Part shown: in pieces, positions 1 to 60,892 of the stretch | Layout of the letters: every line of letters begins with the position of its first letter | How positions within the stretch are numbered: position 1 is the first letter of the stretch | Assembly: GCA_964429865.1 (NCBI GenBank) | Contig: CAYSDK010000001.1 | Span: 1 to 60,892 of the forward strand | DNA length: 60,892 nucleotides | From: an uncultured bacterium | GTDB lineage: Bacteria; Methylomirabilota; Methylomirabilia; Methylomirabilales; CSP1-5 | Direction: 5' to 3' | Program-made: the position numbers and the translations under genes | Notes under the pieces: generated by a model | What the model saw: only the letters and a program-made list of their open reading frames with translations | What the model was told of the DNA's origin: nothing | Database searches by the model: none

Positions 1-140
1 CAGAACGGCTCGGCGGCCTTCAACATCGCGAATGTCTGCCGCCGGCTTCTCGAAGCGGCTCCGCTCTAGTTTCCCCTTCCTCTCGACGCTGCTCCAGGAG
101 ATGGTTCTCATGGCCAATCCCGACCTCGTGGAAGGGCCAG

Positions 141-476
141 ATGAAGCCCGCGCGAGGCCATATCGATCGCGCAGAGCCGATACTGGGTGAAACGTGTCCT
201 GGACCAGGGGAATATGCTAAGCCGGGGGTGATCCGCGAGTTTCATGCGTATGGTAACCAGGACACCGGGAAGCACGCCGATTATGATGCCCGCCATGCCT
301 TCGCACGGCATATGTCGGCTGAACGCCCGAACGTGATCGATGTGGGGAGAGTCCTGAAGGAGATGTTCGAGCGTGGGCAGGCCTGGGAAACAGTTAAGCC
401 GTACCTTGAATGTATCTTCGAGGTCGAAAATCCGGCCGCCAAAGCGTCCCCTGGTGCGGCCTTCGCAAGTGAATGA
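141..476 (+). CDS. hypothetical protein (111 aa)
   Basis: The ORF has a varied, protein-like composition (e.g. VLKEMFERGQAWETVKPYLECIFEVE). No family or clear SD was recognised. The same frame stays open to the window edge, and a competing antisense ORF (108..494) looks less protein-like. Confidence 0.3.
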   Translation: MKPARGHIDRAEPILGETCPGPGEYAKPGVIREFHAYGNQDTGKHADYDARHAFARHMSAERPNVIDVGRVLKEMFERGQAWETVKPYLECIFEVENPAAKASPGAAFASE

Positions 477-786
477 GATGGCGGCCGCTAACAAGTGCCC
501 GCTACGGCCAGGAAGAGTGGATCATTTCTGTGACGGAAAGCTAGCAGGCTGCTCTTAGCTTCGGGCCGGAAGAGCGGTGACGCTCTCGGGGATGCTTTGC
601 GTGTCCTCTAGGAGGCGACAGGCTACTTTTCGATGGCTTTGTCCTGGCGCACAACCTGACACTAACTCAGGGTGCCGTCAGCCATTTTACTGCCAGTATG
701 ATGCTGAAGGGTGAGTATCGCTAGGATGTTGCCGGACTCCGGCCTAAAGCCCTCCGAGTTGCGGGGAGGGGAGGGGTTGAGGTAGA

Positions 787-1059
787 ATGAAGCCACCTTT
801 ATATATATTGGAGGCAAGGGTGGCGAAGAGGAGGGTACATCTCAGCTTTCCGGGCAAGCTCAAGGACGAGCCGCTCTTGTGGCACACGTGCGAGCGGTTC
901 GACCTGGTCTTCAACATCCGCCAGGCCGACTACACCGAAGGGATGGGATGGCTGATGGCCGAGCTGGAAGGAGACGCGGAGCAGCTCGAAGAGGGGATCC
1001 GCTGGCTCGAGGAGCAAGGGGTCATCGTCGGCCCCATCGAGCAGGACGTGGTCCAGTGA
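787..1059 (+). CDS. stand-alone NIL-domain protein (MetN C-terminal-like ferredoxin-fold domain), copy 1
   Basis: 90 aa. It is alignable to the 75-aa ORF at 1320..1547 (SFPGKLKDEPLLWHTCERFDLVFNIRQA vs TYPSKLIKEPVLYRVAKDFKLVPNIRKA). The pattern matches the NIL domain of methionine ABC importers. A GAGG-type SD lies upstream. Confidence 0.7.
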   Translation: MKPPLYILEARVAKRRVHLSFPGKLKDEPLLWHTCERFDLVFNIRQADYTEGMGWLMAELEGDAEQLEEGIRWLEEQGVIVGPIEQDVVQ

Positions 1060-1068
1060 GTTTTTTGC

Positions 1069-1100
1069 TTGACAGCCCCGGAGGCGTTTGGTCTTATAGA
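1069..1100 (+). promoter_or_regulatory. candidate sigma70-type promoter for the riboswitch-controlled operon
   Basis: TTGACA at 1069-1074 is followed 17-20 nt later by the A/T-rich 'tcttataga'. This sits ~25 nt upstream of riboswitch helix P1. Confidence 0.4.
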
Positions 1101-1122
1101 GCGACAATTGAATAGAAGTTCA

Positions 1123-1306
1123 CTTCTCATCAAGAGCGGCTGAGGGACAGGCCCTAGGAAGCCGCGGCAACGGTCCCGCCGACCTGGTCGGCGGGAAGAC
1201 GTGCCAACTCCTACATCCCGATCTCGCGTGTCGGGGTGAGAGATGAGAAGGTGGATGCGCAGACGTCGTGCAAACCCCTTCTCATGCGGAGAAGGGGCTT
1301 TTTTTT
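1123..1306 (+). promoter_or_regulatory. SAM-I (S-box) riboswitch: aptamer 1123-1250 plus terminator/antiterminator expression platform
   Basis: Helix P1 pairs cuucucauc (1123-1131) with gaugagaag (1242-1250). The conserved core is present: AUCAAGAG-GG-GAGGGAC-GGCCC--GAAGCC--GCAAC ... GUGCCAA-UCC ... AGAGAUGAG. The P1 3' strand (1243-1251) can alternatively pair with the terminator 5' arm (ccuucucau, 1277-1285), which is the classic SAM-off design. Confidence 0.9.
1275..1306 (+). terminator. intrinsic terminator of the SAM riboswitch expression platform
   Basis: Stem ccccttctc (1275-1283) / gagaagggg (1289-1297) with loop atgcg, followed by c + T8 (1298-1306). Confidence 0.85.
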
Positions 1307-1319
1307 GGAGTGAACGAGT

Positions 1320-1547
1320 ATGGCGACGCGACGGTGGTCGTTGACATACCCCTCGAAGCTCATCAAAGAACCGGTGCTGTACCGGGTGGCGAAGGACTTC
1401 AAGCTCGTCCCCAACATCCGGAAGGCCCGGGTGACCGAGACGACCGGCGAGGTGCTCGTCGATTTTTCCGGCAAGGAGGAGGACCTCAAGAAGGGATTGA
1501 ACTATCTCACCGGTCTCGGGATCACGGTGAAGGAAGTGCGGGAGTAG
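1320..1547 (+). CDS. stand-alone NIL-domain protein, copy 2 (first gene downstream of the SAM riboswitch)
   Basis: 75 aa and paralogous to 787..1059. A GGAG SD lies 8 nt upstream of the ATG. Confidence 0.75.
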   Translation: MATRRWSLTYPSKLIKEPVLYRVAKDFKLVPNIRKARVTETTGEVLVDFSGKEEDLKKGLNYLTGLGITVKEVRE

Positions 1548-1566
1548 TCGCGATCAGGAGGGTTCG

Positions 1567-2847
1567 ATGGCCAAGATCAAAGGGCTGAAGTGCCGCGAGT
1601 GCGGTCGCCCGTATCCGGCCGAGCCGCTGCATGTCTGCGAATTCTGCTTTGGCCCGCTCGAAGTCGAGTACGATTACGCGAGCCTGCAGAAGACCGTCAC
1701 TCGCAAGCGGATCGAGGCCGGCCCGCCGAGCATGTGGCGGTATCGCGACCTGCTTCCCGTCGACGAGGAGCTGTCGGTGGGGAGGCACTGCGGCATGACC
1801 CCCCTGATCCGGGCGAGGAACCTCGCCGACGCCTTGGGGGCCAAGGAGGTGTACATCAAGAACGATGCGGTCTGCCATCCCACCCTCTCCTTTAAGGATC
1901 GGGTGGTGGCGGTCGCGGTGACCAAGGCGATGGAATTCGGCTTCACCGTGGTCGCCTGCGCCTCGACAGGAAACCTGGCCAACTCCGTCGCCGCCCATGC
2001 GGCCGAGGCAAGGCTGAAGAGTTTCATCTTTATCCCGGCCGACCTGGAGCAGGGCAAGATCGTCGGCACCCTGATCTATGACCCGGTGCTGGTGGCCGTG
2101 GATGGCAACTACGACGAGGTTAACCGCCTCTGCAGCGAGGTGGCCGACAAGTATGGCTGGGCCTTTGTGAATATCAACATCCGGCCGTACTACGCGGAGG
2201 GGTCCAAGAGCTTCGGCTACGAGATTGTCGAGCAGCTCGGCTGGCGCACGCCCCGACATATCGTGGTCCCCGCGGCCGGTGGGTCGCTCGTCACGAAGAT
2301 CTGGAAGGCGCTCAAGGAGTTTCACGGGTTGGGATTGATCCCGGACTGTGCAACCCGGATGCATGTGGCCCAGGCAGCGGGCAGCAGTCCCATCGCGACG
2401 GCCATTCGCAACCGGTCCGAGACCATCCGCCCGGTCCGCCCCAACACGATTTGCAAGTCGTTGGCCATCGGCAACCCGGCAGACGGATACTATGCGTACA
2501 AGGCGGTCGAGGAGAGTCGGGGCTACGCCGCGGACGCGAGCGACGAAGAGATCATTAATGGGATGACCCTCCTCGCCGCGACCGAGGGGATCTTCACCGA
2601 AACCGCCGGTGGGGTCACGGTAGCCGCCGCCAAACGGCTTCTGGAGGACGGCGTCATCCCCCGCGACGAGAGCGTCGTGCTCTCGATCACCGGAAACGGG
2701 CTCAAGACACAGGAGGTGGTGGGAGGCGTCCTCAAACCACCCCTTTCCATCAAGCCGACTCTAAAATCGTTTGACGCGGTGATCGCGGAACGGCCGGATC
2801 TCGGGGCCGATGTCGTCTCCAGGGCTTCGAACGCCCGTCGTGGATAG
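1567..2847 (+). CDS. thrC: threonine synthase family PLP enzyme with N-terminal zinc ribbon (ThrC-like; possibly a MetM-type O-phosphohomoserine-dependent homocysteine synthase)
   Basis: N-terminal CRECG...CEFCFG zinc ribbon. PLP-lysine motif HPTLSFKDR. Glycine-rich loops CASTGN and GSS. AGGAGG SD. 426 aa. Confidence 0.85.
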   Translation: MAKIKGLKCRECGRPYPAEPLHVCEFCFGPLEVEYDYASLQKTVTRKRIEAGPPSMWRYRDLLPVDEELSVGRHCGMTPLIRARNLADALGAKEVYIKNDAVCHPTLSFKDRVVAVAVTKAMEFGFTVVACASTGNLANSVAAHAAEARLKSFIFIPADLEQGKIVGTLIYDPVLVAVDGNYDEVNRLCSEVADKYGWAFVNINIRPYYAEGSKSFGYEIVEQLGWRTPRHIVVPAAGGSLVTKIWKALKEFHGLGLIPDCATRMHVAQAAGSSPIATAIRNRSETIRPVRPNTICKSLAIGNPADGYYAYKAVEESRGYAADASDEEIINGMTLLAATEGIFTETAGGVTVAAAKRLLEDGVIPRDESVVLSITGNGLKTQEVVGGVLKPPLSIKPTLKSFDAVIAERPDLGADVVSRASNARRG

Positions 2848-2862
2848 GGGAGGGAGAACCGC

Positions 2863-3138
2863 ATGAGCGTCCTCGTCCGGATTCCGACACCCCTCCGAAC
2901 CCTGACCAACGGACAGGCCGAGGTTCAAGCAGAAGGGAGCTCTATCCGGGAGCTGATCGACAACCTGGAGGGGCGTTACCAGGGATTGAAAGAACGGCTC
3001 TGTGAGGGGAAGGACATCCGCCGCTTCATTAATGTCTACGTGAACGAAGAGGATATCCGATTCCTCCAAGGCACCGCGACCCCGCTGAAACCCGGAGATC
3101 GGGTTTCCATCGTTCCTGCCATCGCCGGAGGGAGATAA
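2863..3138 (+). CDS. MoaD/ThiS-family ubiquitin-like sulfur-carrier protein, C-terminus ...AIAGG-R
   Basis: 91 aa with beta-grasp family features: LRTLTNG, an FINVYVNEE-type core, [17 protein letters not shown], then one extra Arg before the stop. Strong SD (GGGAGGGAG). Confidence 0.8.
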
Positions 3139-3158
3139 TTCCATCCCAACACATATGC

Positions 3159-3203
3159 AGGCCAAGTGTCAGGCCGAGATCCCGACACTTGGCCTTTTCT
3201 TTT
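3159..3203 (+). terminator. intrinsic terminator closing the NIL-thrC-moaD-like operon
   Basis: 12-bp stem aggccaagtgtc (3159-3170) / gacacttggcct (3184-3195), followed by ttttcttttg. Confidence 0.8.
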
Positions 3204-3665
3204 GCGATAGGGGTGGCTTGGTCTGGGTTTTGCAGAACGGTTGCGACGCGTGAATCAAAAAGGAAAGGGGGTGAGACAGGTGGATCGAAAGGGACACAAC
3301 CCGAAGGCGTGGTACGAGCGCGAGGAGCGTCGTGGCCTCAAGCGGTCGCAGCCCAGACGGACGCGCAAGGAGGGAGAAAAGGAGGGGAAGAAAGGCGGCG
3401 GAGGGAGAACCACCCCGGAGGAATGGTGGGAGAAAAACTCTTGACATAGCCGCTTCCCTTCCCGCATCTTTGGTGTCAGGGCGATCGAATGAGCGCTCGG
3501 TCAATCTCCCTGCAGCCTATCCTCTATTATATTATTATTATCTGATCTACCAGGGCATCTTTTTGCGGTCACGGATCTGGTCCTTGGGGGATCATGAATC
3601 ACTCAAGCGTCAAAAGAGCCCTCCCGTCGAACCGAAGGTTCCCTCGTTAAAGTAATGGATGAACA

Positions 3666-4547
3666 ATGACGGGCGAAGCGGCGCTGAGGACGGACATTAA
3701 GGTCATCGGCGTGGTCGGGGCTGGGACCATGGGTCACGGCATCGCCCAGGTGGCCCTGCAGTCTGGATTGCAGGTTTTCCTGCACGATCTGGAAGAGGCG
3801 ATTCTGAAGCGGGCCCGAGAGCGCATCGCGGCAGGCCTTGCCAAGGGGGTGAGGAGGGGAAAGTTCGGCGAGGACGAAAAGGAAGAAATGCTCAAGGGGC
3901 TCGTCCTCACGATCACCCCGTTGGATCTATCCGCCGCCGACTTTGTGATCGAGGCGGTCATCGAGGACTTGGCCGTCAAGCGGACCCTATTTCAGGACCT
4001 GGACCGGATCGCGAGACCCGAAGTCATCCTGGCCACCAACACCTCCTCACTCCCCATTACAAAAATCGCCTCGACGACCTCCCGGCCATTCCAAGTCATC
4101 GGCATGCACTTTTTCAACCCGGTCCCGCTGATGCCCTTGGTCGAGGTGATCCGCGGGCTCGCCACCGCTGACGAGACGGTCACGGCCACGGTCCGGCTGG
4201 CAGAGCGACTCGGGAAGACCCCGGTGGAGGTCCGCGACAGTCCCGGCTTCATCTCGAGCCGCATCCTTGCATCCATGGTCAACGAAGCGTGCTATCTTCT
4301 CATGGAGGGGGTCGGCACCGCCGAGGCGATCGACACCGTGATGAAGCTGGGGGCCAACCATCCGATGGGCCCGTTGGCGCTCGGCGATCTGATCGGCCTC
4401 GACGTCTGCCTGGCCGTCATGCGGACGCTGTACGAGGGGATCGGCGATCCCAAGTACCGTCCCTGCCCCCTGCTGGTCCAGATGGTGGACGCGGGGTATC
4501 TGGGGCGAAAGAGTGGGCGGGGGTTTTACACCTACGAGAAGGGCTAG
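3666..4547 (+). CDS. hbd: 3-hydroxybutyryl-CoA (3-hydroxyacyl-CoA) dehydrogenase, NAD-binding
   Basis: N-terminal Rossmann motif IGVVGAGTMGHGIAQ. HFFNPVP motif. C-terminal 3HCDH domain (MGPLALGDLIGLD). Confidence 0.9.
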   Translation: MTGEAALRTDIKVIGVVGAGTMGHGIAQVALQSGLQVFLHDLEEAILKRARERIAAGLAKGVRRGKFGEDEKEEMLKGLVLTITPLDLSAADFVIEAVIEDLAVKRTLFQDLDRIARPEVILATNTSSLPITKIASTTSRPFQVIGMHFFNPVPLMPLVEVIRGLATADETVTATVRLAERLGKTPVEVRDSPGFISSRILASMVNEACYLLMEGVGTAEAIDTVMKLGANHPMGPLALGDLIGLDVCLAVMRTLYEGIGDPKYRPCPLLVQMVDAGYLGRKSGRGFYTYEKG

Positions 4548-4551
4548 CGAC

Positions 4552-5334
4552 GTGGAGTACAAGCATCTCATCTATGAGGCGGCTTCTGGGATCGCCACCA
4601 TCACGCTGAACCGCCCGAAGGTCATGAACGCCCTGAGCCTGGCGCTCGCTCGGGAGCTCCTGCAGGCCGCCACCCGGGCCGAAGGCAATCCCGCCATCCG
4701 TGCCCTGATTGTCACCGGCGCCGGCGAGAGGGCCTTTGCCGCCGGAGCAGATATCGCTGCCTTCAGGAACATGGGCGCGGGAGAGGCCCTGGGCTTTCTC
4801 ACAGAGGTCCAGGCCGTGATGAATCGGATCGAACGGCTGAAGAAGCCGGTCCTGGCCGCCGTGAACGGGTATGCGCTGGGCGCCGGCTGTGAGCTGGCCA
4901 TGGCCTGCGACATGATCTATGCCGCCGAGACGGCGAAGTTCGGCCTGCCGGAGGTGAATCTGGGGATCATCCCGGGCGGGGGCGGGACCCAGCGCCTCCC
5001 CCGTCGTGTCGGAGGTGCGCGGGCGAAGGAATTGATCTATACCGGCGAGATGATCGACGCGCAGGAGGCGTACCGGATCGGCCTGGTGAACAGGGTGTTC
5101 CCTGCCCCAGAGCTCATGGCCGGGACGAGGAAGCTGGCCGAAAAGATCGCCCTCAAGGGCGCGGGTGCGATCGAATCCGCCAAGAAGGCTATCACCGAGG
5201 GGGCGGACCTCGATCTCAAGCGGGCACTGGCGCTCGAGGCCAAGGCCTGCGCGCTGTGCTTTGACACCGAGGACAAAACAGAAGGGGTGAGCGCCTTCCT
5301 CGAGAAGCGGGAGCCCCGCTTCAAGGGAAGATAG
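4552..5334 (+). CDS. crt: enoyl-CoA hydratase (crotonase family)
   Basis: [25 protein letters not shown] and [16 protein letters not shown] motifs. The start is set at GTG 4552, just after the hbd stop; the longer ORF from 4513 would overlap hbd. Confidence 0.88.
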
Positions 5335-5346
5335 GCGGGGAGGGGC

Positions 5347-6486
5347 ATGGATCTCGGGTTGAGCCCACGGCAGGAGATCTTCCGGGACATGGTCCGGGAC
5401 TTTGCCGAGACAGAGGTGGCGCCCCGGGCCGCCGCCGTCGATGCAGAGGCGCGTTTCCCCGCCCAGACGATCAGGATGATGGGAGCGCTCGGCCTCATGG
5501 GGGTCGCCATCCCGGAAGAGTATGGCGGAGCGGGCGCGGATACGATCTGCTATGTCATCGCCATTGAGGAGATCAGCCGCGCCTGCGCCTCCACCGGGGT
5601 TATCATGTCGATCAATAACTCCATGGTCTGCGACCTCGTCCACAAGTTCGGCGATGAGCGGCAGAAGCGACGGTTCTTGATCCCTCTCGCCCGGGGTGAG
5701 CAGCTGGGCTGTTTCTGCCTGAGCGAGCCCGACGCCGGCTCCGATGCGGGCAATCTGCGCGTCACCGCGCTGGCCGAGGGCGATCACTTCGTCCTGAACG
5801 GAGTCAAGAATTTCATCACGAACGGCCGCGAGGCGGATATCGCCATCGTGTTCGCCACGGTCGACCGCCAGCTCAAGCACAAGGGGATCTCTGCCCTGGT
5901 CGTCGAGAAGGGGACGCCGGGATTTCAGGTGCTCAAGGAGGAGAGCAAGCTGGGGGTCCGGGGCAGCAGCACGTGCCAGCTTCTCTTCGAGCATTGCCGG
6001 GTCCCCCGGGAGAACCTCCTGGGAGAGATCGGCGAGGGCTTCAGGATCGCCATGGCCTCCCTCGATGGAGGCCGGATCGGGATCGCCGCACAGGCGGTCG
6101 GAATCGCCCGCGCCGCCCTCGAGGCCTCTCTCCAGTACGCCCGGGGCCGCGTCCAGTTCGGAAGGCCCATCGCCTCCTTTCAGGCCATCCAGTTCCTCCT
6201 CGCGGATATGGCGACCCGCGTCGATGCCGCGCGTCTCCTCACCTACCGGGCCGCCTCTCTGAGAGATTGCGGGGCCCCATACACCGCGGAGGGCTCCATG
6301 GCCAAGCTCTCTGCGTCGGAGGTCGCCATGTGGGTGACCACCAAGGCCATCCAGATCTATGGGGGATACGGGTATATCACTGACTACCCGGTCCAGCGCC
6401 ACTTCCGGGACGCGAAGGTCACCGAGATCTACGAAGGGACTTCAGAGATCCAACGGCTGGTCATCGCCGAACATCTCCTGGGATAG
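5347..6486 (+). CDS. short-chain (butyryl-type) acyl-CoA dehydrogenase
   Basis: ACAD N/M/C domains: CFCLSEPDAGSDA, KNFITNG, and YEGTSEIQRLVIA at the C-terminus. Good SD. Confidence 0.9.
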   Translation: MDLGLSPRQEIFRDMVRDFAETEVAPRAAAVDAEARFPAQTIRMMGALGLMGVAIPEEYGGAGADTICYVIAIEEISRACASTGVIMSINNSMVCDLVHKFGDERQKRRFLIPLARGEQLGCFCLSEPDAGSDAGNLRVTALAEGDHFVLNGVKNFITNGREADIAIVFATVDRQLKHKGISALVVEKGTPGFQVLKEESKLGVRGSSTCQLLFEHCRVPRENLLGEIGEGFRIAMASLDGGRIGIAAQAVGIARAALEASLQYARGRVQFGRPIASFQAIQFLLADMATRVDAARLLTYRAASLRDCGAPYTAEGSMAKLSASEVAMWVTTKAIQIYGGYGYITDYPVQRHFRDAKVTEIYEGTSEIQRLVIAEHLLG

Positions 6487-6509
6487 CCCCTGGAAGAATC
6501 GGGGACGTG

Positions 6510-7307
6510 ATGCGCATCGTCGTCTGTGTCAAACAGGTCATCGACCCAGAGCTTCCCGCCAGTCAGTTCCGCATCGATGCGGAGTCCAAACGGCAGCGGC
6601 CGAATGGCCACCCCCTCGTCATCAGCCCGTATGACGAGAATGCCCTGGAGGTTGCCCTCACGCTTAAGGAGAAGACGGGCGGCACGGTAGCGGTGGTGAG
6701 CGCGGGGGAGCCGTCGGCGATCAGCGCGCTTCGCAAAGGGCTCGCCATGGGCGCGGACGAGGCCGCCTTGATCAGCGATCCCGCCCTCGCCGGATCGGAT
6801 GCCTTCGGCCTCGCCGTCGCCTTGGCCCGCGGGATACAGAAACTCGGCACCCCCGATCTGGTCCTGTGCGGCTGTGAGTCCGGGGACTGGGCCGACAGGA
6901 CCGTGGGTCCCATCCTGGCCGAGGCGCTCGATATCCCATGCGTCTCCTTTGTGGCCCAGGTGGAGGCGCAGGACGGCCGGCTGCGCATGCGGCGCGTCGT
7001 GGAGGAGGGCTACGAGATCTGGGAGGGCGCGCCACCTCTGTTGCTCACCATTCTCAGTCACGAGTCGAATGTCCCCAGGTATCCAAAGGTCAAGGACATC
7101 ATGACCGCCTCCCGGCGATCGATCCCGACGTGGTCAGCCGGCGACCTGGGCGTCGAGGCCGGCGATATTGGGAAGGCGGCCATGCGAACAGAAGTCCAGC
7201 AGCTCACGCTTCCGAGTCGAGAGTCCCGCTGTGAGTTGCTGGACGGCCAGCCGGCGCAGCAGGTCACGACCCTGATCACGAGACTCCGCGAGCGGAAGGC
7301 GATCTAG
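6510..7307 (+). CDS. etfB: electron transfer flavoprotein beta subunit
   Basis: MRIVVCVKQVIDPE N-terminus typical of EtfB. A GTG at 6507 is an alternative start. Confidence 0.9.
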   Translation: MRIVVCVKQVIDPELPASQFRIDAESKRQRPNGHPLVISPYDENALEVALTLKEKTGGTVAVVSAGEPSAISALRKGLAMGADEAALISDPALAGSDAFGLAVALARGIQKLGTPDLVLCGCESGDWADRTVGPILAEALDIPCVSFVAQVEAQDGRLRMRRVVEEGYEIWEGAPPLLLTILSHESNVPRYPKVKDIMTASRRSIPTWSAGDLGVEAGDIGKAAMRTEVQQLTLPSRESRCELLDGQPAQQVTTLITRLRERKAI

Positions 7308-7309
7308 CC

Positions 7310-8290
7310 ATGCCCGGCATCCTTGTCCTCGGCACGATCGAGAACGGGGTCCCATCCCGCTCAACACTGGAGCTCTTGACCGGCGCGAAGAGACTCGCTG
7401 CGGGGCTTCAGGAAGGTGTCTCTGTCGGACTCCTGGGGCCAGGGGGTGCGGCGTCGCTGTACCGTTACGGGGTCGAAGTCGTCTACCGGGCCAATGATCC
7501 GCTCCTGAAGGAATATCAGGCGGATCTGTACCTGCTGGCGCTCCAGCGGATCGCCCAGGCCGCCGGCGCCAGGGTTCTCCTGCTGCCCGGAGACTCCCTC
7601 GGCCGGGACCTCGCCGCTCGCCTCGCCTTTCGCCTCAAGGCAGGCGTCGTCACGGACGTGATCGAGATTGACATCGAGGGCTCCGAAAAGATGCCGCGCT
7701 TCACACGCCCCGCGTACGGGGGCAAAGCGGCGGCGGTCATCGTTCCCAAGCGCTTTCCCGTCGTAGTGACCTTGAAGCCGCGGACCTTCGATCCCGCTGG
7801 ACCTGCGGGCCAGGGGGAAGGGAAGGAGGTCCCGGTCGAGATCTCATTGGATCCGGCCCAGGCCCGCACCCGGATGGTGGAGCGGGTCCAGGAGGAGACG
7901 ACGGGGGTCAAGCTCGAGGATGCACGGGCGGTGGTCTCCGGTGGCCGTGGACTCGGAGGGCCCGAGGGCTTTACCCTCCTGGTAGAGTTAGCCCGCATCC
8001 TTAAGGGGGCGGTGGGGGCGTCCCGGGCTGCGACCGATGCCGGGTGGGTTCCCTCATCGATGCAGGTCGGCCAGACCGGCAAGACCGTCAGCCCGGATCT
8101 CTATATCGCCGTGGGCATCTCGGGTGCGACCCAACATGTCGCGGGGATCAGCGGCGCCAGGACCATTGTGGCCATCAACGCCGATCCGGAGGCCCCCATC
8201 TTCAAGGTGGCTCACCTGGGGATCGTGGGGGATTACAAGGCCGTTCTCCCTCCCTTGATTGCGAAGTGCCGGGAACTCATGGGGAGTTGA
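7310..8290 (+). CDS. etfA: electron transfer flavoprotein alpha subunit
   Basis: C-terminal FAD-binding signature [28 protein letters not shown]. Directly follows etfB. Confidence 0.9.
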
Positions 8291-8293
8291 AGC

Positions 8294-10267
8294 ATGGAGC
8301 GCATCGCCTCGCGGGAGATCTACTGGAACATCCCGGAGCACCTGCTTCTCTACGTGCTGCTCCTGCCTTTCCTTGCTGTCTTCCTGTACGGGTGCTACCG
8401 ACGCTTTGGTGCTCTCCTGCTGGGGAGGAAGGGGGTACGGCTTGGTCAGCCGAAGGAGCGCCTGAAGGCCTTTGTTGCCCAGGCCCTCCTGCAAGGGCGG
8501 ATCGCCACAGAGCGGTATTCAGGGGTCATGCATCTCACCCTTTCCTGGGGATTTCTCGTCCTCTTCATTGCCACCACTCTCGTGGCCTTTCAGGACTACT
8601 TCGGCCTTCCCGTCCTCCAGGGTCGCTTCTACCTCTACTTCATGTCACTCACCGTGGACCTCTTCGGCGTCGCGGCGCTCTTGGGGACGCTGATGGCGGT
8701 CCTCCGGCGCTTCCTCCGTCCTCCGGCCCGCCTGGTGGAGCCGCGGCACGCCGACGGTTTCGGCTGGCTCCTCCTGCTCTTCTTAGCCGTCCTGGTGACT
8801 GGATTCCTCGTCGAGGGGCTCCGGATCATGGCGACGGCCGACCCATGGGGACCCTGGTCACCCGGAGGGTGGGTGACGGCGCTCCTCTTCCGGGGCATCG
8901 GCGTCGAGTATGCCCGGGCCTTTCACCAGGTCCTCTGGTGGGTCCATGCCGCACTCTCGTTCGGTTTCATTGCGGCGATTCCCTATACCGGCGTGCTTCA
9001 TCTCCTCACCGCCCCCGCCAACATCTTCCTGCGAAACCTCGAGCCCTCGGGTGTCGCAAGCCCCTTGGCGGTCGAGGCAGAGAAGCTCGGGGCCTCTTCG
9101 ATTCGGGATTTCTCATGGAAGGCGCTTTTGGATCTATACGCCTGCACCGAGTGTGGCCGATGCCAGGCGGTCTGTCCCGCCTGGACCACGGGAAAGCCCC
9201 TCACCCCCAAGGGGGTCATCCTCGATCTCCGGGACCACTTGACCAAGGTGTACCGGGGCGAGGAGACGCGGCGCATGGTGGGCGAGGTGATCACCGAGGA
9301 TGTCCTCTGGGCCTGCACGACGTGCGGGGCGTGCCATGAAGCCTGTCCGGTCCTGATCGAACCGATTCCGAAGATCCTGGAGATGCGCCGGCACCTGGTG
9401 ATGGAAGAGGCGACCTTCCCGGAGCAGATGCAAGAGACCCTCCGGAGCCTGGAGACGCGCGGGCACCCTTATAAGGGGGTAAGCGCCGGACGGACCGACT
9501 GGACCAAAGGGTTGCGGATTCCAGAGGCGGCGAAGCTCAAAGAGGTCGAGCTGCTCTTCTGGGTGGGCTGTGCGGGCGCCTTTGACGAGCGAGGGCAGCA
9601 GGTCACCCGGGCGATGGCGCAGGTGCTGGAGGCGGCGGAGGTGGAGTTCGCAATCCTGGGCAATGAAGAGCGGTGCACCGGAGATCCGGCCCGGCGGATC
9701 GGGAACGAGTATCTCTTTCAACTCCTCGCCCAGGAGAATATCGCAACACTCAATCGCTACCGGGTGAAGAAGATCCTGACCACCTGCCCGCACTGCTTCA
9801 ATACGATGAAGAACGAGTATGGCCAGTTCGGCGGGGAGTTCGACGTGGTGCACCACAGCCAGTTCATCGCCCACCTGCTGCGGGAGGGGCACCTGGGCCT
9901 GCGAAAACGATTCAGCGGGACGGTGGCCTTTCACGATCCGTGCTACCTCGGCCGCCACAACGGGATCTACGATGATCCGCGGTCGGTGATCGATCACTTT
10001 CCAGGGCTGCAGCGGGTGGAGATGCCCCGATGTCGCGAGAAGGGGTTTTGCTGCGGCGCCGGCGGCGGACTGATGTGGATCGAGGAGCGGATCGGCAAGC
10101 GAATGAATCTTGAGCGAACGGACGAGCTCCTGCAGACGGGAGCGGCGGTGGTGGCCACGGCCTGCCCGTTCTGCCTGACGATGATGACCGACGGCATCAC
10201 CGTGCGCGGGAAGAACCTCGCGGTCAAGGCGTTAGACCTGGCGGAACTGGTGGTGCGCGCGTTGTGA
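8294..10267 (+). CDS. membrane-anchored Fe-S oxidoreductase (NarI/DsrM-like TM domain fused to an HdrD/GlpC-like 2x[4Fe-4S] + two CCG domains); probable Etf:quinone oxidoreductase
   Basis: N-terminal ~250 aa contain several hydrophobic helices with conserved His. Ferredoxin motifs [12 protein letters not shown] and [15 protein letters not shown]-type motifs [16 protein letters not shown] and CPFCLTM. Located immediately after etfBA. Confidence 0.8.
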
Positions 10268-10273
10268 TAGTGC

Positions 10274-10322
10274 AGGACTCAGGACTGAGGGATGAGGACT
10301 GAGGGATGAGTGACCTGAGGTG
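10274..10322 (+). repeat. heptanucleotide tandem array A (7 in-phase heptads)
   Basis: The heptads are aggactc aggactg agggatg aggactg agggatg agtgacc tgaggtg. The array ends 4 nt before the ATG at 10327, and the last heptad supplies the SD-like GAGGTG. Confidence 0.85.
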
Positions 10323-10326
10323 ATAC

Positions 10327-11244
10327 ATGAGGATTGTGTCGTTATTGCCCAGCGCGACGGAGATCGTCTATCTGCTGGGACTGGGGGATCACCTCACCGG
10401 AGTGAGCCACGAGTGTGATTATCCCCGGGCGGCGCTTGGCAAGCGCAAGATCATTGCCCCTGCCTTCGAGAGCTCCGGGCTCAGCAGTCAGGAGATCGAC
10501 GGCAGTGTCCGGGCCTTCCTGGGGCGAAATGAGGGGATCTATCGGATCGATTTCGAGGCCTTGAAGGCGGCCGATCCCGACCTGATTGTGACCCAGGAGC
10601 TGTGTGATGTCTGTGCCGCCCCTTACCAGGATGTCGTGGAGGCGGCGACACACCTTTCGCGAAAACCCGAGATCCTTTCCCTGAACCCGCACCGTCTCGG
10701 GGATGTGCTCCAGGATGTCGAGCGGGTCGGGGAGGCGACGGGACGATTCCGCGAGGCAACGCAGGCTGTCGCCTCGCTCACCGAACGGATCGATCGCGTC
10801 GAGAAGCGGGCGGCCAACGCCAAGACCCGGCCACCCGTGGCGTGTCTGGAGTGGCTGGACCCGATCATGGCCTCGGGCCACTGGGTCCCAGAGATGGTGG
10901 CCCTGGCTGGCGGCAGAGAACCACTCGGAAAGGCGGGGGAGCCATCGGAACGGGTGCAGTGGGAGCGGGTCCTCTCCTGTGCACCCGAGATCCTGATCCT
11001 CATGCCCTGCGGCTTTTCCGTAGATCGGACTCTGGACGAGATCCACCTCTTGACCAATCGTCCGGGCTGGGAGGGCCTGCCGGCAGTGAGGCGGGGCAAG
11101 GTCTTTGCCGTGAACGGTCACGCCTACTTCAGCCGATCGGGACCGCGCCTGGTGGACGGAACCGAGATCTTGGCTCATCTCGTGCATCCGGAACTCTTCC
11201 GGGACCCGATTCCGGCAGGGGCAGCAACAACCGTTGACCGATGA
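10327..11244 (+). CDS. BtuF/FecB-type (periplasmic-binding-protein fold, cobalamin-binding-like) protein without a signal peptide
   Basis: It starts directly with the first strand-helix of the fold (MRIVSLLPSATEIVYLLGLGDHLTGVSHECDYP). No hydrophobic or basic leader and no lipobox. 305 aa. Confidence 0.7.
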   Translation: MRIVSLLPSATEIVYLLGLGDHLTGVSHECDYPRAALGKRKIIAPAFESSGLSSQEIDGSVRAFLGRNEGIYRIDFEALKAADPDLIVTQELCDVCAAPYQDVVEAATHLSRKPEILSLNPHRLGDVLQDVERVGEATGRFREATQAVASLTERIDRVEKRAANAKTRPPVACLEWLDPIMASGHWVPEMVALAGGREPLGKAGEPSERVQWERVLSCAPEILILMPCGFSVDRTLDEIHLLTNRPGWEGLPAVRRGKVFAVNGHAYFSRSGPRLVDGTEILAHLVHPELFRDPIPAGAATTVDR

Positions 11245-11298
11245 CCGGGGACCGATGACCGATGACGGATAACCGACGGCCGATGAACGATGACCGGG
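11236..11298 (+). repeat. heptanucleotide tandem array B (9 in-phase heptads, consensus GACCGAT)
   Basis: The heptads are gaccgat gaccggg gaccgat gaccgat gacggat aaccgac ggccgat gaacgat gaccggg. The array spans the TGA stop at 11242-11244 and the first codons of the mutase ORF. Confidence 0.85.
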
Positions 11299-12983
11299 AA
11301 GAGATAAAGCGGATCGAGGAAGCCGCGAGGGCCTGGGAAGCTGAAGTCCTGGATCCCGCGCTCGAGAGGTCGCCCGAGCGGGCCCGGGAGTTCCGGACCG
11401 TTTCGGGGCACCCCATCCGCAGGCTCTATACGCCCACCGATCTCGCCGACTTCGACTACACCCGAGACCTCGGCTTTCCGGGCCTCTCTCCCTTTACGCG
11501 GGGTGTCTACCCGACCATGTACCGGGGCAGGCTCTGGACCATGCGGATGTTCGCTGGGCACGGGGCCCCTGAGGAGACGAATCGGCGGTTCAGGTATCTC
11601 CTGGCACAGGGGCAGACCGGTCTGTCGGTCGCCTTTGACCTGCCCACCCTGATGGGGTACGACTCGGACCATCCGATGTCGCGAGGGGAGGTGGGGAAGT
11701 GCGGGGTGGCCGTCGACTCGCTGGCGGATATGGAGATCCTCTTCGACGGGATTCCGCTCCAGGACGTTACCACCTCGATGACCATCAACTCTCCGGCCGC
11801 GGTGCTCTGGGCCATGTACCTCGCGGTCTGCGAGAAACAGGGGGTGCCCTACGACCGCATCGGCGGCACCCTCCAGAATGACATCCTCAAGGAGTTCATC
11901 GCACAGAAGGAGTACGTCTTTCCCATCGAGCCCTCGATGCGCCTCGTGGTGGATACGATCCTCTTCGGGGCCCGACATCTGCCCCGGTGGCATGCGGTCA
12001 GCATCAGCGGCTATCACATCCGAGAGGCGGGGTCCACCGCGATCCAGGAACTGGCCTTTACGGTGGCCGACGGCATGGCGTATGTCGAGGCCACCATGAA
12101 GGCGGGGCTCGACGTCGATGCCTTCGCCCCTCGCCTCTCTTTCTTCTTTAATGTCCACAACGATTTCTTTGAAGAGATCGCCAAGTTTCGGGCCGCCAGG
12201 CGCGTGTGGGGGAAACTCATGCGAGAGCGGTACGGGGCAAAAGATCCGCGATCCTGGCTGCTCCGGACCCACGCCCAGACGGCGGGATGTGCGCTCACCG
12301 CCCAGCAACCGTACAACAACGTCGTTCGGGTAGCCATGCAGGCCCTGGCAGCAATCCTGGGCGGGGTGCAGTCACTCCACACCAACGCCCTGGATGAAAC
12401 GCGGGCCCTTCCCACCCAGGAGGCGGCGACGATCGCGCTCCGGACCCAGCAGATCATCGCTCACGAGACCGGGGTGACCCACACCATCGACCCCGTGGGG
12501 GGATCGTACTTCGTCGAAAGCCTCACGCGGGAGATCGAGGAGGAGGTCTGGAGCTATCTCCACAAGATCGATGACCTGGGGGGCATGGTCCGGGCGATCG
12601 AGCAAGGCTTCCCCCAGAAGGAGATTGTCGATGCCTCCTACCGGTACCAGCAGATGGTCGAGGCGGGGGAAGAGGTGGTGGTCGGCGTGAACCGGTTCGT
12701 CGCCGGGGCGGAGGAGCCGGTCTCCCTCCTTCGCATCGACCCGGAGCAGATTGCGGAGCAGCAGGTGGAGAGGATTCACCGCCTGAAGGGACGCCGGGAT
12801 AACGGAGGGGTCCAGAAGGCTCTGGACGGCCTCCGAAGGGCGGCAGAGGGGGAGGATCCCTGGGGTCAGGACCTCCTCATGCCTCGGATCCTCGAGGCGG
12901 TGCGGGCGTATGCAACCCTGGGAGAGATCATGGGGGTCTTTCGAGAGGCGTGGGGGGAGTACGTCGAAGCCGCCATCCTCTGA
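11262..12983 (+). CDS. B12-dependent acyl-CoA mutase, large (substrate-binding TIM-barrel) subunit; methylmalonyl-/isobutyryl-CoA mutase family
   Basis: Family motifs [51 protein letters not shown] and LHTNALDE. The start is ambiguous because it lies in heptad array B; an in-frame ATG also occurs at 11283. Confidence 0.88.
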
Positions 12984-13119
12984 TTGTCCATTGACGATCC
13001 AGTGAAAATGCGCTTTAAAGAGAGAAGGCGCTGTCTGCTTCAGGCAGCGGTGGATGACCACAAGCGGGGGGAAGGCGACCGGGGCCCTCTGCCAAGGATC
13101 GCCCCAGCTGAGCGATGCG

Positions 13120-13527
13120 ATGAGTGAAGAACGGAAGATCCGTGTCTTGGTGGCGAAACCGGGGCTCGACGGCCATGACCGGGGTGCCAAGGTGATTGCC
13201 CGGGCGTTCCGGGACGCGGGGTTCGAAGTGATCTATACCGGCCTTCGGCAGACGCCGGAGATGATCGTCAGCGCCGCGATCCAGGAGGACGTGGATGCCA
13301 TCGGCCTCTCCTGCCTCTCGGGAGCCCATATGTATCTCTTCCCCCGGATCGTAGAGCTGCTCCGTGAGCGTGGCGCGGACGATGTCGTCGTCTTTGGAGG
13401 CGGGACGATTCCCGACGAGGACATTGCAACCCTCAAGGAGGCAGGGATCGCCGAGATCTTTACTCCGGGAACCTCGACGTCGGTGGCAATCGATTACGTT
13501 CGGACGCACGTCCGCCAGCGGGCGTGA
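13120..13527 (+). CDS. acyl-CoA mutase small subunit (cobalamin-binding domain)
   Basis: [24 protein letters not shown] contains the DxHxxG B12-binding motif. GVSSL-type SCLSGAH and GGGTIP motifs. The ORF is open from 13054; the start is placed at ATG 13120 by comparison with typical N-termini. Confidence 0.85.
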
Positions 13528-13556
13528 CCTTCCGGCGTGAGAGACGGGGAAGTGGG

Positions 13557-14870
13557 ATGAGGCCCGTCTATGCGGTCTCGGGTGGTGTGTGCAAGTTCGC
13601 CAGGGCCCGCCCCGACCTCGACTTCCGGGGGATGGTCAAGGAAGCCTACGATTACGCCCTCACGGATCTCCACCTGACCCCCCAACACGCGCGGGAGATC
13701 GTCGACGGGACGATCTGCTCGTACTTCTCCGACCACTTCACCCGACAACTCAAGGCCGGCAGCATGGTGCAGGATTATCTCGGGCTCTGCCCCAAGCCTG
13801 GCAAGCGCATCGAAGGGGGGGGCGCGACGGGGGGCCTGGCCGTCCAGTCGGGCTGGGAGGCGGTGGCGTCGGGCCGGTTCGATATCTGCGTGGTGTACGG
13901 CTTCGAGACCATGTCGCGCGTCAATACCTGGAAGGGGAACGAGTTCATCGCCTTGGCCTCCGACACGAATTTCGATTACCCCGTCGGCGGCTTCTACTCC
14001 GGATACTACGCGATGATGGTGGTCCGCCACATGAAAGAGTTCGGGACCACCGTGGAGCAGATGGCGCTGGTGTCGGTCAAGAACCATCACAACGCCCTCC
14101 ATAACCCGTATGCCCAGAAACGGAGGCAGATCACGATCGAGGACGTGCGCCGGGCCGAGATGGTGGCCTGGCCGCTGACGATGCTTGACATTTGCGTCAT
14201 GTCGGACGGGGCGGCGGTGCTCATCCTCTGCAGCGAAGACGGGCTCAATACCTTGCACAGGGCCACGGGACGCACCCCGCTCCCTGCCAAGATTACCGGG
14301 GTGGGCGGTGGTCTCGACGCCATGCGGATGGCGGACCGGCCCCACGGGGAGGTGATTCTCCTGCCCCATGAGAGGCCGGAAGACTATCGGGGGCTGAAGT
14401 ATCCCGGGGTTCACTCCTTCCGGGCCGGGCGCGTGGCCGCCAAGGCCGCCTATCAGATGGCTGGAATCACGAATCCCCTTGAAGATTTAGACTTCATCGA
14501 GCTGCACGATGCCTACACCTCCTCAGAGGTCCAGACGTACGAGGACATGGGGCTCTGCAGGTACGGTGAGGGCGGAAAGTTCATCGAGAGGGGTACGCCC
14601 TTCATGCCGGCGGTCGATTACGGGTACCATTTCCCGGAACAGGGCCGGATCCCGATCAATCCCTCGGGTGGACTCATCGCCTGTGGCCACCCGGTGGGGG
14701 CGACCGGAATCATGCAGGGAGTGTTTGCCCTGTGGCAGCTTCAGGGGAGCATCCGCACGCACTTCGGGAGCGATGTCCTCCAGGTGAGGAATGCGAGGCG
14801 TGGAGCGATTCACAGCCACGCGGGCACCGGGACCTACGTGGTGATCTCGATCCTGGAAAGGGGCGACTGA
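13557..14870 (+). CDS. thiolase-fold (SCP-x/lipid-transfer-protein type) protein, apparently lacking the nucleophilic Cys
   Basis: SCP-x-type thiolase features: LDICVMSDGAAVLIL, NPSGGLIACGHPVGATG and HSHAGTG. At the position of the usual -ACASG- nucleophile loop the sequence is RIEGGGATGG. The start is set at ATG 13557, which has an upstream GGGGAAGTGGG SD. Confidence 0.75.
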   Translation: MRPVYAVSGGVCKFARARPDLDFRGMVKEAYDYALTDLHLTPQHAREIVDGTICSYFSDHFTRQLKAGSMVQDYLGLCPKPGKRIEGGGATGGLAVQSGWEAVASGRFDICVVYGFETMSRVNTWKGNEFIALASDTNFDYPVGGFYSGYYAMMVVRHMKEFGTTVEQMALVSVKNHHNALHNPYAQKRRQITIEDVRRAEMVAWPLTMLDICVMSDGAAVLILCSEDGLNTLHRATGRTPLPAKITGVGGGLDAMRMADRPHGEVILLPHERPEDYRGLKYPGVHSFRAGRVAAKAAYQMAGITNPLEDLDFIELHDAYTSSEVQTYEDMGLCRYGEGGKFIERGTPFMPAVDYGYHFPEQGRIPINPSGGLIACGHPVGATGIMQGVFALWQLQGSIRTHFGSDVLQVRNARRGAIHSHAGTGTYVVISILERGD

Positions 14871-14904
14871 TGCTTCCCTGTGTGAGGGGCGAGGGCTCAA
14901 GGCC

Positions 14905-15432
14905 GTGAGCGAGAACCGTGTGCCAGAGGAAGAAGAGGGGGCGGTCCTCTTCAGGGTACCGCTTCCGAAGGACCCGGGGGCGCTCAAGGACCTGACGCCC
15001 CTGATCATCAAGCACCACTATGAGATCGATTACATTCACAGCTACGCGCAGGACAGCCCCTTCTTTGCCGGGCTGGCCAACCAGCGACTTCTGGGGACCC
15101 GGTGCGGCAGCTGCAACTACACCTACGCGACACCGCGAGCGCATTGTATGGAATGCGGGCGACAGTGCGACTGGGTGGACCTTCCCCACGAGGGGCAGAT
15201 CCATACCTTTACCGTGTGTCACTACGGCAGTGAAGAGTTCCTGAAAGAGACCCCCTTCATTCTCGCCCTCATTGAGTTTGCCGGCGTGGATACCCTCTTC
15301 TTGACTCGGGTGGTCGGGCTCGACCCACAGGCCTCTTCGCTCGACTGGATCGGCATGGCCGTCAAGGCCAAATTCCGCCGGCTCTCCACGTTCCGTCCCA
15401 CCGACGTCTATTTCGTCCCCATCGGAACCTGA
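14905..15432 (+). CDS. DUF35 OB-fold / zinc-ribbon protein (thiolase-partner family)
   Basis: Zinc ribbon CGSCNYTYATPRAHCMECG followed by an OB-fold-like region. This is the typical pairing immediately downstream of an SCP-x-type thiolase-like gene. GTG start. Confidence 0.75.
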   Translation: MSENRVPEEEEGAVLFRVPLPKDPGALKDLTPLIIKHHYEIDYIHSYAQDSPFFAGLANQRLLGTRCGSCNYTYATPRAHCMECGRQCDWVDLPHEGQIHTFTVCHYGSEEFLKETPFILALIEFAGVDTLFLTRVVGLDPQASSLDWIGMAVKAKFRRLSTFRPTDVYFVPIGT

Positions 15433-15494
15433 GTCCCCGTTCGAGCCGAGGGTGGAGGGGTAGTGGGGCGGACCGAAAGCTGTCCTAATGGCAG

Positions 15495-15570
15495 GCAAAA
15501 ATACTTAATATTAAACATGAATGAATGATATATAAGTATTTGTATAATGTGATACTTATACTAGTCAATG
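15495..15570 (+). promoter_or_regulatory. AT-rich promoter/operator region upstream of the acd-meaB-CoA-transferase genes
   Basis: An AT-rich island in GC-rich DNA. TATAAT at 15543-15548. A 9-bp inverted repeat tataagtat (15531-15539) / atacttata (15552-15560) brackets it. An extra half-site atactta lies at 15501-15507. Confidence 0.5.
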
Positions 15571-15600
15571 AAGATCTAAGCAGGCCGCGGAGCTTGAGAC

Positions 15601-16752
15601 ATGGACTTCACGCTGAACGAGACGCAACGGGCAATCCAAGGGGTGGTCAGAGACTTTGCACGCCGGGAGATCATTCCGAAGGCGGCGGGGTACGATCAGC
15701 GGGAGGAGTTTCCTTGGGAGATTATCCGAGGTGCGGCGAGCCTCGGCCTTCTCGGGATCCTGGTGCCGGAGGGGTATGGTGGGGCCGGGATGGACTACGT
15801 GAGCTACGTGGCTATCCTCGAAGAGCTCGGTCGGGCCGATGCCTCTGTTGCCCTCACCGTCGAGGCGCATAATTCGCTAGCCGTCAACCAGATCCTCCTC
15901 TTCGGAACCGAGGAGCAGAGGCGGCGGTATCTCCCCCCATTGGCGAGGGGAGAGATGCTTTCGGCCTGGGCCCTTACAGAGCCGAGTTCGGGAAGCGACG
16001 CGGCCGCGATGCGCACCACGGCCGTCCGTCAGGACGACGCCTATGTGCTCACCGGGACCAAAAACTTTATCACCTCCGGAAGCATCGCCGGGGTGTATGT
16101 GGTTCTAGCCCTCAGCGACCCGACCCGCGGCTCCCATGGCATCTCTGCCTTTATCCTGGAAAGGGGGGCGCCCGGATTCTCTGTGGGTCGGCGAGAGAAG
16201 AAGCTGGGGGTCCGCGCCAGCGACACCGCCGAGCTCATCCTGGATCATGTGCGCCTTCCGGCGGAGAACCTCCTGGGAAAGATGCACCATGGGTTCATCG
16301 ACGCCCTCCAGGTCCTGGACGGCGGGCGGATCGGCATCGCCGCCCTGGCCGTCGGGTTAGCCAGGGCGGCCCTGGAGGAGAGCATCGCGTACAGCAAGCA
16401 ACGGGTGCAGTTCGGCCAGCCGATCAGCGCATTTCAAGCCATCCAATTTAAGCTCGCAGACATGGCGACCGCCATCGACGCCGCGCGTCTCTTGACCTAC
16501 CGCGCTGCCCTGCTGGCAGATCAGGGAAAGCCCTTCACCAAAGAGGCGTCGATGGCCAAGGTCTATAGTGCCGAAGCGGCCGTGGCGGCGGCGATCCAGG
16601 CGATCCAGATCCACGGGGGGTACGGGTACACGGTCGAGTATCCGGTCGAGCGCTATCTCCGGGATGCCAAGCTCTGCGAAATCGGTGAGGGCACCTCGGA
16701 GATGCAGCGCCTCATCATCGCGCGAGAGATCGTGGGCCGGGAGTATGTGTAA
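15601..16752 (+). CDS. acyl-CoA dehydrogenase (second, paralogous short/branched-chain type)
   Basis: ACAD motifs [18 protein letters not shown] and [13 protein letters not shown]. Paralog of 5347..6486. Confidence 0.9.
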
Positions 16753-16841
16753 GGGGAATTTCTCCTCGACAGGGTTTGGGATCCTGTGCTACATGTCAGG
16801 CATCATGTCCGCAAGCCGTGGAAGCGCGACGGGGATGATCC

Positions 16842-17780
16842 GTGGAGATCGTTGAAAGGATCCGACGGCAGGATGTCCGGGCGATCGCCCGTCTGATGTC
16901 CCTCGTCGAGAATAATGCCCCCGAGGCCACCGCCGCCCTGAAGGAACTCTACCCGATCACCGGACAGGCGTTCATCGTGGGGATCACCGGTCCACCGGGC
17001 TCCGGGAAGAGCACCCTGACCGATCAGCTCACGAAGGAGTTTCGCCGGGACGGAAAGACCGTCGGGATCATCGCCGTGGATCCCACCAGCCCCTTTACGG
17101 GGGGGGCGATTCTGGCCGACCGCATCCGGATGCAGCAGCACAGTCTCGATGCAGGGGTCTTCATCAGGAGCATGGCCACGCGAGGGCACCTCGGGGGGTT
17201 AGCCAAGGCCACGGGCGACGTGGTGAACGTGCTGGATGCGGCGGGGAAAGAGCTGATCCTCGTGGAGACCGTCGGGGTGGGCCAGGATGAGGTCGAAGTG
17301 GTCAAGACGGCCGATACGTGCGTCGTTGTCAGCGTCCCCGGTCTCGGGGACGATGTTCAGGCGATCAAGGCCGGGATCCTGGAGATCGCCGACATTTTCG
17401 TGGTCAACAAGGCGGACCGCGAGGGCGCGGACAAGACGGTGACAGAGCTCCAGGCCATGATGGGACTTGGCCCGGGGCGTTCGGACTGGAGCCCGCCCAT
17501 CCTGAAAACGGTCGCCACCCAGGGGCAGGGCATCGCCGAGTTGGCGCAGGGAATTTTCGCCCATCGGGCCCATCTGGACCGACGGGGCCTGCGGCAGATG
17601 CGCCAGCGCGAGCGGAGTCGTGCCCTCTTCCTCGAGCTGCTCCAGGAGCAGGGGACCCGGCGCCTGCTGGAGCGGGCGAGCGCCAACGGAACCCTTGAGC
17701 AGACGATCGAGCGCATCGCCAAGCGAGAGATGGACCCGTATTCCGCGGTCGAAGAGCTGCTCGCCAAGGCGGGCCTTTGA
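16842..17780 (+). CDS. meaB: MeaB/ArgK-type G3E GTPase (B12 mutase chaperone)
   Basis: P-loop GITGPPGSGKSTL, ETVGVGQ switch and VVNKADR motifs. GTG start with a GGGGA SD. Confidence 0.88.
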   Translation: MEIVERIRRQDVRAIARLMSLVENNAPEATAALKELYPITGQAFIVGITGPPGSGKSTLTDQLTKEFRRDGKTVGIIAVDPTSPFTGGAILADRIRMQQHSLDAGVFIRSMATRGHLGGLAKATGDVVNVLDAAGKELILVETVGVGQDEVEVVKTADTCVVVSVPGLGDDVQAIKAGILEIADIFVVNKADREGADKTVTELQAMMGLGPGRSDWSPPILKTVATQGQGIAELAQGIFAHRAHLDRRGLRQMRQRERSRALFLELLQEQGTRRLLERASANGTLEQTIERIAKREMDPYSAVEELLAKAGL

Positions 17781-17853
17781 CTCATGCCTATCGCATGCAC
17801 CCGTCCCCGGTGCCCCCCGTCATTTCTCGTGCCTGCACCACACGGATGTCCCC

Positions 17854-18822
17854 ATGAAGATCCTTGCCTCGGGGGAAAGCGTCTACCACTGGGTCCACCC
17901 CGACGACTTTCGGGAGTGGGTCCGCCTGCACAAGAGTCGGGAGGCGACCGACAAGCTCATGACGGAACACGAGGCCGTCTCCCGCTTTGTGGCGGACGGG
18001 GACTACCTCGCCTACGATTTTTCTTCCCTCACCCGTGGTCCACAAGCCCTGGTCCGAGAAATCATCCGACAGCGCAGGCGGCACCTCTGGATCTGCGCCG
18101 AGTTTACCCTCCACGAGTCCGCATTACTGGTCGGCGCCGGGTGTGCCGATCGGATCGACGTGGGATTTTTGGGATACGGGGATTACATCGGGCGGGCGGT
18201 CGTGGAAGGAAGGGTGCGGGTCTTTGAATGGACCAACGGGGCCTTGGCCGCGCGGATGCTCGCCGGGGCGAGAGGACTTCCCTTCATGCCGATGCGAAAC
18301 CTTGTGGGAACGGATACCTTCGTCCGATCCGGAGCCAGGGTGGTGGCAGACCCCTTTGGCGCCGATCCCGTCTGCCTGGTCCCGGCGCTGCATCCGGATG
18401 TCTTCATCGTGCATGTCCACCAGGCGGACATCTCCGGGAATGCCCGCATCTTCGGGACCAACCTCTTTGCGCTGGAGGCGGCCATGGCCTCGAAGAAGGT
18501 GATCGTCTCTGCCGAGGAGATCGTCGATCCGCTCGAGTTTCGGAAGGAGCCGGCAAAGACGACGATCCCCCACTTCCTGGTCAGCGCCGTCGTGCACTTG
18601 CCGTTCGGGGCATATCCAGGTGGGGTGCCGGGGAGGTACGAGCTGGACCTCGAGCAAATCCAGCAATTGAACGCGATCGAGACTGAGGAACAGGTGCAGG
18701 CGTATCTCGAGGCCTTCGTGTACAGCGTGCGGTCCCACGCCGAACTGCTGGAGCAGAAAGTGGGGTGGGGACGGCTGGCGGACATGATCCGACGGGGGTC
18801 CATCAAAGAGGGATACTCGTAG
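17854..18822 (+). CDS. CoA-transferase subunit A (glutaconate/3-oxoacid CoA-transferase family I)
   Basis: The N-terminus MKILASGESVY...EAVSRFVADGDYLAYDF and the overall length fit GctA-like alpha subunits. The longer ORF from 17620 overlaps meaB and was trimmed. Confidence 0.75.
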   Translation: MKILASGESVYHWVHPDDFREWVRLHKSREATDKLMTEHEAVSRFVADGDYLAYDFSSLTRGPQALVREIIRQRRRHLWICAEFTLHESALLVGAGCADRIDVGFLGYGDYIGRAVVEGRVRVFEWTNGALAARMLAGARGLPFMPMRNLVGTDTFVRSGARVVADPFGADPVCLVPALHPDVFIVHVHQADISGNARIFGTNLFALEAAMASKKVIVSAEEIVDPLEFRKEPAKTTIPHFLVSAVVHLPFGAYPGGVPGRYELDLEQIQQLNAIETEEQVQAYLEAFVYSVRSHAELLEQKVGWGRLADMIRRGSIKEGYS

Positions 18823-18841
18823 CGAAGCGGCAGGGTCGCCC

Positions 18842-19639
18842 GTGACCGACACCATGGCCCGATTCACCGAGACCGAGTGCATGATCTGCCTCGCCGCCCG
18901 CCTGCTCGAAGACCGGAAGACGGTCTTCGTCGGCTGGGGCATTCCGCAGGTCGTGGCCATGCTGGCCGAGAGGCTGTACACCCCGAACCTCATCCAGGTC
19001 TTCGAGTTTGGCGCGATCGGTCCGCGGTCCCTGACCCCCTTTGTCCGCGGGACCATGGGGGGGCCTTCCAATGTCTATCGGTCGCTGCAGTGGACCACCA
19101 TGAACTGGGCCTTTGCCTACGCCGCCACCGGATATCTGGATTACGGAATGATCGGGGCGCTGCAGGTGGACCCGTACGGCAACGTGAACTCGACGCTGCT
19201 GGGGGGCAGTTACGACCGACCGAAACGGCGGTTCCCGGGAAGCGGGGGAGGGAACGAAGTTGCCTCGCTCTGCTGGAAGACGATCGTCGTGTTGAAGCAC
19301 GAGCCGCGTCGCTTCGTGGAGCAACTCGACTTCATGACCTCGCCGGGCTACCTGACCGGACCCGGGGCGCGGGAAGCCGCCGGTCTCCCCCGGGGAACCG
19401 GGCCCTACCGCGTCGTCACGTCGCAAGCCCTCTTTGGTTTTGACGACGAGACGAGGCACATGCGGCTCCTCGGCGTGTTGCGGGGACTGTCGGCGGATCA
19501 GGTGACTCGCGGGATGGGCTTTGCGCCCGTGGTGGCGGAAAAGGTCGAAGTGCTCGAGCCGCCGACGCGGGAGGAGTTGGCCGTCCTGCGCGAGGCAATC
19601 GATCCGTCGCGCATGATCATCGGGCGAGATGCCGGATGA
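18842..19639 (+). CDS. CoA-transferase subunit B
   Basis: ECMICLAARLLEDRKTVFVGWGIP... is the typical beta-subunit N-terminus. It follows subunit A. An alternative ATG lies at 18854. Confidence 0.75.
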   Translation: MTDTMARFTETECMICLAARLLEDRKTVFVGWGIPQVVAMLAERLYTPNLIQVFEFGAIGPRSLTPFVRGTMGGPSNVYRSLQWTTMNWAFAYAATGYLDYGMIGALQVDPYGNVNSTLLGGSYDRPKRRFPGSGGGNEVASLCWKTIVVLKHEPRRFVEQLDFMTSPGYLTGPGAREAAGLPRGTGPYRVVTSQALFGFDDETRHMRLLGVLRGLSADQVTRGMGFAPVVAEKVEVLEPPTREELAVLREAIDPSRMIIGRDAG

Positions 19640-20583
19640 CTCGCAGGGCGCCTTCACACGCAGGTGGGATAACCATAGGGCGGCCTGCGGGGGCTCGTGA
19701 CACGCCTGGAAGAAGGGGAGGGTTCGCCGAGCGCCTCGCCCGTCGGCTGCTCTACGCCGACGGAGCCGTCGGGACGATGCTGGTCGACAAAGGGCTCGGG
19801 CCAGACGAGCCCCCCGAGCTCTGGAATCTCACCCGGCCACGGGTGATCCAGGGGATCCACAGGGCCTATCTGGCCATCGGCTGCGATCTGGTGACCACGA
19901 ACACCTTTGGGGCGAACCGTCTCCGGCTCAAGGAGCGCCGGCTCCATGCCGAGGTCGCAACCATCAACAGGACGGCAGTCCATCTCGCGCGCAGGGCCTG
20001 CAGCCCCCGACACTTCGTCGCTGGCGGGGTGGGCCCGACGGGGCGCTTTGACCGGGGGAGGCATAGCGGATCACCGGCCGAGATCAGATCGGCGTTCCAG
20101 GAGCAGATTGCACACTTGAGCGAAGCCGGTATCGACCTGATCCTTGTCGAAACCATGACCCACCTCGCCGAGGCGCGGATGGCGCTTGAGGCCGCCCAGG
20201 CGTGTCCGCCGGTTCCGGCCGCAGTCAGTCTGGTCTTTTTTGCGCAGCGGGGCGACTTCCGCACGCTGGACGGCGCGTCGCCGGCGGAGGCGGTCCGTGA
20301 GCTTTCCACCGCTCAGGTAGTGGGATGCAATTGCGTGGATGTCGAGGTCGCGGTTGAGGTCCTGCGGCAGATGCGGGAGGCGACAGGGCTGCCCCTGATC
20401 GCCCAGCCGAATGCGGGGCTCCCAGAGAGGCGGGGAAAGAGATGGATCTATCCGTTCGGCCCTGAAGCTCTGGCTCGCTCTATGCCGTCCATGCTTGCGT
20501 CACGACCGGCGATCCTCGGAGGCTGCTGCGGAACCACCCCGGCTCACCTCCAGGCCTGCATGCAGGCTGCCCGCACCCGGTGA
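19636..20583 (+). CDS. homocysteine S-methyltransferase domain protein (stand-alone Hcy-binding/Zn domain, MmuM/MetH-N-like)
   Basis: LLYADGAVGTML, VTTNTFGAN, and Zn ligands in VVGCNCVD and GGCCGTTPAHL. Its ATG overlaps the upstream stop (ATGA). Confidence 0.75.
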   Translation: MTRRAPSHAGGITIGRPAGARDTPGRRGGFAERLARRLLYADGAVGTMLVDKGLGPDEPPELWNLTRPRVIQGIHRAYLAIGCDLVTTNTFGANRLRLKERRLHAEVATINRTAVHLARRACSPRHFVAGGVGPTGRFDRGRHSGSPAEIRSAFQEQIAHLSEAGIDLILVETMTHLAEARMALEAAQACPPVPAAVSLVFFAQRGDFRTLDGASPAEAVRELSTAQVVGCNCVDVEVAVEVLRQMREATGLPLIAQPNAGLPERRGKRWIYPFGPEALARSMPSMLASRPAILGGCCGTTPAHLQACMQAARTR

Positions 20584-20613
20584 CCCTGACCCCTGACTTG
20601 GAACAGAAATTGC

Positions 20614-20642
20614 TTGACATTCTCCTGGCCCGTCTCTATTTT
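20614..20642 (+). promoter_or_regulatory. sigma70-type promoter candidate (TTGACA-N17-TATTTT)
   Basis: TTGACA at 20614-20619, a 17-nt spacer, then TATTTT at 20637-20642. It lies ~45 nt upstream of a GGAGGTG SD and the ATG at 20686. Confidence 0.55.
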
Positions 20643-20685
20643 GACGCGGTTGCTTTGAGAGACGGGAGGGAGGTGAAAACGGTTC

Positions 20686-20907
20686 ATGGCCAAGGCAGAG
20701 GGAAAGAAGGCAGAGGGAAAGAAGGTAGAGGGAAAGGTGGCGAAGTTGGCCTCGCGCGAGGTCAACGGTCAGGCTGTCCGCGTGTACCCCTGTCCCGCCG
20801 ACGGGACCAAGATGAGCTGGATCCATTACTTTGGGGAGAACGGGCGGGGGAGGATGGCCCTCCGGTGTGAGAAGTGCGGGGCCATCAAGGGACGATCCGA
20901 ACTGTAA
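20686..20907 (+). CDS. small lysine-rich repeat / zinc-ribbon-like protein (73 aa), unknown function
   Basis: It has its own promoter-like element, a strong SD (GGAGGTG) and a strong terminator. The N-terminus is MAKAEGKKAEGKKVEGKV. The C-terminal part carries CP...H...CEKCG. Confidence 0.6.
   Translation: MAKAEGKKAEGKKVEGKVAKLASREVNGQAVRVYPCPADGTKMSWIHYFGENGRGRMALRCEKCGAIKGRSEL
20695..20739 (+). repeat. 3 x 15-nt in-frame tandem repeat (gcagagggaaagaag)
   Basis: Copies at 20695-20709 and 20710-20724 are identical. The third, 20725-20739 (gtagagggaaaggtg), is diverged. Together they encode AEGKK AEGKK VEGKV. Confidence 0.9.
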
Positions 20908-20928
20908 CCCGGGGGTCGAAAAGACACA

Positions 20929-20957
20929 GGGGGGGCATAGCCCCCCCTTCTTTTTTT
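20929..20957 (+). terminator. intrinsic terminator
   Basis: Stem gggggggc (20929-20936) / gccccccc (20940-20947) with loop ata, followed by ttcttttttt. Confidence 0.8.
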
Positions 20958-21231
20958 CCTTACATCCTGGCGATCGCCGCAGGTATTTTCAGGCGGCCGC
21001 TGAAAATCTCGTATCGTTTTGGTGTGAATTCTAAACGGTTGGCGTGAGAAAGGGCGCTTCGTTTCGAGCCGGTGTGGCCAAGCAATTCTGTCGGTCCTGG
21101 TCCCAACCCGCCCGTGAAACCACAAACGGTTGGATCTAGGCAGGCTGGATGGGATATAATACGTGAATGTGGACAGTGAGGTGCAAGGCTAACTTTTGAA
21201 GCTACCGCACTATGTTGGAAGCGAGGATCCG

Positions 21232-22275
21232 GTGAGAATTGCGCAGATTGCCCCGCTGTTTGAGAGTGTACCCCCCAAATATTACGGGGGGACAGAACGG
21301 GTGGTTTCGTATCTCACGGAAGAGCTGGTTCGGCAAGGGCACGACGTCACGTTGTATGCAAGCGGGGATTCCGTGACCAGGGCTCGCCTGATCGCACCCT
21401 GTCGTCGCTCTCTCCGTTTGGACAAGTCCTGTATCGATCAGCTAGCCCATCACGTGCTTCAACTGGAGAAAGCGTTTCGGGATGCGTCCCAGTTTGATAT
21501 CATCCATTCCCACCTCGACTATCTACCCTTTCCGCTGGCGAGGCGTCAGAGGAGACCGGTGGTGACCACCCTGCACGGACGCCTCGACATCCCAGACCTC
21601 GTCCCCCTGTACCGAGAGTTTTCAGAGATGCCCGTCGTCTCCATCTCCGACGCCCAGCGCCAGCCTTTGCCGTGGCTCAATTGGCAGGGCACCGTGTACC
21701 ACGGGCTGCCAGAGAACCTGTATACCTACCGGGAGAAGCCAGGGACGTATCTGGCCTTTCTTGGCCGCATCAGTCCCGAAAAGCGGGTGGATGCGGCCAT
21801 CGAGATTGCCAAGCACACAGGAATGGAACTCAAGATTGCAGCCAAGGTTGATAAGGTGGATCGAGAGTACTTCACCGAAGTCATCCGTCCGGTGCTCGAT
21901 CACCCGCTGGTCGAGTACGTGGGGGAGATCGGGGAGGCAGAGAAAGATGAGTTTTTGGGAAATGCCTATGCGCTCCTCTTTCCCATTGACTGGCCGGAAC
22001 CCTTCGGGTTGGTGATGATTGAAGCCATGGCCTGTGGGACGCCCATCATTGCGTGCCGTCAGGGGTCTGTCTCCGAAGTGATGCAGGAGGGTGTCACGGG
22101 CTTTATCTGCGATAGCGTGGAGGAGGCCGCCCGGGCCGTGGAGCGAATCCCAAGCCTGAGCCGGAAGGAGTGTCGCCAGATTTTTGAGAAACGGTTCACG
22201 GTGGGGCAAATGGCGCAAGCGTACCTGGCCATTTACCACCGGCTACTCGGGCGGGCGGTACGGTTTGCCGCCTGA
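21232..22275 (+). CDS. glycosyltransferase family 4 (GT-B, 'group 1')
   Basis: N-terminus (V)RIAQIAPLFESVPPKYYGGTERVV. C-terminal EPFGLVMIEAMACGTPIIA motif. The start is placed at GTG 21232 (GAGGA SD); the ORF is open from TTG 21196. Confidence 0.85.
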   Translation: MRIAQIAPLFESVPPKYYGGTERVVSYLTEELVRQGHDVTLYASGDSVTRARLIAPCRRSLRLDKSCIDQLAHHVLQLEKAFRDASQFDIIHSHLDYLPFPLARRQRRPVVTTLHGRLDIPDLVPLYREFSEMPVVSISDAQRQPLPWLNWQGTVYHGLPENLYTYREKPGTYLAFLGRISPEKRVDAAIEIAKHTGMELKIAAKVDKVDREYFTEVIRPVLDHPLVEYVGEIGEAEKDEFLGNAYALLFPIDWPEPFGLVMIEAMACGTPIIACRQGSVSEVMQEGVTGFICDSVEEAARAVERIPSLSRKECRQIFEKRFTVGQMAQAYLAIYHRLLGRAVRFAA

Positions 22276-22292
22276 GATGGATTCGAGGAACC

Positions 22293-24458
22293 ATGGAAGA
22301 CATCATTCGCATCAGAAATCAGTTCTATATTCTGGCGACCTCTTCCCTCGCGGACGATCGGACACGTGTTCTGAAAGACGGGGAGACCTTCGCTGTTCTC
22401 GACCGCTACGGGGACATCGCGCCGACAGGCCTGGGGGAACAAGGACTGTATCATGAGGGGACCCGATTCCTGAGCCGCCTGGAGGTGCGGCTTGATGGGC
22501 AGCGTCCACTGCTGTTGAGCTCAACGGTCAAAGACGACAATTCCTTCCTCGCGGTGGATCTGACTAACCCGGATATTTCCCTCGATGGTCAGGTGGTGCT
22601 GCCTCGGAACAGTGTGCACGTCTTCCGGTCGAAGCTGGTGTGGCAGGGTTGTTGCTACGAGCGCTTCCGGCTTCATAACTTTGCCCCCTGTCCTATAGAA
22701 ATCTCTTTCGCCTTGCGATTAGCAGCCGATTTTGCCGACATATTCGAGGTGCGAGGGGTCAAGCGAGCCCGGCGGGGGACGCTCCTCCCCCCCGAGGTGG
22801 AAGATGGGGGCTTAATCCTTGCTTATCGGGGGCTGGATGGCGTCCTCCGTCGGACCTGCCTGCGATTCTTCCCCGATCCGGAAATCCTGACCAACTCCGA
22901 GGTTACCTGGACAATCCGAATAGCTCCGCGGGGTGAGGCCATGGTTTTCCTCACGGTGTCCTGCGAGAACGCACCCCCTGGTCCCGCCATCTGGACCTAC
23001 GATCAAGCGGCCATGATGGCGACCGAGGCCTTGCGTCAGGCCAGCTCCAAGATCTGTGGTATCTATACCCCCAACGAGCAGCTTAACGACCTGGTGAATC
23101 GTTCGCTCGCGGATCTCCACATGATGGTCACGAACACCCCTGACGGCCCCTTCCCCTATGCCGGGGTCCCCTGGTTCTCGACGCCCTTCGGGCGGGATGG
23201 ACTCATCACTGCCCTGCAATGTCTGTGGGTGAATCCAGTGATTGCTCGCGGGGTCTTGGCCTTCCTGGCCTCTACCCAAGCCAAGGACGCCATTCCTGAG
23301 CGCGATGCCGAACCTGGCAAGATCGTCCACGAGATCCGTGGAGGGGAGATGGCCGCGCTTGGCGAGATTCCCTTCGGGCGCTACTACGGCAGTGTCGACG
23401 CCACCCCCCTCTTTGTCGTCCTGGCCGGAGCGTACTACGACCTCACCGGAGAGCTGGCCTTTATTCAAGCTCTCTGGCCTGCTATCGAGAAGGCCCTCGA
23501 CTGGATTGATCGCTGGGGCGACATTGACGGAGACGGCTTCGTGGAATACTCGCGGCGGTCTCCTCATGGCCTGACCCACCAGGGTTGGAAGGACTCTGAA
23601 GACGCCGTATTCCACGCCGATGGCACAGTGGCGAAAGGTCCCATCGCCCTCTGCGAGGTGCAGGCATACGTCTATGCCGCTAAGACGGCGGCGGCCGCAC
23701 TGGCCCATCGTCTCGGCAACACCACATTGGCCGAGAGGCTCCAGGGCGAAGCCAGGACCCTCCAAGGACAATTCGAGGAGGCCTTCTGGTGTGAGGACCT
23801 TGGGACGTATGCCCTGGCGCTCGACGGCGACAAACGCCCCTGTCGGGTCAAATCCTCGAACGCTGGCCAGTGTCTATTCTCCGGCATCGTCGCCGCAGAG
23901 CGAGCCCGTCGAGTGGCCGAGACATTGCTCCAGAACGACTCCTTTAGCGGCTGGGGGGTGAGGACTCTGGCTGCCTCCGAAGTCCGCTACAATCCCATGT
24001 CCTATCACAACGGCTCCGTCTGGCCCCACGACAACAGCCTGATTGCCCTTGGGCTTGCGCGTTATGGACTGACCGAGCCGCTCCTCCGCATTTTTACGGG
24101 GCTCCTCGATGTCAGCGTGTTCACGGAGCTTCATCGACTGCCGGAGCTTTTCTGCGGCTTTCACCGCCGCCCCGGAGAGGGTCCCACCCTGTATCCAGTG
24201 GCCTGTGCGCCGCAGTCATGGGCCGCCGGATCGGTGTTCCTCCTCCTCCAAGCCTGTCTCGGGCTCTGTTTTAACGCCGCAGAGCAGGAAATCCGCTTCT
24301 CCCGTCCTGTGCTCCCCGCATCCCTCGAGACGGTTGAGCTGAAGGGGCTCCGAATAAATGGAGGCTCGCTCGACTTGCTGCTGCGCCGCCATGCGCAGAA
24401 CGTCGGGATCGAGATCGTTCGGAAAGAGGGAGAGGTCCGGGTCACGATGGTGCAGTAA
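22293..24458 (+). CDS. amylo-alpha-1,6-glucosidase / glycogen-debranching-enzyme-like protein (GDE_N_bis + (alpha/alpha)6 GDE_C)
   Basis: FGRDGLITALQ, GKIVHEIRGGE, HQGWKDSEDAV and YHNGSVWPHDNS motifs. 721 aa. Confidence 0.8.
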   Translation: MEDIIRIRNQFYILATSSLADDRTRVLKDGETFAVLDRYGDIAPTGLGEQGLYHEGTRFLSRLEVRLDGQRPLLLSSTVKDDNSFLAVDLTNPDISLDGQVVLPRNSVHVFRSKLVWQGCCYERFRLHNFAPCPIEISFALRLAADFADIFEVRGVKRARRGTLLPPEVEDGGLILAYRGLDGVLRRTCLRFFPDPEILTNSEVTWTIRIAPRGEAMVFLTVSCENAPPGPAIWTYDQAAMMATEALRQASSKICGIYTPNEQLNDLVNRSLADLHMMVTNTPDGPFPYAGVPWFSTPFGRDGLITALQCLWVNPVIARGVLAFLASTQAKDAIPERDAEPGKIVHEIRGGEMAALGEIPFGRYYGSVDATPLFVVLAGAYYDLTGELAFIQALWPAIEKALDWIDRWGDIDGDGFVEYSRRSPHGLTHQGWKDSEDAVFHADGTVAKGPIALCEVQAYVYAAKTAAAALAHRLGNTTLAERLQGEARTLQGQFEEAFWCEDLGTYALALDGDKRPCRVKSSNAGQCLFSGIVAAERARRVAETLLQNDSFSGWGVRTLAASEVRYNPMSYHNGSVWPHDNSLIALGLARYGLTEPLLRIFTGLLDVSVFTELHRLPELFCGFHRRPGEGPTLYPVACAPQSWAAGSVFLLLQACLGLCFNAAEQEIRFSRPVLPASLETVELKGLRINGGSLDLLLRRHAQNVGIEIVRKEGEVRVTMVQ

Positions 24459-24522
24459 TCACGCTAACCTTACATTGGGCCGGCGGGGGCACGCTGCTCT
24501 TAACGCAAAGCGCCATTTCTCT

Positions 24523-24551
24523 TTGACAGCCCCGAACCTGTTTGTTATCCT
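24523..24551 (+). promoter_or_regulatory. sigma70-type promoter candidate (TTGACA-N17-TATCCT)
   Basis: TTGACA at 24523-24528 and TATCCT at 24546-24551, upstream of the phaR-like gene. Confidence 0.45.
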
Positions 24552-24702
24552 AAACCATCTTGTGAGGAGCGGGGAGGATGTGGAGCGAGTTCCGCGGCGA
24601 CTGCGCAGCCTCCAGGGAGAAGTCGAGAGACTCCCGAAGACGCCGGGGGGGTCCGGACGGGTCGGAGATCTTCGAAGCATCGAGCAGCCAGGCGGAGGAG
24701 CG

Positions 24703-25182
24703 GTGACAGAGGAGCAAGTCCTCATCAAGAAGTACAGCAACCGCAAGCTCTACGATCTCAACCGGAGTCGGTATGTCACCCTGGAGGAGATCGCGGAAAT
24801 GATCCGCCAGGGGCGCCAGGTCAAGATCGTGGATGCGGACAGCCAGGAAGACCTGACCAACGTCACGTTGGTCCAGATCCTCCTGGAAGAAGAGAAGCGG
24901 CGGAACCTGTTGCCGGTGGCGTTCCTCCACCGCTTGATCAAGTACGGCGAGATGTACCAGGATGTCTTCCGCCAGTACCTCTCCTCCAGTCTGGAGGGGA
25001 TGCTCTCCATGCAGCGGGAAGCCAAAAAGGGGATGGAGCAGTGGACACAGTTGGGAGGCCGGGATGATGAGATGGCGCCCAGCGGCGAGCCCGCCATCCG
25101 CGAAAACCCGGCGAACGTGAAAGCGGAACTCGACTCCCTGAAAGAGAAGCTCACGGAGTTGGAGAAGAAGCTGGGATTGTAG
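24703..25182 (+). CDS. phaR: PhaR-type polyhydroxyalkanoate synthesis regulator
   Basis: LIKKYSNRKLYDLNRSRYVTLEEIAEMIRQG...DLTNVTLVQILLEEE is the PHB_acc_N signature. GTG start with a GGAGGAG SD. An in-frame GTG at 24580 is an alternative. Confidence 0.8.
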   Translation: MTEEQVLIKKYSNRKLYDLNRSRYVTLEEIAEMIRQGRQVKIVDADSQEDLTNVTLVQILLEEEKRRNLLPVAFLHRLIKYGEMYQDVFRQYLSSSLEGMLSMQREAKKGMEQWTQLGGRDDEMAPSGEPAIRENPANVKAELDSLKEKLTELEKKLGL

Positions 25183-25379
25183 TCGTCGCCCTCCCATTCT
25201 TCTGACATTCCCGGCGTTTTTCCATCGGCACGGGTGTTGTGCAATGTGCCACCTCCACCCCGTCTCGGCGCCGCAGGCGAGAAGCGGCGCTGTAAACACG
25301 GGGGTGAATATCGCGTAGTGTCCAGCCACGACGTGGCGAATGACGATGTCGTATGGATGGCTTGAGGGGGAGGGAGCAG

Positions 25380-26399
25380 ATGGACGAGAAGCGGGAACGG
25401 GAGCGGGCACGGGATCTGGCTATCACACAGATCGAGAAGCTCTACGGCAAAGGGTCGATCATGCGTCTGGGGGGAACCGGCGTCCTGGAGCCGATCTCTG
25501 CGATTCCCACAGGCGCGCTGGAACTGGATCACGCCCTCGGGATCGGCGGGGTGCCTCGCGGACGGGTGATCGAGATCTTCGGCCCGGAGTCCTCAGGGAA
25601 GACCACGCTGGCCCTCCACATCATTGCCGAGGCACAGCGGCTTGGCGGGGCGGCCGCCTTCGTCGACGCGGAACACGCCCTGGACCCCCGATACGCAGCG
25701 GCGCTGGGGGTCAGCATCGACGATCTGCTCATCTCGCAACCGGACACGGGCGAGCAGGCCCTGGACATCACCGAGATCCTGGTGCGCAGTGGTGCGGTGG
25801 ATGTCGTGGTTATCGACTCGGTGGCCGCCCTCGTCCCGCGCGCCGAGATCGAGGGGGAGATGGGCGAACCGACCATGGGACTCCAGGCGCGTCTCATGTC
25901 TCAGGCCCTCCGCAAGTTGACGGCGGCGATCTCGAAATCCAAAACCTGCGTGGTCTTTATCAATCAGCTGCGAGAAAAGATCGGCGTCATGTTCGGCAAC
26001 CCGGAGACGACCACGGGCGGTCGGGCGCTCAAATTCTACGCCTCCGTCCGACTTGATATCCGCAAGATCGCGTCTATCAAAGAGGGGGAGACGGTGATCG
26101 GGAATCGGGTGCGCGTGAAGGTGGTGAAGAACAAGATCGCGCCCCCCTTCCGCGAATCCGAATTCGACATCATCTTCGGCGAGGGCATCTCCCGCTCCTC
26201 GAGCCTCCTCGATCTGGGGGTGGTCCACAAGGTGGTCGAAAAGAGCGGCGCCTGGTACTCCTACGGGGGAGACCGGATCGGTCAAGGGCGCGAAAATGCA
26301 AAGCGATTCTTGCACGAAAACCCGGCCATTCTCAACGAGATCGAGAAAAAGCTCCGGGCCCTCCTGGGCATAGACGGCGCCCAAAAGACCGCAGATTGA
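25380..26399 (+). CDS. recA: recombinase RecA
   Basis: [14 protein letters not shown], Walker [31 protein letters not shown] and [33 protein letters not shown] before ATG 25380. Confidence 0.97.
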
Positions 26400-26525
26400 A
26401 TTGAGAGGATCTCACCTGCATCCACCGCCCCGCCCCCCGGGTCGGGAGGTGTCCCTCCGCCGCTGCGCCTCTCCGGCACAGAAAATGCATGAAGGAGCCT
26501 CGAAAACACCAAAGCCGGAGGCGCC

Positions 26526-27671
26526 ATGGATCTCGCAGAACTCCTGAAAATCGCTGTTGAGCGGAAGGCCTCGGACCTCCACATCAAGGTGGGAGGCCCG
26601 CCAGTCATCCGGATCGACAACCGCTTGGTCCCGCTGAGCGAGAAACCTCGGATCAGCCAGGAGGAGGCGGTCCGGATGATCTTCTCCGTGATGAACGAGA
26701 GCCAGCGGGAGCACTTCAAGCTGAAGCGCGAGATCGACATGGCGCACAGCATCCCCGGCCTGGGCCGCTTCCGGGTCAACATCTTCCAGCAGCGCTCCAC
26801 CATCGGGATGGTCATGCGCATCATCCCGATAAAGATCCAGAGCATCGAGGAGCTGAATCTCCCCCCCGTCGTGGAGAAGCTCGCCATGGAGTCGCGGGGA
26901 TTGATCCTGGTCACCGGGGCGACCGGGACCGGGAAGACGACCACCCTGGCAAGCATGGTCGAGCATATGAACACGCACCGGAGCTCGCATATCATCACCA
27001 TCGAGGACCCCATCGAATACCTGATCCGGGACAAGAAATCGCTGGTCAACCAACGGGAGGTGGGGACCGACACCGACTCCTTTGGCGAAGCGCTCCGGAG
27101 CGCCATGCGGCAGGATCCCGATATCATCCTGGTGGGGGAGATGCGGGACTACGAAACGATCTCCACCGCCATCCTGGCGGCCGAGACGGGGCATCTGGTC
27201 CTGAGCACCCTCCATACGGTCGACGCCACGGAAACGATCAACCGAATCATCTCGGTCTACCCGCCGTATCAGCAGCGACAGGTCCGCCTCCAGCTTGCGG
27301 CGCTGCTCAGAGGCATCATCTCCATGCGATTGGTCCCGCGGGCCGATGGGCGAGGACGGGTCCCGGCTGCCGAAATCATGGTGGTGACGCAGACCATCCG
27401 GGAATGCGTCATCGATCCGGACAAGACCCGAAAGATCCCCGACTTCATCGCCGCCGGCCAGAGCCAGTACGGTTCGCAGACCTTTGATCAATCCCTCATG
27501 GTTCTCTACAAGCGTAGCCTCATCACGTACGAGGAGGCCCTGCTCTGGGCCTCCAACCCCGACGACTTTGCCCTCAAGGTTCGGGGGATCGAAGCCAGTT
27601 CGGAGCGAGCCACGCGCCCCTCAGACGAGGAGGGCGCTAAGGTCGCCGGACTGGAGCGCCTGGCCGGGTAA
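26526..27671 (+). CDS. pilT: type IV pilus retraction ATPase PilT family
   Basis: ASDLHI, Walker A GATGTGKTTT, IITIEDPIEY, MRQDPDIILVGEMRD and TGHLVLSTLHT. Confidence 0.88.
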   Translation: MDLAELLKIAVERKASDLHIKVGGPPVIRIDNRLVPLSEKPRISQEEAVRMIFSVMNESQREHFKLKREIDMAHSIPGLGRFRVNIFQQRSTIGMVMRIIPIKIQSIEELNLPPVVEKLAMESRGLILVTGATGTGKTTTLASMVEHMNTHRSSHIITIEDPIEYLIRDKKSLVNQREVGTDTDSFGEALRSAMRQDPDIILVGEMRDYETISTAILAAETGHLVLSTLHTVDATETINRIISVYPPYQQRQVRLQLAALLRGIISMRLVPRADGRGRVPAAEIMVVTQTIRECVIDPDKTRKIPDFIAAGQSQYGSQTFDQSLMVLYKRSLITYEEALLWASNPDDFALKVRGIEASSERATRPSDEEGAKVAGLERLAG

Positions 27672-27823
27672 CCGTCGCCCCTTCCCGTGTCGATCTCGGA
27701 TCACCAGCTGCCTTGGGGGCCCCCTTTCCTCTCCCCTCCTTCGCGACCCCCGTTCCTTGACAACACCGTCTCCATGCCCTACCATAACATACTGTAATCC
27801 TTGTAACCATCAGGGGGCGGAGG

Positions 27824-30484
27824 ATGCGGAAACTGAGTGGAGCAGAGGTCCGGGAGGCCTTCCTCACCTATTTCGCCTCACGAGGACACACCGTCGTTCC
27901 CAGTTCCTCCCTGGTTCCCAGGGCAGACCCTACCCTCCTGTTTACCAACGCCGGAATGGTCCAGTTCAAGGAGTGCTTCCTTGGACGGGAACGGCGCAAC
28001 TACACCAGGGCAACCTCGTGCCAGAAGTGCGTCCGGGCCGGTGGAAAGCACAACGATCTGGAAAACGTCGGGAAAACAGCCAGGCACCACACCTTCTTTG
28101 AGATGCTCGGCAACTTCTCCTTTGGCGACTACTTCAAAGAGGGGGCCATCGCCTACGCCTGGGAATGGTTCACGGTCGACCTCGGTCTGCCGCCCGAGCG
28201 GCTGTGGGCGACCATCTATACCGATGACGACGAGGCATTCCAGTTGTGGCAGACGATCGCCGGCCTTCCACCCGAGCGCATCGTCCGGTTGGGGGAGAAG
28301 GACAATTTCTGGGCGATGGGCGATACTGGCCCCTGCGGGCCGTGCTCGGAGATCGTGATCGATCAGGGGTCCGCAGTCGGGTGCGGCCGTCCCAACTGCA
28401 ACGTCGAGTGCGACTGCGACCGATACCTGGAGCTGTGGAACCTGGTCTTCATGCAGTTTAACCGGGACGCCAGCGGAACGCTCACCCCGTTGCCGAAGCC
28501 GAGTATCGACACCGGGGCAGGCCTCGAGCGCATCACCGCCGTGGTCCAGGGGGTATCCAGCAACTTCGATACGGATCTCCTGCGCCCCCTCATCACCGGT
28601 GTGGAGGAGGTCAGCGGCCGCTCCTACGGCGCGAAGGAGCGGGATGATATCTCCATGCGGGTCATCGCCGATCACGCCCGGGCGGTCACCGTCTTGCAAG
28701 GCGACGGCGTCTACCCAAGCAATGAAGGGCGAGGATACGTGCTCCGGCGCATCGTCCGGCGGGCCCTGCGACACGGGAAACTCCTGGGCCTTGAGGCGCC
28801 CTTCCTGGCGCGGATGACGGGACGTGTGGTCGATCTCATGAAGGGACAGTACCCGGAGCTTCAGCAGAGCCGCGACCGGGTGGCGCGCGAGACGCTTGCG
28901 GAGGAAGAGCGCTTCGGCCACACCCTGCAGATGGCCATCCCGCGCCTTGAGGAGGCCATCGCAGAGCTGAAGGCGGTTCGCGGTGAACACCGTCTGGGCG
29001 GCGAGATTCTTTTCAAGCTCTACGATACCTACGGTTTGCCCCGCGACATCGTCGATGAGATTGCCAGCGAACACGGGATCCGGTGCGCCTGGGAGGACTT
29101 CGAAAAGGAGCTTGAGCAGCAGCGGGACCGGGCGCGCCTCCACGCGGCCGCCTGGTTCAAGGGGGCCGAGATTTCCCCCACCGTGCAGGATCTGGCCCTG
29201 TCCACCCCGACCTCCTTCGTGGGGTATGACCAGTCGAGGGTCGAGGCCGAGGTGATCGCCATCGTGAAGGCGGGACAGCCGGGCGAGGTCATCACCCAAG
29301 GCGAGGAGGCGGAGATCATCCTGGACCGTACCCCCTTCTATGCCGAGGCGGGAGGACAGGTGGCCGATCTCGGCATCGTGGAGGGACCGCAGGGCGTGGC
29401 GGAGATTGTGGACGTCCAGCGGCCCCTGCCGACCGTCACGGTCCACCGGGTCAGGGTTCTCCGGGGGGTGATTCGCAAAGGCGAGCGCGTGGTGGCCGCT
29501 ATCGATGAGGGGCGCCGGGGGTTGATTGTGAAGAACCACACGGCCACGCACCTGCTTCATGAGGCCCTCCACCGGGTCCTCGGTGATCATGTCCGGCAGG
29601 AGGGTTCCCTCGTCGCCTCCGACCGCCTCCGGTTCGACTTTCGCCACTTCGGGCCGCTCACCGCCCCCGAGATCGCCCGCCTCGAACGGATGGTCAACGA
29701 AGAGCTCTGGCGGAACCTCCCGGTGATGATCGAGGACGGGGTTCTCTACGAGGAGGCCCTCGCCCGGGGTGCCAAGGCGTTCTTCGCCGACAAGTACGCG
29801 GATCGGGTCCGGGTTGTCGCGGTGTCCGGCTTTGGGCTCGAGCTGTGTGGAGGCACCCATGTCCAAGCCATCGGCGAGATCGGGATCTTCAAGATCGGGA
29901 GTGAGGGCAGTGTGGCGGCCGGCACACGCCGCATCGAGGCGTACACCGGCCCCGGGGCCTACGATTACCTCCTGAAAGAGGAGGCTGCTCTTCAGGAATC
30001 GGCTGAGGCGCTCAAGACCCGACCGCTCGACCTGCCGGAGAAGGTAGACCGGGTGAACCGGCGTGGGGAGGAGCTGGAGCAGGAGATCCAGCGACTGCGG
30101 AGCCGTCTTGCGGCCACGGTAGTCGAAGAGCTGCTGAAACGGGTCGAGACGGTTGAAGGACTGCGCGTCATCTCCGGACGGGTCGAGCACTTCGACCAGA
30201 AGGGGCTTCGTGACCTGGTGGACCGGCTCCGCGCCAAGCTTGGCACGGGGGTGGTGGTTCTGGGCACCCCCATTGATAATCGGGTTGGATGGGTGGCCGG
30301 GGTCACGGGTGACATCGTGCCGCGGGTCCATGCCGGCCAGCTTGTTCGAGAGTTGGCGCGCATGACCGGAGGGGAGGGGGGCGGCCGGGCCGACCTCGCT
30401 GAGGCGGGAGGGAAGGACCCCTCCAGACTCGACCATGCCCTCGCTCAAGTTCCGAGTCTCATCCGGCGGCTGTTGAGCCATTAG
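27824..30484 (+). CDS. alaS: alanine--tRNA ligase
   Basis: FTNAGMVQFK, KHNDLENVG, HHTFFEMLGNFSFGDYFK, and editing-domain HTATHLLHEALR...CGGTHV. 886 aa. Confidence 0.97.
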   Translation: MRKLSGAEVREAFLTYFASRGHTVVPSSSLVPRADPTLLFTNAGMVQFKECFLGRERRNYTRATSCQKCVRAGGKHNDLENVGKTARHHTFFEMLGNFSFGDYFKEGAIAYAWEWFTVDLGLPPERLWATIYTDDDEAFQLWQTIAGLPPERIVRLGEKDNFWAMGDTGPCGPCSEIVIDQGSAVGCGRPNCNVECDCDRYLELWNLVFMQFNRDASGTLTPLPKPSIDTGAGLERITAVVQGVSSNFDTDLLRPLITGVEEVSGRSYGAKERDDISMRVIADHARAVTVLQGDGVYPSNEGRGYVLRRIVRRALRHGKLLGLEAPFLARMTGRVVDLMKGQYPELQQSRDRVARETLAEEERFGHTLQMAIPRLEEAIAELKAVRGEHRLGGEILFKLYDTYGLPRDIVDEIASEHGIRCAWEDFEKELEQQRDRARLHAAAWFKGAEISPTVQDLALSTPTSFVGYDQSRVEAEVIAIVKAGQPGEVITQGEEAEIILDRTPFYAEAGGQVADLGIVEGPQGVAEIVDVQRPLPTVTVHRVRVLRGVIRKGERVVAAIDEGRRGLIVKNHTATHLLHEALHRVLGDHVRQEGSLVASDRLRFDFRHFGPLTAPEIARLERMVNEELWRNLPVMIEDGVLYEEALARGAKAFFADKYADRVRVVAVSGFGLELCGGTHVQAIGEIGIFKIGSEGSVAAGTRRIEAYTGPGAYDYLLKEEAALQESAEALKTRPLDLPEKVDRVNRRGEELEQEIQRLRSRLAATVVEELLKRVETVEGLRVISGRVEHFDQKGLRDLVDRLRAKLGTGVVVLGTPIDNRVGWVAGVTGDIVPRVHAGQLVRELARMTGGEGGGRADLAEAGGKDPSRLDHALAQVPSLIRRLLSH

Positions 30485-30543
30485 AGGCGCTTGAAATACG
30501 GGCGACGGCGTGGTATACAGGGCCTCTCGGAGGTTGCATTCGC

Positions 30544-31185
30544 GTGGCTGTTCGGGTGGAGAGAAGGACGCTTGCTATCGCCTCCGAGGGGTGGCCCTTC
30601 ATCCTTCCCCTCCTCGGGGGCGCGCTGGTCCTCTGGATGTTTGGCCTGCAAGGGGCCGGCCTCTTCCTGGGGCTGCTCGCCGGAGCGGTTGGCTTCTTCT
30701 TTCGGGACCCAGAGCGGCGCCCCCCCGGCGAGACCGGGGCGATTCTGGCCCCGGCTGATGGACGGGTCGTTCGGATCGGACCGCCCGTGGACGGACGACG
30801 GGGGACCGAGATCAGCATCTTTCTCTCCCTCTTCGATGTCCACATCAACCGCGCTCCGTGCGCCGGCCGGATCGCGGAGGTGGTTGCCAGCCGGGGGAGC
30901 TTCAAGGTGGCGTGGAAGGCTGAGGCCTCGCAGGTGAACGCCCGGACCCTGATTCACCTCCGGGGAGATATCGGGGACATCTTCGTGCGACAGGTGGCTG
31001 GCATCTTGGCTCGGCAGATCGTCACGTGGGTTCGACCCGGGCAAGAGGTGCGGGCGGGAGAACGGATCGGCATGATCCGTTTCGGCTCCCGGGTGGATCT
31101 GCTTCTGCCCGAGGGGGTGAGTCCGCGCGTGCGGATCGGGGAGCACGTGCGAGGCGGTGAGAGTATCATCGGGGTGGTCGCATGA
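30544..31185 (+). CDS. psd: phosphatidylserine decarboxylase proenzyme (short, archaetidylserine-decarboxylase-like type)
   Basis: N-terminal TM segments, FDVHINRAPCAGRI, and autocleavage-type FGSRVDLLLP. GTG start. Confidence 0.85.
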   Translation: MAVRVERRTLAIASEGWPFILPLLGGALVLWMFGLQGAGLFLGLLAGAVGFFFRDPERRPPGETGAILAPADGRVVRIGPPVDGRRGTEISIFLSLFDVHINRAPCAGRIAEVVASRGSFKVAWKAEASQVNARTLIHLRGDIGDIFVRQVAGILARQIVTWVRPGQEVRAGERIGMIRFGSRVDLLLPEGVSPRVRIGEHVRGGESIIGVVA

Positions 31186-31973
31186 AGCGGGAAGGGCGGC
31201 GCCGCGGGGTCTACATCCTGCCAAGCATCCTGACCATCGGGAATCTCTTCTGCGGATTCTACGCCATTATCGCAGTCTCTAAGCACGACTACTCCAAGGC
31301 GGCGTTAGCCATCATGATCGCGCTCGTGGTCGATTTCCTGGATGGGGCGGTCGCACGGATCGCAAAGGCCACCAGCGATTTTGGGGTGGAGCTGGACTCG
31401 TTGGCCGACCTGGTCTCCTTTGGGGTCGCCCCCGGGATGCTGGCCTACGTATTCGCCATGCGACCCTTCGGGCGCATCGGCTGGCTGGCGGCCTTCCTCT
31501 TTGCGGCGTGCGGGGCGCTCCGCCTGGCCCGGTTTAACGTGCAGACCAGGAAGCTCGACAAACGCCACTTCGTGGGGCTCCCCATCCCCGCAGCGGCAGG
31601 CATCATCGCCTCGACCGTCCTCTTTCTCGGCGATGATCCCTCGCTCAAGCTCCTCGAGGTGCAGGTCCTTTCGGCGGAGGTCACCTCGGCCCTCATCGTG
31701 GTTTTGGTGGCGGCCACCGCCTTTCTCATGGTGAGCAAGGTCCGGTACCGCTCCCTGAAAGAGATTGACATCGCCCGCCGGCGTCCCTTCACGATTCTCG
31801 TCAGCCTGCTCCTGGCCATGCTGATCATTGCCGCGGAGCCGAGCCTCCTCCTCTTCGGCCTTTTCTTCCTCTATGCCCTCTCCGGTTTCCTCCGCTACCT
31901 CCCCTTCGGGCGCAGGCGCGTCCTCCTCGGTGAAGAGCTCGAGCTTACGCCGGGGGAGCCTCGCTCCCCGTGA
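31182..31973 (+). CDS. pssA: CDP-diacylglycerol--serine O-phosphatidyltransferase
   Basis: CDP-alcohol phosphatidyltransferase motif DFLDGAVAR...GVELDSLADLVSFG, multi-TM. Its start overlaps the psd stop. Confidence 0.88.
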   Translation: MKREGRRRGVYILPSILTIGNLFCGFYAIIAVSKHDYSKAALAIMIALVVDFLDGAVARIAKATSDFGVELDSLADLVSFGVAPGMLAYVFAMRPFGRIGWLAAFLFAACGALRLARFNVQTRKLDKRHFVGLPIPAAAGIIASTVLFLGDDPSLKLLEVQVLSAEVTSALIVVLVAATAFLMVSKVRYRSLKEIDIARRRPFTILVSLLLAMLIIAAEPSLLLFGLFFLYALSGFLRYLPFGRRRVLLGEELELTPGEPRSP

Positions 31974-32091
31974 GGGAGGGTTCCCCCGGCGTGGACCGCA
32001 CTCATTCTCATTCGTTGATGAATCGGACAGACCCCCAGGGTCATCGTGTCCGCACGGTGATGTCGTAGAGGCATGACGAGAGGAGAAAGCG

Positions 32092-33636
32092 ATGGCGACG
32101 CGGATTTTGATCTTTGACACCACGTTACGCGATGGAGAGCAGTCTCCTGGGTACAGCATGAATACGCGGGAGAAGCTGGAGCTGGCCCGCCAGCTGGCCC
32201 GACTGCGCGTCGATGTCATCGAGGCAGGGTTCCCTGTCGCCTCCCCGGATGACTTCGAAGCCGTCAAGGTCGTCTCCCAGAGTATTCGGGAGGGGATCAC
32301 GATTGCCGGCCTGTGCCGCACCCGGGACCAGGACATCGACCGGGCCTGGGAGGCCCTGCAGCACGCGGAGCGGCCCCGGATCCACACCTTCATCGCCACC
32401 TCGGACATCCACATGCAGTACAAGCTGAAGATGAGCCGGGAGGAAGTGATGGAGGCGGCGGTCCGGGCCGTGAGGCGGGCCCGTGGTTACACGGACGATG
32501 TGGAGTTCTCGTGTGAAGACGCCTGCCGGACGGATCCGGACTTTCTCTGTCAGATGGTCGATGCGGCCATCAAGGCCGGGGCGACGACCATCAATATTCC
32601 GGATACGGTGGGATACGCCATGCCGTGGGAGTATGGGGAGCGGATTCGCACCCTCATGAAGCGCGTCCCCAACATCGACACAGTGATCGTGAGTGCCCAC
32701 TGCCATAATGACCTGGGCCTGGCCGTTTCAAATTCTCTGGAGGGGATTCGGCAAGGGGTGCGACAGGTGGAGTGCACCATCAACGGCATCGGGGAGCGAG
32801 CGGGAAACGCCTCGCTCGAAGAGATCGTGATGACCATCCGGACCCGGCGCGACCTCTTGAATGCGGAGACCGGGGTCAACACCGAGGAGATCTACAAGAC
32901 CTCGAAGCTGCTCACCACCATCACGGGCGTTCCGGTCCAGCCGAATAAGGCCATTGTCGGCGCCAACGCCTTTGCCCATGAGGCCGGCATCCACCAGCAC
33001 GGAATGCTCTCGCACGCGCTGACGTACGAGATCATGACGCCGCAATCGGTGGGGGTGCCGCAGAGTCGCCTGGTGCTGGGCAAGCATTCGGGCCGCCACG
33101 CGCTCAAGAAGCGACTCCAGGACCTGGGGGTCGATCTCAACGAAGAGGATCTCAACCGCGCGTTCGTCCGCTTCAAGGAGCTCTGCGACAAGAAGAAGGA
33201 GGTCTTCGACGACGACCTGCTCGCCATCGTGGGAGAGCAGGTGCTGGCCATTGCCGAAACCTACGTCCTGGAGCACCTCCAGTTCGCCAGCGGGACGAAT
33301 ATGATCCCCACGGCCACGATCCGCCTGAAGAAGCAGGATGAGATCTTCCAGGAATCGGGATGGGGGGACGGCCCCGTCGATGCGACCTTCAAGGCCATCG
33401 ATCAGGTTACCGGAATCCACCCGAGGCTGAAGGAGTATAGCATCCGGGCGGTCACCTCGGGCAAGGACGCCCTGGGAGAGGTGATGGTCTCCATCGAGGT
33501 TGACGGCCAGACGGTCATCGGCCGCGGGACCTCGACGGACGTGATCGAGGCCAGCGCCAAGGCGTATCTGAACGCGATCAACCGGGTCATCGGACGCAAG
33601 GCGCCTCCCGCCAAGGAGGTGCGTCAGGGTGTCTGA
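32092..33636 (+). CDS. leuA: 2-isopropylmalate synthase
   Basis: [28 protein letters not shown], and a C-terminal LeuA dimerisation/regulatory domain. Confidence 0.95.
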
Positions 33637-33703
33637 TTCGGGCGCCACTCACGAGGGGCCCACACCTTGTCCGAGGCGGTGACATCTGCGAGAATACCAT
33701 CAT

Positions 33704-35107
33704 ATGGGTGAGACCCTGCTCGACAAAGTCTGGCGTGCCCACACCGTGCAAATGCTCCCCTCGGGACAGACGCAGCTCTTCATCGGGCTGCACCTGATCC
33801 ACGAGGTGACGAGCCCCCAGGCCTTCCAGATGCTCAGGGAGGCGGGGCTCAAGGTCCGTGTGCCGGAGCGTACATTCGCCACCATTGATCACATTGTCCC
33901 GACCGCCTCGCAGATGCGCCCCTTCGGCGACCTGTTGGCCGAGGAGATGACCGTCCACCTGGTGAGGAACTGCCAGGAGTTCGACATCCGGCTCTTCGAT
34001 CTGAACAGCGGGCGCCAAGGCATCGTCCATGTCATCGGGCCGGAGCTGGGTCTCACCCAGCCGGGAATGACCATCGCGTGCGGCGACAGCCATACCTCGA
34101 CCCACGGGGCGCTCGGGGCGCTGGCCTTCGGGATCGGGACGAGTCAGGTGCGGGACGTGCTGGCGACGCAGTGCCTGGCGATGGCCAAACCGAAGCTGCG
34201 CCAGATTCGGGTCGAGGGACTTCTCGCGCGCGGCGTCTACGCCAAGGACGTGATCCTCTCCATCATCCAACGGCTCGGTGTGAAGGGCGGCGTGGGGTAC
34301 GCCTACGAGTACGCCGGGTCGGCCGTTGAGGCCATGTCCATGGAGGAGCGCCTCACCATCTGCAACATGAGCATTGAGGGGGGTGCCCGGGCGGGCTACG
34401 TCAATCCCGACGCGACGACGTTCGGTTATCTCAAGGGACGCCCCTTTGCGCCGCAGGGAGGAGCCTTCGATCGGGCGGTGGCCTGGTGGAGGAGCATGGC
34501 GACAGAACCGGGGGCCACCTTCGACGACGTCGTCACGTTGGACGGAGGGTCGATCCAACCTGTGGTGACCTGGGGGATCAATCCCGGGCAGTCGGTGGGG
34601 GTCGGGGATCGGATCCCGAATCCGGCGGAGGCGCCGGAGACGGACCGCGCCGCCTGGACAGAGGCACTGACCTTTATGGATTTCAAGCCGGGTCAGCCGA
34701 TCGCCGGGACCCGCATCGACGTGGCCTTCATCGGCTCGTGCACGAATGCGCGCCTCTCAGACCTTCGGGCCGCCGCCCAGGTCGCCCGAGGGCGGACGGT
34801 GGCGAAGGGAGTGCGCGCACTGGTGGTCCCAGGTTCGCAGGCCGTCGCGGCGGCGGCCGAAGCCGAGGGGCTTCACGTGATCTTTCAGGAGGCGGGATTC
34901 GAGTGGCGCAAGGCGGGCTGCTCGCTCTGTCTCGGCATGAACGAAGACAAGCTGAAAGGCCGCGAGATCTGTGCCTCGTCCAGCAATCGGAACTTCAAAG
35001 GACGGCAGGGCTCTCCCACGGGGCGGACACTCCTCATGAGCCCGGCCATGGTGGCGGCGGCGTCTATCGCAGGGGAGGTCGTTGACGTGCGCGAGTTGCT
35101 CCGGTGA
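33704..35107 (+). CDS. leuC: 3-isopropylmalate dehydratase large subunit
   Basis: Aconitase-family motifs [32 protein letters not shown] and NRNFKGRQG. Confidence 0.95.
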
Positions 35108-35700
35108 GTCGCGACAGCGTTCGGCGGCAGATCGTCGGCCGCGGGATTCCCCTGCCCGGCAACGACATCGACACCGACCGAATCATCCCCGCCCGGTTCC
35201 TCAAGAGCGTCACCTTCGAGGGGCTTGAACAGCACGTCTTTGTAGACGATCGCTTGCAGGCGCCTGACCATCCCTTCAACGAGGACCGGTACCAGGGGGC
35301 ATCGATCCTCGTGGTTGGGCTCAACTTCGGGTGCGGCTCGTCCCGGGAGCACGCACCAGAGGCGCTGAAGCGCTGGGGCATCCGGGGGATCGTGGGGGGA
35401 TCGTTTGCGGAGATCTTTTTCGGGAACTCGACGGCCCTCGGCATCCCGTGTCTGACGGTGGCCCCACAGGATGTCGAGTGGTTGATGGGGGCCGTCGCGC
35501 ACCACCCCGAGCGCGAGATCGTGCTCGACGTGGAGGCCCAAGGGGTGCGCTTGGGCGACCGGACCATCCCTGCCAGGCTTCCCGACGCGGCTCGGAAGCA
35601 GCTCCTGACAGGCACGTGGACCGCCACCGCCGTCCTGCTGGAGGCAGGTGAGGAGATCGAGCGGGTAGCGAAGGGCCTCCCGTACCTCAGGGGGTACTGA
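35104..35700 (+). CDS. leuD: 3-isopropylmalate dehydratase small subunit
   Basis: [13 protein letters not shown] and [16 protein letters not shown] overlap with leuC. Confidence 0.93.
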
Positions 35701-35707
35701 CGACCGC

Positions 35708-35828
35708 GTACAGAGTGCAGAATAGTGCAGCAAGGTGCAGAGTACAGCGTGCAGGGTGCAGCGGGGTGCAGAGCACAACGTGCAGAGTAGAGCGTGCAGG
35801 GTGCACGGTGAAGGGATAGAGTAGAAAG
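35708..35828 (+). repeat. heptanucleotide tandem array C (17 heptads, core GTGCAGN/GTRCAGN, three 3-nt phase spacers)
   Basis: The layout is gtacaga gtgcaga [ata] gtgcagc [aag] gtgcaga gtacagc gtgcagg gtgcagc [ggg] gtgcaga gcacaac gtgcaga gtagagc gtgcagg gtgcacg gtgaagg gatagag tagaaag, then the ATG of asd at 35829. Confidence 0.9.
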
Positions 35829-36845
35829 ATGGGCAGAAGCGGGTATCGGGTGGCGATTGCGGGGGCAACGGGGGCGGTGGGGCAGACCATGCTCTCGATC
35901 CTCGCCGAGCGGAACTTCCCGGTGCGCAGCCTCCGACTCCTGGCCTCGGAACGGTCGGAGGGGAAGGTTCTCCACTTCAAGGGAGAAGAGGTCAAGGTCG
36001 AGCGACTGACGGAGCGCTCATTCGAGGGGATCGAGCTGGCCCTGTTCTCTGCCGGCGCCAGCCGCAGTAAGGAGTTTGCTCCGGAGGCGGTCAGGGCGGG
36101 CGCGCTGGTGGTCGACAACAGCTCCGCTTTTCGGATGGACCCCACCGTCCCCCTCGTGGTCCCTGAGATCAACCCCGAGGCGGCCCGGCGTCACAGCGGG
36201 CTGATCGCCAATCCCAATTGCACCACCGTCGTGACGGTCATGGCTTTGAAGCCGCTGCACGAGGCGGCCAAGGTCAGGCGCGTCATCGTGTCGAGCTATC
36301 AAGCGGTCTCGGGGGCGGGAGCCCAGGCGCTCGAAGAGCTCAAGCAACAGGTCCTCGCATGGGTCAAGGGGGAGCCGGCGGAATCCAAGGTCTTTCCGCA
36401 TCCGATCGCCTTTAACCTCATTCCCCAGGTGGATGTATTCGAAGCCAGCGGCTACACCCGGGAGGAGATGAAGCTCGTCCATGAGACCCGCAAGATCCTG
36501 GAAGATGAGACGATGCGCATCGCCGCGACCACGGTCCGGGTCCCCGTCTGGTACGCCCACTCGGTCTCTGTGACCGCGGAGACAGAGCGGAAGGTGACGG
36601 TGGAGGAGGCCCGAAGGCTCTTCGCCAGCTTCCCCGGCCTCAAGCTGTGGGACGATCCGGCCAACCGCCAGTACCCCATGCCCATCGTCGCCACGGGGAA
36701 GGATGAGTGTTACATCGGCCGAATCCGGGAGGATCTCTCAAGTGACAAGGGACTCACCTTCTGGGTCGTGGGGGATCAGCTCCGGAAGGGGGCGGCGCTC
36801 AACGCCATTCAGATCGCCGAGTTGGTCTTGGAGGTGAAGAGGTAG
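35829..36845 (+). CDS. asd: aspartate-semialdehyde dehydrogenase
   Basis: VAIAGATGAVGQ, active-site NPNCTT, and SYQAVSGAG. Confidence 0.95.
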   Translation: MGRSGYRVAIAGATGAVGQTMLSILAERNFPVRSLRLLASERSEGKVLHFKGEEVKVERLTERSFEGIELALFSAGASRSKEFAPEAVRAGALVVDNSSAFRMDPTVPLVVPEINPEAARRHSGLIANPNCTTVVTVMALKPLHEAAKVRRVIVSSYQAVSGAGAQALEELKQQVLAWVKGEPAESKVFPHPIAFNLIPQVDVFEASGYTREEMKLVHETRKILEDETMRIAATTVRVPVWYAHSVSVTAETERKVTVEEARRLFASFPGLKLWDDPANRQYPMPIVATGKDECYIGRIREDLSSDKGLTFWVVGDQLRKGAALNAIQIAELVLEVKR

Positions 36846-36856
36846 GTCCTCGGCTC

Positions 36857-37591
36857 GTGCAGAACCTCACGTTGACCCTGGAATATGACGGAACCGCGTA
36901 TCACGGCTGGCAAGTCCAGCCGGGGCTGCCAACCATTCAGGGGGCCCTCGAGGAGACCGTGAAGCGCATTTCAGGCGAGGCGGTCCGGGTCATCGGCGGC
37001 GGGCGGACCGACGCAGGGGTCCACGCCCTCGGCCAGGTGGCCAACTTCCGGACGAGCAAGGGTCTCGCCCTCGACACATGGCGGCGGGCCCTCAATGGCC
37101 TGCTCCCACCCGACATCGTGGTGCACCGCGTCGAACATGCGCCTGACGAGTTTGACGCCCGCCGATTCGCCACGCACAAAACCTACCGGTACTCCATCTG
37201 GAACGCCCCGTTCCCGTCTGCCCTCGAGCGACACTGTGTTCTTCAGATCCCCGATCCTTTAGACGTCGCCTCCATGGCCGAGGGGGCGACGTCCCTGATC
37301 GGCGAGCACGATTTTTCCGCTTTTCGGGCGGCCGACGTCAGCCCGCCCCACCCCGTGCGCCGCGTGGTCGAGGCGCGCTTCGCACAGGAGGCGAATCGTC
37401 TCCACTTTATCATCACGGGAAACGGCTTCCTGAAGCACATGATCCGGATCATCGTGGGGACGCTGCTCGACGTTGGCAGAGGCAAGCTCAGCCCTGAAGG
37501 CTTGGAGCGAATCTTGCAATCCAAGGACCGCCAGAGGGCCGGGCGGACGGCGCCCCCTCACGGCTTATGCCTCATAGAGGTGATGTATTAG
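36857..37591 (+). CDS. truA: tRNA pseudouridine(38-40) synthase
   Basis: [16 protein letters not shown], catalytic [11 protein letters not shown], and [16 protein letters not shown] start. Confidence 0.93.
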
Positions 37592-37861
37592 ATGGCTATC
37601 ACTGGAAATCCTCTCGCCATAGCACGGGAAATTGGAGACGGCTTTCACTCGCTGACCACGACATCCCTGAAGAGGTACACGCCCGCCGACCTGAAGACCA
37701 TCAACACCAGCCTCCAACAGGTCCTCCGAGACGCCCGGGGAGAGGCGCCCACGCCGGGCGACGCCGAGGCGATCCGAAAGAAAAACCTCCGCCTCCAGCG
37801 CCTGAATACCGCCGTTCTGACGCTCGCCAACTACTGCCGCCAACAGCGCATTCCCATCTGA
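37592..37861 (+). CDS. hypothetical protein (89 aa), start abuts the truA stop
   Basis: The ATG follows the truA TAG immediately. The composition is protein-like ([28 protein letters not shown]...). No family was recognised. It overlaps, in another frame, the non-coding 5' extension of the leuS ORF. Confidence 0.4.
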
Positions 37862-38016
37862 CGCCTCGCGCGCGCCGTGCCGCCTCAGCGAGGCGGGGTG
37901 CCGATCCGCGCTCTCCAAGCGGCTCAGGGGAGCAGTCAAGGTCGAGGGCCGGGAGTTGCGCCGACCCAATGCCTGTGCTATCTATAGGCGGAACCACCAC
38001 GGGAGAAAGAATCGGC

Positions 38017-40596
38017 ATGGCCAGATCGTACGATTTCAAGGGCGTTGAGGCCGGGGTGCAGCAGGTCTGGGAAGAGCGGAAGGCCTTCCGGGTGACGGAG
38101 GACGCCACACAGCCGAAATACTACTGCCTAGTGATGTACCCCTATCCCTCCGGGAAGATCCACATGGGGCACGTCCGCAACTACGCGATCGGAGATGTCG
38201 TGGCGCGGTACTTCCGGATGCGCGGCCACAACGTGCTCCACCCGATGGGATGGGATTCCTTCGGCCTGCCGGCAGAGAATGCGGCCATCGAACACGGGGT
38301 GCATCCGGCGACCTGGACGGTCGACAACATTACGTATATGCGGACGCAACTCAAGCGGATGGGCCTCTCCTACGACTGGGATCGCGAGATCACGTGTAGC
38401 GATCCCGAGTACTATCGGTGGAATCAATGGCTCTTTCTCAAGATGTATGAGAAGGGGCTCGCGTACAAGAGGCCGGCATTGGTCAACTGGTGCGATGTCT
38501 GCCAAACGGTCCTCGCCAACGAACAGGTGGAAGGGGGGCGGTGCTGGCGCGATGACTCGGTGGTCATCCAGAAGGAGCTGGATCAATGGTTCTTGAAGAT
38601 CACCGCCTACGCCGAGGAGCTCCTCACAGGGCTGGATCGATTGCCAGGCTGGCCCGAGCGGGTCAAGGCGATGCAGCGGAACTGGATCGGGAAGAGCGTC
38701 GGCGCCCAAGTGGACTTTCCGATGGTGAGCGGCGGCCCCCCCATCGCTATCTTCACGACCCGGCAGGACACCCTCTACGGGGCCACCTTCATGGTGCTGG
38801 CGCCGGAGCATCCACTGGCCCGGGAGCTGGCCCGCGGAAGGCCGGAGGTCGAAGGCTTCATCGAGCGGATGCGGACGGAAGACCGCCTGGTCCGGACCGC
38901 GGCCGAGAGCGAAAAGGAGGGGGTGTTTACCGGCGCCTTCGCCATCAATCCGTTGACGCAAGAGAAGATCCCCATCTGGCTCGCCAATTTCGTCCTGTTG
39001 GAATACGGGACCGGCGCCATCATGTCGGTGCCCGCGCACGACCAGCGGGATTTCGAATTCGCCAAGAAATACCACCTCCCGATCCGGCTGGTCATTAATC
39101 CAGAAGAAGGCACCCTCGTCGCCGCGGACCTGGAAAAGGCCTATGAAGGCGAGGGGCTCATGGTGAATTCGGGGCCCTTCAACGGGTTGCCCAGTGGGGA
39201 AGGGCGGGAGGCGGTCGCTCGATATCTGGAAGAGCGGAGGATTGGCAGCGGAGCGGTGAACTATCGGTTGAGGGACTGGGGGATCTCCCGGCAGCGGTAC
39301 TGGGGGACCCCCATCCCCATCATCTACTGTGACCGGTGCGGCACGGTCCCGGTTCTCGAGCGCGACCTGCCGGTCCTGCTCCCTCGGGACGTCGAGATCA
39401 CCATGAAGGGGGGGTCCCCGCTGGCCCGGGTCAAACGCTTTGTCAACGTGAGCTGTCCGACGTGTCACGGGCCGGCCCGTCGAGAGACCGATACGATGGA
39501 TACCTTTGTCGATTCCTCCTGGTACTTCCTCCGCTTCTGCAGCCCCAAGGAGGAGAACCGCCCCCTCGATCCCGCGAAGGTGGCGCACTGGATGGCAGTG
39601 GATCAGTATATCGGGGGGATCGAGCACGCGGTCCTCCACCTGCTCTACGCACGATTCTTTACGCGGGTGATGCGGGACCTAGGGTTGGTTGCGATTGACG
39701 AGCCGTTCGTGAATCTCCTCACGCAAGGCATGGTCTGCAAGGAGACCTACCGGTGCCCCACCCATGGCTACCGGCTCCCCGAAGAGGTGAATGCCAAGGG
39801 GCGGTGCACCGCGTGTGGCGAGCCGGTAGAGATAGGCCGGACCGAGAAGATGTCCAAGTCGAAGAAGAACGTCGTGGACCCGGACGACCTGATGAATCGC
39901 TATGGGACGGATACCGCCCGCGTCTTCTCGCTCTTCGCCGCGCCGCCGGAGAAGGACCTGGAATGGTCCGACAAAGGGGTCGAGGGGGCCTTCCGGTTCC
40001 TCAACCGGGTATACCGGCTGGTGGACGGATGGGCGGAGGAGCTCTGCCGTCCGGTGAAACCCGTCTCCTTCGCCGCCCTGACGGTGGGCCGGGCGCTCTA
40101 CCAGAAGGCCCACTTCACCATCAAGAAGGTGACCGAGGATCTCGACCGGAATTTTCACTTCAACACGGCCATCGCCGCGCTCATGGAGCTCGTAAACAGC
40201 CTGGGGCAATGTGATCTCGGTGGCACGCCAGAAGAACGGGAAGAAAAAAGGGCGGTGGTGCGCTTTGCGGTCGAGACCCTGCTCGTCCTCCTCGCTCCCT
40301 TTGCCCCCCACCTGGCGGAAGAGTTGTGGCAGCGCCTCAGCCATTCCCGGAGCATCTCAGAAGCATCGTGGCCTGCGTATAGCACCGAGGTGATTCAGCG
40401 AGAGGAAATCCTGGTGGTCGTCCAGGTCAATGGGAAGCTCAGAAGCCGGCTCCTGCTGCCCGCCGATGCCGAAGAGGAAGCGCTCCGGACGGCGGCGCTC
40501 CAGGACAGCCGGATCCAGACGTGGCTCGAGGGAAGACAGGTGGTCCGGGTCGTGGTGGTTCCCAAGAAACTGGTCAACATCGTGACCGACGAGTAA
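38017..40596 (+). CDS. leuS: leucine--tRNA ligase
   Basis: [14 protein letters not shown] (HIGH), KMSKSKKN (KMSKS), and the CP1 editing domain. The start is at ATG 38017 (GGGAGAAAG SD); the upstream 150 in-frame codons look non-coding. Confidence 0.96.
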
Positions 40597-40750
40597 CAGC
40601 TGTCAGCCATCCGCTGTCAGCAGTCAGCCATCAGCAGCCAGAGACGTGAGACCGGAGACGGGAGATACCAGACGATAGTCTCCGCTCTCCAGTCTCAAGT
40701 CTCCGGGCTCCGGTCTAGTCCCTGACGGCTGACGGCAGACAGCTGAAGAG
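40597..40750 (+). repeat. heptanucleotide tandem array D: 22 in-phase heptads arranged as [CAGCNNT]6 [NNGAGAC]5 [TCCNNTC]6-7 [TGACGGC]3 (a palindrome of arrays)
   Basis: The heptads are cagctgt cagccat ccgctgt cagcagt cagccat cagcagc cagagac gtgagac cggagac gggagat accagac gatagtc tccgctc tccagtc tcaagtc tccgggc tccggtc tagtccc tgacggc tgacggc agacagc tgaagag. No indel occurs over 154 nt. The right-hand blocks are reverse complements of the left-hand blocks. Confidence 0.9.
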
Positions 40751-40765
40751 CTGCGGGGAGTGTGC

Positions 40766-41272
40766 GTGAGGACGATTCAGACAACGGTGGCCGTTATCGT
40801 CATCGCCCTGGTCGGGGGTGCGTGTGGCTATCGCGGCCAGGTGAACCTTCCGAACGACCTGCAACGGATCCATGTGGCGGTCAGCAACAAAGGGACCTTT
40901 CGACCTGGACTCGAGACCGCCGTCACCCAAGCCCTGACCCAGCGCATCCTCAGCGCCGGGGGCCGAGTCGTGGCGGATGAGACACAGGCGGACGCGACGA
41001 TGAAGGCCGCGATTGTCGCCCTTGAGAACAATCCGGTGGCTTTCGATGCGCAGGATATTGCCCAACGGTTCCGGTTGGCGGTCGTCGTCAACCTGCAGGT
41101 GATCCAGCGGAAGGACAAGGTTGAGCTGGCGAATGAGCAGGTCCGGGGAGAGGCGTACTACTCTACCCCCCCCGGGATTACGGGGACTACGGTGGCGGAG
41201 AATGATGCGATCCGTCGGGCCCTTCGTGATCTTGCCGATAAGGTCGTCACCAGGGTGGTGGACCCTTTCTGA
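40766..41272 (+). CDS. lptE: LPS-assembly lipoprotein LptE
   Basis: Signal peptide plus lipobox-like VIALVGGAC. Conserved leuS-lptE-holA synteny, as in E. coli. A GTG at 40760 is an alternative start. Confidence 0.7.
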   Translation: MRTIQTTVAVIVIALVGGACGYRGQVNLPNDLQRIHVAVSNKGTFRPGLETAVTQALTQRILSAGGRVVADETQADATMKAAIVALENNPVAFDAQDIAQRFRLAVVVNLQVIQRKDKVELANEQVRGEAYYSTPPGITGTTVAENDAIRRALRDLADKVVTRVVDPF

Positions 41273-41305
41273 GGGACGACGCTGTTTGAGCCGGTTCTCC
41301 AAGCT

Positions 41306-42283
41306 GTGATCCGGGGCCAAGTGGCTCCGGCGTATCTTCTGCTGGGTGAGGAAGTCCTCCTCCGCGAAGAGTTTCTCTCTCGCCTGCTGAGCGCTCTCTT
41401 GCCTCCCGGGATGGAGACCCTCAATCGGGAAATCCTTTCAGGGAGCGAGACAGCTTCCGCCGATCTCGCCACCCGCTGTCGGACGGTTCCCGCCTTTGCA
41501 CCGTGGCGGGTCGTAGTGCTGAAAGAGGCAGACCGGCTCCGCAGTGAGGTCTGGGACGCAATGCTGTCCTACCTGGACGCCCCATCCCCGACCACGTGTC
41601 TCATCTGTGTGGCTGACAAGCTGGAGCACGGGCACCGCGGACTCAAGCGCATCGAGGAGGTGGGGAAGGTCCTCCGGTTCGCCTTGCCGAAGGACGGGGA
41701 AGGGCGTGAGCGGCAGTGTCAGGAGTGGATGCGGCAGCGTGCACGACAACAGGGGAAATCCCTGACTCCCGAGGCGGAGCGACTGCTCTTGACGCTCCAG
41801 GGTCCGGATCTCTTGCGTTTGAGCCAGGAGGTGGACAAGCTCTGCCTCTTCGTCGGGGAGCGAGAGCAGATCGACCCTGAGGCGGTAGAGACCCTGGTCG
41901 GCCAGGGGAGGGTGCGGGGGATTTTCGAGCTCACGGCCGCGGTGAGCCGCCGGGACCTCAATGGAGCCTTGTCCTGTCTCCGACACCTCCTGGAAAAGGG
42001 AGAGGAGCCCCTGGGGATGCTGGGGATGCTGGCACGTCAACTGCGGCTCCTCGTGCGGGCCAAGGAACTCCTCGCGCAGTCTTCACCTCCCGCCGAGATC
42101 AGCCGGCTGCTCGGACTCCCACGTCCTTTTGTTTCAGAGATTCTGGAGGCGGCACATATCTCGTCCCTGCCCCGGCTGGAGCAAGGGCTCGCCCGCCTGC
42201 TCGACCTGGACCGAAGGCTGAAATCGTCGGGGGGGGGCCAACCCCTTTTTCTGGAGCTGGCCGTGATCGATCTCTGCTCATGA
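41306..42283 (+). CDS. holA: DNA polymerase III delta subunit
   Basis: N-terminal APAYLLLGEEVLL, length ~325 aa, and position after lptE. Confidence 0.8.
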   Translation: MIRGQVAPAYLLLGEEVLLREEFLSRLLSALLPPGMETLNREILSGSETASADLATRCRTVPAFAPWRVVVLKEADRLRSEVWDAMLSYLDAPSPTTCLICVADKLEHGHRGLKRIEEVGKVLRFALPKDGEGRERQCQEWMRQRARQQGKSLTPEAERLLLTLQGPDLLRLSQEVDKLCLFVGEREQIDPEAVETLVGQGRVRGIFELTAAVSRRDLNGALSCLRHLLEKGEEPLGMLGMLARQLRLLVRAKELLAQSSPPAEISRLLGLPRPFVSEILEAAHISSLPRLEQGLARLLDLDRRLKSSGGGQPLFLELAVIDLCS

Positions 42284-42291
42284 AGGTCGGA

Positions 42292-42564
42292 CTACTGGGA
42301 GCTCCCGCGGCCCTGCACCTGATGGGCGAGCCGGGACTTGTAGCGGGCCGCCGTTCGGGAATGGATGATCCCCTTGGAGGCGGTCTTGTCGATAATCGCC
42401 ACCGCTGCCTGAAAGGCAGCCACGGCCGCCTCCCGGTTTCCCGTCTCTACCGCGTGACGGACCCTCTTTATGGTCGTTCGGAGTCGGCTTCTGGCCCTGC
42501 GGTTGCGCAGGGCTCGCACCTGGGCCTGGCGCAACTGCTTCGCTGCCGATCTGGTGTTGGGCAT
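42292..42564 (-). CDS. rpsT: 30S ribosomal protein S20
   Basis: MPNTRSAAKQLRQAQVRALRNRRARSRLRTTIKR... is a typical S20. GGAGGA SD on the minus strand. The longer 246-aa ORF was trimmed to the internal Met. Confidence 0.93.
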   Translation of the reverse strand: MPNTRSAAKQLRQAQVRALRNRRARSRLRTTIKRVRHAVETGNREAAVAAFQAAVAIIDKTASKGIIHSRTAARYKSRLAHQVQGRGSSQ

Positions 42565-42619
42565 CGATCCATCCTCCACGAGAACGCGGCAACGGATTGT
42601 ATAGAGGAATTCCATCCCG

Positions 42620-44197
42620 ATGTCAAGCCCTTTTGACCCCAAGGTACCGACGCAGCACCTGGCAGCCGCCGCCTCTGTGGTGAGCGGCGGAACCTTCGTC
42701 AGCCGGGTCCTGGGATATGTCCGCGATATGCTCATCGCCCATCGATTCGGGGGGGGACTGCATGCGGACGCCTTCTTTGTGGCCTTTCGCATCCCGAATA
42801 TGGCCCGAGAACTCCTCGGGGAGGGGGCACTCTCCGCCGGCTTCATCCCGGTCTTCACCGAGACCCTGACCAAGGAGGGGCGGCCGTCGGCCTTTCGGAT
42901 GGCAGGCCGCGCCTTTTGGACGATGGCCCTGATGCTGTTCGTGGTGTGCGCCCTCGGCGCCTGGAGCGCGCCGGGCCTGGTCCACCTGATCGCCCCCGGG
43001 TTCGGGGCAGAGCCGGAGAAGCTTGACCTCACCGTGGCGCTGACCCGCGTGATGTTTCCTTACCTGTTCTTCATCGGGCTGACTGCGCTCATGATGGGGA
43101 TTCTGAACTCCCTCGGCCACTTTGCCGCTCCAGCCTTCTCTCCCGCCTTGCTCAACATGGCGATGATCCTGTGTCTTATCTTCCTGGCTCCGCGCCTTGA
43201 AGAGCCCGTCTATGCCTTGGCGTATGGGGTCCTGGGGGGAGGGGTGCTGCAGCTCCTGTCCCAGCTTCCCCCGGCCGGGCGCCGCGGAGTGACCCTGACC
43301 CCAACGGGACCGTGGCGGGATCCCGCCCTGGCGCGGATCGGACGGTTGATGGTCCCTGGCGTCGCCGGGCTCGCCGTCACCCAGCTCAACGTGTTCATCA
43401 CCACCCTTCTGGCCTCCTTCTTGGTCGAGGGGTCGATTTCGTATCTCTACTACGCGTTCCGGCTCGTCCATCTCCCCATTGGTCTCATCGGGGTGGCGGG
43501 TGCGACGGCCGTCTTTCCGGCGATGGCCGCCGCCGCCCAGCGCTCCTCCGCAGATGTGAAGAAAACCCTGGTCTTCGCTCTCCGCCTCACCCTCTTCCTG
43601 ACCATTCCTGCCCTGCTGGGCCTGGCGATCTTTCGGCAACCCATCATCCATCTCCTCTTTGAGCGGGGGGCGTTTACCCGCGGCATGACCCTCGCCACCG
43701 CCCAGGTCGTGCTGGGATACAGCCTCGGGCTGTGCTTTTTCGTCGCCAACCGGGTGCTGGTTCCCGCCTTTTACGCCTTCCAGGACACGACGACCCCTGT
43801 CAAGGCGGGCGCCGTCGCCGTCGCGAGCAACATCCTCTTCAGCCTCGTGCTGATGGGCCCCCTGGAGGCGGCGGGGCTTGCCGTCGCGACTTCTCTCGCC
43901 TCTGTGGTGAACTTCACCCTCTTGATCGTGATGCTCAGAAGGCATGTGGGACCGCTCCCCGGGCGAGATCTGGCCAGATCCCTCGCAAAAACGGGTCTCG
44001 CCGGCCTGGGGATGGCCGCGACGTGCCTGATCCTCGAAGTTCTCTGGCCATGGGGTGGGCATGGGTTCCTCCCGCAGCTTGGCCACCTGGTCGGGGGGCT
44101 TGGCCTTGGAACAACAGTCTTTTTGGGAGTGGCTGTCTTCCTCGGTTGCGAGGAGGTTCAGGTCCTTCGGAGGCTCTTTCAAAGGCGATCAACCTAA
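42620..44197 (+). CDS. murJ: lipid II flippase MurJ (MviN)
   Basis: SRVLGYVRDMLIAHRFG, AFFVAFRIPN, ~14 TM segments, and divergent from rpsT. Confidence 0.92.
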   Translation: MSSPFDPKVPTQHLAAAASVVSGGTFVSRVLGYVRDMLIAHRFGGGLHADAFFVAFRIPNMARELLGEGALSAGFIPVFTETLTKEGRPSAFRMAGRAFWTMALMLFVVCALGAWSAPGLVHLIAPGFGAEPEKLDLTVALTRVMFPYLFFIGLTALMMGILNSLGHFAAPAFSPALLNMAMILCLIFLAPRLEEPVYALAYGVLGGGVLQLLSQLPPAGRRGVTLTPTGPWRDPALARIGRLMVPGVAGLAVTQLNVFITTLLASFLVEGSISYLYYAFRLVHLPIGLIGVAGATAVFPAMAAAAQRSSADVKKTLVFALRLTLFLTIPALLGLAIFRQPIIHLLFERGAFTRGMTLATAQVVLGYSLGLCFFVANRVLVPAFYAFQDTTTPVKAGAVAVASNILFSLVLMGPLEAAGLAVATSLASVVNFTLLIVMLRRHVGPLPGRDLARSLAKTGLAGLGMAATCLILEVLWPWGGHGFLPQLGHLVGGLGLGTTVFLGVAVFLGCEEVQVLRRLFQRRST

Positions 44198-44209
44198 AAC
44201 AGATTTGTA

Positions 44210-44238
44210 TTGACAGGCAACGAGGGGAAAAGTATGTT
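44210..44238 (+). promoter_or_regulatory. sigma70-type promoter candidate (TTGACA-N17-TATGTT)
   Basis: TTGACA at 44210-44215 and TATGTT at 44233-44238, ~100 nt upstream of the ThDP-enzyme ATG. Confidence 0.55.
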
Positions 44239-44340
44239 ATTCTTTACGTTTCGGGGCATTCTTTCACCTTGAGCTTCAGCATTGTGTGACGGCGAGGAGG
44301 GGACCGAAACCATCAAGAAACTGTCATCGAGGGGAGAGCG

Positions 44341-46107
44341 ATGAGCATCGCAGCAGGGAGTCCGGGTCTCGAGAAAAATGTGGGGAACTTCGCTTTGATC
44401 GACACCTTGCGCCAGTGGGGTATCCGCCACTACAGCGGGGTCAATGGCGGGGGGGTCATCCACGTCACGAAATACTTGGAGCCCCTGACCCATCCATCCC
44501 AAATTACGGATGGCGTTCCCCGCCTCTTGACGATGGGGGAGTATGTGTCGGGCTTTATGCCGCTGGGCTATCACCTGGCCACTGGCCGTATCGCGGGCTC
44601 GATCACCACGACCGGGGCAGCGACCAAGCTCGGTTCGAGCGGGATCACCGACGCCAAGGTGCACAACATTCCGGCGGTCTACATCATCGCTCTGAATTCC
44701 ACGGGTTCGATCGGCAAGGCTCCCCTCCAAGACGTCTCGCATTACGGCATGAATATCGTCCCCCAACTCCAAGCCGAACTGGGGGAGGGGTGCATCGTTC
44801 TCGACAACGTCAATCGGCTCGAACGAGACCTCGCGAAGGCACAGAACATTCTTCACGATTCGCAACCCGTCGCCTTTGCCTTCTACCCGGATATCCTTTC
44901 ACGAGAGGTTGAGGTGAGCGTTCCCCGGACGGAAAAAGCACGCACCCTCAACCAGAAGGATGTCGCGGCCTTCCTCGAACGGTTCCCGGCCATGGCCAAG
45001 GGGCGCCGGGTGATCATCTACGTCGGTGAGGAGGCGGCCTTCTACCCCAACATCGCACAGCTCACCACGGAACTATCGGAGCTGCTCCAGGCCCCCACGA
45101 TCTGGTCCATCAATGGGGCCAATGCGGTCTCCCCCAAGAATCCGTACAGCTACGGCTACATCCTCTTCGGGGGTAACGACAAGGCGATGCAGTTGTGGCG
45201 GAGCATGACTCCCGAGGATATTGTCATTACGCTCGGCTTCTGCCCCGGCGAGTATTCGATCAACCTGGAAAACTTCCCCGCCAAGTGCACCTGGCACTTC
45301 GGCGCGTACATGTACGGTTACGGCCAGGTCAACGGCGATTTTCGCCACCGGTGCAAAGGGGACTACAGGCAAGTCCGTGGCGATATCGACCTCGCCCTCG
45401 AAGCGATCATCCCTCGGCTGAAGACGATGGGCGTCGGGAAGGACAGGCCGAAGGTCGAGCAGCCGGATAATCTGAACTCCCGAGAGGTCTGGCGGGACGT
45501 CCGGAAAGACTGCGTCGACTTCATGTCCTTCTACGAGGAGCTGCCCAAATACTGGCAACCACACAGCATTGGGTTCGACGATGTCTGTATCTCCTATAAG
45601 GATCGGCAGTACGTGACGCAGCGGCCCCACCCGAATATCAAATTCTGGACCGCGCACCACGGCTCTGCGATGGGCGGTGCCTTCGGCCTCGGGGTTGGCG
45701 CCAAGCTGGCCGATCCGAGCCTTCACACCTTTATGTTTTGCGGGGATGGATGCTGGCGCCTCTTTGGCGGGTGCCTGGCCGACGCGGCAAACCTCGACCT
45801 GCGCCTGTTCATCATCAACAACGGGACCTACGGGATTGTCGATAAGGGGCTGGAGATGATCATCCCGACTGTCGAGAAACCCCGCTACCACTCGAAGCTG
45901 CCGAGGATCGACTTCGTGGCGGCCGCCAAGGCCCACGGCTGGGATGGCTTCTACCTCAAGCCCGACCTCAGCAATCTGAAAGAAATCATGGATGCCTGCC
46001 ATACGCCGGCGGGTAGGTCGATCCTGGTGGATGTCCCTGTGGACAACGAGCAGGTCGTCGGCTTGAACGCCCGGCTGCTGAACCTCACGACACAGGCGTA
46101 TCTGTAG
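44341..46107 (+). CDS. divergent thiamine-diphosphate-dependent enzyme (acetolactate-synthase/POX superfamily), specificity unknown
   Basis: Three-domain length (588 aa). PYR-domain Glu candidate in TMGEYVSG. C-terminal ThDP motif CGDGCWRLFGG...LFIINNGTYG. Otherwise weakly similar to ilvB downstream. Confidence 0.7.
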   Translation: MSIAAGSPGLEKNVGNFALIDTLRQWGIRHYSGVNGGGVIHVTKYLEPLTHPSQITDGVPRLLTMGEYVSGFMPLGYHLATGRIAGSITTTGAATKLGSSGITDAKVHNIPAVYIIALNSTGSIGKAPLQDVSHYGMNIVPQLQAELGEGCIVLDNVNRLERDLAKAQNILHDSQPVAFAFYPDILSREVEVSVPRTEKARTLNQKDVAAFLERFPAMAKGRRVIIYVGEEAAFYPNIAQLTTELSELLQAPTIWSINGANAVSPKNPYSYGYILFGGNDKAMQLWRSMTPEDIVITLGFCPGEYSINLENFPAKCTWHFGAYMYGYGQVNGDFRHRCKGDYRQVRGDIDLALEAIIPRLKTMGVGKDRPKVEQPDNLNSREVWRDVRKDCVDFMSFYEELPKYWQPHSIGFDDVCISYKDRQYVTQRPHPNIKFWTAHHGSAMGGAFGLGVGAKLADPSLHTFMFCGDGCWRLFGGCLADAANLDLRLFIINNGTYGIVDKGLEMIIPTVEKPRYHSKLPRIDFVAAAKAHGWDGFYLKPDLSNLKEIMDACHTPAGRSILVDVPVDNEQVVGLNARLLNLTTQAYL

Positions 46108-46247
46108 CCTCCGGGGGCGGGCAGCACATGACGCGGACAGGCGAGGAGCCTCCTGGGTCTCGGAGGCGTGCTCTGCCCAGAGGGGTCCGGGACGGGGCAC
46201 GCCCTTCACGTATTACCTGAAGACGGACTGGCGCGGGGGCAGGAGCC

Positions 46248-47975
46248 TTGAAGATCACCGGAGCTGAGATCCTGCTGAAATCTCTCGTCGAGGAGGGGGT
46301 CACAACGATCTTTGGGCATCCGGGGGGGGTCATTCTCCACGAGACTGACGCCGCCAGCGACCACCCGATCAGGTACATTCTCTGCCGCCACGAGCAGGTG
46401 GCTACCCATGCCGCCGAGGGGTATTACAAGGCCACGGGGAGGACGGGGACGGTCATGGTCAGCTCGGGTTCCGGGGTCACGAATTGTGTGACCGCGCTCA
46501 CCGATGCCCTCGTGGACTCCATGGCCATAGTGGTCCTGACGGGGCAGCTTCCCGCCGTCATGGGATGGGATGCCGCCCAAGAGGCGGATGCGGTGGGAAC
46601 CGCCCGGGGCTGCACCAAGCATTGCTTCATGGCCTTCACGACCGAGGAGATCCCGCGGATCATCAAGGAGGCGTATTTCATTGCACGCTCTGGGCGGCCG
46701 GGCCCGGTCCTCGTTGATCTGCCCCAGGCCGTCATGACAGGCTGTGTCGCGTACACAGGGCACCCGAAATCGGTTGCGATCCGAGGGTACAACCCCCAGA
46801 TGGCTGGTCACCCCGGGCAGATCAAGAGGGCGGCCGAGCTCATCGCCCAAGCCAGGCGTCCGGTCATCTACGGAGGCGGAGGCATCATCCATGCGGACGC
46901 ATCCGAGGAGCTGCGCGAACTCGTCGAGATCACCCAAATCCCCACCACCCTCACGCTCATGGGACTGGGGGCCCTCCCCACCAGCCACCCGCTCTGGCTC
47001 GGAATGCTCGGGATGCACGGACTCTACTGGGCGAACCGGTGCCTGATTGACGCCGACCTGATCGTTGCCATCGGATCCCGCTTCGATGACCGGGTCACGG
47101 GTAAGGCGTGCGATTTCGGCACGCAGTGCAAGATCATCCATGTGGACATCGACCCGACGTCGATTCAGAAGCACGTCAAGGTTGACGTCCCTATCGTCGG
47201 TGATGTGCGGTGTGTCCTCCGCGAGCTCAACAAAGAGCTCCGCAAGGTGAAGCGGAACTGGGCGAGGGATTTCGACGAATGGTACGGACAGATCGAGGCG
47301 TGGAAGAAACAACACCCCCTCCGGTACGAGCAACAGCAGGGGGTGATCAAACCCCAGTACGCCATCGATATGATCCTTCGCCTGACCGAGGAGTACGATC
47401 CGATCATTGCCACCGGCGTAGGCCAGCACCAGGTATGGGCGGCCCAGTTTTACCGGGGTCGCAAGCCGCGCCGCTGGCTCACCTCGGGAGGCCTGGGGAC
47501 GATGGGATACGGCTTCCCCGCCGCCCTGGGGGCCCAGGCGGCCTTCCCGAACAGTCTGGTCCTGAATATCGATGGAGACGGGGGCATCCAGGTCAGCCTG
47601 TCGGAGCTGTCGACGCTCGTCGACTACACACTCCCGGTCAAGACCTTTGTCATCAACAACAAATGTCTGGGGATGGTGCGCCAGTGGCATCAGCGCGTCT
47701 CCGCACACCACCCCCTGCCCACAGGCCCGATGCATCAGCCCGACTTTGTGAAACTCGCGGAGGCCTACGGCGCCGTGGGAATCCGGATTGAGCGGCCGGA
47801 AGAGGTGAAGGCGGGGATCGAGAAGGCCATCAATACCCCGGGACCTGTCGTGGTCGATGTGGTGGTGGAGCGGGAGGAAAACTGCTTTCCGACGATCCCG
47901 GCCGGGGCTGCCATCACGGACATCGTCAGGGCTCCAGCTCCGACCCCTGACAAGTCGTCGCAGGCATGGCACTGA
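46248..47975 (+). CDS. ilvB: acetolactate synthase large subunit
   Basis: GAEILLKSLVEEGVTTIFGHPGG, RHEQVATHAAEGY, FQEAD-like AQEAD, and GLGTMGYGFPAALGA...GDGGIQ...INN. TTG start. Confidence 0.9.
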   Translation: MKITGAEILLKSLVEEGVTTIFGHPGGVILHETDAASDHPIRYILCRHEQVATHAAEGYYKATGRTGTVMVSSGSGVTNCVTALTDALVDSMAIVVLTGQLPAVMGWDAAQEADAVGTARGCTKHCFMAFTTEEIPRIIKEAYFIARSGRPGPVLVDLPQAVMTGCVAYTGHPKSVAIRGYNPQMAGHPGQIKRAAELIAQARRPVIYGGGGIIHADASEELRELVEITQIPTTLTLMGLGALPTSHPLWLGMLGMHGLYWANRCLIDADLIVAIGSRFDDRVTGKACDFGTQCKIIHVDIDPTSIQKHVKVDVPIVGDVRCVLRELNKELRKVKRNWARDFDEWYGQIEAWKKQHPLRYEQQQGVIKPQYAIDMILRLTEEYDPIIATGVGQHQVWAAQFYRGRKPRRWLTSGGLGTMGYGFPAALGAQAAFPNSLVLNIDGDGGIQVSLSELSTLVDYTLPVKTFVINNKCLGMVRQWHQRVSAHHPLPTGPMHQPDFVKLAEAYGAVGIRIERPEEVKAGIEKAINTPGPVVVDVVVEREENCFPTIPAGAAITDIVRAPAPTPDKSSQAWH

Positions 47976-47982
47976 GGAGGGC

Positions 47983-48561
47983 ATGAAAGGGCAGATCCCC
48001 GCGCGGCGGCACATCCTGACCCTCCTGGTGGAGAACCAGGTGGGCGTCTTGGCGAGGATCGCCGGCTTGATCGCCGCCAAGGGGTATAACATCGATAGTG
48101 TCTCCGTCGGGGAGACGATGGATGCCTCGGTGTCCCGGGTCACCCTCGTGGTCCACGGGGATGACTGGGTGATGGAGCAGGTGGTCAAACAGCTCAATCG
48201 GTTGATCGAAGTCATCAAGGTGGTCGATCTGACGGAGGAGGAGTTTGTCGAGCGGGAAATGATCCTCGTCCGGGTGAACGCCGATCCGTCCAACCGAGCC
48301 GAGATCCTTCGGATTGCCGACATCTTCAGGGCCAAGGTCGTCGACCTCACCCACCGAATCTACACCCTGGAGGCGACGGGAGACGAGGACAAGATCCACG
48401 CCTTGCTCGAGCTCCTGCGCCCCTTCGGGATCAAGGAGCTGGTCCGGACCGGCCTGATCGCCATCGGCAGGGCGAGCAAGACTCCGTCCACCAAGCTGGA
48501 GCGGGTCGCGGGCGGGGACGGCGAGGAGGGTGCAAAGAAGTCCCCAGCGGTTGCCACGTAG
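47983..48561 (+). CDS. ilvN: acetolactate synthase small (regulatory) subunit
   Basis: ACT domain [43 protein letters not shown]. The upstream ORF extension was trimmed. Confidence 0.92.
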
Positions 48562-48581
48562 CGAAACGCGAGGAGACACAG

Positions 48582-49583
48582 ATGGGCAAGCTCTATTACG
48601 ATAAAGATGCGGATCTCTCCCTCTTGAAGGGGAAGACCATTGCCATCATTGGTTATGGGAGCCAGGGGCACGCCCACGCCCTGAATTTGAAGGATGCCGG
48701 CTTCGATGTGGTGGTGGGGCTCTACCGGGGCTCGCAATCGTGGGAGAAAGCGAAGGCGGATGGGCTCAAGGTCATGCCGGTGGACGAGGCGGCCTCGGCA
48801 GGCCACATGGTGATGATCCTCATCCCCGACCAGCACCAGCGGCAGGTCTATGCGGAGTCGATCCAGCAGGGACTCACCCCCGGAAAGACGTTGATGTTTG
48901 CCCACGGCTTCAACATCCATTTCCACCAGGTCCTGCCCCCCAAGGACGTGGATGTCTCCATGGTGGCCCCAAAGGCCCCGGGTCACGTCATGCGCCAGAT
49001 CTATACGGAGGGGTCGGGGGTCCCGGCCCTTGTGGCCATTCATCAGGACCGATCGGGGAAGGCGAAGGAGACGGCCCTCGCCTATGCGAAGGGTATCGGA
49101 TGCACCCGGGCCGGGGTACTCGAGACCACTTTTCGGGAAGAGACCGAGACCGACCTGTTCGGGGAACAGACCGTGCTCTGCGGCGGTCTGTCGGCCCTGA
49201 TCAAAGCCGGGTATGAGACGCTGATCGAGGCAGGGTACCAACCGGAGGTCGCCTACTTTGAGTGTCTCCACGAGGTGAAGCTCATTGTGGATCTCATGTA
49301 CCAGGGCGGCCTGGCCTATATGCGGTACTCGATCAGCGATACGGCCGAGTATGGGGATTATACCCGAGGCCCCCGCATCATCAACGACGCGGTGCGGGCC
49401 GAGATGAAGAAGATCCTGAAGGAGGTCCAAGATGGGACCTTCGCCCGGGAATGGATGCTGGAGAATCAAGCGGGCCGGCCCAGTTTTCTGGCGCTCCGGA
49501 AGAAGGATGCCGAGCATCCGATTGAGGTCGTAGGGAAAGAGCTACGCGCCATGATGAGCTGGATCAAAGGAGGGCCCCGGTAA
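48582..49583 (+). CDS. ilvC: ketol-acid reductoisomerase (class I)
   Basis: [30 protein letters not shown] and [11 protein letters not shown]. Confidence 0.96.
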
Positions 49584-49617
49584 TCCCTCGCGCCTGGTGT
49601 GTCCTCCTGGCCACCCC

Positions 49618-49650
49618 ATGCCTCCGGACATCCGGAGGCATTTTCGTTTG
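49618..49650 (+). terminator. intrinsic terminator after ilvC
   Basis: 10-bp stem atgcctccgg (49618-49627) / ccggaggcat (49632-49641) with loop acat, followed by tttcgtttg. Confidence 0.8.
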
Positions 49651-49790
49651 TCGTGCCCTTGACCGATCTCGCAAGAGGCTGCCTTGACATCCATTTTTTC
49701 GCCATGGTAGAAGTCATTCGGCTCCTCAGGACCGACGGGAAAGAACCGGGCCGGCCCCCGGCAGGCTTCAGGTACCTCTCCAGCCACGCG

Positions 49791-50138
49791 ATGAAGGGGA
49801 GAGTCAGGATCGGCGGCCTGCTCCTCCTGCTCCTCCTGGCTCTCGCGGCCACCCTAGGCATCCAGGCGCTCTCCGCGTATGCAGATTATCTGGCGCTTGC
49901 CGACACGGTCCGCCTGGTGGTCCAAGACGTCAGCCTCGGCCCCCAGCGCGTGGAGGAAGGAGAACAACGGATCCTCGCAAAGGCCCGGGAGTTGCAACTG
50001 CCACTCTCCGAGCGCGAGGTCGTCGTGCACGCGGAGCCCGGTAAGGTCTCGGCCAGAATCAGGTGGCAACAGTCGATCGGCCTCTGGGGCTACACGATCC
50101 CCCTGACATTCGAGATCAACGAGTCAAGATCGCTGTAG
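49791..50138 (+). CDS. small membrane-anchored/secreted hypothetical protein (115 aa)
   Basis: MKGRVRIGGLLLLLLLALAATLGIQA is a signal/anchor sequence. No family was confidently recognised. The longer ORF from 49599 would span the terminator. Confidence 0.5.
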   Translation: MKGRVRIGGLLLLLLLALAATLGIQALSAYADYLALADTVRLVVQDVSLGPQRVEEGEQRILAKARELQLPLSEREVVVHAEPGKVSARIRWQQSIGLWGYTIPLTFEINESRSL

Positions 50139-50149
50139 CGGGTGACCGG

Positions 50150-51169
50150 ATGATGCTTCCCGGAGATGATATCCCGGCTTTCCAGGTGGCCACGCCTGAA
50201 ACGGCCTCCCCGGAGCCGTCTCCTCCCTTTATTGCCCTGGTCGGTCCGACGGCGGTCGGGAAGACGGCTATCGCTGTGGAACTGGCGAAAGCGATGGGAG
50301 GAGAGATTGTGGCCCTCGATTCCATGCAGGTCTACCGCTATCTGGACATCGGGACCGCCAAGCCGACGCCGGAAGCCCAAAAAGAAATCCCTCATCACCT
50401 CATCGATGTGGCGGATCCTTGGGACCCCTTTACGGCCATCGACTATGCTCTCTTGGCCCGTCGGGTGCTGAAAGAGATTCATGCCCGGGGCCGAATGCCT
50501 CTTGTGGTGGGCGGCTCGGGGCTCTATCTCCGGGCGCTGTGCGGAGAGATCTTCAATGGCCCGGGGGAGGTCACAGGCATCCGAACGCGTCTCGCGCAGG
50601 AGATGAAGAGGGGCGGGCCGGCCCTGTTGCACGCCCGCCTCACGCATCTCGATCCTGTCGCCGCGGCGAAAATCCATCCGAAGGACGCCTTCCGCCTCAT
50701 TCGAGCCCTGGAGATCATCGAGATCACCGGCAGGCGCGTATCGGAACTCTGGAAGGCCCACCGCCAGGGGCTGATGCGACCTTCCACCCTCCTCGTCGGG
50801 CTCCGACGGGAGCGAACGGCGCTGTACCGCCGGATCAACGATCGTGTGGATCGGATGGGTGCCTCGGGCCTGGTAGAGGAGGTCGATCGGCTCTTGAAGG
50901 CGGGCTATCCTCCACACCTCAAGCCGTTTCGCAGTCACAACTACCGCCACATTGTTGCCTATCTTCTCAGTCAACAGGGCTGGGAGGAGGCAGTGAGGCG
51001 GACACAACAGGAGACGCGTCATTACGCCAAGCGTCAGATGACGTGGTTCCGGAGCGAAAACGAGATCACATGGTTCGACCTGACGGACAGCGACTCGGAC
51101 AGGACCACAGCACTCTTGATCGAGCACATCCAGCGGCGGCGAGAGCGGTATGGAACAGATTCGAATTAG
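50150..51169 (+). CDS. miaA: tRNA dimethylallyltransferase
   Basis: P-loop GPTAVGKT, DSMQVYRYLDIGTAKP, HHLID, and YAKRQMTWFR. The exact start is uncertain; an in-frame GTG lies at 50186. Confidence 0.9.
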   Translation: MMLPGDDIPAFQVATPETASPEPSPPFIALVGPTAVGKTAIAVELAKAMGGEIVALDSMQVYRYLDIGTAKPTPEAQKEIPHHLIDVADPWDPFTAIDYALLARRVLKEIHARGRMPLVVGGSGLYLRALCGEIFNGPGEVTGIRTRLAQEMKRGGPALLHARLTHLDPVAAAKIHPKDAFRLIRALEIIEITGRRVSELWKAHRQGLMRPSTLLVGLRRERTALYRRINDRVDRMGASGLVEEVDRLLKAGYPPHLKPFRSHNYRHIVAYLLSQQGWEEAVRRTQQETRHYAKRQMTWFRSENEITWFDLTDSDSDRTTALLIEHIQRRRERYGTDSN

Positions 51170-52463
51170 GGGAGGGGCCCGCGGACCTCACGGGCCGATG
51201 ACGGTCCCGGGTGATAAGTCGATCTCCCACCGTGCCATCATCCTGGGTGCCTTGGCAGAAGGGGTCACCGAAGTCTCTGGGTGTCTCAGGTCGGAGGACT
51301 GCCAGCGCACCCTGGGCGCGCTCCGGGCCCTGGGAGTGGAAACTGAGGGATGGGAAGGAGATACTCTCCGGATCTATGGAAAGGGACTCCATGGACTCCG
51401 AGAGGCGGCGGACACCCTGGACTGTGGCAACTCCGGCACCACGATCCGCCTCCTGGCAGGCGTGCTGGCGGGGCAGCCTTTCCTCTCCGTCCTGACTGGG
51501 GACGCATCGCTGAGGCGCCGGCCCATGGATCGGATCATCCGCCCCCTCACACAAATGGGTGCGGAGATCTGGGGTCGGGCTCACGATACGCTCCCTCCCT
51601 TGGCGGTCCGGGGGGGGAGCCTTCGCGGGGTGACGTACCGCTCCCCGGTCCCGTCGGCCCAGGTGAAATCCGCAATCCTCCTGGCCGGCCTCTTTGCCGA
51701 GGGACCGACGACCGTCATCGAGCCGGCAGCCTCGCGGGATCATACCGAGCGCATGCTCACGGCCTACGGGCAGCGGGTGGAGCCGAGAGAGCGGGAGGTG
51801 ACGCTGATCCCCGCAGGGACCCTTCACGCCACCCCTATTTCGGTTCCGGGAGATTTCTCGTCGGCCGCCTTCTTCCTCGTGGCCGGCCTGATCCTTCCCG
51901 ACTCCGACCTCACCATCGAAGGGGTTGGAGTGAATCCTACCCGCACAGGTCTCTTGGACGTTCTCCAGGCGATGGGGGGGAAGGTGCAGGTCTTTCCGGT
52001 GGACGAACAGACCGGAGAGCCGCGCGCCCATCTCAGGGTCCGCGCGAGCCGCCTGAAGGGGATCAGCATCGGGGGAGACCTGATTCCCCGCCTGATTGAT
52101 GAGATCCCGGTCCTGGCGGTGGCCGCCGCCTGCGCCGAGGGAAAGACGGTCATCCGGGACGCCGCCGAGCTCAGGGTCAAGGAGTCCGATCGCATCCGGA
52201 CTATTGCCGGCGAGCTGAGTCGCATGGGGGTTCGTACGGAAGAGCTCCCGGATGGGCTCATTATCCATGGCGGGCGCGACCTTCAGGGGGCTCGGTGCGA
52301 AGGCCACGGGGATCACCGGGTGGCCATGGCACTGATCGTGGCGGGGCTTCAGGCTGATGGGGAGACGACAGTGCTGGACACAGCATGTATCCGCACTTCC
52401 TTTCCCGGTTTTGTGGAGACGTTGGAGCGTCTATTTCCCAACGCCCTGGAGCGGCGGGGATGA
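51150..52463 (+). CDS. aroA: 3-phosphoshikimate 1-carboxyvinyltransferase (EPSP synthase)
   Basis: PGDKSISHRA, LDCGNSGTTIRLLAG, RPMDRI, KESDRI and DHRVAMA. Confidence 0.95.
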   Translation: MEQIRIRGGARGPHGPMTVPGDKSISHRAIILGALAEGVTEVSGCLRSEDCQRTLGALRALGVETEGWEGDTLRIYGKGLHGLREAADTLDCGNSGTTIRLLAGVLAGQPFLSVLTGDASLRRRPMDRIIRPLTQMGAEIWGRAHDTLPPLAVRGGSLRGVTYRSPVPSAQVKSAILLAGLFAEGPTTVIEPAASRDHTERMLTAYGQRVEPREREVTLIPAGTLHATPISVPGDFSSAAFFLVAGLILPDSDLTIEGVGVNPTRTGLLDVLQAMGGKVQVFPVDEQTGEPRAHLRVRASRLKGISIGGDLIPRLIDEIPVLAVAAACAEGKTVIRDAAELRVKESDRIRTIAGELSRMGVRTEELPDGLIIHGGRDLQGARCEGHGDHRVAMALIVAGLQADGETTVLDTACIRTSFPGFVETLERLFPNALERRG

Positions 52464-53161
52464 GCCGGCTGCCGCCCGACCTCATCATCGCCATCGACGG
52501 ACCGGTGGCCGCCGGGAAGACTACGGCGGCGCGGCTTCTGGCTCGGCGACTCGGCTATTGCCACATCGAGAGCGGGGCGATGTACCGGGCGCTGGCCTGG
52601 AAGGCGCTCAAGCAGGGAAGCGATCTCTCGGACCCGGTGGCCCTCGTGAATCTCCTGTCCCAAACCACGCTGGAACTTCGACCGACCGCCGAGGGGTTTG
52701 TGGTCCTGGTCGATGGGGAGGACATCACCGATGTGCTCCGCTCACCCACGATGCAGGCTGCTGCCTCTGTCCTGTCCGTCCATGCCAGTGTTCGAGGGAA
52801 GCTAGTGGAGAAGCAGCGGGAGCTGGGGGCTCAGGGCGGGGTAGTGATGGATGGCCGCGACATCGGAACGGTGGTCTTCCCCGATGCCGCCATGAAATTC
52901 TACCTCACCGCCTCCCTGGACGCGCGAGGCCGTCGCCGCTTTCGGGAATCCTCCCAGGAGCTCGGGACCATCGAGACGACCCTGGAGGAGGTAGCCAAAC
53001 GAGATCGGCGGGACACGGAGCGGGTGGCCTCACCGCTCAAACCGGCACCGAACGCCATCCTCATCGATACCACGCTGCTCGGCCCGGAGGAGGTGGTGAG
53101 GCAGATGGAGGCCGAGATCCATCGGAAATTCAAGAACTCACACGATATTTCGCTTGCGTGA
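52460..53161 (+). CDS. cmk: cytidylate kinase
   Basis: IIAIDGPVAAGKTT, SGAMYRA and DGRDIGTVVFP. ATGA overlap with aroA. Confidence 0.93.
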   Translation: MSRLPPDLIIAIDGPVAAGKTTAARLLARRLGYCHIESGAMYRALAWKALKQGSDLSDPVALVNLLSQTTLELRPTAEGFVVLVDGEDITDVLRSPTMQAAASVLSVHASVRGKLVEKQRELGAQGGVVMDGRDIGTVVFPDAAMKFYLTASLDARGRRRFRESSQELGTIETTLEEVAKRDRRDTERVASPLKPAPNAILIDTTLLGPEEVVRQMEAEIHRKFKNSHDISLA

Positions 53162-53217
53162 TGGATACAAGATGGTTAAAATAAAGGGCTTTGAAGGGTG
53201 TCAGGAGGTCTTTCCGC

Positions 53218-53844
53218 GTGTGGTATGGGGTACTGCAAATTTTCCTCCCCCGGATCATGCCGCTCTTCGATTTCCGTGTGGTGGGGAAGGAGGGGGTCCC
53301 CCCCACGGAGGGCGTGATCCTGGCTGCCAATCACGTGAGCTACGTCGACCCGCTGTTCATCGGCGTGGCCCTCGTGGAGAGGCAGCTCCACTTCCTCGCC
53401 AAGGAAGAACTCTTCCGGTCCCCGCTTTTTGGGTCGCTCATGCGAGGCCTGCACGCCTTTCCCGTGCGCAGGGGCCAAGGGGACACCGGGGCGATCAGGC
53501 ACTGTTTGCGCCTTCTCGCGGAGGGAGAAATGCTCCTCATGTTTCCCGAGGGGACCCGTGGGGATGGGATGGCCCTGCTGGAGGCAGAGGGGGGAATTGG
53601 ATTTCTGGCGGCACGCTCCGGCTGTCCGGTGGTCCCCGTATACGTGCAGGGCACCGACCACGTCCTGCCGCGCGGGAAGCGGATTCCCAGGTTGCGCCCC
53701 GTAACGGTCTACTTCGGCCGGCCGCTCAGGCTGGCGGCGGAGACCAACCGCAAGGAGTCGCGGTGGAGCTACCGTCAGCTGAGTGAGCAGGTGATGAAAG
53801 AGATTGGCGCACTGAGGGTGCGGGCCCATTCTGCGGCATCGTAA
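53218..53844 (+). CDS. plsC: 1-acyl-sn-glycerol-3-phosphate acyltransferase
   Basis: Acyltransferase motifs ANHVSYVDP (HX4D) and FPEGTRG. The start is at GTG 53218, 9 nt after AGGAGG; the ORF is open from TTG 53191. Confidence 0.88.
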   Translation: MWYGVLQIFLPRIMPLFDFRVVGKEGVPPTEGVILAANHVSYVDPLFIGVALVERQLHFLAKEELFRSPLFGSLMRGLHAFPVRRGQGDTGAIRHCLRLLAEGEMLLMFPEGTRGDGMALLEAEGGIGFLAARSGCPVVPVYVQGTDHVLPRGKRIPRLRPVTVYFGRPLRLAAETNRKESRWSYRQLSEQVMKEIGALRVRAHSAAS

Positions 53845-53886
53845 ACTCTATCTTCGTAAAATCTTCGCCAGGAGGAACAACCGGGG

Positions 53887-55563
53887 ATGAATATGAAGGG
53901 AAGGCGACGCGACACTCGAGAGGGGCCAGGGGATCGGACCTCGGCCAAAGATACGGAGGGGCGACAACCGACCCTCACCATGCAGGAGATCTACGACCAG
54001 ACCTTCAAGGACATCCTCGAAGGAGAGATCGTGAAGGGAAAGGTCGTCGAGATCGGAGCCGATTCGGTCATGATTGACATCGGGTACAAGTCCGAGGGCA
54101 GCATCCCCGCCAGGGAGTTCCTGAACCCCCAGGGCCAACTGATGATCCACGTAGGGGATGTCGTGGACGTGTACCTCGAATCCAAGGAGGACAGCGAGGG
54201 GCTCGTCGTCCTGAGCCGAGAAAAGGCAGAGAAAATCAAGGTGTGGGATGAAATTAGCAAGGTCCATGAAAAAGGTGGGGTCGTCCAGGGGACCATTGTC
54301 GGGAAGACGAAAGGGGGGCTCATCGTGGACATCGGGGTCCGGGCATTCCTCCCCGGCTCCCAGGTCGACCTGCGGCCCGTCCGGGACCTCGACCGCGTGA
54401 TCGGCAAGACGTTCCCGATGAAGATCATCAAGCTGAACCAGCGACGGGGCAACATCGTCCTCTCCCGGAGAGAGCTGTTGGAAGAGGAGCGCAAGGGACT
54501 CAAGGAGAAGACCCTCGCCACGCTGGCAGAAGGGAAGGTCCTCAGGGGGAAGGTCAAGAACATCACCGAATACGGAGCCTTCATCGATCTCGGCGGGCTC
54601 GACGGCCTCTTACACATCACCGACATGTCGTGGGGGCGGATCGGACACCCCTCGGAGCTTTTTGCGGTGGGGGGCGAGGTCGAGGTCGTGGTCCTCAAGT
54701 TCGACCGTCAGACGGAACGGGTCTCGCTCGGATATAAACAGCGTCTCCCGGACCCCTGGGAAAGCGTCACCCAGAGATTTCCGCCAGGGACGAAGGTCAA
54801 GGGAAAGGTGGTCTCGATCACCGATTACGGGGCATTCGTCGAACTCGAGCCGGGGACAGAAGGCCTCGTCCACATCTCGGAGATGTCCTGGACCCAGCGG
54901 GTCAAGCACCCGTCGAAGGTGGTGACCGTGGGCGATGTGGTCGAGGTTGTCGTCCTCGATATCGATCAGTCGGCTCGGCGCATCTCCCTCGGGATGAAGC
55001 AGGCGGAACCCAATCCGTGGGACGCCTTGGAACAACGGTATCCCGTAGGAACCCGCGTGGAGGGAAAGGTCCGAAACCTCGTCGACTTCGGCGCCTTCGT
55101 TGAACTGGAAGATGGGATCGACGGGCTCATCCACGTCTCGGACATATCATGGACCAAGCGGGTCAAGCATCCCTCAGATATTTTGAAAAAGGGGGACCGC
55201 GTCGAGGCCATCGTGCTCCATGTGGACAAGGCGGCCCGCCGCATCTCTCTGGGGCTCAAGCAGACCCATCCCGATCCCTGGAAGACCATTGTCCCGGAGC
55301 GATATCGGGTCGGCATGGATGTCACGGGAAAGGTGGTTCGGATTACCGATTTCGGGGCCTTCGTTGAGCTTCCCGACGGCATCGAGGGGCTGCTCCACGT
55401 CTCCGAGCTGTCCGAGGGACGCGTGAACCGACCGGAGGACGTGATCAAGGTCGGTGAGGAATTGACATTGAAAATCATCAAGTTGGACACGGATGATCGC
55501 AAACTGGGACTGAGTCTCCGGGCTTACCAGGAGGCCGCTCGGGAACAGGCGAAAGGGGAGTAG
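53887..55563 (+). CDS. rpsA: 30S ribosomal protein S1
   Basis: Six S1 repeats (e.g. GKVVSITDYGAFVELEPGTEGLVHISEMSW). cmk...rpsA synteny. The N-terminal ~30 aa are uncertain; an alternative Met lies at MQEIYDQ. Confidence 0.93.
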   Translation: MNMKGRRRDTREGPGDRTSAKDTEGRQPTLTMQEIYDQTFKDILEGEIVKGKVVEIGADSVMIDIGYKSEGSIPAREFLNPQGQLMIHVGDVVDVYLESKEDSEGLVVLSREKAEKIKVWDEISKVHEKGGVVQGTIVGKTKGGLIVDIGVRAFLPGSQVDLRPVRDLDRVIGKTFPMKIIKLNQRRGNIVLSRRELLEEERKGLKEKTLATLAEGKVLRGKVKNITEYGAFIDLGGLDGLLHITDMSWGRIGHPSELFAVGGEVEVVVLKFDRQTERVSLGYKQRLPDPWESVTQRFPPGTKVKGKVVSITDYGAFVELEPGTEGLVHISEMSWTQRVKHPSKVVTVGDVVEVVVLDIDQSARRISLGMKQAEPNPWDALEQRYPVGTRVEGKVRNLVDFGAFVELEDGIDGLIHVSDISWTKRVKHPSDILKKGDRVEAIVLHVDKAARRISLGLKQTHPDPWKTIVPERYRVGMDVTGKVVRITDFGAFVELPDGIEGLLHVSELSEGRVNRPEDVIKVGEELTLKIIKLDTDDRKLGLSLRAYQEAAREQAKGE

Positions 55564-55566
55564 CCC

Positions 55567-56469
55567 ATGCGTGCGGAGTGGAAGCGTCCTTTTGTCCGCG
55601 CCGTGATCGTCACGGGTGGGATTGGACTCGTCTTCTTCCTCCTGATCTTCGCGGCAGCGTTCTTGCTGGGCAACTGGGAACACTTCGGGGGCCCCAAGGT
55701 CGCCCTGCTGGAAGTCAATGGCATCATCTCCGAACCGGAGGAGATCATCGAGCAGATCCGGCATCATATGGAGAATCGGACGGTTCAGGCCTTCGTCATC
55801 CGCATCAACAGCCCGGGAGGAGGCGTCGCGGCCTCGCAGGAGATCTATCAGGAGATCAAGAAGATCCGCCAGGTCCATTCCAAGCCGGTGGTCGCCTCTC
55901 TCTCGACTGTGGGGGCATCGGGAGGCTACTATATCGCTGCGGCGGCCGACAAGATCGTGGCCAATCCCGGAAGCATCACGGGAAGCATCGGGGTCATCAT
56001 CCATATCCCCAACGTCTCGGACCTGCTGCAGAAGGTGGGGATTCGATCGGTGGTGATCAAGAGCGGGCCGTACAAGGATATGGGGTCGACAACGCGAGAC
56101 CTGTCTCGCGAAGAGCAACAGTTGCTCCAGCGGCTGATCGACGACATCCACGATCAATTCATCCAGGCGGTGGTCGAAGGGCGCCATCTCTCGCGGCAGC
56201 AGGTCGAGAAGGTCGCCGACGGTCGGATCCTGACCGGTCGCCAGGCCCTGGAGATGGGGCTGGTGGATCAGCTCGGGAACCTGGAGGACGCCATCGACAC
56301 CGCAGCAAAAATGGGCGGCATCCCGGGCAAGCCACGGATCGTGCAGGTGAAGCCGCGTGAATTCTCCCTCCTCCGGCTTTTGCTTGGCAATGCTGCCACA
56401 GGGTGGCCGCAGAAGCTTCTGGGTGGGGAGGGAGGGCAGTATTCGGTCGACTACCTGTGGACGTGGTGA
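55567..56469 (+). CDS. sppA: signal peptide peptidase SppA (36K type)
   Basis: N-terminal TM. INSPGGGVAAS. Catalytic-Ser region ASGGYYIA, and the Lys region. Confidence 0.88.
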   Translation: MRAEWKRPFVRAVIVTGGIGLVFFLLIFAAAFLLGNWEHFGGPKVALLEVNGIISEPEEIIEQIRHHMENRTVQAFVIRINSPGGGVAASQEIYQEIKKIRQVHSKPVVASLSTVGASGGYYIAAAADKIVANPGSITGSIGVIIHIPNVSDLLQKVGIRSVVIKSGPYKDMGSTTRDLSREEQQLLQRLIDDIHDQFIQAVVEGRHLSRQQVEKVADGRILTGRQALEMGLVDQLGNLEDAIDTAAKMGGIPGKPRIVQVKPREFSLLRLLLGNAATGWPQKLLGGEGGQYSVDYLWTW

Positions 56470-56495
56470 AACCCGGTGGAGAGCGGAGGGGAGCG

Positions 56496-56777
56496 ATGAC
56501 CAAAGCAGACTTGGTGGAGAAGATTGCTGCGACGGTCAATCTAACGAAAAAGGAGACCGAGGTCGTCATTGATACTATCTTCGAAGGCATCGCGAAGGCG
56601 CTGGCATCGAACCAAGATGGCAAGGTTGAACTTCGGGGCTTCGGGAGCTTTCGGGTCCGCCGCCGCGGGGGCCGCCAGGGTCGGAATCCCCAGAGTGGTG
56701 CGACAGTCAATGTCCCCCCCAAAAAGGTTCCCTACTTCAAGCCGGGAAAGGAGCTGAAGGCCCTCATCGACAGGTAA
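56496..56777 (+). CDS. ihfB: HU/IHF-family DNA-binding protein (IHF beta-like)
   Basis: MTKADLVEKIA..., LRGFGSFRVRRR..GRNPQSG and VPYFKPGKELK. The position downstream of rpsA matches E. coli rpsA-ihfB. Confidence 0.85.
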   Translation: MTKADLVEKIAATVNLTKKETEVVIDTIFEGIAKALASNQDGKVELRGFGSFRVRRRGGRQGRNPQSGATVNVPPKKVPYFKPGKELKALIDR

Positions 56778-56834
56778 TCCCTCTGCACGTAGAAAGGCCC
56801 TTCCGTTCAGACCTGTCTGGTCGGCCGTCAGTTC

Positions 56835-58634
56835 ATGGGCAACGTGAGGCGCCCCGGGAAAAAAGATGCTCAACTGCCTCGCTTTATCGAGGGAAGGGCC
56901 GAAGAGGTCCAGGAACTCTTCGGGGTTCCGGTCCCTATACTGCCGGAAGGTTCCGAGGCTACGGGAGACCAACCCGCCTTCCTCGTCCAGCTCCACCCCG
57001 GCCTTCAACCCGCGTTCCTGAACTTCCTGGGAGCGATCGCCCGTTCCCTGACCGAGAGCGTCGGAGAGCCCCGGGAGTCTCAACAGACCGAGTGGGCTTA
57101 TTTCCAACTCCTGCTCCAGATCACCAAGAATATCATCGAAAACGAGCGGCGCTCTGGACTTCTGAACCTCTTCTGGCTGGCCCATTCCAAGGAGGTCGCG
57201 GCCACTGTCCACGAGTACTTCAACCGGGAAGGGATCCCGGCGTATCTCAAGTACCAGATGCACCCGCTGGTACGCGGTTTCTACCGTCTCCTCCATCGGT
57301 CAACCTGGCACCATTTCTCCAGCAGCGCCGCTCAAACCCTGGAGTACAATCTCGGGACCCCGTTCAACAGTCGCCTGATGGAAAGCCTTTTCGAAGATCA
57401 ACTCCCCCTCACCGAGTTGGATATGCCCCGCGTGAACCTCGACGGGGTGCTGATCCCGCAAAACCGGCGGTTCCGTCTCAGCGGGGAGGAGTTCAGAGAG
57501 TTGGCGAATATCCTGCGTGACCGGATTCGCCAGGGGATCATCAGGCAAGAGTACCCGCTGCTTGATCTGGTGAAGGCCCATCTGCCGACCCTGGACCCGT
57601 CCGCATATGATCAGGAGGCAACCCGAGTCAAGATGATGTTTCACCCGACCATCGTGACGTATCTCCTTACGGACTACGACGAGACCCACGGGCGGCTCAC
57701 CGCCTCATCCACCCTCAAGGCGGCTCGGGACCGCCGTGGCGGATGGCAGCATCTCTTCCGGGATTACCTCGATTTTGTCCAGGCTGTGCGGCGCTCTGAA
57801 GTTATCCACCGGCTCCGGAGCGAGATCGCCCTGATTCCTGCGGGGTTCGTCGAAATCGATCTCAAGAAGTACTTCGCCGAGGGGCGGCTGTTTCAATTTT
57901 CCGAAGCCACCGAGATCGTCCAGAGTGCGCGCAAGGTGACGATCCTCTTTGCGGACCTTCGGGGTTTTACCGCGGCCTCGGAGGGTGGGATCTCTGAGGT
58001 TGAACTCTCGCACTCCCTGTATCCTGTCTTCGACCCGGTGGCCGGCATCGTCAGGCGCTTCAAGGGGCAAATTGACAAATTCACCGGTGATGGGGTGATG
58101 ATCACTTTCGGCACCGCCCAGGCCACCCCTGAGGACGAAATGAACGCCCTCCGAACCGCCATTGCCATCCAAGAGGTGGTCAAGGACCTCCAGGCGCAGG
58201 GAAGGATGTCTTACCGCATGGGAATCAGCCTTCATACGGGTCGGGCCCAGATCAGCCGCTTCATCCGCGACGAAAAGTCGGTCGATACCACGGTCATCGG
58301 CCGCCATGTCAATATCGCCAGCCGTGTCACGGGCTCTGGGAGCCGCCCCTGGGAACTGGAGGACGAGACCACACCCCAGCGCGGCAATGTGGATCAAGAC
58401 GTCTGGATCGATCGGGAAGGGATCCTGTACAACTGGGGAATTGCAGCGACTCAAGAGCATGTGGAGGTGCTTCGGCCGAGTGTCCCCTGGCAGGTGGAGG
58501 AAGGGAAGAGCGGCACCCGATATACGTACTTCGACCCGGAACTCCAAAAAAAGATCTTGATCGAGTATGTGGGGGATGCTAAGTTGAAAGGTGTCGGGCG
58601 GGCGCAGCCCATCTATCGGGTGATCACCGCTTGA
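56835..58634 (+). CDS. class III adenylate/guanylate cyclase domain protein with a ~365-aa unrecognised N-terminal domain
   Basis: C-terminal cyclase motifs VTILFADLRGFT, FTGDGVMITFG, GISLHTGRA and VIGRHVNIASRV. No family was recognised for the N-terminal part. No obvious SD. Confidence 0.75.
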   Translation: MGNVRRPGKKDAQLPRFIEGRAEEVQELFGVPVPILPEGSEATGDQPAFLVQLHPGLQPAFLNFLGAIARSLTESVGEPRESQQTEWAYFQLLLQITKNIIENERRSGLLNLFWLAHSKEVAATVHEYFNREGIPAYLKYQMHPLVRGFYRLLHRSTWHHFSSSAAQTLEYNLGTPFNSRLMESLFEDQLPLTELDMPRVNLDGVLIPQNRRFRLSGEEFRELANILRDRIRQGIIRQEYPLLDLVKAHLPTLDPSAYDQEATRVKMMFHPTIVTYLLTDYDETHGRLTASSTLKAARDRRGGWQHLFRDYLDFVQAVRRSEVIHRLRSEIALIPAGFVEIDLKKYFAEGRLFQFSEATEIVQSARKVTILFADLRGFTAASEGGISEVELSHSLYPVFDPVAGIVRRFKGQIDKFTGDGVMITFGTAQATPEDEMNALRTAIAIQEVVKDLQAQGRMSYRMGISLHTGRAQISRFIRDEKSVDTTVIGRHVNIASRVTGSGSRPWELEDETTPQRGNVDQDVWIDREGILYNWGIAATQEHVEVLRPSVPWQVEEGKSGTRYTYFDPELQKKILIEYVGDAKLKGVGRAQPIYRVITA

Positions 58635-58658
58635 CGGTCCGCGAAGGCGGATGGTACG

Positions 58659-59144
58659 ATGAAACTTACCTTATGGGCACCGTGGAGGATGCAGTACATC
58701 GTGGGACCGAGGTCCGACGGATGTATCCTCTGTGAGAAGGCGAACGGCAAGGAAGACACCACAAATCTGATTCTGGCCAGGGGGTCCTTCACATACGTCC
58801 TCATGAACATTTACCCGTACAACTGTGGTCATCTGATGATCGCTCCGTACCGCCATCTCGAGTCCCTGGAGAAGCTTTCGGTCGAGGAAAAGGGGGAGAT
58901 GCTTGCTTGGGCATCGACGAGCGAGCGCATCCTCCGAGATGTCTTCCACGCCGAGGGGTTCAACATCGGGATAAACGTGGGAAAGGTGGCGGGGGCGGGG
59001 ATCGATGACCATCTGCATATGCATGTGGTTCCCCGCTGGAACGGGGACACGAACTTCATGCCGGTCCTGGGCGAAACCAAGGTGATTCCGGAGCACCTGG
59101 AGGAGACGTACGCCAAGCTCCTGCCCTATTATGGGGCACCCTGA
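58659..59144 (+). CDS. HIT-family nucleotide hydrolase/phosphorylase (Ap4A phosphorylase/GalT-like branch)
   Basis: Histidine triad DDHLHMHVVPRW, plus the N-terminal LWAPWRMQYI and CILC motifs. Confidence 0.85.
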   Translation: MKLTLWAPWRMQYIVGPRSDGCILCEKANGKEDTTNLILARGSFTYVLMNIYPYNCGHLMIAPYRHLESLEKLSVEEKGEMLAWASTSERILRDVFHAEGFNIGINVGKVAGAGIDDHLHMHVVPRWNGDTNFMPVLGETKVIPEHLEETYAKLLPYYGAP

Positions 59145-59162
59145 GGGAAGAGGAGAAGAGCA

Positions 59163-59648
59163 ATGCTGATCCGGATGACCGTCCGGGGGATCGCCCTTGA
59201 TCCGATCACCAATATGCCCATCATCATTCTCAAGGACGTGGAGGAGAAACGGGCCCTCCCCATCTGGGTCGGGATCTTTGAGGCAAACGCTATTGCCCTC
59301 GAGCTTGAGAAGATCGCCACCCCGCGGCCCATGACCCATGACCTGATCAAGAACATTCTCGACGGGCTGGGGGCCACCGTGCAGCAGATCGTGGTCAATG
59401 ACCTCAAGGACAACACCTTCTTCGCCGTCATCGAAGTCAACTATAACGGGAATATGGTGAGTGTCGACGCCCGACCCTCGGATGCCATCGCATTAGCACT
59501 GAGAGTGAATGCGCCGATTTTCGTGACGGAGAAGGTGGTGAGCAAAGCCAAGAGCATGGACATCGCCGAGGAAAAGGAAGAGACGGATCGGTGGAAAGAG
59601 TGGTTGGAGAATCTCAAGCCCGAGGATTTTGGCAAGTACAAGATGTAG
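59163..59648 (+). CDS. bifunctional nuclease family protein (DUF151/BFN)
   Basis: [30 protein letters not shown] and [13 protein letters not shown]. Acidic C-terminal tail. Confidence 0.85.
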
Positions 59649-59675
59649 TCTGCTCCCGAACTGTACCGCTGTCAC

Positions 59676-59703
59676 GGCCGCGCCCCTGCGGCCCTTGTTT
59701 TTT
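59676..59703 (+). terminator. candidate intrinsic terminator
   Basis: Stem ggccgc (59676-59681) / gcggcc (59688-59693), followed by cttgtttttt. The stem is short. Confidence 0.5.
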
Positions 59704-59771
59704 CAAGGCCCCAATAGGGGTGTAGGGGAGGGGTTTTCTGGGTGTCCGAAGCCTTATGCTAGTTCAGTGTT

Positions 59772-59823
59772 ATGTAAATTGCGTGAGCAGTTTACATAAT
59801 ACTTCTTATGCGACGTTACATAA
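59772..59823. repeat. AT-rich inverted + direct repeat cluster between convergent genes
   Basis: Inverted repeat atgtaaa (59772-59778) / tttacat (59791-59797). The direct repeat ttacataat occurs at 59792-59800 and again at 59815-59823. Confidence 0.7.
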
Positions 59824-59824
59824 T

Positions 59825-60520
59825 CTACCGCTCAGCCACCCCCATCAACTCCTCGGCCCGGCGGCCCCATGAAGTCCCGCCGTACTCGTCCGCGATACGA
59901 CGATAGACTTCAACCGCCTCGGGCCGGCGATCAAGGTGACTTAGCGACCGGGCGAGCCCCAGGAGCGCTTCAATGCTGAGACTGGAGCCCTTGTACCGTT
60001 CTCCCAGTGTACGAAAGATGGCCGCGGCGTCTTCATACCGTCCCTGGGCCTCTAGCGTGTACCCTTTGCCGACGCCGGCCAGGATCACCCACGATCCCGC
60101 AGGATACTGCTCGAGATACTCCTGATACGCCTGGAGCGCCTTTTCCTGCTCCGCTCTCTGATAAAAGATGTTCCCCAACTGGAGCAACGCCTGCTCCGCC
60201 GCCTTCGAGGAAGGGTACTCCTTCCGGATCTGGAGGAGTATCGTTTGCGCTTCTTCCAGGCGCCCGCTGCTTGCCTCTGAAGCTTTGCCCCCCTCCGTTC
60301 CCTTGAGCGACGCTTCGAGACCGGTAAGCGCCGTCGTCATAAACACCTGCGCCGCCTCTTCCTGTCTCGTCCTCCAGGTGTGATACCCCCACCATCCCAG
60401 GGCGGCCGACACAACTGCCAACGCCCCAAGTCCAAGCGGCAGCCGTCGTTCATACATCCGTAGCGCCACGTCCCGGGCTGTCACTCCACTCGCTGTCTTG
60501 GCGCCCCATTTGGGTGGCAT
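59825..60520 (-). CDS. membrane-anchored TPR-repeat protein (YfgM-like architecture)
   Basis: N-terminal TM (LPLGLGALAVVSAALGWWGY) followed by TPR-like helices (AEQALLQLGNIFYQRAEQEKALQAYQEYL...). An alternative Met lies 21 codons in. Confidence 0.7.
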   Translation of the reverse strand: MPPKWGAKTASGVTARDVALRMYERRLPLGLGALAVVSAALGWWGYHTWRTRQEEAAQVFMTTALTGLEASLKGTEGGKASEASSGRLEEAQTILLQIRKEYPSSKAAEQALLQLGNIFYQRAEQEKALQAYQEYLEQYPAGSWVILAGVGKGYTLEAQGRYEDAAAIFRTLGERYKGSSLSIEALLGLARSLSHLDRRPEAVEVYRRIADEYGGTSWGRRAEELMGVAER

Positions 60521-60892
60521 ACAACCCTCACGCTGACGTCGATGCTAGGCCTGGCAGGCGCCGAACTCGCCGCACGGATGACCTGCCCTGATCCTCGATC
60601 GATTTTTCTCTTGTAGCACCTCAGGGTACTTGTGGGCAACTCCAAAGTCGGCTCGCACCGACGCCAAGACATCCTTTCCCATTCGTGGGTGTCATTTCAG
60701 GGGGATTTGTATAGCTAAGCTTAAACTTTATAGAATATAGTATAACTATCTGTTATTATTGTTATGGATAAACATGAGATGACGAGGGTTCACGAAACCT
60801 TCGAGTCGTAAAAGCCTCAGGTGTGCGTTCGATGGCAAGACCAGGCTTGTTGGCTTCCTTGGCCCGCTCCTGGGTTGGAACGGGCCTGGCCG

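What the first reader, a model, noticed from the sequence alone, without database searches (positions are those of the whole stretch)
787..1547. Two paralogous stand-alone NIL-domain proteins flank a SAM riboswitch
ORFs 787..1059 and 1320..1547 are clear paralogs of the NIL domain. That domain is normally the methionine-sensing C-terminal regulatory module of MetN importer ATPases. Here both are free-standing, with no ATPase and no ferredoxin fusion. One lies outside the riboswitch and the other is the first gene under it. No role has been established for free NIL proteins next to a ThrC-like/MoaD-like pair. They could be Met/homocysteine-binding regulators or sulfur-relay adaptors.
Basis: partly seen in the sequence, partly recalled or inferred. 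Interest (0 to 1): 0.6.

Follow-up and report, generated by a model that had tools for sequence, protein, structure and literature searches.

The report
Two NIL proteins beside homocysteine operon
Two small, diverged copies of the methionine-sensor-like NIL domain sit on either side of a SAM riboswitch in front of a sulfur-carrier-dependent homocysteine synthase (MetM/MetO type); the pair is kept throughout one bacterial order and is probably an undescribed two-part regulatory partner of that pathway.

Summary
NIL1 most likely starts at GTG 820 (79 aa), not ATG 787. NIL2 is 1320..1547 (75 aa). Both pass Pfam NIL, share 36% identity and flank a SAM-I riboswitch (1124..1249, 84 bits) with a terminator.

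The "ThrC-like/MoaD-like pair" is best read as MetM/MetO, the thiocarboxylate route from O-phosphohomoserine to homocysteine published in 2024.

- NIL genes are co-conserved with this pair. 51 of 67 evaluable loci across about 15 phyla have one within 5 kb. In a 121-genome phylum sample, 88 genomes had both, 15 MetM only, 3 NIL only and 15 neither.
- NIL is sometimes fused to the carrier's C-terminus. Elsewhere it occurs as a tandem NIL-NIL protein next to MetM/MetO.
- The two-gene NIL1-riboswitch-NIL2 layout is specific to the window's order (Methylomirabilales-type, all five families sampled). Both genes are under purifying selection.
- NIL1 has its own promoter outside SAM control.
- NIL2 has no cysteine, so a persulfide relay role is unlikely.

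My best reading, which is inference, is a MetN-C2-like ligand-binding heterodimer that regulates MetM/MetO.

I found no paper describing NIL with this pathway. This scan has noted NIL next to MetM/MetO on other DNA many times.

The parts
759..788 (+). Promoter-like site P1 for NIL1: TTGCGG (759-764), 18 nt, TAGAAT (783-788)
   Evidence: Read from the sequence. The block CCGGGGTTG...GGTA(G/C)AATGAAGCC is conserved upstream of NIL1 in same-genus genomes G043 and G009 and in contig L003. It was not picked up by the strict consensus scan. No Rfam element lies upstream of NIL1 even at E<=5.
820..1059 (+).
   Evidence: Pfam NIL at 55.4 bits. AF2 gives pLDDT 91.5 with a beta-alpha-beta-beta-alpha-beta fold. 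The best PDB matches are MetN C2 domains 3TUZ/3DHW/3TUI/3DHX, TM 0.77-0.80. Orthologues are 79-80 aa and 61-92% identical across the order. dN/dS is 0.04-0.17.
1069..1100 (+). Promoter-like site P2 for the riboswitch transcript: TTGACA (1069-1074), about 17-20 nt, TCTTATAGA
   Evidence: Read from the sequence. This is inference; it was not reported by the strict scan.
1124..1249 (+). SAM-I riboswitch aptamer (S box)
   Evidence: RF00162 at 84.4 bits, E 1.6e-18, full-length model match. It occupies the same position between the two NIL genes in 12 of 14 tandem loci of the order that were tested.
1275..1305 (+). Intrinsic terminator of the riboswitch expression platform (CCCCTTCTC-loop-GAGAAGGGG followed by T8)
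   Evidence: Terminator scan and the fold of 1105-1325 (z = -4.7). The 3' strand of P1 (AUGAGAAGG) can instead pair with the 5' arm of the terminator (CCUUCUCAU). That alternative is read from the sequence and would make this an OFF switch.
1320..1547 (+). NIL2: stand-alone NIL-domain protein, 75 aa, first gene behind the riboswitch
   Evidence: Pfam NIL at 49.8 bits. GGAG lies 9 nt before the ATG. NIL2 forms a clade (99/93) nested among the MetM-partner NILs of other phyla. dN/dS is 0.03-0.14. It contains no cysteine (translation).
1567..2847 (+). MetM-like homocysteine synthase candidate (ThrC-family PLP enzyme with N-terminal Zn ribbon)
   Evidence: PALP at 214.7 bits plus a zinc-ribbon ('NinF') hit. 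TIGR00260 scores 278 bits, but a better thrC (327 bits) lies elsewhere in the genome. It is 59-96% identical to orthologues in at least 589 species genomes.
2863..3138 (+). MetO-like ubiquitin-fold sulfur carrier, ending ...AIAGG-R (one residue after Gly-Gly)
   Evidence: Pfam ThiS at 68.5 bits. NCBIfam SAMP1/MoaD-family hits fall below their cut-offs. C-terminal survey.

Best explanation
NIL1 (820..1059) and NIL2 (1320..1547) are two old, diverged stand-alone NIL proteins. NIL is the fold of the methionine-binding C2 domain of MetN. I read them as accessory subunits of a MetM/MetO-type pathway.

In that pathway a ThrC-like PLP enzyme makes homocysteine from O-phosphohomoserine, using sulfur carried as a thiocarboxylate on a small ubiquitin-like protein. 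Most likely the two NIL proteins pair through the conserved N-I-R-x-A beta-strand, as MetN C2 domains do, and bind methionine or a close relative across the interface. This would give fast protein-level feedback on the enzyme, the carrier or the carrier's maturation.

Transcription is split. NIL2, metM and metO are made only when SAM is low, because they sit behind the riboswitch OFF switch. NIL1 comes from its own promoter regardless of SAM.

Shown here: domain identity, fold, genomic linkage, gene fusions, order-wide conservation and purifying selection. Inferred: dimerisation, the ligand, the target and the direction of regulation.
For: 1. NIL identity and fold. Pfam hits. PDB sequence hit to the MetN C2 domain, E 1.2e-5. 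AF2 pLDDT 91.5, with top Foldseek hits all MetN C2 domains.

2. The neighbours are MetM/MetO-like.
- A ThrC-family enzyme next to a GG carrier behind a SAM riboswitch. S. albulus metM is likewise described as having an upstream SAM riboswitch.
- GapMind 2026 lists MetM, MetO, Mec and MoeZ as an experimentally supported pathway.
- In the window's own genome I found thrB, a better thrC elsewhere, a ThiS-ThiF E1 and a JAB protease. I found no MetX, no Cys_Met_Meta_PP enzyme and no DUF39.

3. Linkage.
- NIL lies within 5 kb of MetM in 51 of 67 evaluable loci across many phyla.
- Phylum cross-tabulation: 88 both, 15 MetM only, 3 NIL only, 15 neither.
- All 36 NIL1-type species loci that extend far enough downstream read NIL1-NIL2-MetM-(ThiS where the contig reaches that far).

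4. Fusions.
- ThiS-NIL fusions occur in at least 13 species loci (Pfam check).
- Tandem NIL-NIL proteins sit next to MetM/MetO in Planctomycetota and Nitrospinota. They arose independently several times. This fits a two-NIL working unit.

5. The dimer/ligand strand is kept. N32, I33, R34 and A36 are invariant or nearly so across 53 NILs. N32 aligns with MetN N295. N295 hydrogen-bonds L-Met bound to the partner C2 domain, and N295A abolishes Met binding.

6. Both genes are maintained. Two NIL domains about 500 bp apart are found in all five families of the order: 10 of 10 same-genus genomes and 21 of 25 other genomes of the order (one more has three copies). dN/dS is 0.03-0.17. NIL1 is more conserved than NIL2 (mean identity 68% against 55%).
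Against: - No binding, complex or activity data exist. No multimer model could be run.
- The AF2 model of a natural tandem NIL-NIL protein gave only pTM 0.55, so it does not show the packing of the two domains.
- NIL is not obligatory. Fifteen genomes of the phylum sample have MetM but no NIL, and 16 of 67 loci elsewhere lack it within 5 kb.
- The invariant Arg in N-I-R-x-A is not present in MetN, so the ligand may differ from methionine.
- The riboswitch between the two genes is missing in two genomes of one genus (L102, L103), so the split regulation is not universal.
- The identity of MetM rests on context and family. I made no direct comparison with the S. albulus protein.
Confidence: 0.5

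Rival explanations
1. NIL proteins are carrier-handling adaptors rather than metabolite sensors. They dock on MetO, or on its C-terminal tail, and present it to the JAB protease, the E1 or MetM. Alternatively they act as a removable cap that keeps the Gly-Gly end blocked until needed.
For: - ThiS-NIL fusions place NIL directly after AIAGG in at least 13 loci.
- Most MetO-like carriers carry extra residues after GG. Only 14 of those surveyed end at GG, and the window's carrier ends GG-R. Proteolytic maturation is therefore the rule.
- JAB genes lie next to NIL1 in family f5 and in L008.
Against: - The NIL fold is a small-molecule-binding regulatory domain in its only characterised setting.
- The ligand/dimer strand is the most conserved part of the domain.
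- Tandem NIL-NIL proteins without a carrier fusion are hard to explain as caps.
- This model and the sensor model are not mutually exclusive.
Confidence: 0.25
2. The two paralogs serve different modules. NIL1 belongs to the upstream sulfate-assimilation/cysteine (CysO/CysM-type) genes. Only NIL2 belongs to MetM/MetO.
For: In many relatives NIL1 directly follows ATP sulfurylase/PAPS reductase/siroheme genes (L003-L007, L092, L095, L101). In others it follows a JAB protease, rhodanese and ThiS-ThiF genes (L008, L099, L017). It also lies outside the SAM riboswitch.
Against: - In the window and in same-genus G043 the upstream genes are unrelated small ORFs, yet NIL1 stays attached to riboswitch-NIL2-metM-metO.
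- The sulfur-activation genes of this genome lie on other contigs (C54, C89).
- NIL1 has its own conserved promoter-like block.
- In all 36 species loci that extend far enough downstream, a NIL1-type gene is followed by NIL2-MetM.
Confidence: 0.12
3. One copy, NIL1, is a redundant or decaying duplicate without a distinct role.
For: The two share one fold and one neighbourhood. The AU test cannot reject a single origin of the two (p = 0.23).
Against: - NIL1 is the better conserved copy (68% against 55% mean identity).
- Its dN/dS is 0.04-0.17.
- It is present in all five families of the order.
- It is only 36% identical to NIL2 and has its own invariant signature: RVHLxF, FNIRQAD, GW.M.ELEG, PIEQD.
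Confidence: 0.03
4. NIL proteins are sulfur-relay proteins that carry persulfide sulfur to the carrier or the enzyme.
For: They lie in a sulfur-metabolism neighbourhood with rhodanese genes nearby in relatives. [quoted passage not shown]
Against: - NIL2 of the window has no cysteine.
- Cys25 of NIL1 is Ser in most orthologues, and no Cys is among the invariant columns.
- No ferredoxin domain is present.
- No DUF39 gene is found in the genome.
Confidence: 0.02

Closest known systems
C2 (NIL) regulatory domain of the methionine importer ATPase MetN (E. coli MetNI; PDB 3DHW, 3DHX, 3TUZ, 6CVL)
   Same: Same Pfam family and same fold. The Asn aligned with N295 and the Ala of the interface strand are conserved. 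In MetN, two C2 domains form a dimer that binds L-Met across the interface and switches the register of the beta-sheet.
   Different: Here the domain is free-standing at 75-79 aa. No ABC ATPase is attached, and the genome has no MetN-type NIL at all. An invariant Arg follows the Asn-Ile. There are two diverged genes instead of two identical domains. The partner is a biosynthetic enzyme/carrier pair, not a transporter.
MetM/MetO (with Mec and MoeZ) thiocarboxylate-dependent homocysteine synthesis from O-phospho-L-homoserine, Streptomyces albulus (Hasebe et al. 2024, AEM 90:e01247-24; known to me only through GapMind 2026, PMC13759103, and PMC12172450)
   Same: A ThrC-family enzyme sits next to a ThiS/MoaD-type GG carrier behind a SAM riboswitch. 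An E1 (ThiS-ThiF), a JAB protease and homoserine kinase are present in the genome.
   Different: Neither secondary source I could read names any NIL component. Here two NIL genes precede the enzyme. The original paper is not held, so I cannot say whether it mentions NIL.
NIL/ferredoxin protein of the DUF39 (HcyBio, COG1900) aspartate-semialdehyde route to homocysteine (MA1822, DvMF_0262)
   Same: A NIL domain tied to homocysteine synthesis, with an unknown molecular role.
   Different: That protein carries a 4Fe-4S ferredoxin domain and works with DUF39. Here there is no ferredoxin domain and no DUF39 gene in the genome. The enzyme is a PLP ThrC homologue that uses a protein thiocarboxylate.
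HcyS/HcyD/HcyF/MetY of Wolinella succinogenes and CysO/CysM/Mec of Mycobacterium tuberculosis (protein-thiocarboxylate routes to homocysteine and cysteine; from my own knowledge)
   Same: A ubiquitin-like carrier with a Gly-Gly end that may need proteolytic trimming, an E1-like activator and a JAB/metalloprotease.
   Different: Those systems use an O-acetylhomoserine sulfhydrylase or a CysK-type enzyme. To my knowledge they have no NIL component.

Membership tests
Pfam NIL domain (PF09383) | Profile score above the curated gathering cut-off (24 bits) | tested here: met
   NIL1 scores 55.4 bits and NIL2 49.8 bits. A six-frame search of the genome finds the same two places.
Pfam NIL domain (PF09383) | Ferredoxin-like beta-alpha-beta-beta-alpha-beta fold as in solved MetN C2 domains | tested here: met
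   NIL1: AF2 pLDDT 91.5, with elements E-H-E-E-H-E. Foldseek top hits are 3TUZ/3DHW/3TUI/3DHX/2QRR/2QSW/3CED, TM 0.71-0.80. NIL2 was not modelled; it rests on the HMM hit only.
MetN C2 trans-inhibition domain | C-terminal fusion to an ABC-transporter ATPase | tested here: not met
   The ORFs are 79 and 75 aa with NIL as the only domain. TIGR02314 MetN scores 27 bits against a cut-off of 500.
MetN C2 trans-inhibition domain | Asn equivalent to N295 on the dimer-interface strand (needed for L-Met binding) | tested here: met
   HMMER aligns the N of NIL1 F-N-I with N295 of 3DHW. That Asn is at least 90% conserved, and I, R and A of N-I-R-x-A are invariant in 53 NILs. The role of N295 is taken from PMC6233128.
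MetN C2 trans-inhibition domain | Binds L-methionine and dimerises | not testable with these tools
   Needs ITC/SEC or a multimer model. Only a single-chain predictor was available.
NIL/ferredoxin component of the DUF39 homocysteine pathway | NIL fused to a 4Fe-4S ferredoxin domain and partnered with DUF39 | tested here: not met
   There is no ferredoxin domain. NIL2 has no Cys. PF01837 has no match in the 93.5%-complete genome.
MetM/MetO homocysteine pathway (context of the two NIL genes) | ThrC-family PLP enzyme adjacent to a ThiS/MoaD-type carrier with a C-terminal Gly-Gly | tested here: met
   PALP at 214.7 bits and ThiS at 68.5 bits, with the genes 15 nt apart. The carrier ends AIAGG-R.
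MetM/MetO homocysteine pathway (context of the two NIL genes) | Supporting genes: homoserine kinase (supplies O-phosphohomoserine), an E1-type activator, a JAB/Mec protease and a separate true ThrC | tested here: met
   thrB at 265 bits. ThiS-ThiF fusion on C54. Prok-JAB at 91.9 bits on C89. A thrC scoring 327 bits on C9.
MetM/MetO homocysteine pathway (context of the two NIL genes) | Sequence orthology to characterised S. albulus MetM/MetO, and the enzymatic activity | not tested
   The S. albulus sequences and the original paper were not available.
SAM-I riboswitch (RF00162) | Covariance-model score above the gathering threshold, with an expression platform | tested here: met
   84.4 bits against 44.4, with a full-length match. 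Terminator hairpin plus T8.

The most novel reading that the evidence does not exclude
Stand-alone NIL proteins are a new class of small allosteric regulators of a ubiquitin-like sulfur-carrier pathway, and they work as a two-NIL unit. That unit has been built at least three ways: as a presumed homodimer of one gene, as tandem NIL-NIL fusions that arose several times, and as two diverged genes in Methylomirabilales. In this order the unit would be an asymmetric heterodimer. One subunit (NIL1) is made constitutively and the other (NIL2) only at low SAM. The cell would then combine an RNA-level SAM signal with a protein-level methionine or homocysteine signal to gate carrier maturation or MetM activity.
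Probability: 0.22. Interest if true: 0.75.

Novelty: new variant of a known kind. Interest (0 to 1): 0.57.

Why it matters
The MetM/MetO route was described only in 2024. Genes like these are still annotated as "threonine synthase" plus small hypothetical proteins in hundreds of species across many phyla.

A conserved third partner, here doubled, would mean the pathway as published is incomplete for most of its carriers. It would also give the widespread stand-alone NIL proteins a first biological role outside transporters.

The pair is small and should be simple to express and to assay for binding. That makes the open question of what the NIL domain does in homocysteine synthesis directly testable, including for the NIL/ferredoxin route of methanogens and sulfate reducers.

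It also matters for metabolic reconstruction of NC10 methane oxidisers. In this genome I found no other route to homocysteine.

Tried and rejected
- **Second regulatory RNA upstream of NIL1.** cmscan of 400..1330 at E<=5 gave only chance-level hits apart from the SAM riboswitch.
- **Recent tandem duplication.** The ML trees place NIL2 inside a well-supported clade of partner NILs from other phyla and place NIL1 outside it. The AU test, however, does not reject NIL1+NIL2 as one clade (p = 0.23). With about 81 columns, the relative age stays unresolved.
- **NIL1 and NIL2 as orthologues of the two halves of tandem NIL-NIL proteins.** HMM scores hinted at this: the C-terminal half scores better with the NIL1 model and the N-terminal half with the NIL2 model. 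The tree shows that the halves of Planctomycetota proteins, and of P0079, are each other's closest relatives. Those tandems are therefore independent duplications.
- **AF2 of a natural tandem NIL-NIL protein, to see whether the halves pack like a C2 dimer.** pLDDT 76.6 and pTM 0.55 from only 9 sequences; inconclusive.
- **NIL1 as part of the upstream sulfate-assimilation operon.** The upstream genes vary while the downstream neighbours do not.
- **Reading the original MetM/MetO paper.** It is not held.
- **My first ThiS profile.** It was contaminated by ThiS-NIL fusions and scored NIL proteins as ThiS. I rebuilt it from unfused carriers.
Full report
**What is in the sequence**

On the + strand the window holds, in order:
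- a SAM-I riboswitch (1124..1249; RF00162, 84.4 bits against a gathering score of 44.4);
- an intrinsic terminator (1275..1305);
- a 75-aa NIL protein (NIL2, 1320..1547);
- a 426-aa ThrC-family PLP enzyme with an N-terminal zinc ribbon (1567..2847);
- a 91-aa ThiS/MoaD-family protein (2863..3138).

Both small proteins pass Pfam NIL (55.4 and 49.8 bits, cut-off 24) and have no other domain. They are 36% identical to each other (E 1e-17). They are the only NIL domains in the 1.82-Mb, 93.5%-complete genome.

**Start of NIL1 and the transcription units**

Homologues of NIL1 are 79-80 aa long. A GGAGG lies 8 nt before GTG 820.

ATG 787 falls inside TAGAAT (783-788). Together with TTGCGG (759-764) this makes a promoter-like pair with an 18-nt spacer. 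The block is conserved upstream of NIL1 in same-genus genomes. I therefore place the start at 820.

No Rfam element lies upstream of NIL1, even at E<=5.

After NIL1 comes a consensus TTGACA (1069-1074) and an A/T-rich -10-like stretch, then the riboswitch. The fold of 1105-1325 shows the aptamer and the terminator (z = -4.7). The 3' strand of P1 (AUGAGAAGG) is complementary to the 5' arm of the terminator. This is the usual OFF-switch layout, read from the sequence.

So NIL2, the enzyme and the carrier are SAM-repressed, and NIL1 has its own promoter outside that control. The promoters are inferred.

**What the neighbours are**

The ThrC-like enzyme and the carrier fit the MetM/MetO route. In that route MetM is a MetO-thiocarboxylate-dependent homocysteine synthase, working with the hydrolase Mec and the sulfur ligase MoeZ. 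GapMind 2026 lists all four as experimentally supported in Streptomyces. A second paper states that MetM converts O-phosphohomoserine to homocysteine and that S. albulus metM has an upstream SAM riboswitch.

In the window's own genome I found:
- homoserine kinase (265 bits);
- a better-scoring thrC on another contig (327 against 279 bits);
- a ThiS-ThiF fusion;
- a JAB protease.

I found no MetX (19.7 bits against a cut-off of 500), no true Cys_Met_Meta_PP enzyme (best 40 bits, a partial match) and no DUF39. MetM/MetO is therefore the only route to homocysteine I could find, within the limits of a 93.5%-complete assembly.

The original paper is not held, and I did not compare sequences with the S. 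albulus proteins. Membership rests on family, context and regulation.

**Is NIL co-conserved with the pair?**

Yes.
- The enzyme has close orthologues (59-96% identity) in at least 589 species genomes. These include Methylomirabilota, Omnitrophota, Planctomycetota, Nitrospirota, Nitrospinota, Thermodesulfobacteriota, Elusimicrobiota, Poribacteria and Chloroflexota.
- Among the best 80 loci, 67 had enough flank to judge. Of these, 51 carry a NIL gene within 5 kb.
- Outside the window's order the NIL gene lies downstream, after the carrier.
- In one fixed sample of 121 genomes of the phylum, 88 had both NIL and MetM, 15 had MetM only, 3 had NIL only (two of those are MetN-like) and 15 had neither.

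NIL is thus a frequent but not obligatory partner. Related genomes are not independent, so I give counts rather than a test.

**Gene fusions**

- In at least 13 species loci the carrier and NIL are one protein...IIPAIAGG, a short linker, then the NIL domain (Pfam ThiS + NIL).
- Most carriers of this family do not end at Gly-Gly. Only 14 of those surveyed do. The rest have 1-17 extra residues or a whole NIL domain. The window's carrier ends AIAGG-R. Trimming, presumably by the JAB protease, is therefore the rule.
- An exhaustive HMMER search with NIL1 found nine proteins with two NIL domains in tandem.
- Their genomic loci again hold MetM and the carrier. In Planctomycetota these are directly adjacent. 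In Nitrospinota they are about 3.3 kb apart on the same strand.
- In a tree of the separated halves, the two halves of the Planctomycetota proteins are sisters, and so are those of P0079. Tandem NIL-NIL proteins therefore arose more than once.

**The pair in this order**

In the phylum sample, all five families of the window's order carry two NIL domains about 500 bp apart.
- All 10 other genomes of the genus have two.
- Of the 25 further genomes of the order, 21 have two, 1 has three, 2 have one and 2 have none. The four with one or none are 74-88% complete.
- The other orders of the class have one or none.

A search with a NIL1 alignment found 42 species loci at 62% identity or more, nearly all labelled Methylomirabilota/NC10. 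All 36 that extend far enough downstream read NIL1-NIL2-MetM, followed by ThiS where the contig reaches that far. The next best hits are single NILs after MetM-MetO in Zetaproteobacteria, at 42-48% identity.

The SAM riboswitch lies between the two genes in 12 of 14 loci tested. It is missing in two genomes of one genus, and in one of these the genes are only 12 nt apart.

What lies upstream of NIL1 varies. It can be ATP sulfurylase/PAPS reductase/siroheme genes, a rhodanese, a JAB protease with ThiS-ThiF, or (as in the window and G043) unrelated small ORFs. The constant neighbour of NIL1 is the NIL2-metM-metO unit.

**How old is the duplication?**

Maximum-likelihood trees give NIL2 as a clade (99/93). 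It is nested in a well-supported group (100/96 to 100/98) with the partner NILs of Nitrospirota, Omnitrophota and Planctomycetota. It is not sister to the single NIL of the sister orders. NIL1 forms its own clade (96/99) outside that group.

The alignment has only about 81 columns, and the AU test does not reject a single NIL1+NIL2 clade (p = 0.23). I conclude only that both copies predate the order and have diverged strongly.

- Mean identity is 68% within NIL1, 55% within NIL2 and 35% between them.
- dN/dS is 0.04-0.17 for NIL1 and 0.03-0.14 for NIL2.
- NIL1 keeps the C-terminal PIEQDVV tail found in most partner NILs. NIL2 has lost it.

**Fold and the likely working surface**

AF2 models NIL1 with pLDDT 91.5 as beta-alpha-beta-beta-alpha-beta. 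The best PDB matches are all MetN C2 domains (TM 0.77-0.80, rmsd about 2 A, 33% identity).

In MetN, two C2 domains pair through an antiparallel strand. L-Met bound to one domain hydrogen-bonds N295 of the other. N295A removes detectable binding. Methionine binding also shifts the strand register around A299.

HMMER aligns the Asn of F-N-I-R-Q-A in NIL1 with N295. Across 53 NILs from this context, Asn is at least 90% conserved, and Ile, Arg and Ala of N-I-R-x-A are invariant. The strand that makes the dimer and the ligand site in MetN is thus the most conserved part of these proteins. The invariant Arg is absent from MetN, so the ligand could be something other than methionine.

NIL2 has no cysteine, and the one cysteine of NIL1 is not conserved. 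This argues against a persulfide-carrying role.

**Most likely mechanism**

- Shown: NIL fold, tight and widespread linkage to MetM/MetO, fusion to the carrier, repeated invention of two-NIL proteins, order-wide retention of two diverged genes under purifying selection, and placement on either side of a SAM OFF switch.
- Inferred: the two proteins form a MetN-C2-like heterodimer. It binds methionine or a related metabolite across the interface and modulates the enzyme, the carrier or the carrier's maturation. NIL1 is always present, and NIL2 appears with the pathway when SAM falls.

I give this about 0.5. A split assignment, with NIL1 serving the cysteine/sulfate genes, gets 0.12.

**Novelty**

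The MetM/MetO pathway and the NIL domain are both known. In the searchable literature I found no paper linking NIL to sulfur-carrier proteins or to MetM/MetO.

This scan's own notes record NIL next to MetM/MetO on other DNA many times, including MoaD-NIL fusions. First readers have also seen the two flanking paralogs in other NC10 genomes. I re-tested those points here.

What I did not see in the notes I retrieved:
- the order-level distribution of the pair;
- its separate promoter;
- the evidence that the two copies are old and unequal;
- the tandem NIL-NIL proteins, which point to a two-NIL working unit.

I rate the finding a new variant of a known kind.

Noticed in passing
window 2863..3138 (C-terminus at 3133-3135): The MetO-like carrier ends AIAGG-R. 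Across about 120 MetM-adjacent carriers, only 14 end exactly at Gly-Gly. The rest have 1-17 extra residues (often R, K or C) or a whole NIL domain. Proteolytic maturation therefore seems to be the norm for this family.
   Followed up: partly
L032, L036, L041, L042, L047, L048, L049, L050, L057, L058, L062, L073, L087 (about 6250-6850 in most of them): The ThiS/MoaD-like carrier and NIL are fused in one ORF of about 171-190 aa in Planctomycetota, Omnitrophota, Thermodesulfobacteriota, Myxococcota and Sumerlaeota MAGs. Pfam confirms ThiS + NIL for L047.
   Followed up: partly
L180-L183 (about 5001-5530) and L172-L176 (about 5001-5492 in L173, L175 and L176): Tandem NIL-NIL proteins (164-196 aa) sit next to MetM-MetO in Planctomycetota, and about 3.3 kb downstream of it in Nitrospinota. 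The tree suggests several independent tandem duplications.
   Followed up: partly
L102 (G003) 3248-3475 and L103 (G066) 3535-3546: In two genomes of one Methylomirabilales genus, no SAM riboswitch is detected between the NIL genes at the gathering threshold. One has a 228-nt gap and the other only 12 nt. G008 of the same genus has the riboswitch.
   Followed up: no
L094 (G011 contig C31) 3033-3239: A third, NIL1-type copy sits at a contig end in genome G011, about 1.5 kb after another ThiS-like gene. It is nearly identical to that genome's NIL1. It could be a real extra copy or an assembly duplicate.
   Followed up: no
phylum sample, genera g13, g14, g33 and others (for example G019, G020, G064, G107): Fifteen genomes have a MetM orthologue (62-71% identity) but no NIL domain anywhere in the assembly. 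A NIL-less form of the system therefore exists within the same class.
   Followed up: no
own genome: C9:39427-40383, C50:4867-5835, C64:5723-6703, C54:6341-8258: The genome has four ThrC-family paralogs in all. It also has a PALP enzyme followed by a ThiS-ThiF fusion, a likely CysM/CysO-type cysteine module. No MetX, Cys_Met_Meta_PP or DUF39 genes were found.
   Followed up: partly
window 3139..3665: A gap of about 530 nt with no convincing ORF separates the carrier gene from a 3-hydroxyacyl-CoA dehydrogenase (3666..4547; Pfam). By eye, a beta-oxidation/ETF cluster follows that gene. Relatives (L003-L007) have a thiolase gene in this position.
   Followed up: no
window 3..476 and L008 5058-5354: The ORF upstream of NIL1 in the window (157 aa, open at the contig start) has no Pfam or NCBIfam match. 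Nor does the 99-aa ORF that precedes NIL1 in the more distant L008-L011 contigs.
   Followed up: no

Follow-up and report, generated by a model that had tools for sequence, protein, structure and literature searches.

A SAM-I riboswitch-controlled operon of a Methylomirabilota bacterium probably encodes homocysteine synthesis of the MetM/MetO type and is associated with NIL-domain proteins

Organization of the locus

The window, that is, the whole stretch of 60,892 nucleotides of Methylomirabilota (NC10) DNA that was analysed, contains close to its left end a transcription unit made up of regulatory elements and three genes, preceded by a further small gene. The following features were identified in this region:

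820-1059, + strand: NIL1, stand-alone NIL-domain protein of 79 aa (PF09383); start codon GTG at 820, with GGAGG 5 nt upstream
1069-1097, + strand: promoter-like element, read by eye; -35 TTGACA (1069-1074), 17-nt spacer, TGn and weak -10 TCTTAT (1089-1097)
1124-1249, + strand: SAM-I (S-box) riboswitch aptamer (Rfam RF00162)
1243-1285, + strand: antiterminator helix, 1243-1251 paired with 1277-1285 (fold of 1240-1306)
1275-1306, + strand: intrinsic terminator of the riboswitch; 9-bp GC-rich stem (hairpin 1275-1297) followed by T8/U8 (1299-1306)
1320-1547, + strand: NIL2, stand-alone NIL-domain protein of 75 aa (PF09383); first gene of the SAM-controlled unit
1567-2847, + strand: MetM-like PLP enzyme of 426 aa with the ThrC fold and, at its N-terminus, a 4-Cys Zn-ribbon (PALP E=2.4e-63)
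2863-3138, + strand: MetO/CysO-like ThiS-fold sulfur-carrier protein of 91 aa (PF02597 E=7.7e-19)
3159-3203, + strand: terminator at the 3′ end of the operon; 12-bp stem (3159-3194) followed by TTTTCTTTT / UUUUCUUUU

The first-pass annotation had described a whole unit of aptamer, NIL gene, ThrC-like enzyme, carrier and strong terminator, and every one of these elements was found in its place. Searches against Pfam with the open reading frames at 108-494, 141-476 and 3241-3444 gave no match.

Riboswitch, promoter and terminators

Analysis with the covariance model of RF00162 revealed a match of 84.4 bits, against a gathering threshold of 44.4 bits, with E=1.6e-18 and covering model positions 1-108 of 108. 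This was the sole Rfam match within the whole window. The S-box aptamer proposed by the first-pass annotation therefore exceeded by 40 bits the threshold of the very model that had been set beforehand as its check. Folded alone, the aptamer adopted a four-way junction of -65.7 kcal/mol (z=-5.3), with a P1 helix in which 1125-1131 is paired with 1242-1248. In the antiterminator, the 3′ strand of P1, GAUGAGAAGG, base-pairs with CCUUCUCAU, the 5′ arm of the terminator hairpin. The terminator hairpin had a folding energy of -16.6 kcal/mol, which was equalled by none of 200 shuffled sequences, and it was also called by a consensus terminator scan. Since P1, antiterminator and terminator have strands in common, the three structures are mutually exclusive; the earlier claim of alternative terminator and antiterminator structures was thus substantiated by the overlapping helices folded at 1243-1306. 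An antiterminator that uses the 3′ strand of P1 and competes with an intrinsic terminator is the predicted architecture of a transcriptional OFF platform.

The promoter-like element previously suggested upstream of the aptamer is present at 1069-1097, with a perfect -35 sequence and a -10 region reading TGnTCTTAT. A consensus promoter scan called nothing at these positions, though the TTGACA sequence and a T-run were invariant across four relatives in which the surrounding spacer was otherwise variable. Because NIL1 is located upstream of both promoter and riboswitch, it lies outside SAM control, and no further regulatory RNA in front of this gene was found in a permissive Rfam scan of positions 1-1130. 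At the distal end of the operon, the 3′ terminator hairpin showed a folding energy of -23.5 kcal/mol (z=-4.8). A terminator-like hairpin was also seen inside NIL2, at 1445-1461; sites of this kind occur at chance level (4 found vs 2.1 ± 1.5 expected).

The ThrC-like enzyme and its sulfur carrier

The PLP enzyme was 51.5-51.8% identical to a riboswitch-linked homolog from the actinobacterium Nonomuraea and 36-38% identical to crystallised ThrCs. In a phylogenetic tree that included four of the latter as references (T. thermophilus 1UIM, M. tuberculosis 2D1F, B. subtilis 6CGQ, and A. aeolicus 2ZSJ), the enzyme clade and the ThrC clade were separate, each with a bootstrap of 100/100, and the Nonomuraea homolog fell within the enzyme clade. 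This placement apart from validated ThrCs bears out the earlier proposal of a MetM-like protein rather than a ThrC; orthology to S. albulus MetM is drawn indirectly, through the Nonomuraea homolog. Both groups have in common the fold and the PLP lysine motif SFKDR. Clade-wide motifs of the enzyme are STGNL and N-x-N-x-RP(Y/F)YAEG(S/A)K, their ThrC counterparts being STGNT, N-S-V-NP-x-R-x-EGQK, and PVGNAGN. We also compared the residues T88, N154, S155, R160, and N188 of T. thermophilus ThrC, which we take to make up the substrate/product phosphate pocket. Only N154 is retained in the enzyme: T88 is replaced by L, R160 by Y and N188 by G, and the stretch around S155 is rearranged and carries an insertion. 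These replacements extend over the whole clade, so that the phosphate pocket of ThrC is not conserved in it.

The enzyme gene is directly followed by that of the carrier, whose sequence ends in AIAGG-R, one residue beyond Gly-Gly. In the carrier of the HcyS/HcyD/HcyF/MetY pathway of Wolinella succinogenes, to which the protein is alike in this respect, a C-terminal extension is taken off by a metalloprotease. The best PDB matches of the carrier were Amycolatopsis CysO (4N6E_B, 4.5e-25) and M. tuberculosis CysO (3DWG_C, 1.1e-21), and it was 54% identical to a MetO-like protein from Nonomuraea. The locus therefore has, next to the enzyme, a ThiS/MoaD-fold carrier with Gly-Gly near its C-terminus, as do MetM/MetO loci.

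Genes for an activating E1 enzyme and for a JAMM protease were absent from the 60.9-kb window, as the first-pass annotation had noted, by Pfam analysis of ca. 55 ORFs and by a six-frame motif scan; the regular expressions used in the latter (JAMM HxHx7Sx2D and ThiF-like motifs) gave no credible match. Their absence says little, since the window begins only ca. 820 nt upstream of NIL1. In close relatives, a JAMM (JAB) gene is located 7.5-10 kb upstream, and the operon directly follows a sulfate-assimilation cluster with cysK/M-JAB. The cysK/M gene found beside the JAMM gene in these relatives forms with it a pair devoid of a dedicated carrier gene, which may mean that cysK/M draws on the same carrier. 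In other lineages, ThiF and JAB are encoded inside the cluster.

Conservation of the gene arrangement

The layout of the S. albulus metM/metO locus from Hasebe et al. 2024 (AEM 90:e01247-24), as given in PMC12172450 and in the GapMind 2026 preprint, is SAM riboswitch, metM, metO. We surveyed 80 species genomes, corresponding to the best 80 of more than 600 genome hits, and all counts given here refer to these best 80 of 600+. A carrier gene adjoined that of the enzyme in 74 of the 80, the six loci devoid of an adjacent carrier including those of an Aquificaceae member (L023) and of Poribacteria (L035). A SAM-I element was found directly upstream of the enzyme gene in 23 of the 80 genomes, distributed over many phyla, and Rfam confirmed it in all 10 loci sampled from those 23. 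Linkage to ThiF was observed in 24 of the best 80 and linkage to JAB in 15. The Nonomuraea locus (L005), that of the nearest actinobacterial relative, presents, in this order, a SAM-I element (68.7 bits), the enzyme gene, and a carrier ending in Gly-Gly, which is the arrangement described for S. albulus, and has no NIL gene. From the frequencies of carrier adjacency (74/80) and of SAM-I elements (23/80) we conclude that the system belongs to the known MetM/MetO type, in so far as the latter is portrayed in the accounts of Hasebe 2024 cited above.

Function of the operon

Altogether, the data make it very probable that the operon is repressed by SAM and directs a MetM/MetO-type synthesis of homocysteine that depends on a protein thiocarboxylate. 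This function, already put forward by the first-pass annotation, is supported by the aptamer score, the separate clade, the changes in the pocket, the coexistence with ThrC described below, and the layout in Nonomuraea. The product of 1567-2847 would be an O-phosphohomoserine-dependent homocysteine synthase.

It could be envisaged that free sulfide is the sulfur donor with which the enzyme converts O-phosphohomoserine to homocysteine, in a plant-like direct sulfhydrylation for which carrier and NIL would be dispensable or only regulatory. The 6 loci of the best 80 of 600+ in which no carrier is adjacent (e.g. L023 and L035) would fit such a reaction, as would the use of Na2S in a Microcystis study, with reference to Hasebe, to mimic the activity of MetM (PMC12172450). 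We nevertheless consider it improbable: the carrier adjoins the enzyme in the other 74 of these 80 loci, the recurrent linkage to ThiF and JAB and the existence of carrier fusions requiring processing argue for use of the carrier, and the summary in the GapMind 2026 preprint calls MetM MetO-thiocarboxylate-dependent.

Still less probable is a true threonine synthase/deaminase, perhaps with both activities, that belongs to a divergent lineage and whose carrier and NIL neighbours serve another process. A cyanobacterial member of the enzyme clade is reported to show threonine synthase and threonine deaminase activities in vitro, and a role as MetM was not clearly evident in vivo (PMC12172450). 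The enzyme studied here is annotated everywhere as threonine synthase and, besides having the SFKDR lysine and the fold of ThrC, exceeds the cutoff of the TIGR00260 'thrC' model (278.2 vs 167.1), a model that does not separate MetM from ThrC; its score with NF006050 was below the cutoff (287.6 vs 303). On the contrary, a genuine ThrC would hardly be expected to carry a SAM OFF-switch ahead of its gene in 23 genomes from many phyla and an adjacent carrier in 74 (of the best 80 of 600+), or to have its pocket residues replaced throughout a clade separated with a bootstrap of 100/100. Furthermore, some genomes encode a canonical ThrC in addition to the clade enzyme, directly beside the cluster in three Nitrospirota genomes (L014, L016, and L018) and elsewhere on the chromosome in Nonomuraea.

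The least probable alternative, that a CysM/CysO-type pathway yields cysteine or that some other thiocarboxylate-dependent product replaces homocysteine, is favoured by the CysO proteins being the closest solved relatives of the carrier (M. tuberculosis 1e-21, Amycolatopsis 4.5e-25), by the possible sharing of the carrier with the carrier-less cysK/M-JAMM pair of relatives, and by the control that SAM-I elements also exert on some cysteine genes in Firmicutes, but the CysM/CysO pathway was rejected because the enzyme is ThrC-type and not CysK/M-type (32.8 bits vs a cutoff of 387 with cysteine synthase A, the best cysteine synthase model), the JAMM gene of relatives already has a separate cysK/M, and homocysteine is, according to the summaries cited above, the product of the most similar characterised system in which riboswitch, enzyme and carrier are arranged in this way.

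NIL-domain proteins associated with the system

Two NIL genes are present in the window, with the riboswitch between them. Both products were above the PF09383 gathering threshold of 24 bits (55.4 bits, E=5.8e-15 for NIL1; 49.8 bits, E=3.2e-13 for NIL2), and they were 37% identical to each other. The first-pass annotation had missed the upstream paralog NIL1 and had given NIL no role. The position of NIL1 is kept in relatives L001, L003, and L086; NIL2 is likewise conserved in relatives, and it groups with the NIL domains fused to carriers in L007 and L009. A family search with NIL2 returned only 41 close relatives, which are inconsistently named, some databases naming NIL2 homologs after MA1822. 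Two readings of the NIL proteins were considered and rejected: that of a persulfide carrier, as there is no conserved cysteine, and that of the DUF39/NIL-ferredoxin (MA1821/MA1822) pathway, as they are devoid of a ferredoxin domain and the window lacks a gene for a DUF39 protein.

In the PDB sequence search, NIL1 matched best the C2 domain of MetN, which binds methionine (3DHX, E=1.2e-5), and no significant match was obtained with NIL2. A motif N-I-R-x-A, kept in at least 80% of 51 NIL domains, aligns with N295-A299 of MetN, i.e. with the L-methionine contact site of MetN C2, and the contacting Asn is kept in NIL. Regarding genomic association, NIL accompanied the enzyme in 42 of the 62 non-cyanobacterial loci (68%), and eight in-frame carrier-NIL fusions were detected, one of them at 9279-9803 of L011; a JAB gene adjoined 8 of 9 fused carriers vs only 4 of 44 carriers ending in Gly-Gly (all within the best 80 of 600+). 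NIL is a new element here, absent from the MetM/MetO pathway as presented in the descriptions cited above, that travels with the carrier and is sometimes fused to it. This genomic association, together with one conserved motif, suggests that NIL may act as an accessory protein or regulator.

Proposed pathway and implications

According to the MetM/MetO-type model, at high SAM levels P1 would form, the terminator at 1275-1306 would fold, and transcription would end before NIL2, while at low SAM levels the antiterminator would form, allowing expression of NIL2, enzyme, and carrier. The C-terminal Arg of the carrier would then be cut off by a JAMM protease encoded elsewhere, and the resulting Gly-Gly end would be activated by adenylation and converted to a thiocarboxylate by a MoeZ/ThiF-type E1, also encoded elsewhere. 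The MetM-like enzyme would replace the phosphate of O-phosphohomoserine by the sulfur of the carrier thiocarboxylate; homocysteine, presumably released by analogy with CysM/CysO/Mec, would subsequently be methylated to methionine. The NIL proteins might serve as carrier-linked accessory subunits; the likeliest role is that of regulators which bind methionine or homocysteine and are related to MetN C2. We tentatively put forward a more specific possibility, to which we give rather less than even chances: that NIL is a third, undescribed component of thiocarboxylate-dependent homocysteine synthesis in most non-cyanobacterial lineages, a MetN-C2-like methionine/homocysteine sensor whose target would be either the carrier or the MetM-like enzyme and which would provide feedback at the protein level atop the SAM riboswitch, with the carrier-NIL fusions as ubiquitin-like pro-proteins needing a JAMM cut to free their Gly-Gly end.

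These observations have consequences for annotation. Hundreds of "threonine synthase" genes from at least 10 phyla, among them NC10, Nitrospirota, anammox Planctomycetota, Chloroflexota, Verrucomicrobiota, and Aquificaceae, probably encode MetM-type homocysteine synthases, and their re-annotation would fill methionine-pathway gaps in metabolic reconstructions of mostly uncultured organisms. The recurrent SAM-I element provides independent, cross-phylum regulatory evidence for a pathway so far tested in Streptomyces only. The link to NIL, with two paralogs here, presence in 68% of non-cyanobacterial loci and eight JAMM-enriched carrier fusions (within the best 80 of 600+), is a testable lead: it points towards a subunit or regulator that has gone unrecognised, and towards what the domain does outside the MetN transporter, the only setting in which it has been understood so far. 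If the sensor role holds true, NIL would have one and the same role across its three known contexts, namely MetN, the DUF39 pathway, and MetM/MetO.

Comparison with known systems

The closest system is MetM/MetO of S. albulus, whose pathway steps are listed as MetO, Mec, MoeZ, and MetM in the GapMind 2026 preprint. As far as that system is described there and in PMC12172450, the locus studied here resembles it in having a PLP enzyme homologous to ThrC and misannotated as threonine synthase, an adjacent ThiS-fold carrier with Gly-Gly, and an upstream SAM riboswitch; its E1 and JAMM genes would likewise be encoded elsewhere. Compared via Nonomuraea, the enzymes are 51.8% and the carriers 54% identical, with clade motifs in common. 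Within the same descriptions, it differs from S. albulus in its host lineage (NC10/Methylomirabilota), in the two NIL genes flanking the riboswitch, in the GG-R end of the carrier, and in the location of the operon, in relatives, right after a sulfate-assimilation cluster with cysK/M-JAB.

The locus shares with the CysM/CysO/Mec system of M. tuberculosis the CysO type of carrier (3DWG_C, 1e-21), a PLP enzyme for an O-phospho amino acid that would use a protein thiocarboxylate, and the logic of a JAMM hydrolase, whereas the ThrC fold, the use of O-phosphohomoserine, predicted here instead of O-phosphoserine, the riboswitch control, and the NIL partner set it apart. Protein-thiocarboxylate-dependent homocysteine synthesis is also carried out by HcyS/HcyD/HcyF/MetY of Wolinella succinogenes (Krishnamoorthy and Begley 2011); there, the enzyme is the fold-type-I O-acetylhomoserine sulfhydrylase MetY, and NIL is absent, in contrast to the ThrC-like enzyme found here.

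The NIL proteins belong to the same Pfam domain as the C2 trans-inhibition domain of MetN and MA1822 (NIL-ferredoxin, DUF39 homocysteine pathway), in a similar methionine/homocysteine context, and the N-I-x-x-A motif for L-methionine contact in MetN is apparently kept. Unlike in MetN and MA1822, NIL is here a stand-alone protein of 75-79 aa or, in other loci, a fusion to a ThiS-fold carrier, with no ABC ATPase, ferredoxin domain or DUF39 partner. Finally, the enzyme resembles canonical ThrC (1UIM, 2D1F, 6CGQ, and 2ZSJ; 36-38% identity) in its fold, its SFKDR motif and its likely substrate, O-phosphohomoserine, and is distinguished from it by its separate clade, its extra N-terminal Zn-ribbon, and its changed pocket residues.

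Organization of the SAM-I-controlled transcription unit

SAM-I was the only Rfam family found in the 60.9 kb, a stretch of 63% G+C whose source can be assigned to Methylomirabilota (NC10) from protein homologs. The aptamer (1124-1249) is full-length and scored 84.4 bits (threshold 44.4), in agreement with the SAM-I element claimed in the first-pass annotation. The aptamer by itself folds into an S-box four-way junction, and three helices compete once downstream sequence joins the fold: the antiterminator takes the 3′ strand of P1, and the terminator, also called by a consensus scan, takes the 3′ strand of the antiterminator. This overlap of strands in the folds upholds the proposal that terminator and antiterminator are mutually exclusive. 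The promoter-like element stood only in part: a perfect TTGACA (1069-1074), separated by 17 nt from a weak extended −10, is unchanged together with the T-run across four relatives with otherwise variable spacers, but the consensus scanner gave no call for the element. The NIL gene, ThrC-like PLP enzyme, MoaD/ThiS-like carrier and strong terminator described earlier were all located at 1320-3203, the three genes being closely spaced, and a further NIL gene missed in the first reading, NIL1, was found upstream of promoter and riboswitch.

Features of the transcription unit
820-1059, +, NIL1, GTG start, 37% identity to NIL2
1125-1131 paired with 1242-1248, +, P1 helix (fold)
1243-1251 paired with 1277-1285, +, antiterminator (fold)
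1275-1297, then U8, +, riboswitch terminator (−16.6 kcal/mol)
1320-1547, +, NIL2, Shine-Dalgarno present
1567-2847, +, PALP enzyme, 426 aa, N-terminal four-Cys ribbon, Shine-Dalgarno present
2863-3138, +, ThiS-fold carrier, 91 aa, C-terminus AIAGG-R, Shine-Dalgarno present
3159-3203, +, end terminator, strong hairpin and U-tract (fold)

Just past the operon terminator lies a 67-aa Lys/Arg/Glu-rich ORF (3241-3444, +) with no family match; a 97-aa unannotated ORF occupies the matching position in the homologous locus L086.

The enzyme is set apart from threonine synthase

The closest solved structures to the enzyme are true threonine synthases (ThrCs; about 190 bits), and it exceeds the TIGR00260 cutoff. 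Three tests set it apart from ThrC: phylogeny, motifs and coexistence with canonical ThrC. In a tree of representatives from an exhaustive family search, genome-derived homologs and four crystallised ThrCs, the enzyme's clade and the ThrC clade each received 100/100 bootstrap support, with identities of 50-61% inside the enzyme's clade versus 36-38% to ThrCs. The clade carries the motifs STGNL, N-x-N-x-RP(Y/F)YAEG(S/A)K and P-x-A-(S/G)-G-S, the ThrC counterparts being STGNT, N-S-V-NP-x-R-x-EGQK and PVGNAGN. In T. thermophilus numbering the PLP lysine is K61, and the clade differs from ThrC at T88, S155, R160 and N188, which we take to be the phosphate ligands behind product-assisted catalysis.

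In three Nitrospirota genomes, the MetM-like, ThiS and NIL genes are directly followed by a second PALP gene (L014 9853-10947; L016 1959-3101; L018 2138-3268) that has all canonical ThrC motifs and joins the crystallised ThrCs in the tree; therefore, both users of O-phosphohomoserine lie in one cluster. The Nonomuraea chromosome likewise encodes a canonical ThrC (64.6% identity to that of M. tuberculosis), far from its MetM-like gene. These comparisons support the earlier suggestion that the enzyme is probably not a true threonine synthase. A cyanobacterial clade member is reported as a threonine synthase/deaminase in vitro (PMC12172450). Invariant C9, C12, C24 and C27 form an N-terminal zinc-ribbon (residues 9-27; window 1567-1665) that is missing from canonical short ThrCs and found in other ThrC-like clades too.

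Distribution and partner genes

A genome scan found enzyme homologs in at least 600 species genomes. Neighbourhoods were annotated with locally built HMMs for the best 80 of more than 600 matches (56-68% identity; top-scoring, not a random sample), which come from Methylomirabilota, Nitrospirota, Nitrospinota, Planctomycetota including Brocadiaceae, Thermodesulfobacteriota, Chloroflexota, Verrucomicrobiota, Cyanobacteria, Aquificaceae, Actinomycetota, Omnitrophota and Elusimicrobia. Among these 80 best-scoring loci, a carrier gene adjoins the enzyme in 74, with a ThiF-type E1 nearby in 24 and JAB/JAMM in 15. A covariance model made from four SAM-I elements placed SAM-I directly upstream on the same strand in 23 of the 80, and in none of the 18 cyanobacterial loci; all ten elements re-checked with Rfam passed (72-96 bits). 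SAM repression that recurs from phylum to phylum suits an enzyme of the methionine pathway and sits poorly with a threonine synthase. At L023 (Aquificaceae), no carrier gene lies in the 8 kb downstream of the MetM-like gene (148-1371). Aquifex is reported to lack all homocysteine routes described by 2018 (PMC5764234), so the L023 enzyme may fill this gap.

Neither Pfam searches of about 55 ORFs nor motif scanning found an E1, JAMM, second thrC or metX/Y/B in the window, as had been noted for E1 and JAMM. In the relatives L001, L003 and L086 (enzymes 74-87% identical), NIL1 is likewise followed by riboswitch, NIL2, enzyme and carrier, and the operon comes straight after a sulfate-assimilation cluster, which in L001 and L086 has cysK/M adjoining a JAMM gene 7.5-10 kb upstream. 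This cysteine synthase (TIGR01136, 347 bits) and JAMM/JAB pair (L001 1032-2445; L086 1-524) has no carrier gene of its own. In these NC10 relatives, cysteine and homocysteine synthesis may share one CysO/MetO-like carrier. Window nt 1-786 gave no Pfam or Rfam match and share no homologous sequence with that cluster; synteny therefore stops at the 5′ edge of the window.

A candidate for the step from homocysteine to methionine lies 16 kb downstream of the operon, without its own riboswitch: a stand-alone gene with a homocysteine S-methyltransferase domain (19636-20583, +; PF02574, E=1e-63). Among NCBIfam families it is closest to the N-terminal half of a bifunctional homocysteine methyltransferase/MTHFR. 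A large fatty-acid/branched-acyl-CoA cluster downstream (3666-19639) is unrelated to the operon.

Contents of the cluster at 3666-19639
3-hydroxyacyl-CoA dehydrogenase, enoyl-CoA hydratase, acyl-CoA dehydrogenases, ETF alpha/beta
Fer4/CCG oxidoreductase, methylmalonyl-CoA mutase with B12 subunit and MeaB, CoA transferases

The NIL component

Within the best 80, NIL genes occur no more than 4 kb from the enzyme at 42 of the 62 non-cyanobacterial loci and at none of the 18 from cyanobacteria. In-frame carrier-NIL fusions occur at eight loci, which represent at least five phyla, with 3-20 residues between ...AIAGG and NIL. A JAB gene is nearby for 8/9 fused carriers versus 4/44 carriers ending in GG, a bias in keeping with a Gly-Gly end that must be freed by proteolysis; the one extra Arg of the window carrier would need the same trimming. 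Altogether, a functional tie between NIL and carrier is well supported.

NIL1 and NIL2 belong to separate subgroups, each also found elsewhere as the sole or fused NIL. Comparison of 51 NIL domains revealed no conserved cysteine and an N-I-R-x-A motif kept in at least 80%. When NIL1 was aligned to the MetN C2 domain (3DHX; E=1.2e-5), the motif Asn fell on N295, which hydrogen-bonds L-methionine across the C2 dimer and whose replacement in N295A abolishes binding (PMC6233128). We infer a putative role of NIL in sensing methionine or homocysteine. None of the papers searched names both NIL domains and sulfur-carrier proteins, and database names of these NIL proteins are inconsistent. Other arrangements include a ThiS-ThiF fusion adjoining NIL (L019), a tandem NIL-NIL protein (L032), a cluster with three ThiS genes (L028) and a carrier ORF extending 42 residues beyond Gly-Gly (L003/L004).

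Comparison with the MetM/MetO system

The S. albulus pathway (Hasebe et al. 2024) is listed in GapMind 2026 as MetO, Mec, MoeZ and MetM, and PMC12172450 places a SAM riboswitch upstream of metM, with metO next to that gene. The Nonomuraea gerenzanensis chromosome has an actinobacterial locus with exactly this layout: a SAM-I aptamer (68.7 bits), an enzyme 51.8% identical to that of the window and a carrier of 91 aa with a C-terminal GG (54% identity to the window carrier). CysO proteins are the closest solved structures to the window carrier. Together with the recurrence of SAM-I, this locus supports the MetM/MetO-like route proposed earlier, and comparison through the Nonomuraea homolog supports placing the window system, as predicted from sequence, among systems of this kind. 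Unlike the Nonomuraea locus, which has no NIL gene, the window has two; this conserved component is an addition to the MetM/MetO system and marks the variant as new.

Follow-up and report, generated by a model that had tools for sequence, protein, structure and literature searches.

Heptanucleotide tandem arrays at gene junctions of a Methylomirabilota bacterium: long simple-sequence repeats most likely analogous to cyanobacterial STRR

What are the two heptanucleotide arrays that flank a BtuF-like gene in an uncultured bacterium, and how do they relate to the cyanobacterial repeats to which an earlier note on this DNA likened them? The window (the whole stretch of 60,892 nucleotides that we analysed) comes from a Candidatus Methylomirabilota (NC10) bacterium, its closest genomes being Candidatus Methylomirabilota / Methylomirabilales MAGs. 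On the forward strand, an Fe-S/CCG-domain oxidoreductase gene (8294..10267; Pfam CCG, 1.3e-34, plus Fer4 domains) lies 3′ of the ETF alpha gene (7310-8290) and ends with its own TGA stop, after which the upstream spacer begins. It is followed by the BtuF-like gene (10327..11244), which encodes a 305-aa Peripla_BP_2 ‘cobalamin-binding protein’ (Pfam PF01497, 1.5e-22) whose orthologues are annotated under that name in the source records, and by the gene for a methylmalonyl-CoA-mutase-family large subunit (11283..12983; Pfam MM_CoA_mutase, 1.5e-222). The order of these three genes is identical across all relatives examined (designated by L numbers below; percentages are identities of the flanking protein, 72-97%). 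Of the Rfam 15 covariance models, only that of the SAM riboswitch matches the window at gathering score (1124-1249); the arrays have no match. Prediction of promoters and intrinsic terminators over 9800-11800 found nothing.

The seven-nucleotide period exceeds chance by a wide margin. In a lag-7 scan with a 42-nt sliding window and a threshold of at least 28 matches out of 42, 45 positions passed, compared with a mean of 0.01 (maximum 1) in 200 dinucleotide shuffles; at the same threshold every other period from 4 to 13 gave a count of zero. As for density, TRF listed nine rows of period 7 for the 61 kb of the window and 29 for 630 kb from other phyla. A period census over ~228 kb of partly orthologous clade loci found periods of 7, 14, 21 or 28 in 14 of 23 intergenic tandem repeats and in 5 of 45 coding ones, i.e. 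the non-triplet period is confined mainly to non-coding DNA. Sequencing or assembly could still be suspected as the source, since the contigs of L011 and L100 stop in or beside arrays, which indicates that arrays trouble short-read assemblers. However, ten metagenome assemblies from different JGI and Logan/SRA samples and pipelines reproduce the arrays, with a base-identical upstream array and two discrete downstream alleles, and NCBI and ENA MAGs of relatives carry arrays at the same junctions. This agreement of independent assemblies rules out an assembly artefact, and we see practically no chance of an artefact of any kind: both arrays are statistically real, independently reproduced period-7 tandem repeats.

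The upstream array (10274..10322, forward strand; direct reading, script re-phasing and TRF) reads AGGACTC AGGACTG AGGGATG AGGACTG AGGGATG AGTGACC TGAGGTG, then ATAC, then the ATG at 10327, and is unchanged at every base in 9-10 independent assemblies. Its core (10274-10308) comprises five clear heptads and is effectively the 14-mer AGGACTGAGGGATG in 2.7 copies; TRF reports period 14 over 10281-10320 (2.7 copies, score 62), and 27 of 42 positions match at lag 7. The earlier note counted seven perfect-phase heptads reaching to 4 nt before the ATG. All seven are in phase, but only five are clear: the last two (AGTGACC TGAGGTG) are degenerate, matching the unit at no more than 4 of 7 positions. 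The array was also held to supply the Shine-Dalgarno sequence of the BtuF-like gene. The Shine-Dalgarno sequence, GAGGTG (10317..10322, forward strand, 4 nt 5′ of the ATG), sits in this degenerate tail, and a GAGGT core (mostly GGAGGT) precedes the orthologous ATG in L091, L093, L095, L096, L099, L226 and L011. Because it is kept in relatives with unrelated spacers, it is ancestral and not derived from the array.

The downstream array (11236..11298, forward strand; identified in the same three ways) comprises nine in-phase GACCGAT-type units: GACCGAT GACCGGG GACCGAT GACCGAT GACGGAT AACCGAC GGCCGAT GAACGAT GACCGGG. TRF gives period 7, 9.6 copies and a score of 78, and 40 of 56 positions match at lag 7, with 4-13 at lags 5, 6, 8 and 9. 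Direct reading and re-phasing bear out that the nine heptads contain the BtuF-like stop (TGA, 11242-11244), the first mutase codons and all five reported ATGs (11241, 11255, 11262, 11283 and 11290). The BtuF-like protein ends in V-D-R-stop (GAC CGA TGA); this nucleotide sequence is conserved and a VDR or VHR C-terminus is kept in most orthologues. It is not the case that each heptad carries a TGA, as had been stated: the nine downstream units hold five TGA and one TAA only, and TGA is scarce or absent in two other heptad arrays of the window. Stop codons do fall in all three frames of both arrays flanking the BtuF-like gene, as a script check established. The supposed ambiguity of the mutase start reduces to two candidates, 11262 and 11283, the other three ATGs being out of frame or stopped after 5-6 codons (mini-ORFs 11241-11258, MTGDR then stop, and 11255-11272, MTDDG then stop). 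Initiation at 11262 would add an array-encoded MTDNRRP to the N-terminus, and gene callers disagree on mutase length among assemblies (566 vs 573 aa). Each relative has its start at the ATG orthologous to 11283, and in L011 and L093 an in-frame stop comes just 2-3 codons before it; this comparison makes 11283 the best-supported placement, 11262 being the sole other viable one. The spacer from the BtuF-like stop to ATG 11283 is 38 nt long and has no canonical Shine-Dalgarno sequence.

Comparison with relatives revealed the copy-number variation at these junctions that the earlier note had proposed to look for, and it occurs in 7-nt steps. Between fixed anchors, the downstream array measures 75 nt in the window and seven assemblies, 68 nt in L001 and L002, which have exactly one GACCGAT unit fewer, and 54 nt in L011 (94%), 21 nt less than in the window; thus, whole units of 7 nt set strains and close relatives apart. 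L091 has the same 38-nt spacer with the units in changed order. In L095 (93%) the upstream junction carries a single AGGACTGAGGGATG, the alignment placing one extra 14-nt unit in the window, and the downstream junction has only 2-3 units, with the BtuF-like stop and mutase start overlapping as ATGA within cacCGATGACCGATGACCgg. L095 shows the unexpanded state of both junctions, and its ATGA overlap marks the downstream array as an amplified stop/start junction (GAC CGA TGA / ATG ACC GAT GAC C). The notion that arrays bracket the BtuF-like gene by conserved design does not hold up, given that L095 is nearly array-free and that the junctions of other relatives are built of different units or as a hairpin.

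A period that is not divisible by 3 could, in principle, make the locus a phase-variable contingency locus, one in which the mutase or BtuF-like protein is switched on or off as units are gained or lost. Whole-unit copy variation does occur, the in-frame upstream ATG at 11262 is present at some copy numbers only, and a TGA-to-TGG change in L011 lets the BtuF-like ORF run 7 codons into the array (WPTTDNR). We nevertheless give switching hardly any credence: both proteins are intact in all variants seen, the genes belong to housekeeping metabolism and not to surface or restriction functions, and, as the BtuF-like stop (11242) precedes the array and the conserved mutase ATG 11283 follows it, unit changes shift neither main ORF.

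At the upstream junction, inverted (GGTTCAY)n/(RTGAACC)n arrays form a long hairpin in L091/L092 (97%), L226 (91%), L096-98 (74%) and L099 (72%), and two more relatives have an inverted heptad hairpin of GTCCGAN/TCGGACN units. This series shows rapid replacement of the unit sequence at an unchanged position and period, and loss of the upstream hairpin in the window and L095. Fold z-scores of the relatives’ hairpins at this junction range from −2.5 to −7.05, compared with −2.26 in the window and +0.41 in L095; the two arrays of the window fold no better than shuffles (z = −2.26 and +0.45).

Heptads also recur at other gene junctions, both in the window and in relatives, an outcome that, by the earlier note’s own test, speaks for the arrays being real. 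A third array in the window, of about 14 GTGCAGN-type units in direct orientation only (35714..35815, forward strand; TRF; 55 of 95 lag-7 matches), fills the spacer (35701-35828) between LeuD (Aconitase_C) and Asd; in L104 and L105 the same junction carries a GTTCA-type heptad hairpin. The spacer between LeuS and LptE (LptE start, GTG 40766) holds nested inverted arrays (40597..40757, forward strand; TRF and RNA folding) laid out as (CTGTCAG/CAGTCAG)n (GAGACGG)n loop (AGTCTCC)n (CTGACGG)n. These fold into a single long hairpin with a mismatch at approximately every seventh nucleotide (RNA MFE −86.7 kcal/mol, z = −3.74, 0 of 200 shuffles equally stable). Both junctions lie between same-strand genes and each has its own heptad units; four junctions show four different units, and no unit was found dispersed over several junctions within the 61-kb window. 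The GTTCA unit recurs at two junctions of contig JBHIAH010000004.1 (L099, L105), and GTTCA-type heptads are also present in many unrelated metagenome contigs. A MITE or other mobile element was considered and rejected, as hairpins of different junctions have only the heptad unit in common, not loops or ends.

It could be argued that the selected feature is the hairpin itself, a conserved intercistronic RNA or DNA structure, lying where the ETF/Fe-S genes give way to the B12 module, that works as a terminator without U-tract, as a site of RNase processing or by stabilising 3′ ends. The heptad period would then be merely this lineage’s way to build and rebuild stems, and the direct arrays of the window would be decayed, low-function remnants. 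We take this possibility seriously while regarding it as unlikely. The junction is taken up by long hairpins in L091/92, L226, L096-98, L099, L093/94 (88%) and L011, with two unrelated arm sequences; none of 200 shuffles folds as well for L093, L096, L099, L226 or L011; and similar nested hairpins are found at 40597-40757 in the window, between LeuD and Asd (L104/L105) and between LeuS and LptE (L103/L105). On the other hand, the window and L095 keep the same genes without this hairpin, no U-tract terminator was detected at the arrays of the window (9800-11800) and the relatives’ hairpins are without T-runs, and the L104 hairpin does not outdo its shuffles (z = −1.29). Furthermore, across 18 hairpins the sense and antisense MFEs are equal on average and there is no consistent G-U strand bias, a comparison that gave no clear signature of selection at the RNA level.

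Alternatively, the heptads might be binding sites for a trans-acting factor that contacts ~7 nt per monomer, e.g. a cold-shock-domain protein, or for a CsrA-like reader of GGA, through which translation of the BtuF-like gene and of the mutase would be regulated. Consistent with this, the arrays reach up to or into the ribosome-binding region and start codon, and GGA or GGAC recurs at 7-nt spacing in the upstream units of the window, L011 and L093. The other arrays are free of GGA. Translational roles have been proposed in the literature, a comparable one for TAACTGA repeats before start codons in Beggiatoaceae and for the heptamers at Nostoc recF/recO; CspB binds heptamer repeats with one protein per unit (PMC4679880), and in Nostoc eight copies of GAC(C/T)AAT overlap the recO start codon (bioRxiv 10.1101/2022.06.06.494920). 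However, the units differ among all four window junctions and among 88-97% relatives at one junction, L095 is nearly repeat-free, no candidate binding protein was identified, and the 6/7 likeness of GACCGAT to Nostoc GACCAAT, or of GAGGACT to GGGGACT, is within chance by our own estimate. Altogether, we rate a dedicated reader as very unlikely.

We therefore favour, with reasonable though far from complete confidence, the reading that the arrays are heptanucleotide simple-sequence repeats (SSRs) arising by slipped-strand mispairing at proto-repeats in intercistronic junctions and still changing. They are made of head-to-tail 7-nt copies beyond chance and vary in copy number by whole units, as long SSRs do. 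Short proto-repeats within a string of same-strand genes would give birth to an array, slippage would continue to change it, and the array would be transcribed within a polycistronic mRNA. Its main effects may be by-products of the repeat, namely a longer and variable intercistronic spacer and stops in three frames, with the tight ATGA coupling presumably replaced by the 38-nt spacer devoid of a canonical Shine-Dalgarno sequence. Terminating ribosomes might be handed on towards ATG 11283 by the copied ATGA overlaps (ATG 11241/TGA 11242; ATG 11255/TGA 11256), and where the arrays form hairpins, in relatives and at 40597-40757, these might act as intercistronic stem-loops on mRNA 3′ ends or stability. 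A sequence-specific reader of the heptads would not be required. Any role of the arrays, whether in coupling translation or as mRNA hairpins, is one that we infer from sequence.

Slippage alone leaves two observations unexplained: the complementarity of hairpin arms during sequence change, and the recurrence of GTTCA at two junctions of one contig and in unrelated metagenome contigs. Both may reflect an additional process, such as template switching or gene conversion, or selection, and the persistence of the upstream hairpin in 72% to 97% relatives looks like conservation of structure, which counts against a slippage-only reading. A broader reading, which we consider quite unlikely, is that heptad-built elements hold particular junctions in Methylomirabilota and, apparently, other uncultivated soil and groundwater bacteria, as direct arrays or as long hairpins in which each unit has 6 paired nucleotides and 1 mismatch; position and 7-nt period would be conserved while the sequence is repeatedly replaced, both arms in concert. 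If true, it would point to a dedicated generating or homogenising process, such as template switching within quasi-palindromes, and perhaps to a heptad-reading factor that tunes the expression ratio of neighbouring genes in heritable 7-nt steps. The locus offers an unusually clean natural series, from an ATGA overlap through one-unit alleles and 9-unit arrays to long heptad hairpins, and, since it spans 72-97% relatives, the birth, growth and replacement of arrays are directly traceable. The series would allow the effects of arrays on translational coupling and mRNA stability to be tested. On the practical side, the arrays mislead gene callers, as with the mutase of 566 or 573 aa, and break short-read contigs.

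Finally, how do these arrays compare with known heptanucleotide repeats? Short tandemly repeated repetitive (STRR) heptanucleotides are said to have been described in cyanobacteria by Mazel et al. in 1990. The hosts of STRR are (heterocystous) cyanobacteria, and the unit families are CCCCAGT/GGGGAYT, TTGGTCA and CAACAGT. The best likeness between these and the window’s units (AGGACTG/AGGGATG, GACCGAT, GTGCAGN, CTGTCAG, GAGACGG) is 6/7, which is within chance: allowing for 7 rotations, 2 strands, ~10 known units and ~8 window units, our own estimate is that approximately one 6/7 match is expected by chance. We therefore gave the resemblance of the pairs GACCGAT/GACCAAT and GAGGACT/GGGGACT no weight and rejected homology to cyanobacterial heptamers. 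Heptamers of Nostoc PCC 7120 include GGGGA(C/T)T (PMC4692102) and GAC(C/T)AAT and TTTTGAA (bioRxiv 10.1101/2022.06.06.494920). Like STRR and the Nostoc heptamers, the arrays are mostly intergenic tandem 7-nt units, often within operons and at or over start codons; a genome has more than one family of units, and inverted repeats occur among the arrays. In relatives the GTTCA-type unit is present at two or more junctions of a single contig, as it would be in a dispersed family. Unlike STRR, they are hosted by Methylomirabilota, their units differ, and every junction of the window has its own unit, no dispersed family having been seen over the 61 kb. The earlier note’s idea of STRR-like arrays outside the cyanobacteria is thus right as to the sort of repeat and the host, while membership of the STRR families is not borne out.

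Heptanucleotides are, according to PMC4679880 and PMC4692102, the most abundant class of long SSRs in many bacteria, with polymerase slippage proposed as their origin; Mrazek et al. 2007, as summarised there, report that period 7 is over-represented and intergenically biased among prokaryotic long SSRs. Neither the cause of the 7-nt preference nor the function of the repeats is established (PMC4692102, PMC4679880). In Xanthomonas, GGGAATC arrays lie mostly between the same gene pairs in two related species, are highly variable in length and sequence, and are in some cases inverted (PMC4692102). Our arrays likewise occupy the same gene junctions in relatives with variable length and sequence and some inverted pairs, but in Xanthomonas a single G-rich, quadruplex-prone unit is common to the arrays, whereas the window’s units are diverse and not G4-prone. 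The TAACTGA direct repeats of marine Beggiatoaceae, also present in some cyanobacteria and Bacteroidetes, have a single fixed unit at 169 loci and a proposed role in translational regulation (PMC4679880). They resemble ours in placing heptamers directly upstream of start codons and, through TGA, stops in all forward frames, and the window’s GGACTGA and GGGATGA units end in CTGA or ATGA. The window, however, has no fixed unit and its arrays also overlap a stop/start junction; the units differ from TAACTGA, and what is common is the C/A-TGA 3′ end and the position before a start codon. Geobacter metallireducens has GGACCGG in four copies at 49 loci and MTYCTGA in five copies within palindromic sites, both putatively regulatory (PMC2700814). 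These too are tandem heptanucleotides with palindromic arrangements in a non-cyanobacterial, GC-rich environmental bacterium, but they have a fixed copy number, are conserved over many loci and were found by BLAST, while the window’s arrays are locus-specific and copy-variable. Within the literature searched, nothing relevant was found on heptamers in Methylomirabilis/NC10. The arrays are a further case of a kind of repeat known from cyanobacteria, Xanthomonas and others, not a new mechanism, and most likely represent long SSRs that are functionally analogous to cyanobacterial STRR without being members of the STRR families.

The two arrays sit within the gene order ETF alpha (7310-8290), CCG/4Fe-4S oxidoreductase (8294-10267), Peripla_BP_2 (BtuF-like) protein (10327-11244, + strand), methylmalonyl-CoA-mutase-family large subunit (to 12983), its B12-binding subunit (13054-13527) and thiolase. 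Read directly on the + strand, the upstream array (10274 on) runs AGGACTC AGGACTG AGGGATG AGGACTG AGGGATG AGTGACC TGAGGTG, followed by ATAC and the ATG at 10327, and the downstream array (11236 on) runs GACCGAT GACCGGG GACCGAT GACCGAT GACGGAT AACCGAC GGCCGAT GAACGAT GACCGGG. The perfect phasing described in the earlier note holds for the nine downstream heptads and the upstream run is present, but the last two upstream heptads (AGTGACC TGAGGTG), within which the SD lies, are degenerate. Tandem Repeats Finder (TRF) recovers the upstream array at 10281-10320 (period 14, 2.7 copies, score 62) and the downstream array at 11230-11296 (period 7, 9.6 copies, score 78). Lag-7 identities amount to 27/42 and 40/56, respectively, while lags 5, 6, 8 and 9 give 4-13. 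When a 42-nt window was slid along the entire 61 kb, lag-7 matches of at least 28/42 occurred at 45 positions, compared with a mean of 0.01 and a maximum of 1 in 200 dinucleotide-preserving shuffles; none of the other periods between 4 and 13 attained the lag-7 level in the same scan. No Rfam family matched at the heptad arrays.

At least 23 contigs encode a BtuF-like protein identical to that of the window; the ten of them examined come from different JGI and SRA samples. The upstream array is identical in 9/9 contigs that cover the upstream spacer; the downstream array, measured between fixed flanking anchors, is 75 nt long in the window and seven assemblies and 68 nt in L001 and L002, where exactly one GACCGAT is missing. 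An assembly artefact, the concern behind checking independent assemblies, is excluded by this reproduction in ten contigs: the arrays are real. Copy number does vary among related genomes, as the earlier note proposed to examine; percentages given for relatives are identities of their BtuF-like proteins. The downstream array shrinks to 54 nt in L011, whose BtuF-like protein is 94% identical to that of the window; there the first TGA has become TGG, so that the BtuF-like ORF runs on for seven array codons and terminates in an ATGA that overlaps the start of the mutase. The downstream spacer of L091/L092 (97%) is 38 nt long like that of the window, with a different unit order. Phase variation through gain or loss of units is nevertheless highly improbable, since the unit changes leave both the BtuF-like and the mutase ORF untouched. 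Two short-read contigs (L011 and L100, each at position 1) stop in or beside heptad arrays or hairpins; such elements break up assemblies, and MAGs probably under-represent them.

The origin of the downstream array is seen in L095 (93%), which has no downstream spacer: its sequence reads GTT CAC CGA TGA / ATG ACC GAT GAC CGG, with an ATGA stop/start overlap that already holds two to three GACCGAT-like units. Since most BtuF-like orthologues also end in V-D-R or V-H-R (GAC/CAC CGA TGA), the nine-unit array of the window is, by sequence comparison, an amplified stop/start junction. As described earlier, the array contains five ATGs (11241, 11255, 11262, 11283 and 11290) and the BtuF-like TGA stop (11242-11244), and a script run on the sequence finds stops in all three frames; the claim that each heptad carries TGA fails, with a stop codon at only 6/9 downstream heptad junctions (five TGA, one TAA). 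The supposed ambiguity of the mutase start survives in gene calling, where identical or near-identical sequences yield 566 or 573 aa depending on the caller, but narrows on inspection. The ATG at 11241 is in frame and terminates at 11256, those at 11255 and 11290 lie in other frames and terminate after five codons, and only 11262 (adding the array-encoded MTDNRRP) and 11283 remain. It is 11283 that aligns with the mutase start of all relatives, and the equivalent ATG of L011 and L093 has an in-frame stop two to three codons before it. No canonical SD precedes 11283 across the array-bearing subclade; in L096 and L099 the spacer is unrelated, 58-60 nt long and equipped with a normal SD (GGCGGAG and GGAGGAG, respectively). 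Mutase initiation is probably coupling-dependent. The original ATGA overlap has been copied within the array (BtuF TGA 11242/ATG 11241; TGA 11256/ATG 11255), and these copies could conceivably relay ribosomes to 11283 via the mini-ORFs MTGDR* and MTDDG*.

Upstream, between the Fe-S gene stop and the BtuF-like ATG, L095 has a 45-nt spacer with one AGGACTGAGGGATG, and the window has the same spacer plus one further 14-nt unit (alignment A1). The upstream array had been credited with supplying the SD, but a GAGGT-type SD (GGAGGT in most) lies a few nt before the BtuF-like ATG in every genome compared; the SD is therefore ancestral, older than the array. In L096 (9985-10000) and L099 (9984-10000) it falls within a small predicted hairpin, CCCACC-GGA-GGUGGG, directly before the ATG and beside the large heptad hairpin, a stem that might possibly sequester the SD. 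The spacers of L091/92 (97%), L226 (91%), L096-98 (74%) and L099 (72%) measure 87-150 nt and have the architecture (GGTTCAY)n, loop, (RTGAACC)n, while L093/94 (88%) and L011 have (GTCCGAN)n, loop, (TCGGACN)n. These inverted arrays are predicted to fold into long hairpins, most clearly in L093 (-60.2 kcal/mol, z = -7.05), where six paired bases and one mismatch repeat; z is -3.2 to -4.3 in L226, L096, L011 and L099, with 0/200 shuffles as stable, and -2.47 in L091. Folding against shuffles gave no comparable hairpin for the spacers of the window (z = -2.26) or L095 (z = +0.41).

The junction series across relatives is unusually informative about evolution, and the part worth most attention is that the heptad-built hairpins keep their position while their sequence is replaced. 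We consider it reasonably probable that the arrays are heptanucleotide SSRs made by slippage: proto-repeats at gene junctions would expand into heptad arrays, which would then turn over rapidly, with consequences for spacing, frame closure and coupling arising as by-products. Slippage alone accounts neither for the way both hairpin arms change together nor for the repeated appearance of the GTTCA unit. The main rival, rather doubtful in our judgement, holds that the conserved object is the intercistronic hairpin and that the direct arrays of the window are its remnants. Its retention in relatives from 72% to 97% with arms of two unrelated kinds fits this idea, but the hairpin is missing in the window and L095, no U-tract was found and sense/antisense asymmetry is absent in 18 hairpins.

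Scanning for further arrays at gene junctions, as had been suggested, revealed two more in the window and others in relatives. By a spacer survey based on a crude gene map, four same-strand intergenic spacers of the window consist almost entirely of heptads, namely the two flanking the BtuF-like gene, LeuD->Asd (35714-35815; about 14 GTGCAGN units, direct only) and LeuS->LptE (40597-40757; inverted heptad arrays in two pairs, one nested within the other, MFE -86.7 kcal/mol, z = -3.74), and no AT-rich, promoter-like spacer of the window contains heptads. In relatives, LeuD->Asd carries GTTCA-type heptad hairpins (L104, L105) and LeuS->LptE other inverted arrays of 7- or 8-nt units (L103, L104, L105). 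Because L099 and L105 share one contig, as do L093 and L104, the GTTCA unit recurs at different loci, as would be expected of a dispersed family. Period-8 arrays in L091 (9901-9934, (AAGGGATN)x4 in the hairpin loop), L103 (3925-3996, LeuS->LptE, inverted GCTAGAAT / AGCGTCCT) and L104 (13863-13897) indicate that the repeat-making process is not strictly heptameric. That heptads are read by a trans-factor is unlikely given the turnover of units. Over about 228 kb of clade loci, periods of 7, 14, 21 or 28 account for 14/23 intergenic tandem arrays versus 5/45 coding ones, and TRF period-7 rows number 9 in the 61-kb window versus 29 in 630 kb of other-phyla loci.

Heptad arrays also occur beyond the Methylomirabilota clade. 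BtuF-like proteins 54-56% identical to that of the window are encoded by genes that heptad arrays directly adjoin in a Binatia-labelled MAG (L012, 4916-5000; inverted GCAGTAA/TTACTGC arms with GGGGGTTTTTCTCC at the centre, after the stop) and a Planctomycetales-labelled MAG (L020, 3709-3742; (CCACGAG)x5 before the ATG). Scanning JGI metagenomes for GTTCANNGTTCANNGTTCA returned at least 120 stretches; among the 80 loci read, 11/84 arrays are paired with an inverted TGAAC array no more than 220 nt away, the contigs of these 11 having 40-62% G+C. One of the 11 has a stop codon on one side and what appears to be the start of ATP-synthase gamma on the other. Of all examples seen, the longest run of the relatives' hairpin unit is in a soil metagenome (L116, Ga0134125_10000138, locus 1337-1567): about 15-17 nearly perfect GGTTCAC heptads, appearing as TGAAC repeats on the + strand (1358-1460), with an oppositely oriented GTTCA-type array (1542-1567) about 80 nt away.

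The genomes closest to the window are Candidatus Methylomirabilota / Methylomirabilales MAGs, whose Peripla_BP_2 orthologues are named 'cobalamin-binding protein' by their sources. The BtuF-like protein (10327-11244, +) starts straight at MRIVSLLPSATE with no obvious signal peptide by eye, and its gene is embedded among mutase subunits, with MeaB also downstream in relatives, which suggests cytoplasmic B12 handling instead of periplasmic uptake. A 58% NC10 homologue (L101) neighbours a TonB receptor and an ABC transporter. Elsewhere in the window, a SAM riboswitch (RF00162, 1124-1249, +, 84.4 bits, E = 1.6e-18) precedes the 1567-2847 gene; the corresponding gene of relatives encodes a PALP-domain enzyme, and ThiS comes after it. 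ORF 1211-1489, placed on the minus strand by the crude gene map, is probably spurious. A 15-nt coding repeat, AAGGCAGAGGGAAAG x3 (20692-20736, +, in ORF 20686-20907), gives a 73-aa protein KAEGK-type repeats at its N-terminus; the C-terminal segment of this protein is CxxC...CxxC-like, and L091 and L092 have a 73-aa ORF in the same place. The LeuS ORF (37567-40596, +) extends over 1009 codons, overlapping the end of truA, and shows synthetase domains only from residue 164, while relatives have a separate 89-aa ORF and then a LeuS of 859-900 aa; either its start is uncertain or two ORFs are fused. Two strongly AT-rich stretches (15433-15600, with ATGAATGAATGATATATAAGTATTTGTATAATGTGATAC, and 60521-60892, against 63% G+C) have no Rfam match, and the window contains no tRNA.

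According to passages in PMC4679880 and PMC4692102, heptanucleotides outnumber every other class of long SSR in many bacteria, and polymerase slippage is their proposed cause. Nostoc heptamers, GGGGAYT (PMC4692102), GAC(C/T)AAT and TTTTGAA (bioRxiv 10.1101/2022.06.06.494920), lie near start codons; Xanthomonas GGGAATC arrays lie mostly between the same genes across related species but vary in both length and sequence, some being inverted (PMC4692102); Beggiatoaceae TAACTGA repeats lie upstream of start codons (PMC4679880); and Geobacter metallireducens has tandem heptanucleotide families, including palindromic ones (PMC2700814). Our literature search found no report of heptad repeats in Methylomirabilota. 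The likeness to cyanobacterial STRR sequences that the earlier note had drawn is one of behaviour in a non-cyanobacterial host and not of membership: the arrays of the window work like STRR and the Nostoc, Xanthomonas, Beggiatoaceae and G. metallireducens repeats, but differ in host and unit sequences and so fall outside every named family. They are a new example, in a new phylum, of a repeat type that is already known though poorly understood.

Follow-up and report, generated by a model that had tools for sequence, protein, structure and literature searches.

Introduction

The characterised isobutyryl-CoA mutase (ICM) is IcmA/IcmB of Streptomyces cinnamonensis (EC 5.4.99.13), and Phe80 and Gln198 are the determinants of ICM. 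In methylmalonyl-CoA mutase (MCM), the substrate carboxylate is held by Tyr89 and Arg207, as seen in published MCM structures. The 2-hydroxyisobutyryl-CoA mutase (HCM) of Aquincola tertiaricarbonis, HcmAB (PDB 4R3U), is a split enzyme, and IcmF of Cupriavidus metallidurans (PDB 4XC6) is a fused ICM-MeaB protein. Syntrophothermus lipocalidus is accepted to degrade isobutyrate by way of an ICM cluster with MeaB (Slip_0757-0760; PMC5017805). That system resembles the locus described here in joining a split ICM to a MeaB-like protein and in converting isobutyryl-CoA to butyryl-CoA before beta-oxidation, a likeness drawn from its published description (PMC5017805). It differs in that its cluster includes an adenosyltransferase, whereas none was seen beside the mutase studied here.

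Results

A split acyl-CoA mutase within a beta-oxidation gene string

The window, a 60,892-nucleotide stretch of DNA from an uncultured member of the Methylomirabilales, carries the two mutase genes within the following gene string:

3666-4547, forward strand: 3-hydroxyacyl-CoA dehydrogenase, Hbd (Pfam)
4513-5334, forward strand: enoyl-CoA hydratase, Crt (Pfam)
5347-6486, forward strand: short-chain/butyryl-CoA-type acyl-CoA dehydrogenase, Acd1 (Pfam; PDB matches Bcd 5OL2_C 459, SCAD 452, IVD 277-310 bits)
6507-7307, forward strand: EtfB (Pfam ETF, ETF_alpha)
7310-8290, forward strand: EtfA (Pfam ETF, ETF_alpha)
8294-10267, forward strand: membrane Fe-S/CCG oxidoreductase, Etf-quinone oxidoreductase (Pfam CCG, Fer4, Nitrate_red_gam)
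10327-11244, forward strand: BtuF-like Peripla_BP_2 protein, immediately preceding the mutase (Pfam PF01497)
11262-12983, forward strand: acyl-CoA mutase large (substrate-binding) subunit of predicted ICM type, IcmA-like, 573 aa (TIGR00641, 782 bits)
13054-13527, forward strand: B12-binding small subunit, IcmB-like (TIGR00640, 178 bits over residues 27-155)
13524-14870, forward strand: thiolase-fold protein (Pfam; alignment to 6ESQ)
14905-15432, forward strand: DUF35/ChsH2-type OB-fold zinc-ribbon protein (Pfam)
15601-16752, forward strand: second short-chain/butyryl-CoA-type acyl-CoA dehydrogenase (PDB matches 5LNX 420, 5OL2_C 400, 1BUC 372, SCAD 369, IVD 290-325 bits)
16842-17780, forward strand: MeaB-type G-protein chaperone (TIGR00750, 359 bits; cut-off 241)
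17854-18822, forward strand: Family-I CoA-transferase subunit A (Pfam CoA_trans)
18842-19639, forward strand: Family-I CoA-transferase subunit B (Pfam CoA_trans; start codon read)

The profile matches agree with the sequence-only reading of a split acyl-CoA mutase: a large-subunit reading frame is followed by a B12-binding subunit ending at 13527. Orthologues of the large subunit are mostly 564-566 aa long, so its true start is possibly ATG 11283; those of the small subunit have 135 aa, which makes ATG 13120 (135 aa) its likely true start. The DxHxxG cobalamin motif of the small subunit reads DGHDRG (13168-13185).

Databases name the large subunit and its relatives MCM, and cluster look-ups for relatives of the mutase returned no function-identifying names. 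Matches to solved structures were highest for HcmA (608 bits), followed by human MCM (504 bits), Propionibacterium shermanii MutB (489 bits) and IcmF (275 bits). The score against the MCM equivalog NF006944, a model of the fused form, was 645 bits with a cut-off of 876.

Active-site residues

The position of Tyr89 was fixed by comparing PDB 5REQ, the Y89F mutant, with 1REQ. Their sole difference lies at wtirq(F/Y)agfs, which identifies Tyr89 as the residue that opens the (Y/F)AGFG loop. MutB has the Tyr at chain position 88 and the Arg at 206, which become 89 and 207 when Met1 is added. Alignment columns and codon reads placed four residues of the large subunit:

11520-11522, forward strand: Tyr87, codon TAC, equivalent of MutB Tyr79 (alignment columns, codon read)
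11550-11552, forward strand: Phe97, codon TTC, at the MutB Tyr89 position, an ICM-type residue (5REQ/1REQ, alignment columns, codon read)
11631-11633, forward strand: Ala124, in SVAFD, at the position of HcmA Asp117 (STDFD) (HcmA alignment, columns)
11904-11906, forward strand: Gln215, codon CAG, in FIAQKEY, at the MutB Arg207 position (PDB alignment, columns, codon read)

The earlier assignment of Gln to the Arg207 position was thus borne out. The same reading had also regarded the Tyr of TMY (11520-11522) as a retained Tyr89 and had described a mixed signature. That residue is the Tyr79 equivalent, and with Phe97 at the true position the pair is plain Phe/Gln. FAGHG does stand where (Y/F)AGFG is usual, as had been noted, although the first residue of this loop is itself the Tyr89 position; Phe97 is flanked by Met96 and His100 (RMFAGHG). 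Tyr at the Tyr79 position is common to MCMs, HcmA and Streptomyces ICM-type proteins and to nearly all aligned family members whatever their signature, so Tyr87 is silent on substrate.

Gln215 aligns with chain residue 762 of IcmF (4XC6), which would be Gln742 given a His-tag offset of 20; the same coordinate arithmetic gives 619 for Phe97 against an expected 618, and the mapping is not clean. IcmF has the same Phe/Gln pair as the window protein, and the chemistry predicted for the window enzyme is the same as that of IcmF. The two differ in architecture, the B12, G-protein and substrate parts being encoded by separate genes in the window, and the score against the IcmF model NF045497 was 337 bits with a cut-off of 1500.

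With MCM (P. shermanii MutB 1REQ, human MUT 2XIJ) the large subunit shares the fold and conserved equivalents of Tyr243/His244, Gln197, Gln330 and Asn366; Tyr251/His252 and Gln205 are among the residues kept in the large subunit. Because Phe97 and Gln215 replace the carboxylate-holding Tyr89 and Arg207, an apolar pocket that would accommodate an uncharged C4 acyl group is expected. Read from the aligned sequences, Phe/Gln together with Ala where HCM has its Asp is the canonical ICM pattern.

HcmA is the best-scoring solved structure and shares with the window protein a split architecture, Gln at 207 and the AQKEY motif, and a 3-hydroxyacyl-CoA dehydrogenase is encoded in the window. These features would suit an HCM/RCM-like enzyme that interconverts 2-hydroxyisobutyryl-CoA and 3-hydroxybutyryl-CoA. 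We regard this as very unlikely. The hydroxyl-binding Asp of the HCM is replaced by Ala124, and HcmA has Ile at 89 where the window protein has Phe, both of which disfavour HCM. At position 198, moreover, the window protein has Asn and HcmA has Ala, inspection of the window showed neither a 2-hydroxyacyl-CoA lyase nor a 2-HIBA-CoA ligase, and HcmA lies in a separate clade, apart from the window protein in all trees (FastTree, LG+G4 and LG+C20).

Conservation of the motifs

Among the 120 closest homologues, every named one of which belongs to NC10, AQKE is kept in 120/120. The first motif could be read in 113, all with Phe (RMFAG followed by Y, H or F), and the other seven gave no pattern match. 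With Phe in 113/113 readable sequences and AQKE in all 120, Phe97/Gln215 is not a chance feature. The NC10 clade has Met and not Gln before the Phe (Met96, or Met88 in MutB numbering) and His or Tyr, and also Phe, three residues after it (His100 in the window, or His92).

A genome scan for WT.RQFAGFG found 120 loci, 101 of them with a readable second motif (Gln in 100, Lys in one); Streptomyces is among those with Gln at 207 (GTLQTDIFKEYIAQKEW). Streptomyces IcmA-type sequences from genome loci share with the window protein split subunits, Phe/Gln at the Tyr89/Arg207 positions, AQKE, Cys at position 139, Ala in place of the HCM Asp, and DxHxxG. They differ from it in reading RQFAGFG against RMFAGHG, in having Met, Thr and Val at positions 119, 198 and 334 against Leu, Asn and Cys, and in being only ~54% identical. 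In the loci seen, Streptomyces icmA stands alone, whereas the subunit genes in the window are adjacent and lie inside a catabolic beta-oxidation/Etf operon with MeaB.

Position 89 varies within the clade, since orthologous operons of the P0118/P0120 type carry a Tyr/Gln sub-variant (RQYSGFG). Gene conversion from the MCM paralog is not supported as the source of this sub-variant: the variant reads RQYSGFG and not RQYAGFG, and its flanks are NC10-like. The genomic contexts of three more homologues (P0135, P0125, P0121) were fragmentary and uninformative.

Phylogenetic placement

In the trees, ICM-type proteins were represented by sequences taken from genome loci, Streptomyces IcmA-type ones among them. 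The NC10 clade fell within the Gln207 group with FastTree (support 0.90-0.99) and with IQ-TREE under LG+G4 (UFBoot 88), adjoining Acidobacteriota QFF proteins in both. When the motif columns were taken out and LG+C20 was used, support for the NC10 clade was 100/100 and the Tyr/Arg MCM clade left it out at 93/91; the branching order of the NC10, Acidobacteriota QFF and MCM clades is without resolution in this tree, and its deep order is weak. The P. shermanii and human MCMs grouped together with 100/100 support, well away from the window protein (LG+G4, LG+C20). A first tree of the 150 best representatives had made the NC10 clade sister to split MCMs. It was treated as a sampling artefact since its set held almost no RQFAGFG-type sequences and the addition of named Phe/Gln loci changed the result.

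The name given in databases would make the protein a genuine MCM, and identities point the same way: against ~54% to the Streptomyces ICM-type proteins, the large subunit is 63% identical to a Tyr/Arg paralog of its own genome and 61% identical to a Brevibacillus MCM encoded beside an epimerase, and split MCMs of Bacillota and archaea reach 61-63%. We nevertheless find an MCM scarcely credible. Both carboxylate-binding residues are replaced, the NF006944 score is below the cut-off (though that model describes the fused form), and the protein stands outside the Tyr/Arg clade. No epimerase or carboxyltransferase was found near the mutase, and two Tyr/Arg paralogs are encoded elsewhere in the genome (contigs C49 and C14), one of them beside a biotin carboxylase, so that MCM function is already covered.

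The view that methylmalonyl-CoA is an unlikely substrate therefore stands, and with it that of a non-carboxylated acyl-CoA: Gln occupies position 207, the Tyr/Arg clade does not include the protein, and the genome encodes two paralogs with the Tyr/Arg pair. Neither an Arg at the MutB 207 position nor nesting among verified MCMs, the findings that had been named as refuting it, was observed. The sequence-only reading had left the candidates at butyryl/isobutyryl, hydroxyisobutyryl, pivalyl or other acyl groups; Phe at the true Tyr89 position makes this the standard ICM pair and narrows them to isobutyryl-CoA and butyryl-CoA.

Gene neighbourhood and proposed pathway

Synteny of crt-acd-etfBA-oxidoreductase-mutase is conserved in Ca. 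Methylomirabilis limnetica. Across ~110 Phe/Gln loci from many phyla, 8-kb windows contained Acd in 13, Crt in 10, Hbd in 8, EtfAB in 6-7, IcmB in 41 and MeaB in 18. The BtuF-like gene also adjoins the mutase in a related locus (L010), and the thiolase-like/DUF35 pair lies 3' of the mutase genes in this and two other related loci (L006, L017). IcmF was found in none of 151 sampled genomes of the phylum, so any ICM activity there would rest on the split enzyme; none was found on a Paraburkholderia chromid either.

On the basis of residues and gene context, we think it probable that 11262-12983 and 13120-13527 encode a split AdoCbl-dependent enzyme of ICM type (IcmA/IcmB-like) that interconverts isobutyryl-CoA and n-butyryl-CoA and feeds butyrate oxidation. 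The CoA-transferase probably activates the free acid, loading it onto CoA. The mutase, served by MeaB (16842-17780) as G-protein chaperone, would then carry out this interconversion through the 1,2-shift of the thioester carbon that is usual for such enzymes and proceeds by a 5'-deoxyadenosyl radical. Butyryl-CoA would be oxidised by the two SCAD/Bcd-type dehydrogenases, from which EtfAB and the membrane Fe-S oxidoreductase presumably carry electrons to quinone, and the hydratase and 3-hydroxyacyl-CoA dehydrogenase of the same gene string would act next on the product. Physiologically, the enzyme would supply butyrate beta-oxidation with carbon from isobutyrate or valine.

The last step of this pathway is unexplained by the cluster itself, because the linked thiolase-like protein is without both catalytic cysteines; in alignment with 6ESQ, RVEAACASGS corresponds to RIEGGGATGG and HDCF to HDAY. 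A thiolase fold of this cysteine-less kind combined with DUF35 is known from the Ltp2-ChsH2 aldolase. The presence of this pair after the mutase genes, the NC10-specific Met96 and His100 (the latter position being His, Tyr or Phe among clade members) beside the specificity residue and the Tyr/Gln sub-variant in the same type of operon would all suit an ICM-fold mutase acting mainly on another uncharged acyl-CoA. Its substrates might be a C5 pair (pivalyl-/isovaleryl-CoA or 2-methylbutyryl-/valeryl-CoA), given that enzymes of the IcmF type show promiscuity for C5 substrates and IcmF is slow on pivalyl-CoA and isovaleryl-CoA, or an unknown substrate whose product goes to the thiolase-like/DUF35 pair, for example for retro-aldol cleavage of a 3-hydroxyacyl-CoA. 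This alternative is unlikely, though appreciable. Phe is kept at position 89, and it is IcmF F598A, with the pocket enlarged at this residue, that favours pivalyl-CoA. Both neighbouring acyl-CoA dehydrogenases are much closer to Bcd/SCAD than to IVD in PDB scores, which speaks indirectly against a pivalyl-CoA/isovaleryl-CoA mutase (PCM) like that of Xanthobacter autotrophicus. The mutase cluster has no carboxylase or HMG-CoA lyase, and Hbd, Crt and Acd are the enzymes found in association with the Phe/Gln family at large.

The mutase and the cysteine-less thiolase-fold/DUF35 pair could also form, in NC10, one short-chain acyl-CoA module that ends in a non-thiolytic step, such as an Ltp2-like retro-aldol cleavage of a 3-hydroxyacyl-CoA, or that works on a substrate other than isobutyryl-CoA; we hold this broader proposal to be improbable. 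A module for another substrate would fit the clade-specific changes at Met88/His92 and the Tyr/Gln sub-variant.

Discussion

Reading the protein as a probable isobutyryl-CoA/butyryl-CoA mutase corrects its database annotation from MCM to an ICM-type mutase and would add a member to a known kind of enzyme. Mistaking the PTMY tyrosine for Tyr89 is a recurring error of reading that produces false "mixed signatures". The phylum is known mainly for nitrite-dependent methane oxidation. The prediction that follows from this locus is that Methylomirabilales can use a B12 enzyme, beside a separate true MCM, to channel carbon from isobutyrate or valine to butyrate oxidation, which would bear on the phylum's potential for heterotrophy and its demand for cobalamin.

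Gene content of the mutase region

The source genome is 1.8 Mb in length and 93.6% complete. The nearest mutase homologues with a named source all belong to candidate division NC10/Methylomirabilales, the closest being "NC10 bacterium CSP1-5" (95% identity). The genes from hbd to CoA-transferase subunit B (3666–19639) all lie on one strand.

Genes of the mutase region (coordinates, strand, product)
3666–4547, +, hbd, first gene of the string
4513–5334, +, crt
5347–6486, +, first acd (5OL2_C, 459 bits; SCAD, 452 bits)
6507–10267, +, etfB, etfA and a membrane Fe-S/CCG oxidoreductase
10327–11244, +, BtuF-like Peripla_BP_2 protein, directly upstream of the mutase
11262–12983, +, acyl-CoA mutase large subunit, 573 aa (TIGR00641, 782 bits)
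13120 (probable start)–13527, +, B12-binding small subunit (TIGR00640, 178 bits; DGHDRG at 13168–13185)
13524–15432, +, thiolase-like and DUF35 proteins
15601–16752, +, second acd (5OL2_C, 400 bits; SCAD, 369 bits)
16842–17780, +, MeaB (TIGR00750, 359 bits)
17854–19639, +, CoA-transferase subunits A and B

Against the methylmalonyl-CoA mutase (MCM) equivalog NF006944, the large subunit scores 645 bits (cut-off 876). Most orthologues have 564–566 aa, so translation may begin at 11283 instead of 11262; several in-frame ATGs occur inside a GACCGAT-type repeat at the 5' end of the ORF (11236–11298). The small-subunit start is probably 13120, since orthologues have 135 aa. The BtuF-like protein, which also adjoins the mutase in an NC10 orthologue locus (L010), may handle cobalamin for the mutase. 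Both dehydrogenases are closest to butyryl-CoA or short-chain types, and isovaleryl-CoA dehydrogenases score just 277–325 bits. A homocysteine S-methyltransferase-domain gene (19636–20583) follows the CoA-transferase, and two MetE-like (Meth_synt) genes are found between meaB and the CoA-transferase in L010 (9352–11356).

Specificity residues

Structures of MCM show that Tyr89 and Arg207 (MutB numbering) bind the methylmalonyl carboxylate. Phe and Gln in their place are the hallmark of isobutyryl-CoA mutase (ICM), including its fused form IcmF. The sequence-only reading placed Gln at the Arg207 position, and a gapless segment alignment to MutB bears this out (Q215, CAG, 11904–11906). It also held that Tyr89 is retained, giving a mixed Tyr/Gln signature; the position is instead Phe97 (TTC, 11550–11552). 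Alignments of the MutB entries 1REQ (wild type) and 5REQ (Y89F mutant) have a single difference, wtirq-Y-agfs versus wtirq-F-agfs, which puts Tyr89 at the start of the (Y/F)AGFG loop. By chain count, MutB has Tyr at 88 and Arg at 206, or 89 and 207 after adding Met1. The tyrosine chosen earlier (Y87 in PTMY, 11520–11522) is equivalent to MutB Tyr79, a column in which HcmA, Streptomyces ICM-type proteins, and MCMs also have Tyr. This makes the signature Phe/Gln. HcmA, a 2-hydroxyisobutyryl-CoA mutase (HCM), binds the hydroxyl through Asp117 (STDFD), and the window protein has Ala124 (SVAFD) in that column. Equivalents of Tyr243/His244, Gln197, Gln330, and Asn366 are retained.

AQKE is present in all 120 closest homologues (67–99% identity), and Phe in all 113 with a readable first motif. 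In these 113, the residue after RMFAG is Y (73), H (32), or F (8). The remaining seven fall outside the first-motif search pattern and include P0118 (L010, 991–2691) and P0120, NC10 orthologues from the same operon type that read RQYSGFG and AQKE. Both have a genuine Tyr/Gln pair and are nested inside the Phe/Gln clade.

Two further large-subunit paralogs in the genome are both Tyr/Arg, and thus MCM-type chemistry is already supplied outside the window. The paralog on contig C49 (L001, a locus partly masked as N/X) lies just after a biotin carboxylase gene, a setting that fits a propionyl-CoA carboxylase/MCM route. The paralog on contig C14 (L003, 5857–7419, minus strand) has genes for a true thiolase and an acyl-CoA dehydrogenase beside it. 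This paralog reads RQYAGMG, and SLALSCFDE where other members have SLHTNxxDE; the His/Asn near the substrate are therefore lost, and its carboxylated substrate may be a different one. Orthologues of the window mutase (≥67% identity) occur in ~31 of the 42 genomes sampled from the same order. Best matches in the remainder of the phylum are 59–65% identical and indistinguishable from the MCM paralog. IcmF was not found in 151 sampled genomes of the phylum.

Motif scan and phylogeny

A DNA scan for WT.RQFAGFG, using one genome per prokaryotic species, identified at least 120 loci. Among the 120 listed, the second motif was readable in 101, with Gln at position 207 in 100 and Lys in the remaining locus; several are from Streptomyces and read GTLQTDIFKEYIAQKEW. 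The Streptomyces ICM-type proteins and the window protein have Phe89, Ala116, Cys139, and Gln-Lys-Glu 207–209 in common, but differ at positions 88 (Gln versus Met), 92 (Phe versus His), 119, 198, and 334.

Trees constructed with FastTree and IQ-TREE (LG+G4) placed all Tyr/Arg proteins on one side, among them the human and P. shermanii enzymes (MUT and MutB), both paralogs from the genome, and a Brevibacillus MCM whose gene neighbours are mce and a carboxyltransferase gene. The window clade was on the Gln207 side (UFBoot 88), adjoining Acidobacteriota QFF proteins, and the neighbouring sub-clade held Streptomyces ICM-type proteins and HcmA. With the site-heterogeneous LG+C20 model and the two motif regions removed, the NC10 clade was recovered at 100/100 and the Tyr/Arg clade excluded it at 93/91. 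The NC10, Acidobacteriota QFF, and MCM clades, together with P0121 (a homologous protein), formed a 96/94 group without resolved internal order, which suggests that the NC10 clade sits near the MCM/ICM divergence. Such a position would explain why the window mutase is 63% identical to the co-resident Tyr/Arg paralog, 54% to Streptomyces ICM-type proteins, and 52% to HcmA. An earlier tree without RQFAGFG-type sequences had the NC10 clade as sister to split MCMs, which we attribute to sparse sampling. Nesting among verified MCMs, named in the sequence-only reading as evidence against it, was absent from every tree built.

Proposed function

The window has the Phe/Gln pair, lacks the HCM Asp, and encodes split subunits with a chaperone in a C4 beta-oxidation/Etf neighbourhood. 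MCM, HCM, and IcmF were each rejected on at least one defining feature. The specificity residues, subunit architecture, and chaperone are those of IcmA/IcmB, and the protein is predicted to work like that enzyme. We consider it reasonably probable that the mutase interconverts isobutyryl-CoA and n-butyryl-CoA: the CoA-transferase would activate the acid, and the mutase product would enter beta-oxidation, with electrons passing via Etf to quinone. Syntrophothermus lipocalidus, which degrades isobutyrate, has an ICM-MeaB cluster that was assigned the same role (PMC5017805).

Gene order in Ca. Methylomirabilis limnetica (L006) is preserved as crt-acd-etfB-etfA-oxidoreductase-mutase L-mutase S-thiolase-like-DUF35. 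The Tyr/Gln locus L010 keeps the mutase, BtuF-like protein, small subunit, thiolase-like, DUF35, acd, meaB, and CoA-transferase genes. Across ~110 Phe/Gln loci from many phyla, searched by tblastn with the window neighbours in 8-kb windows placed arbitrarily around the motif, hits were IcmB (41), MeaB (18), Acd (13), Crt (10), Hbd (8), and EtfAB (6–7).

The thiolase-fold protein lacks both thiolase cysteines when aligned to 6ESQ (RVEAACASGS with RIEGGGATGG; HDCF with HDAY), and its nucleophile is replaced by Gly100 (13821–13823). A DUF35/ChsH2-type protein comes next, and the pair also stands behind the mutase genes in L006, L010, and L017 (a further mutase locus). This arrangement is known from the Ltp2-ChsH2 aldolase and suggests a non-thiolytic partner reaction. 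In the NC10 clade, moreover, the Phe is preceded by Met, and the third residue beyond it is His/Tyr; Gln and Phe occupy these two sites in almost all of the rest of the family. These two features and the Tyr/Gln sub-lineage in the same operon are the basis for an alternative, which we regard as rather unlikely, that the main substrate of this ICM-fold mutase is another uncharged acyl-CoA. They also underlie a still less likely reading of the mutase and the thiolase-fold/DUF35 pair as one unit. Textbook butyrate oxidation may therefore not describe how the pathway ends, or even which substrate the mutase really uses.

As a putative isobutyryl-CoA/n-butyryl-CoA mutase, the window protein is a misannotated new example of an already known kind of enzyme, and split mutases with the Phe/Gln pair are widely found under the label "methylmalonyl-CoA mutase".
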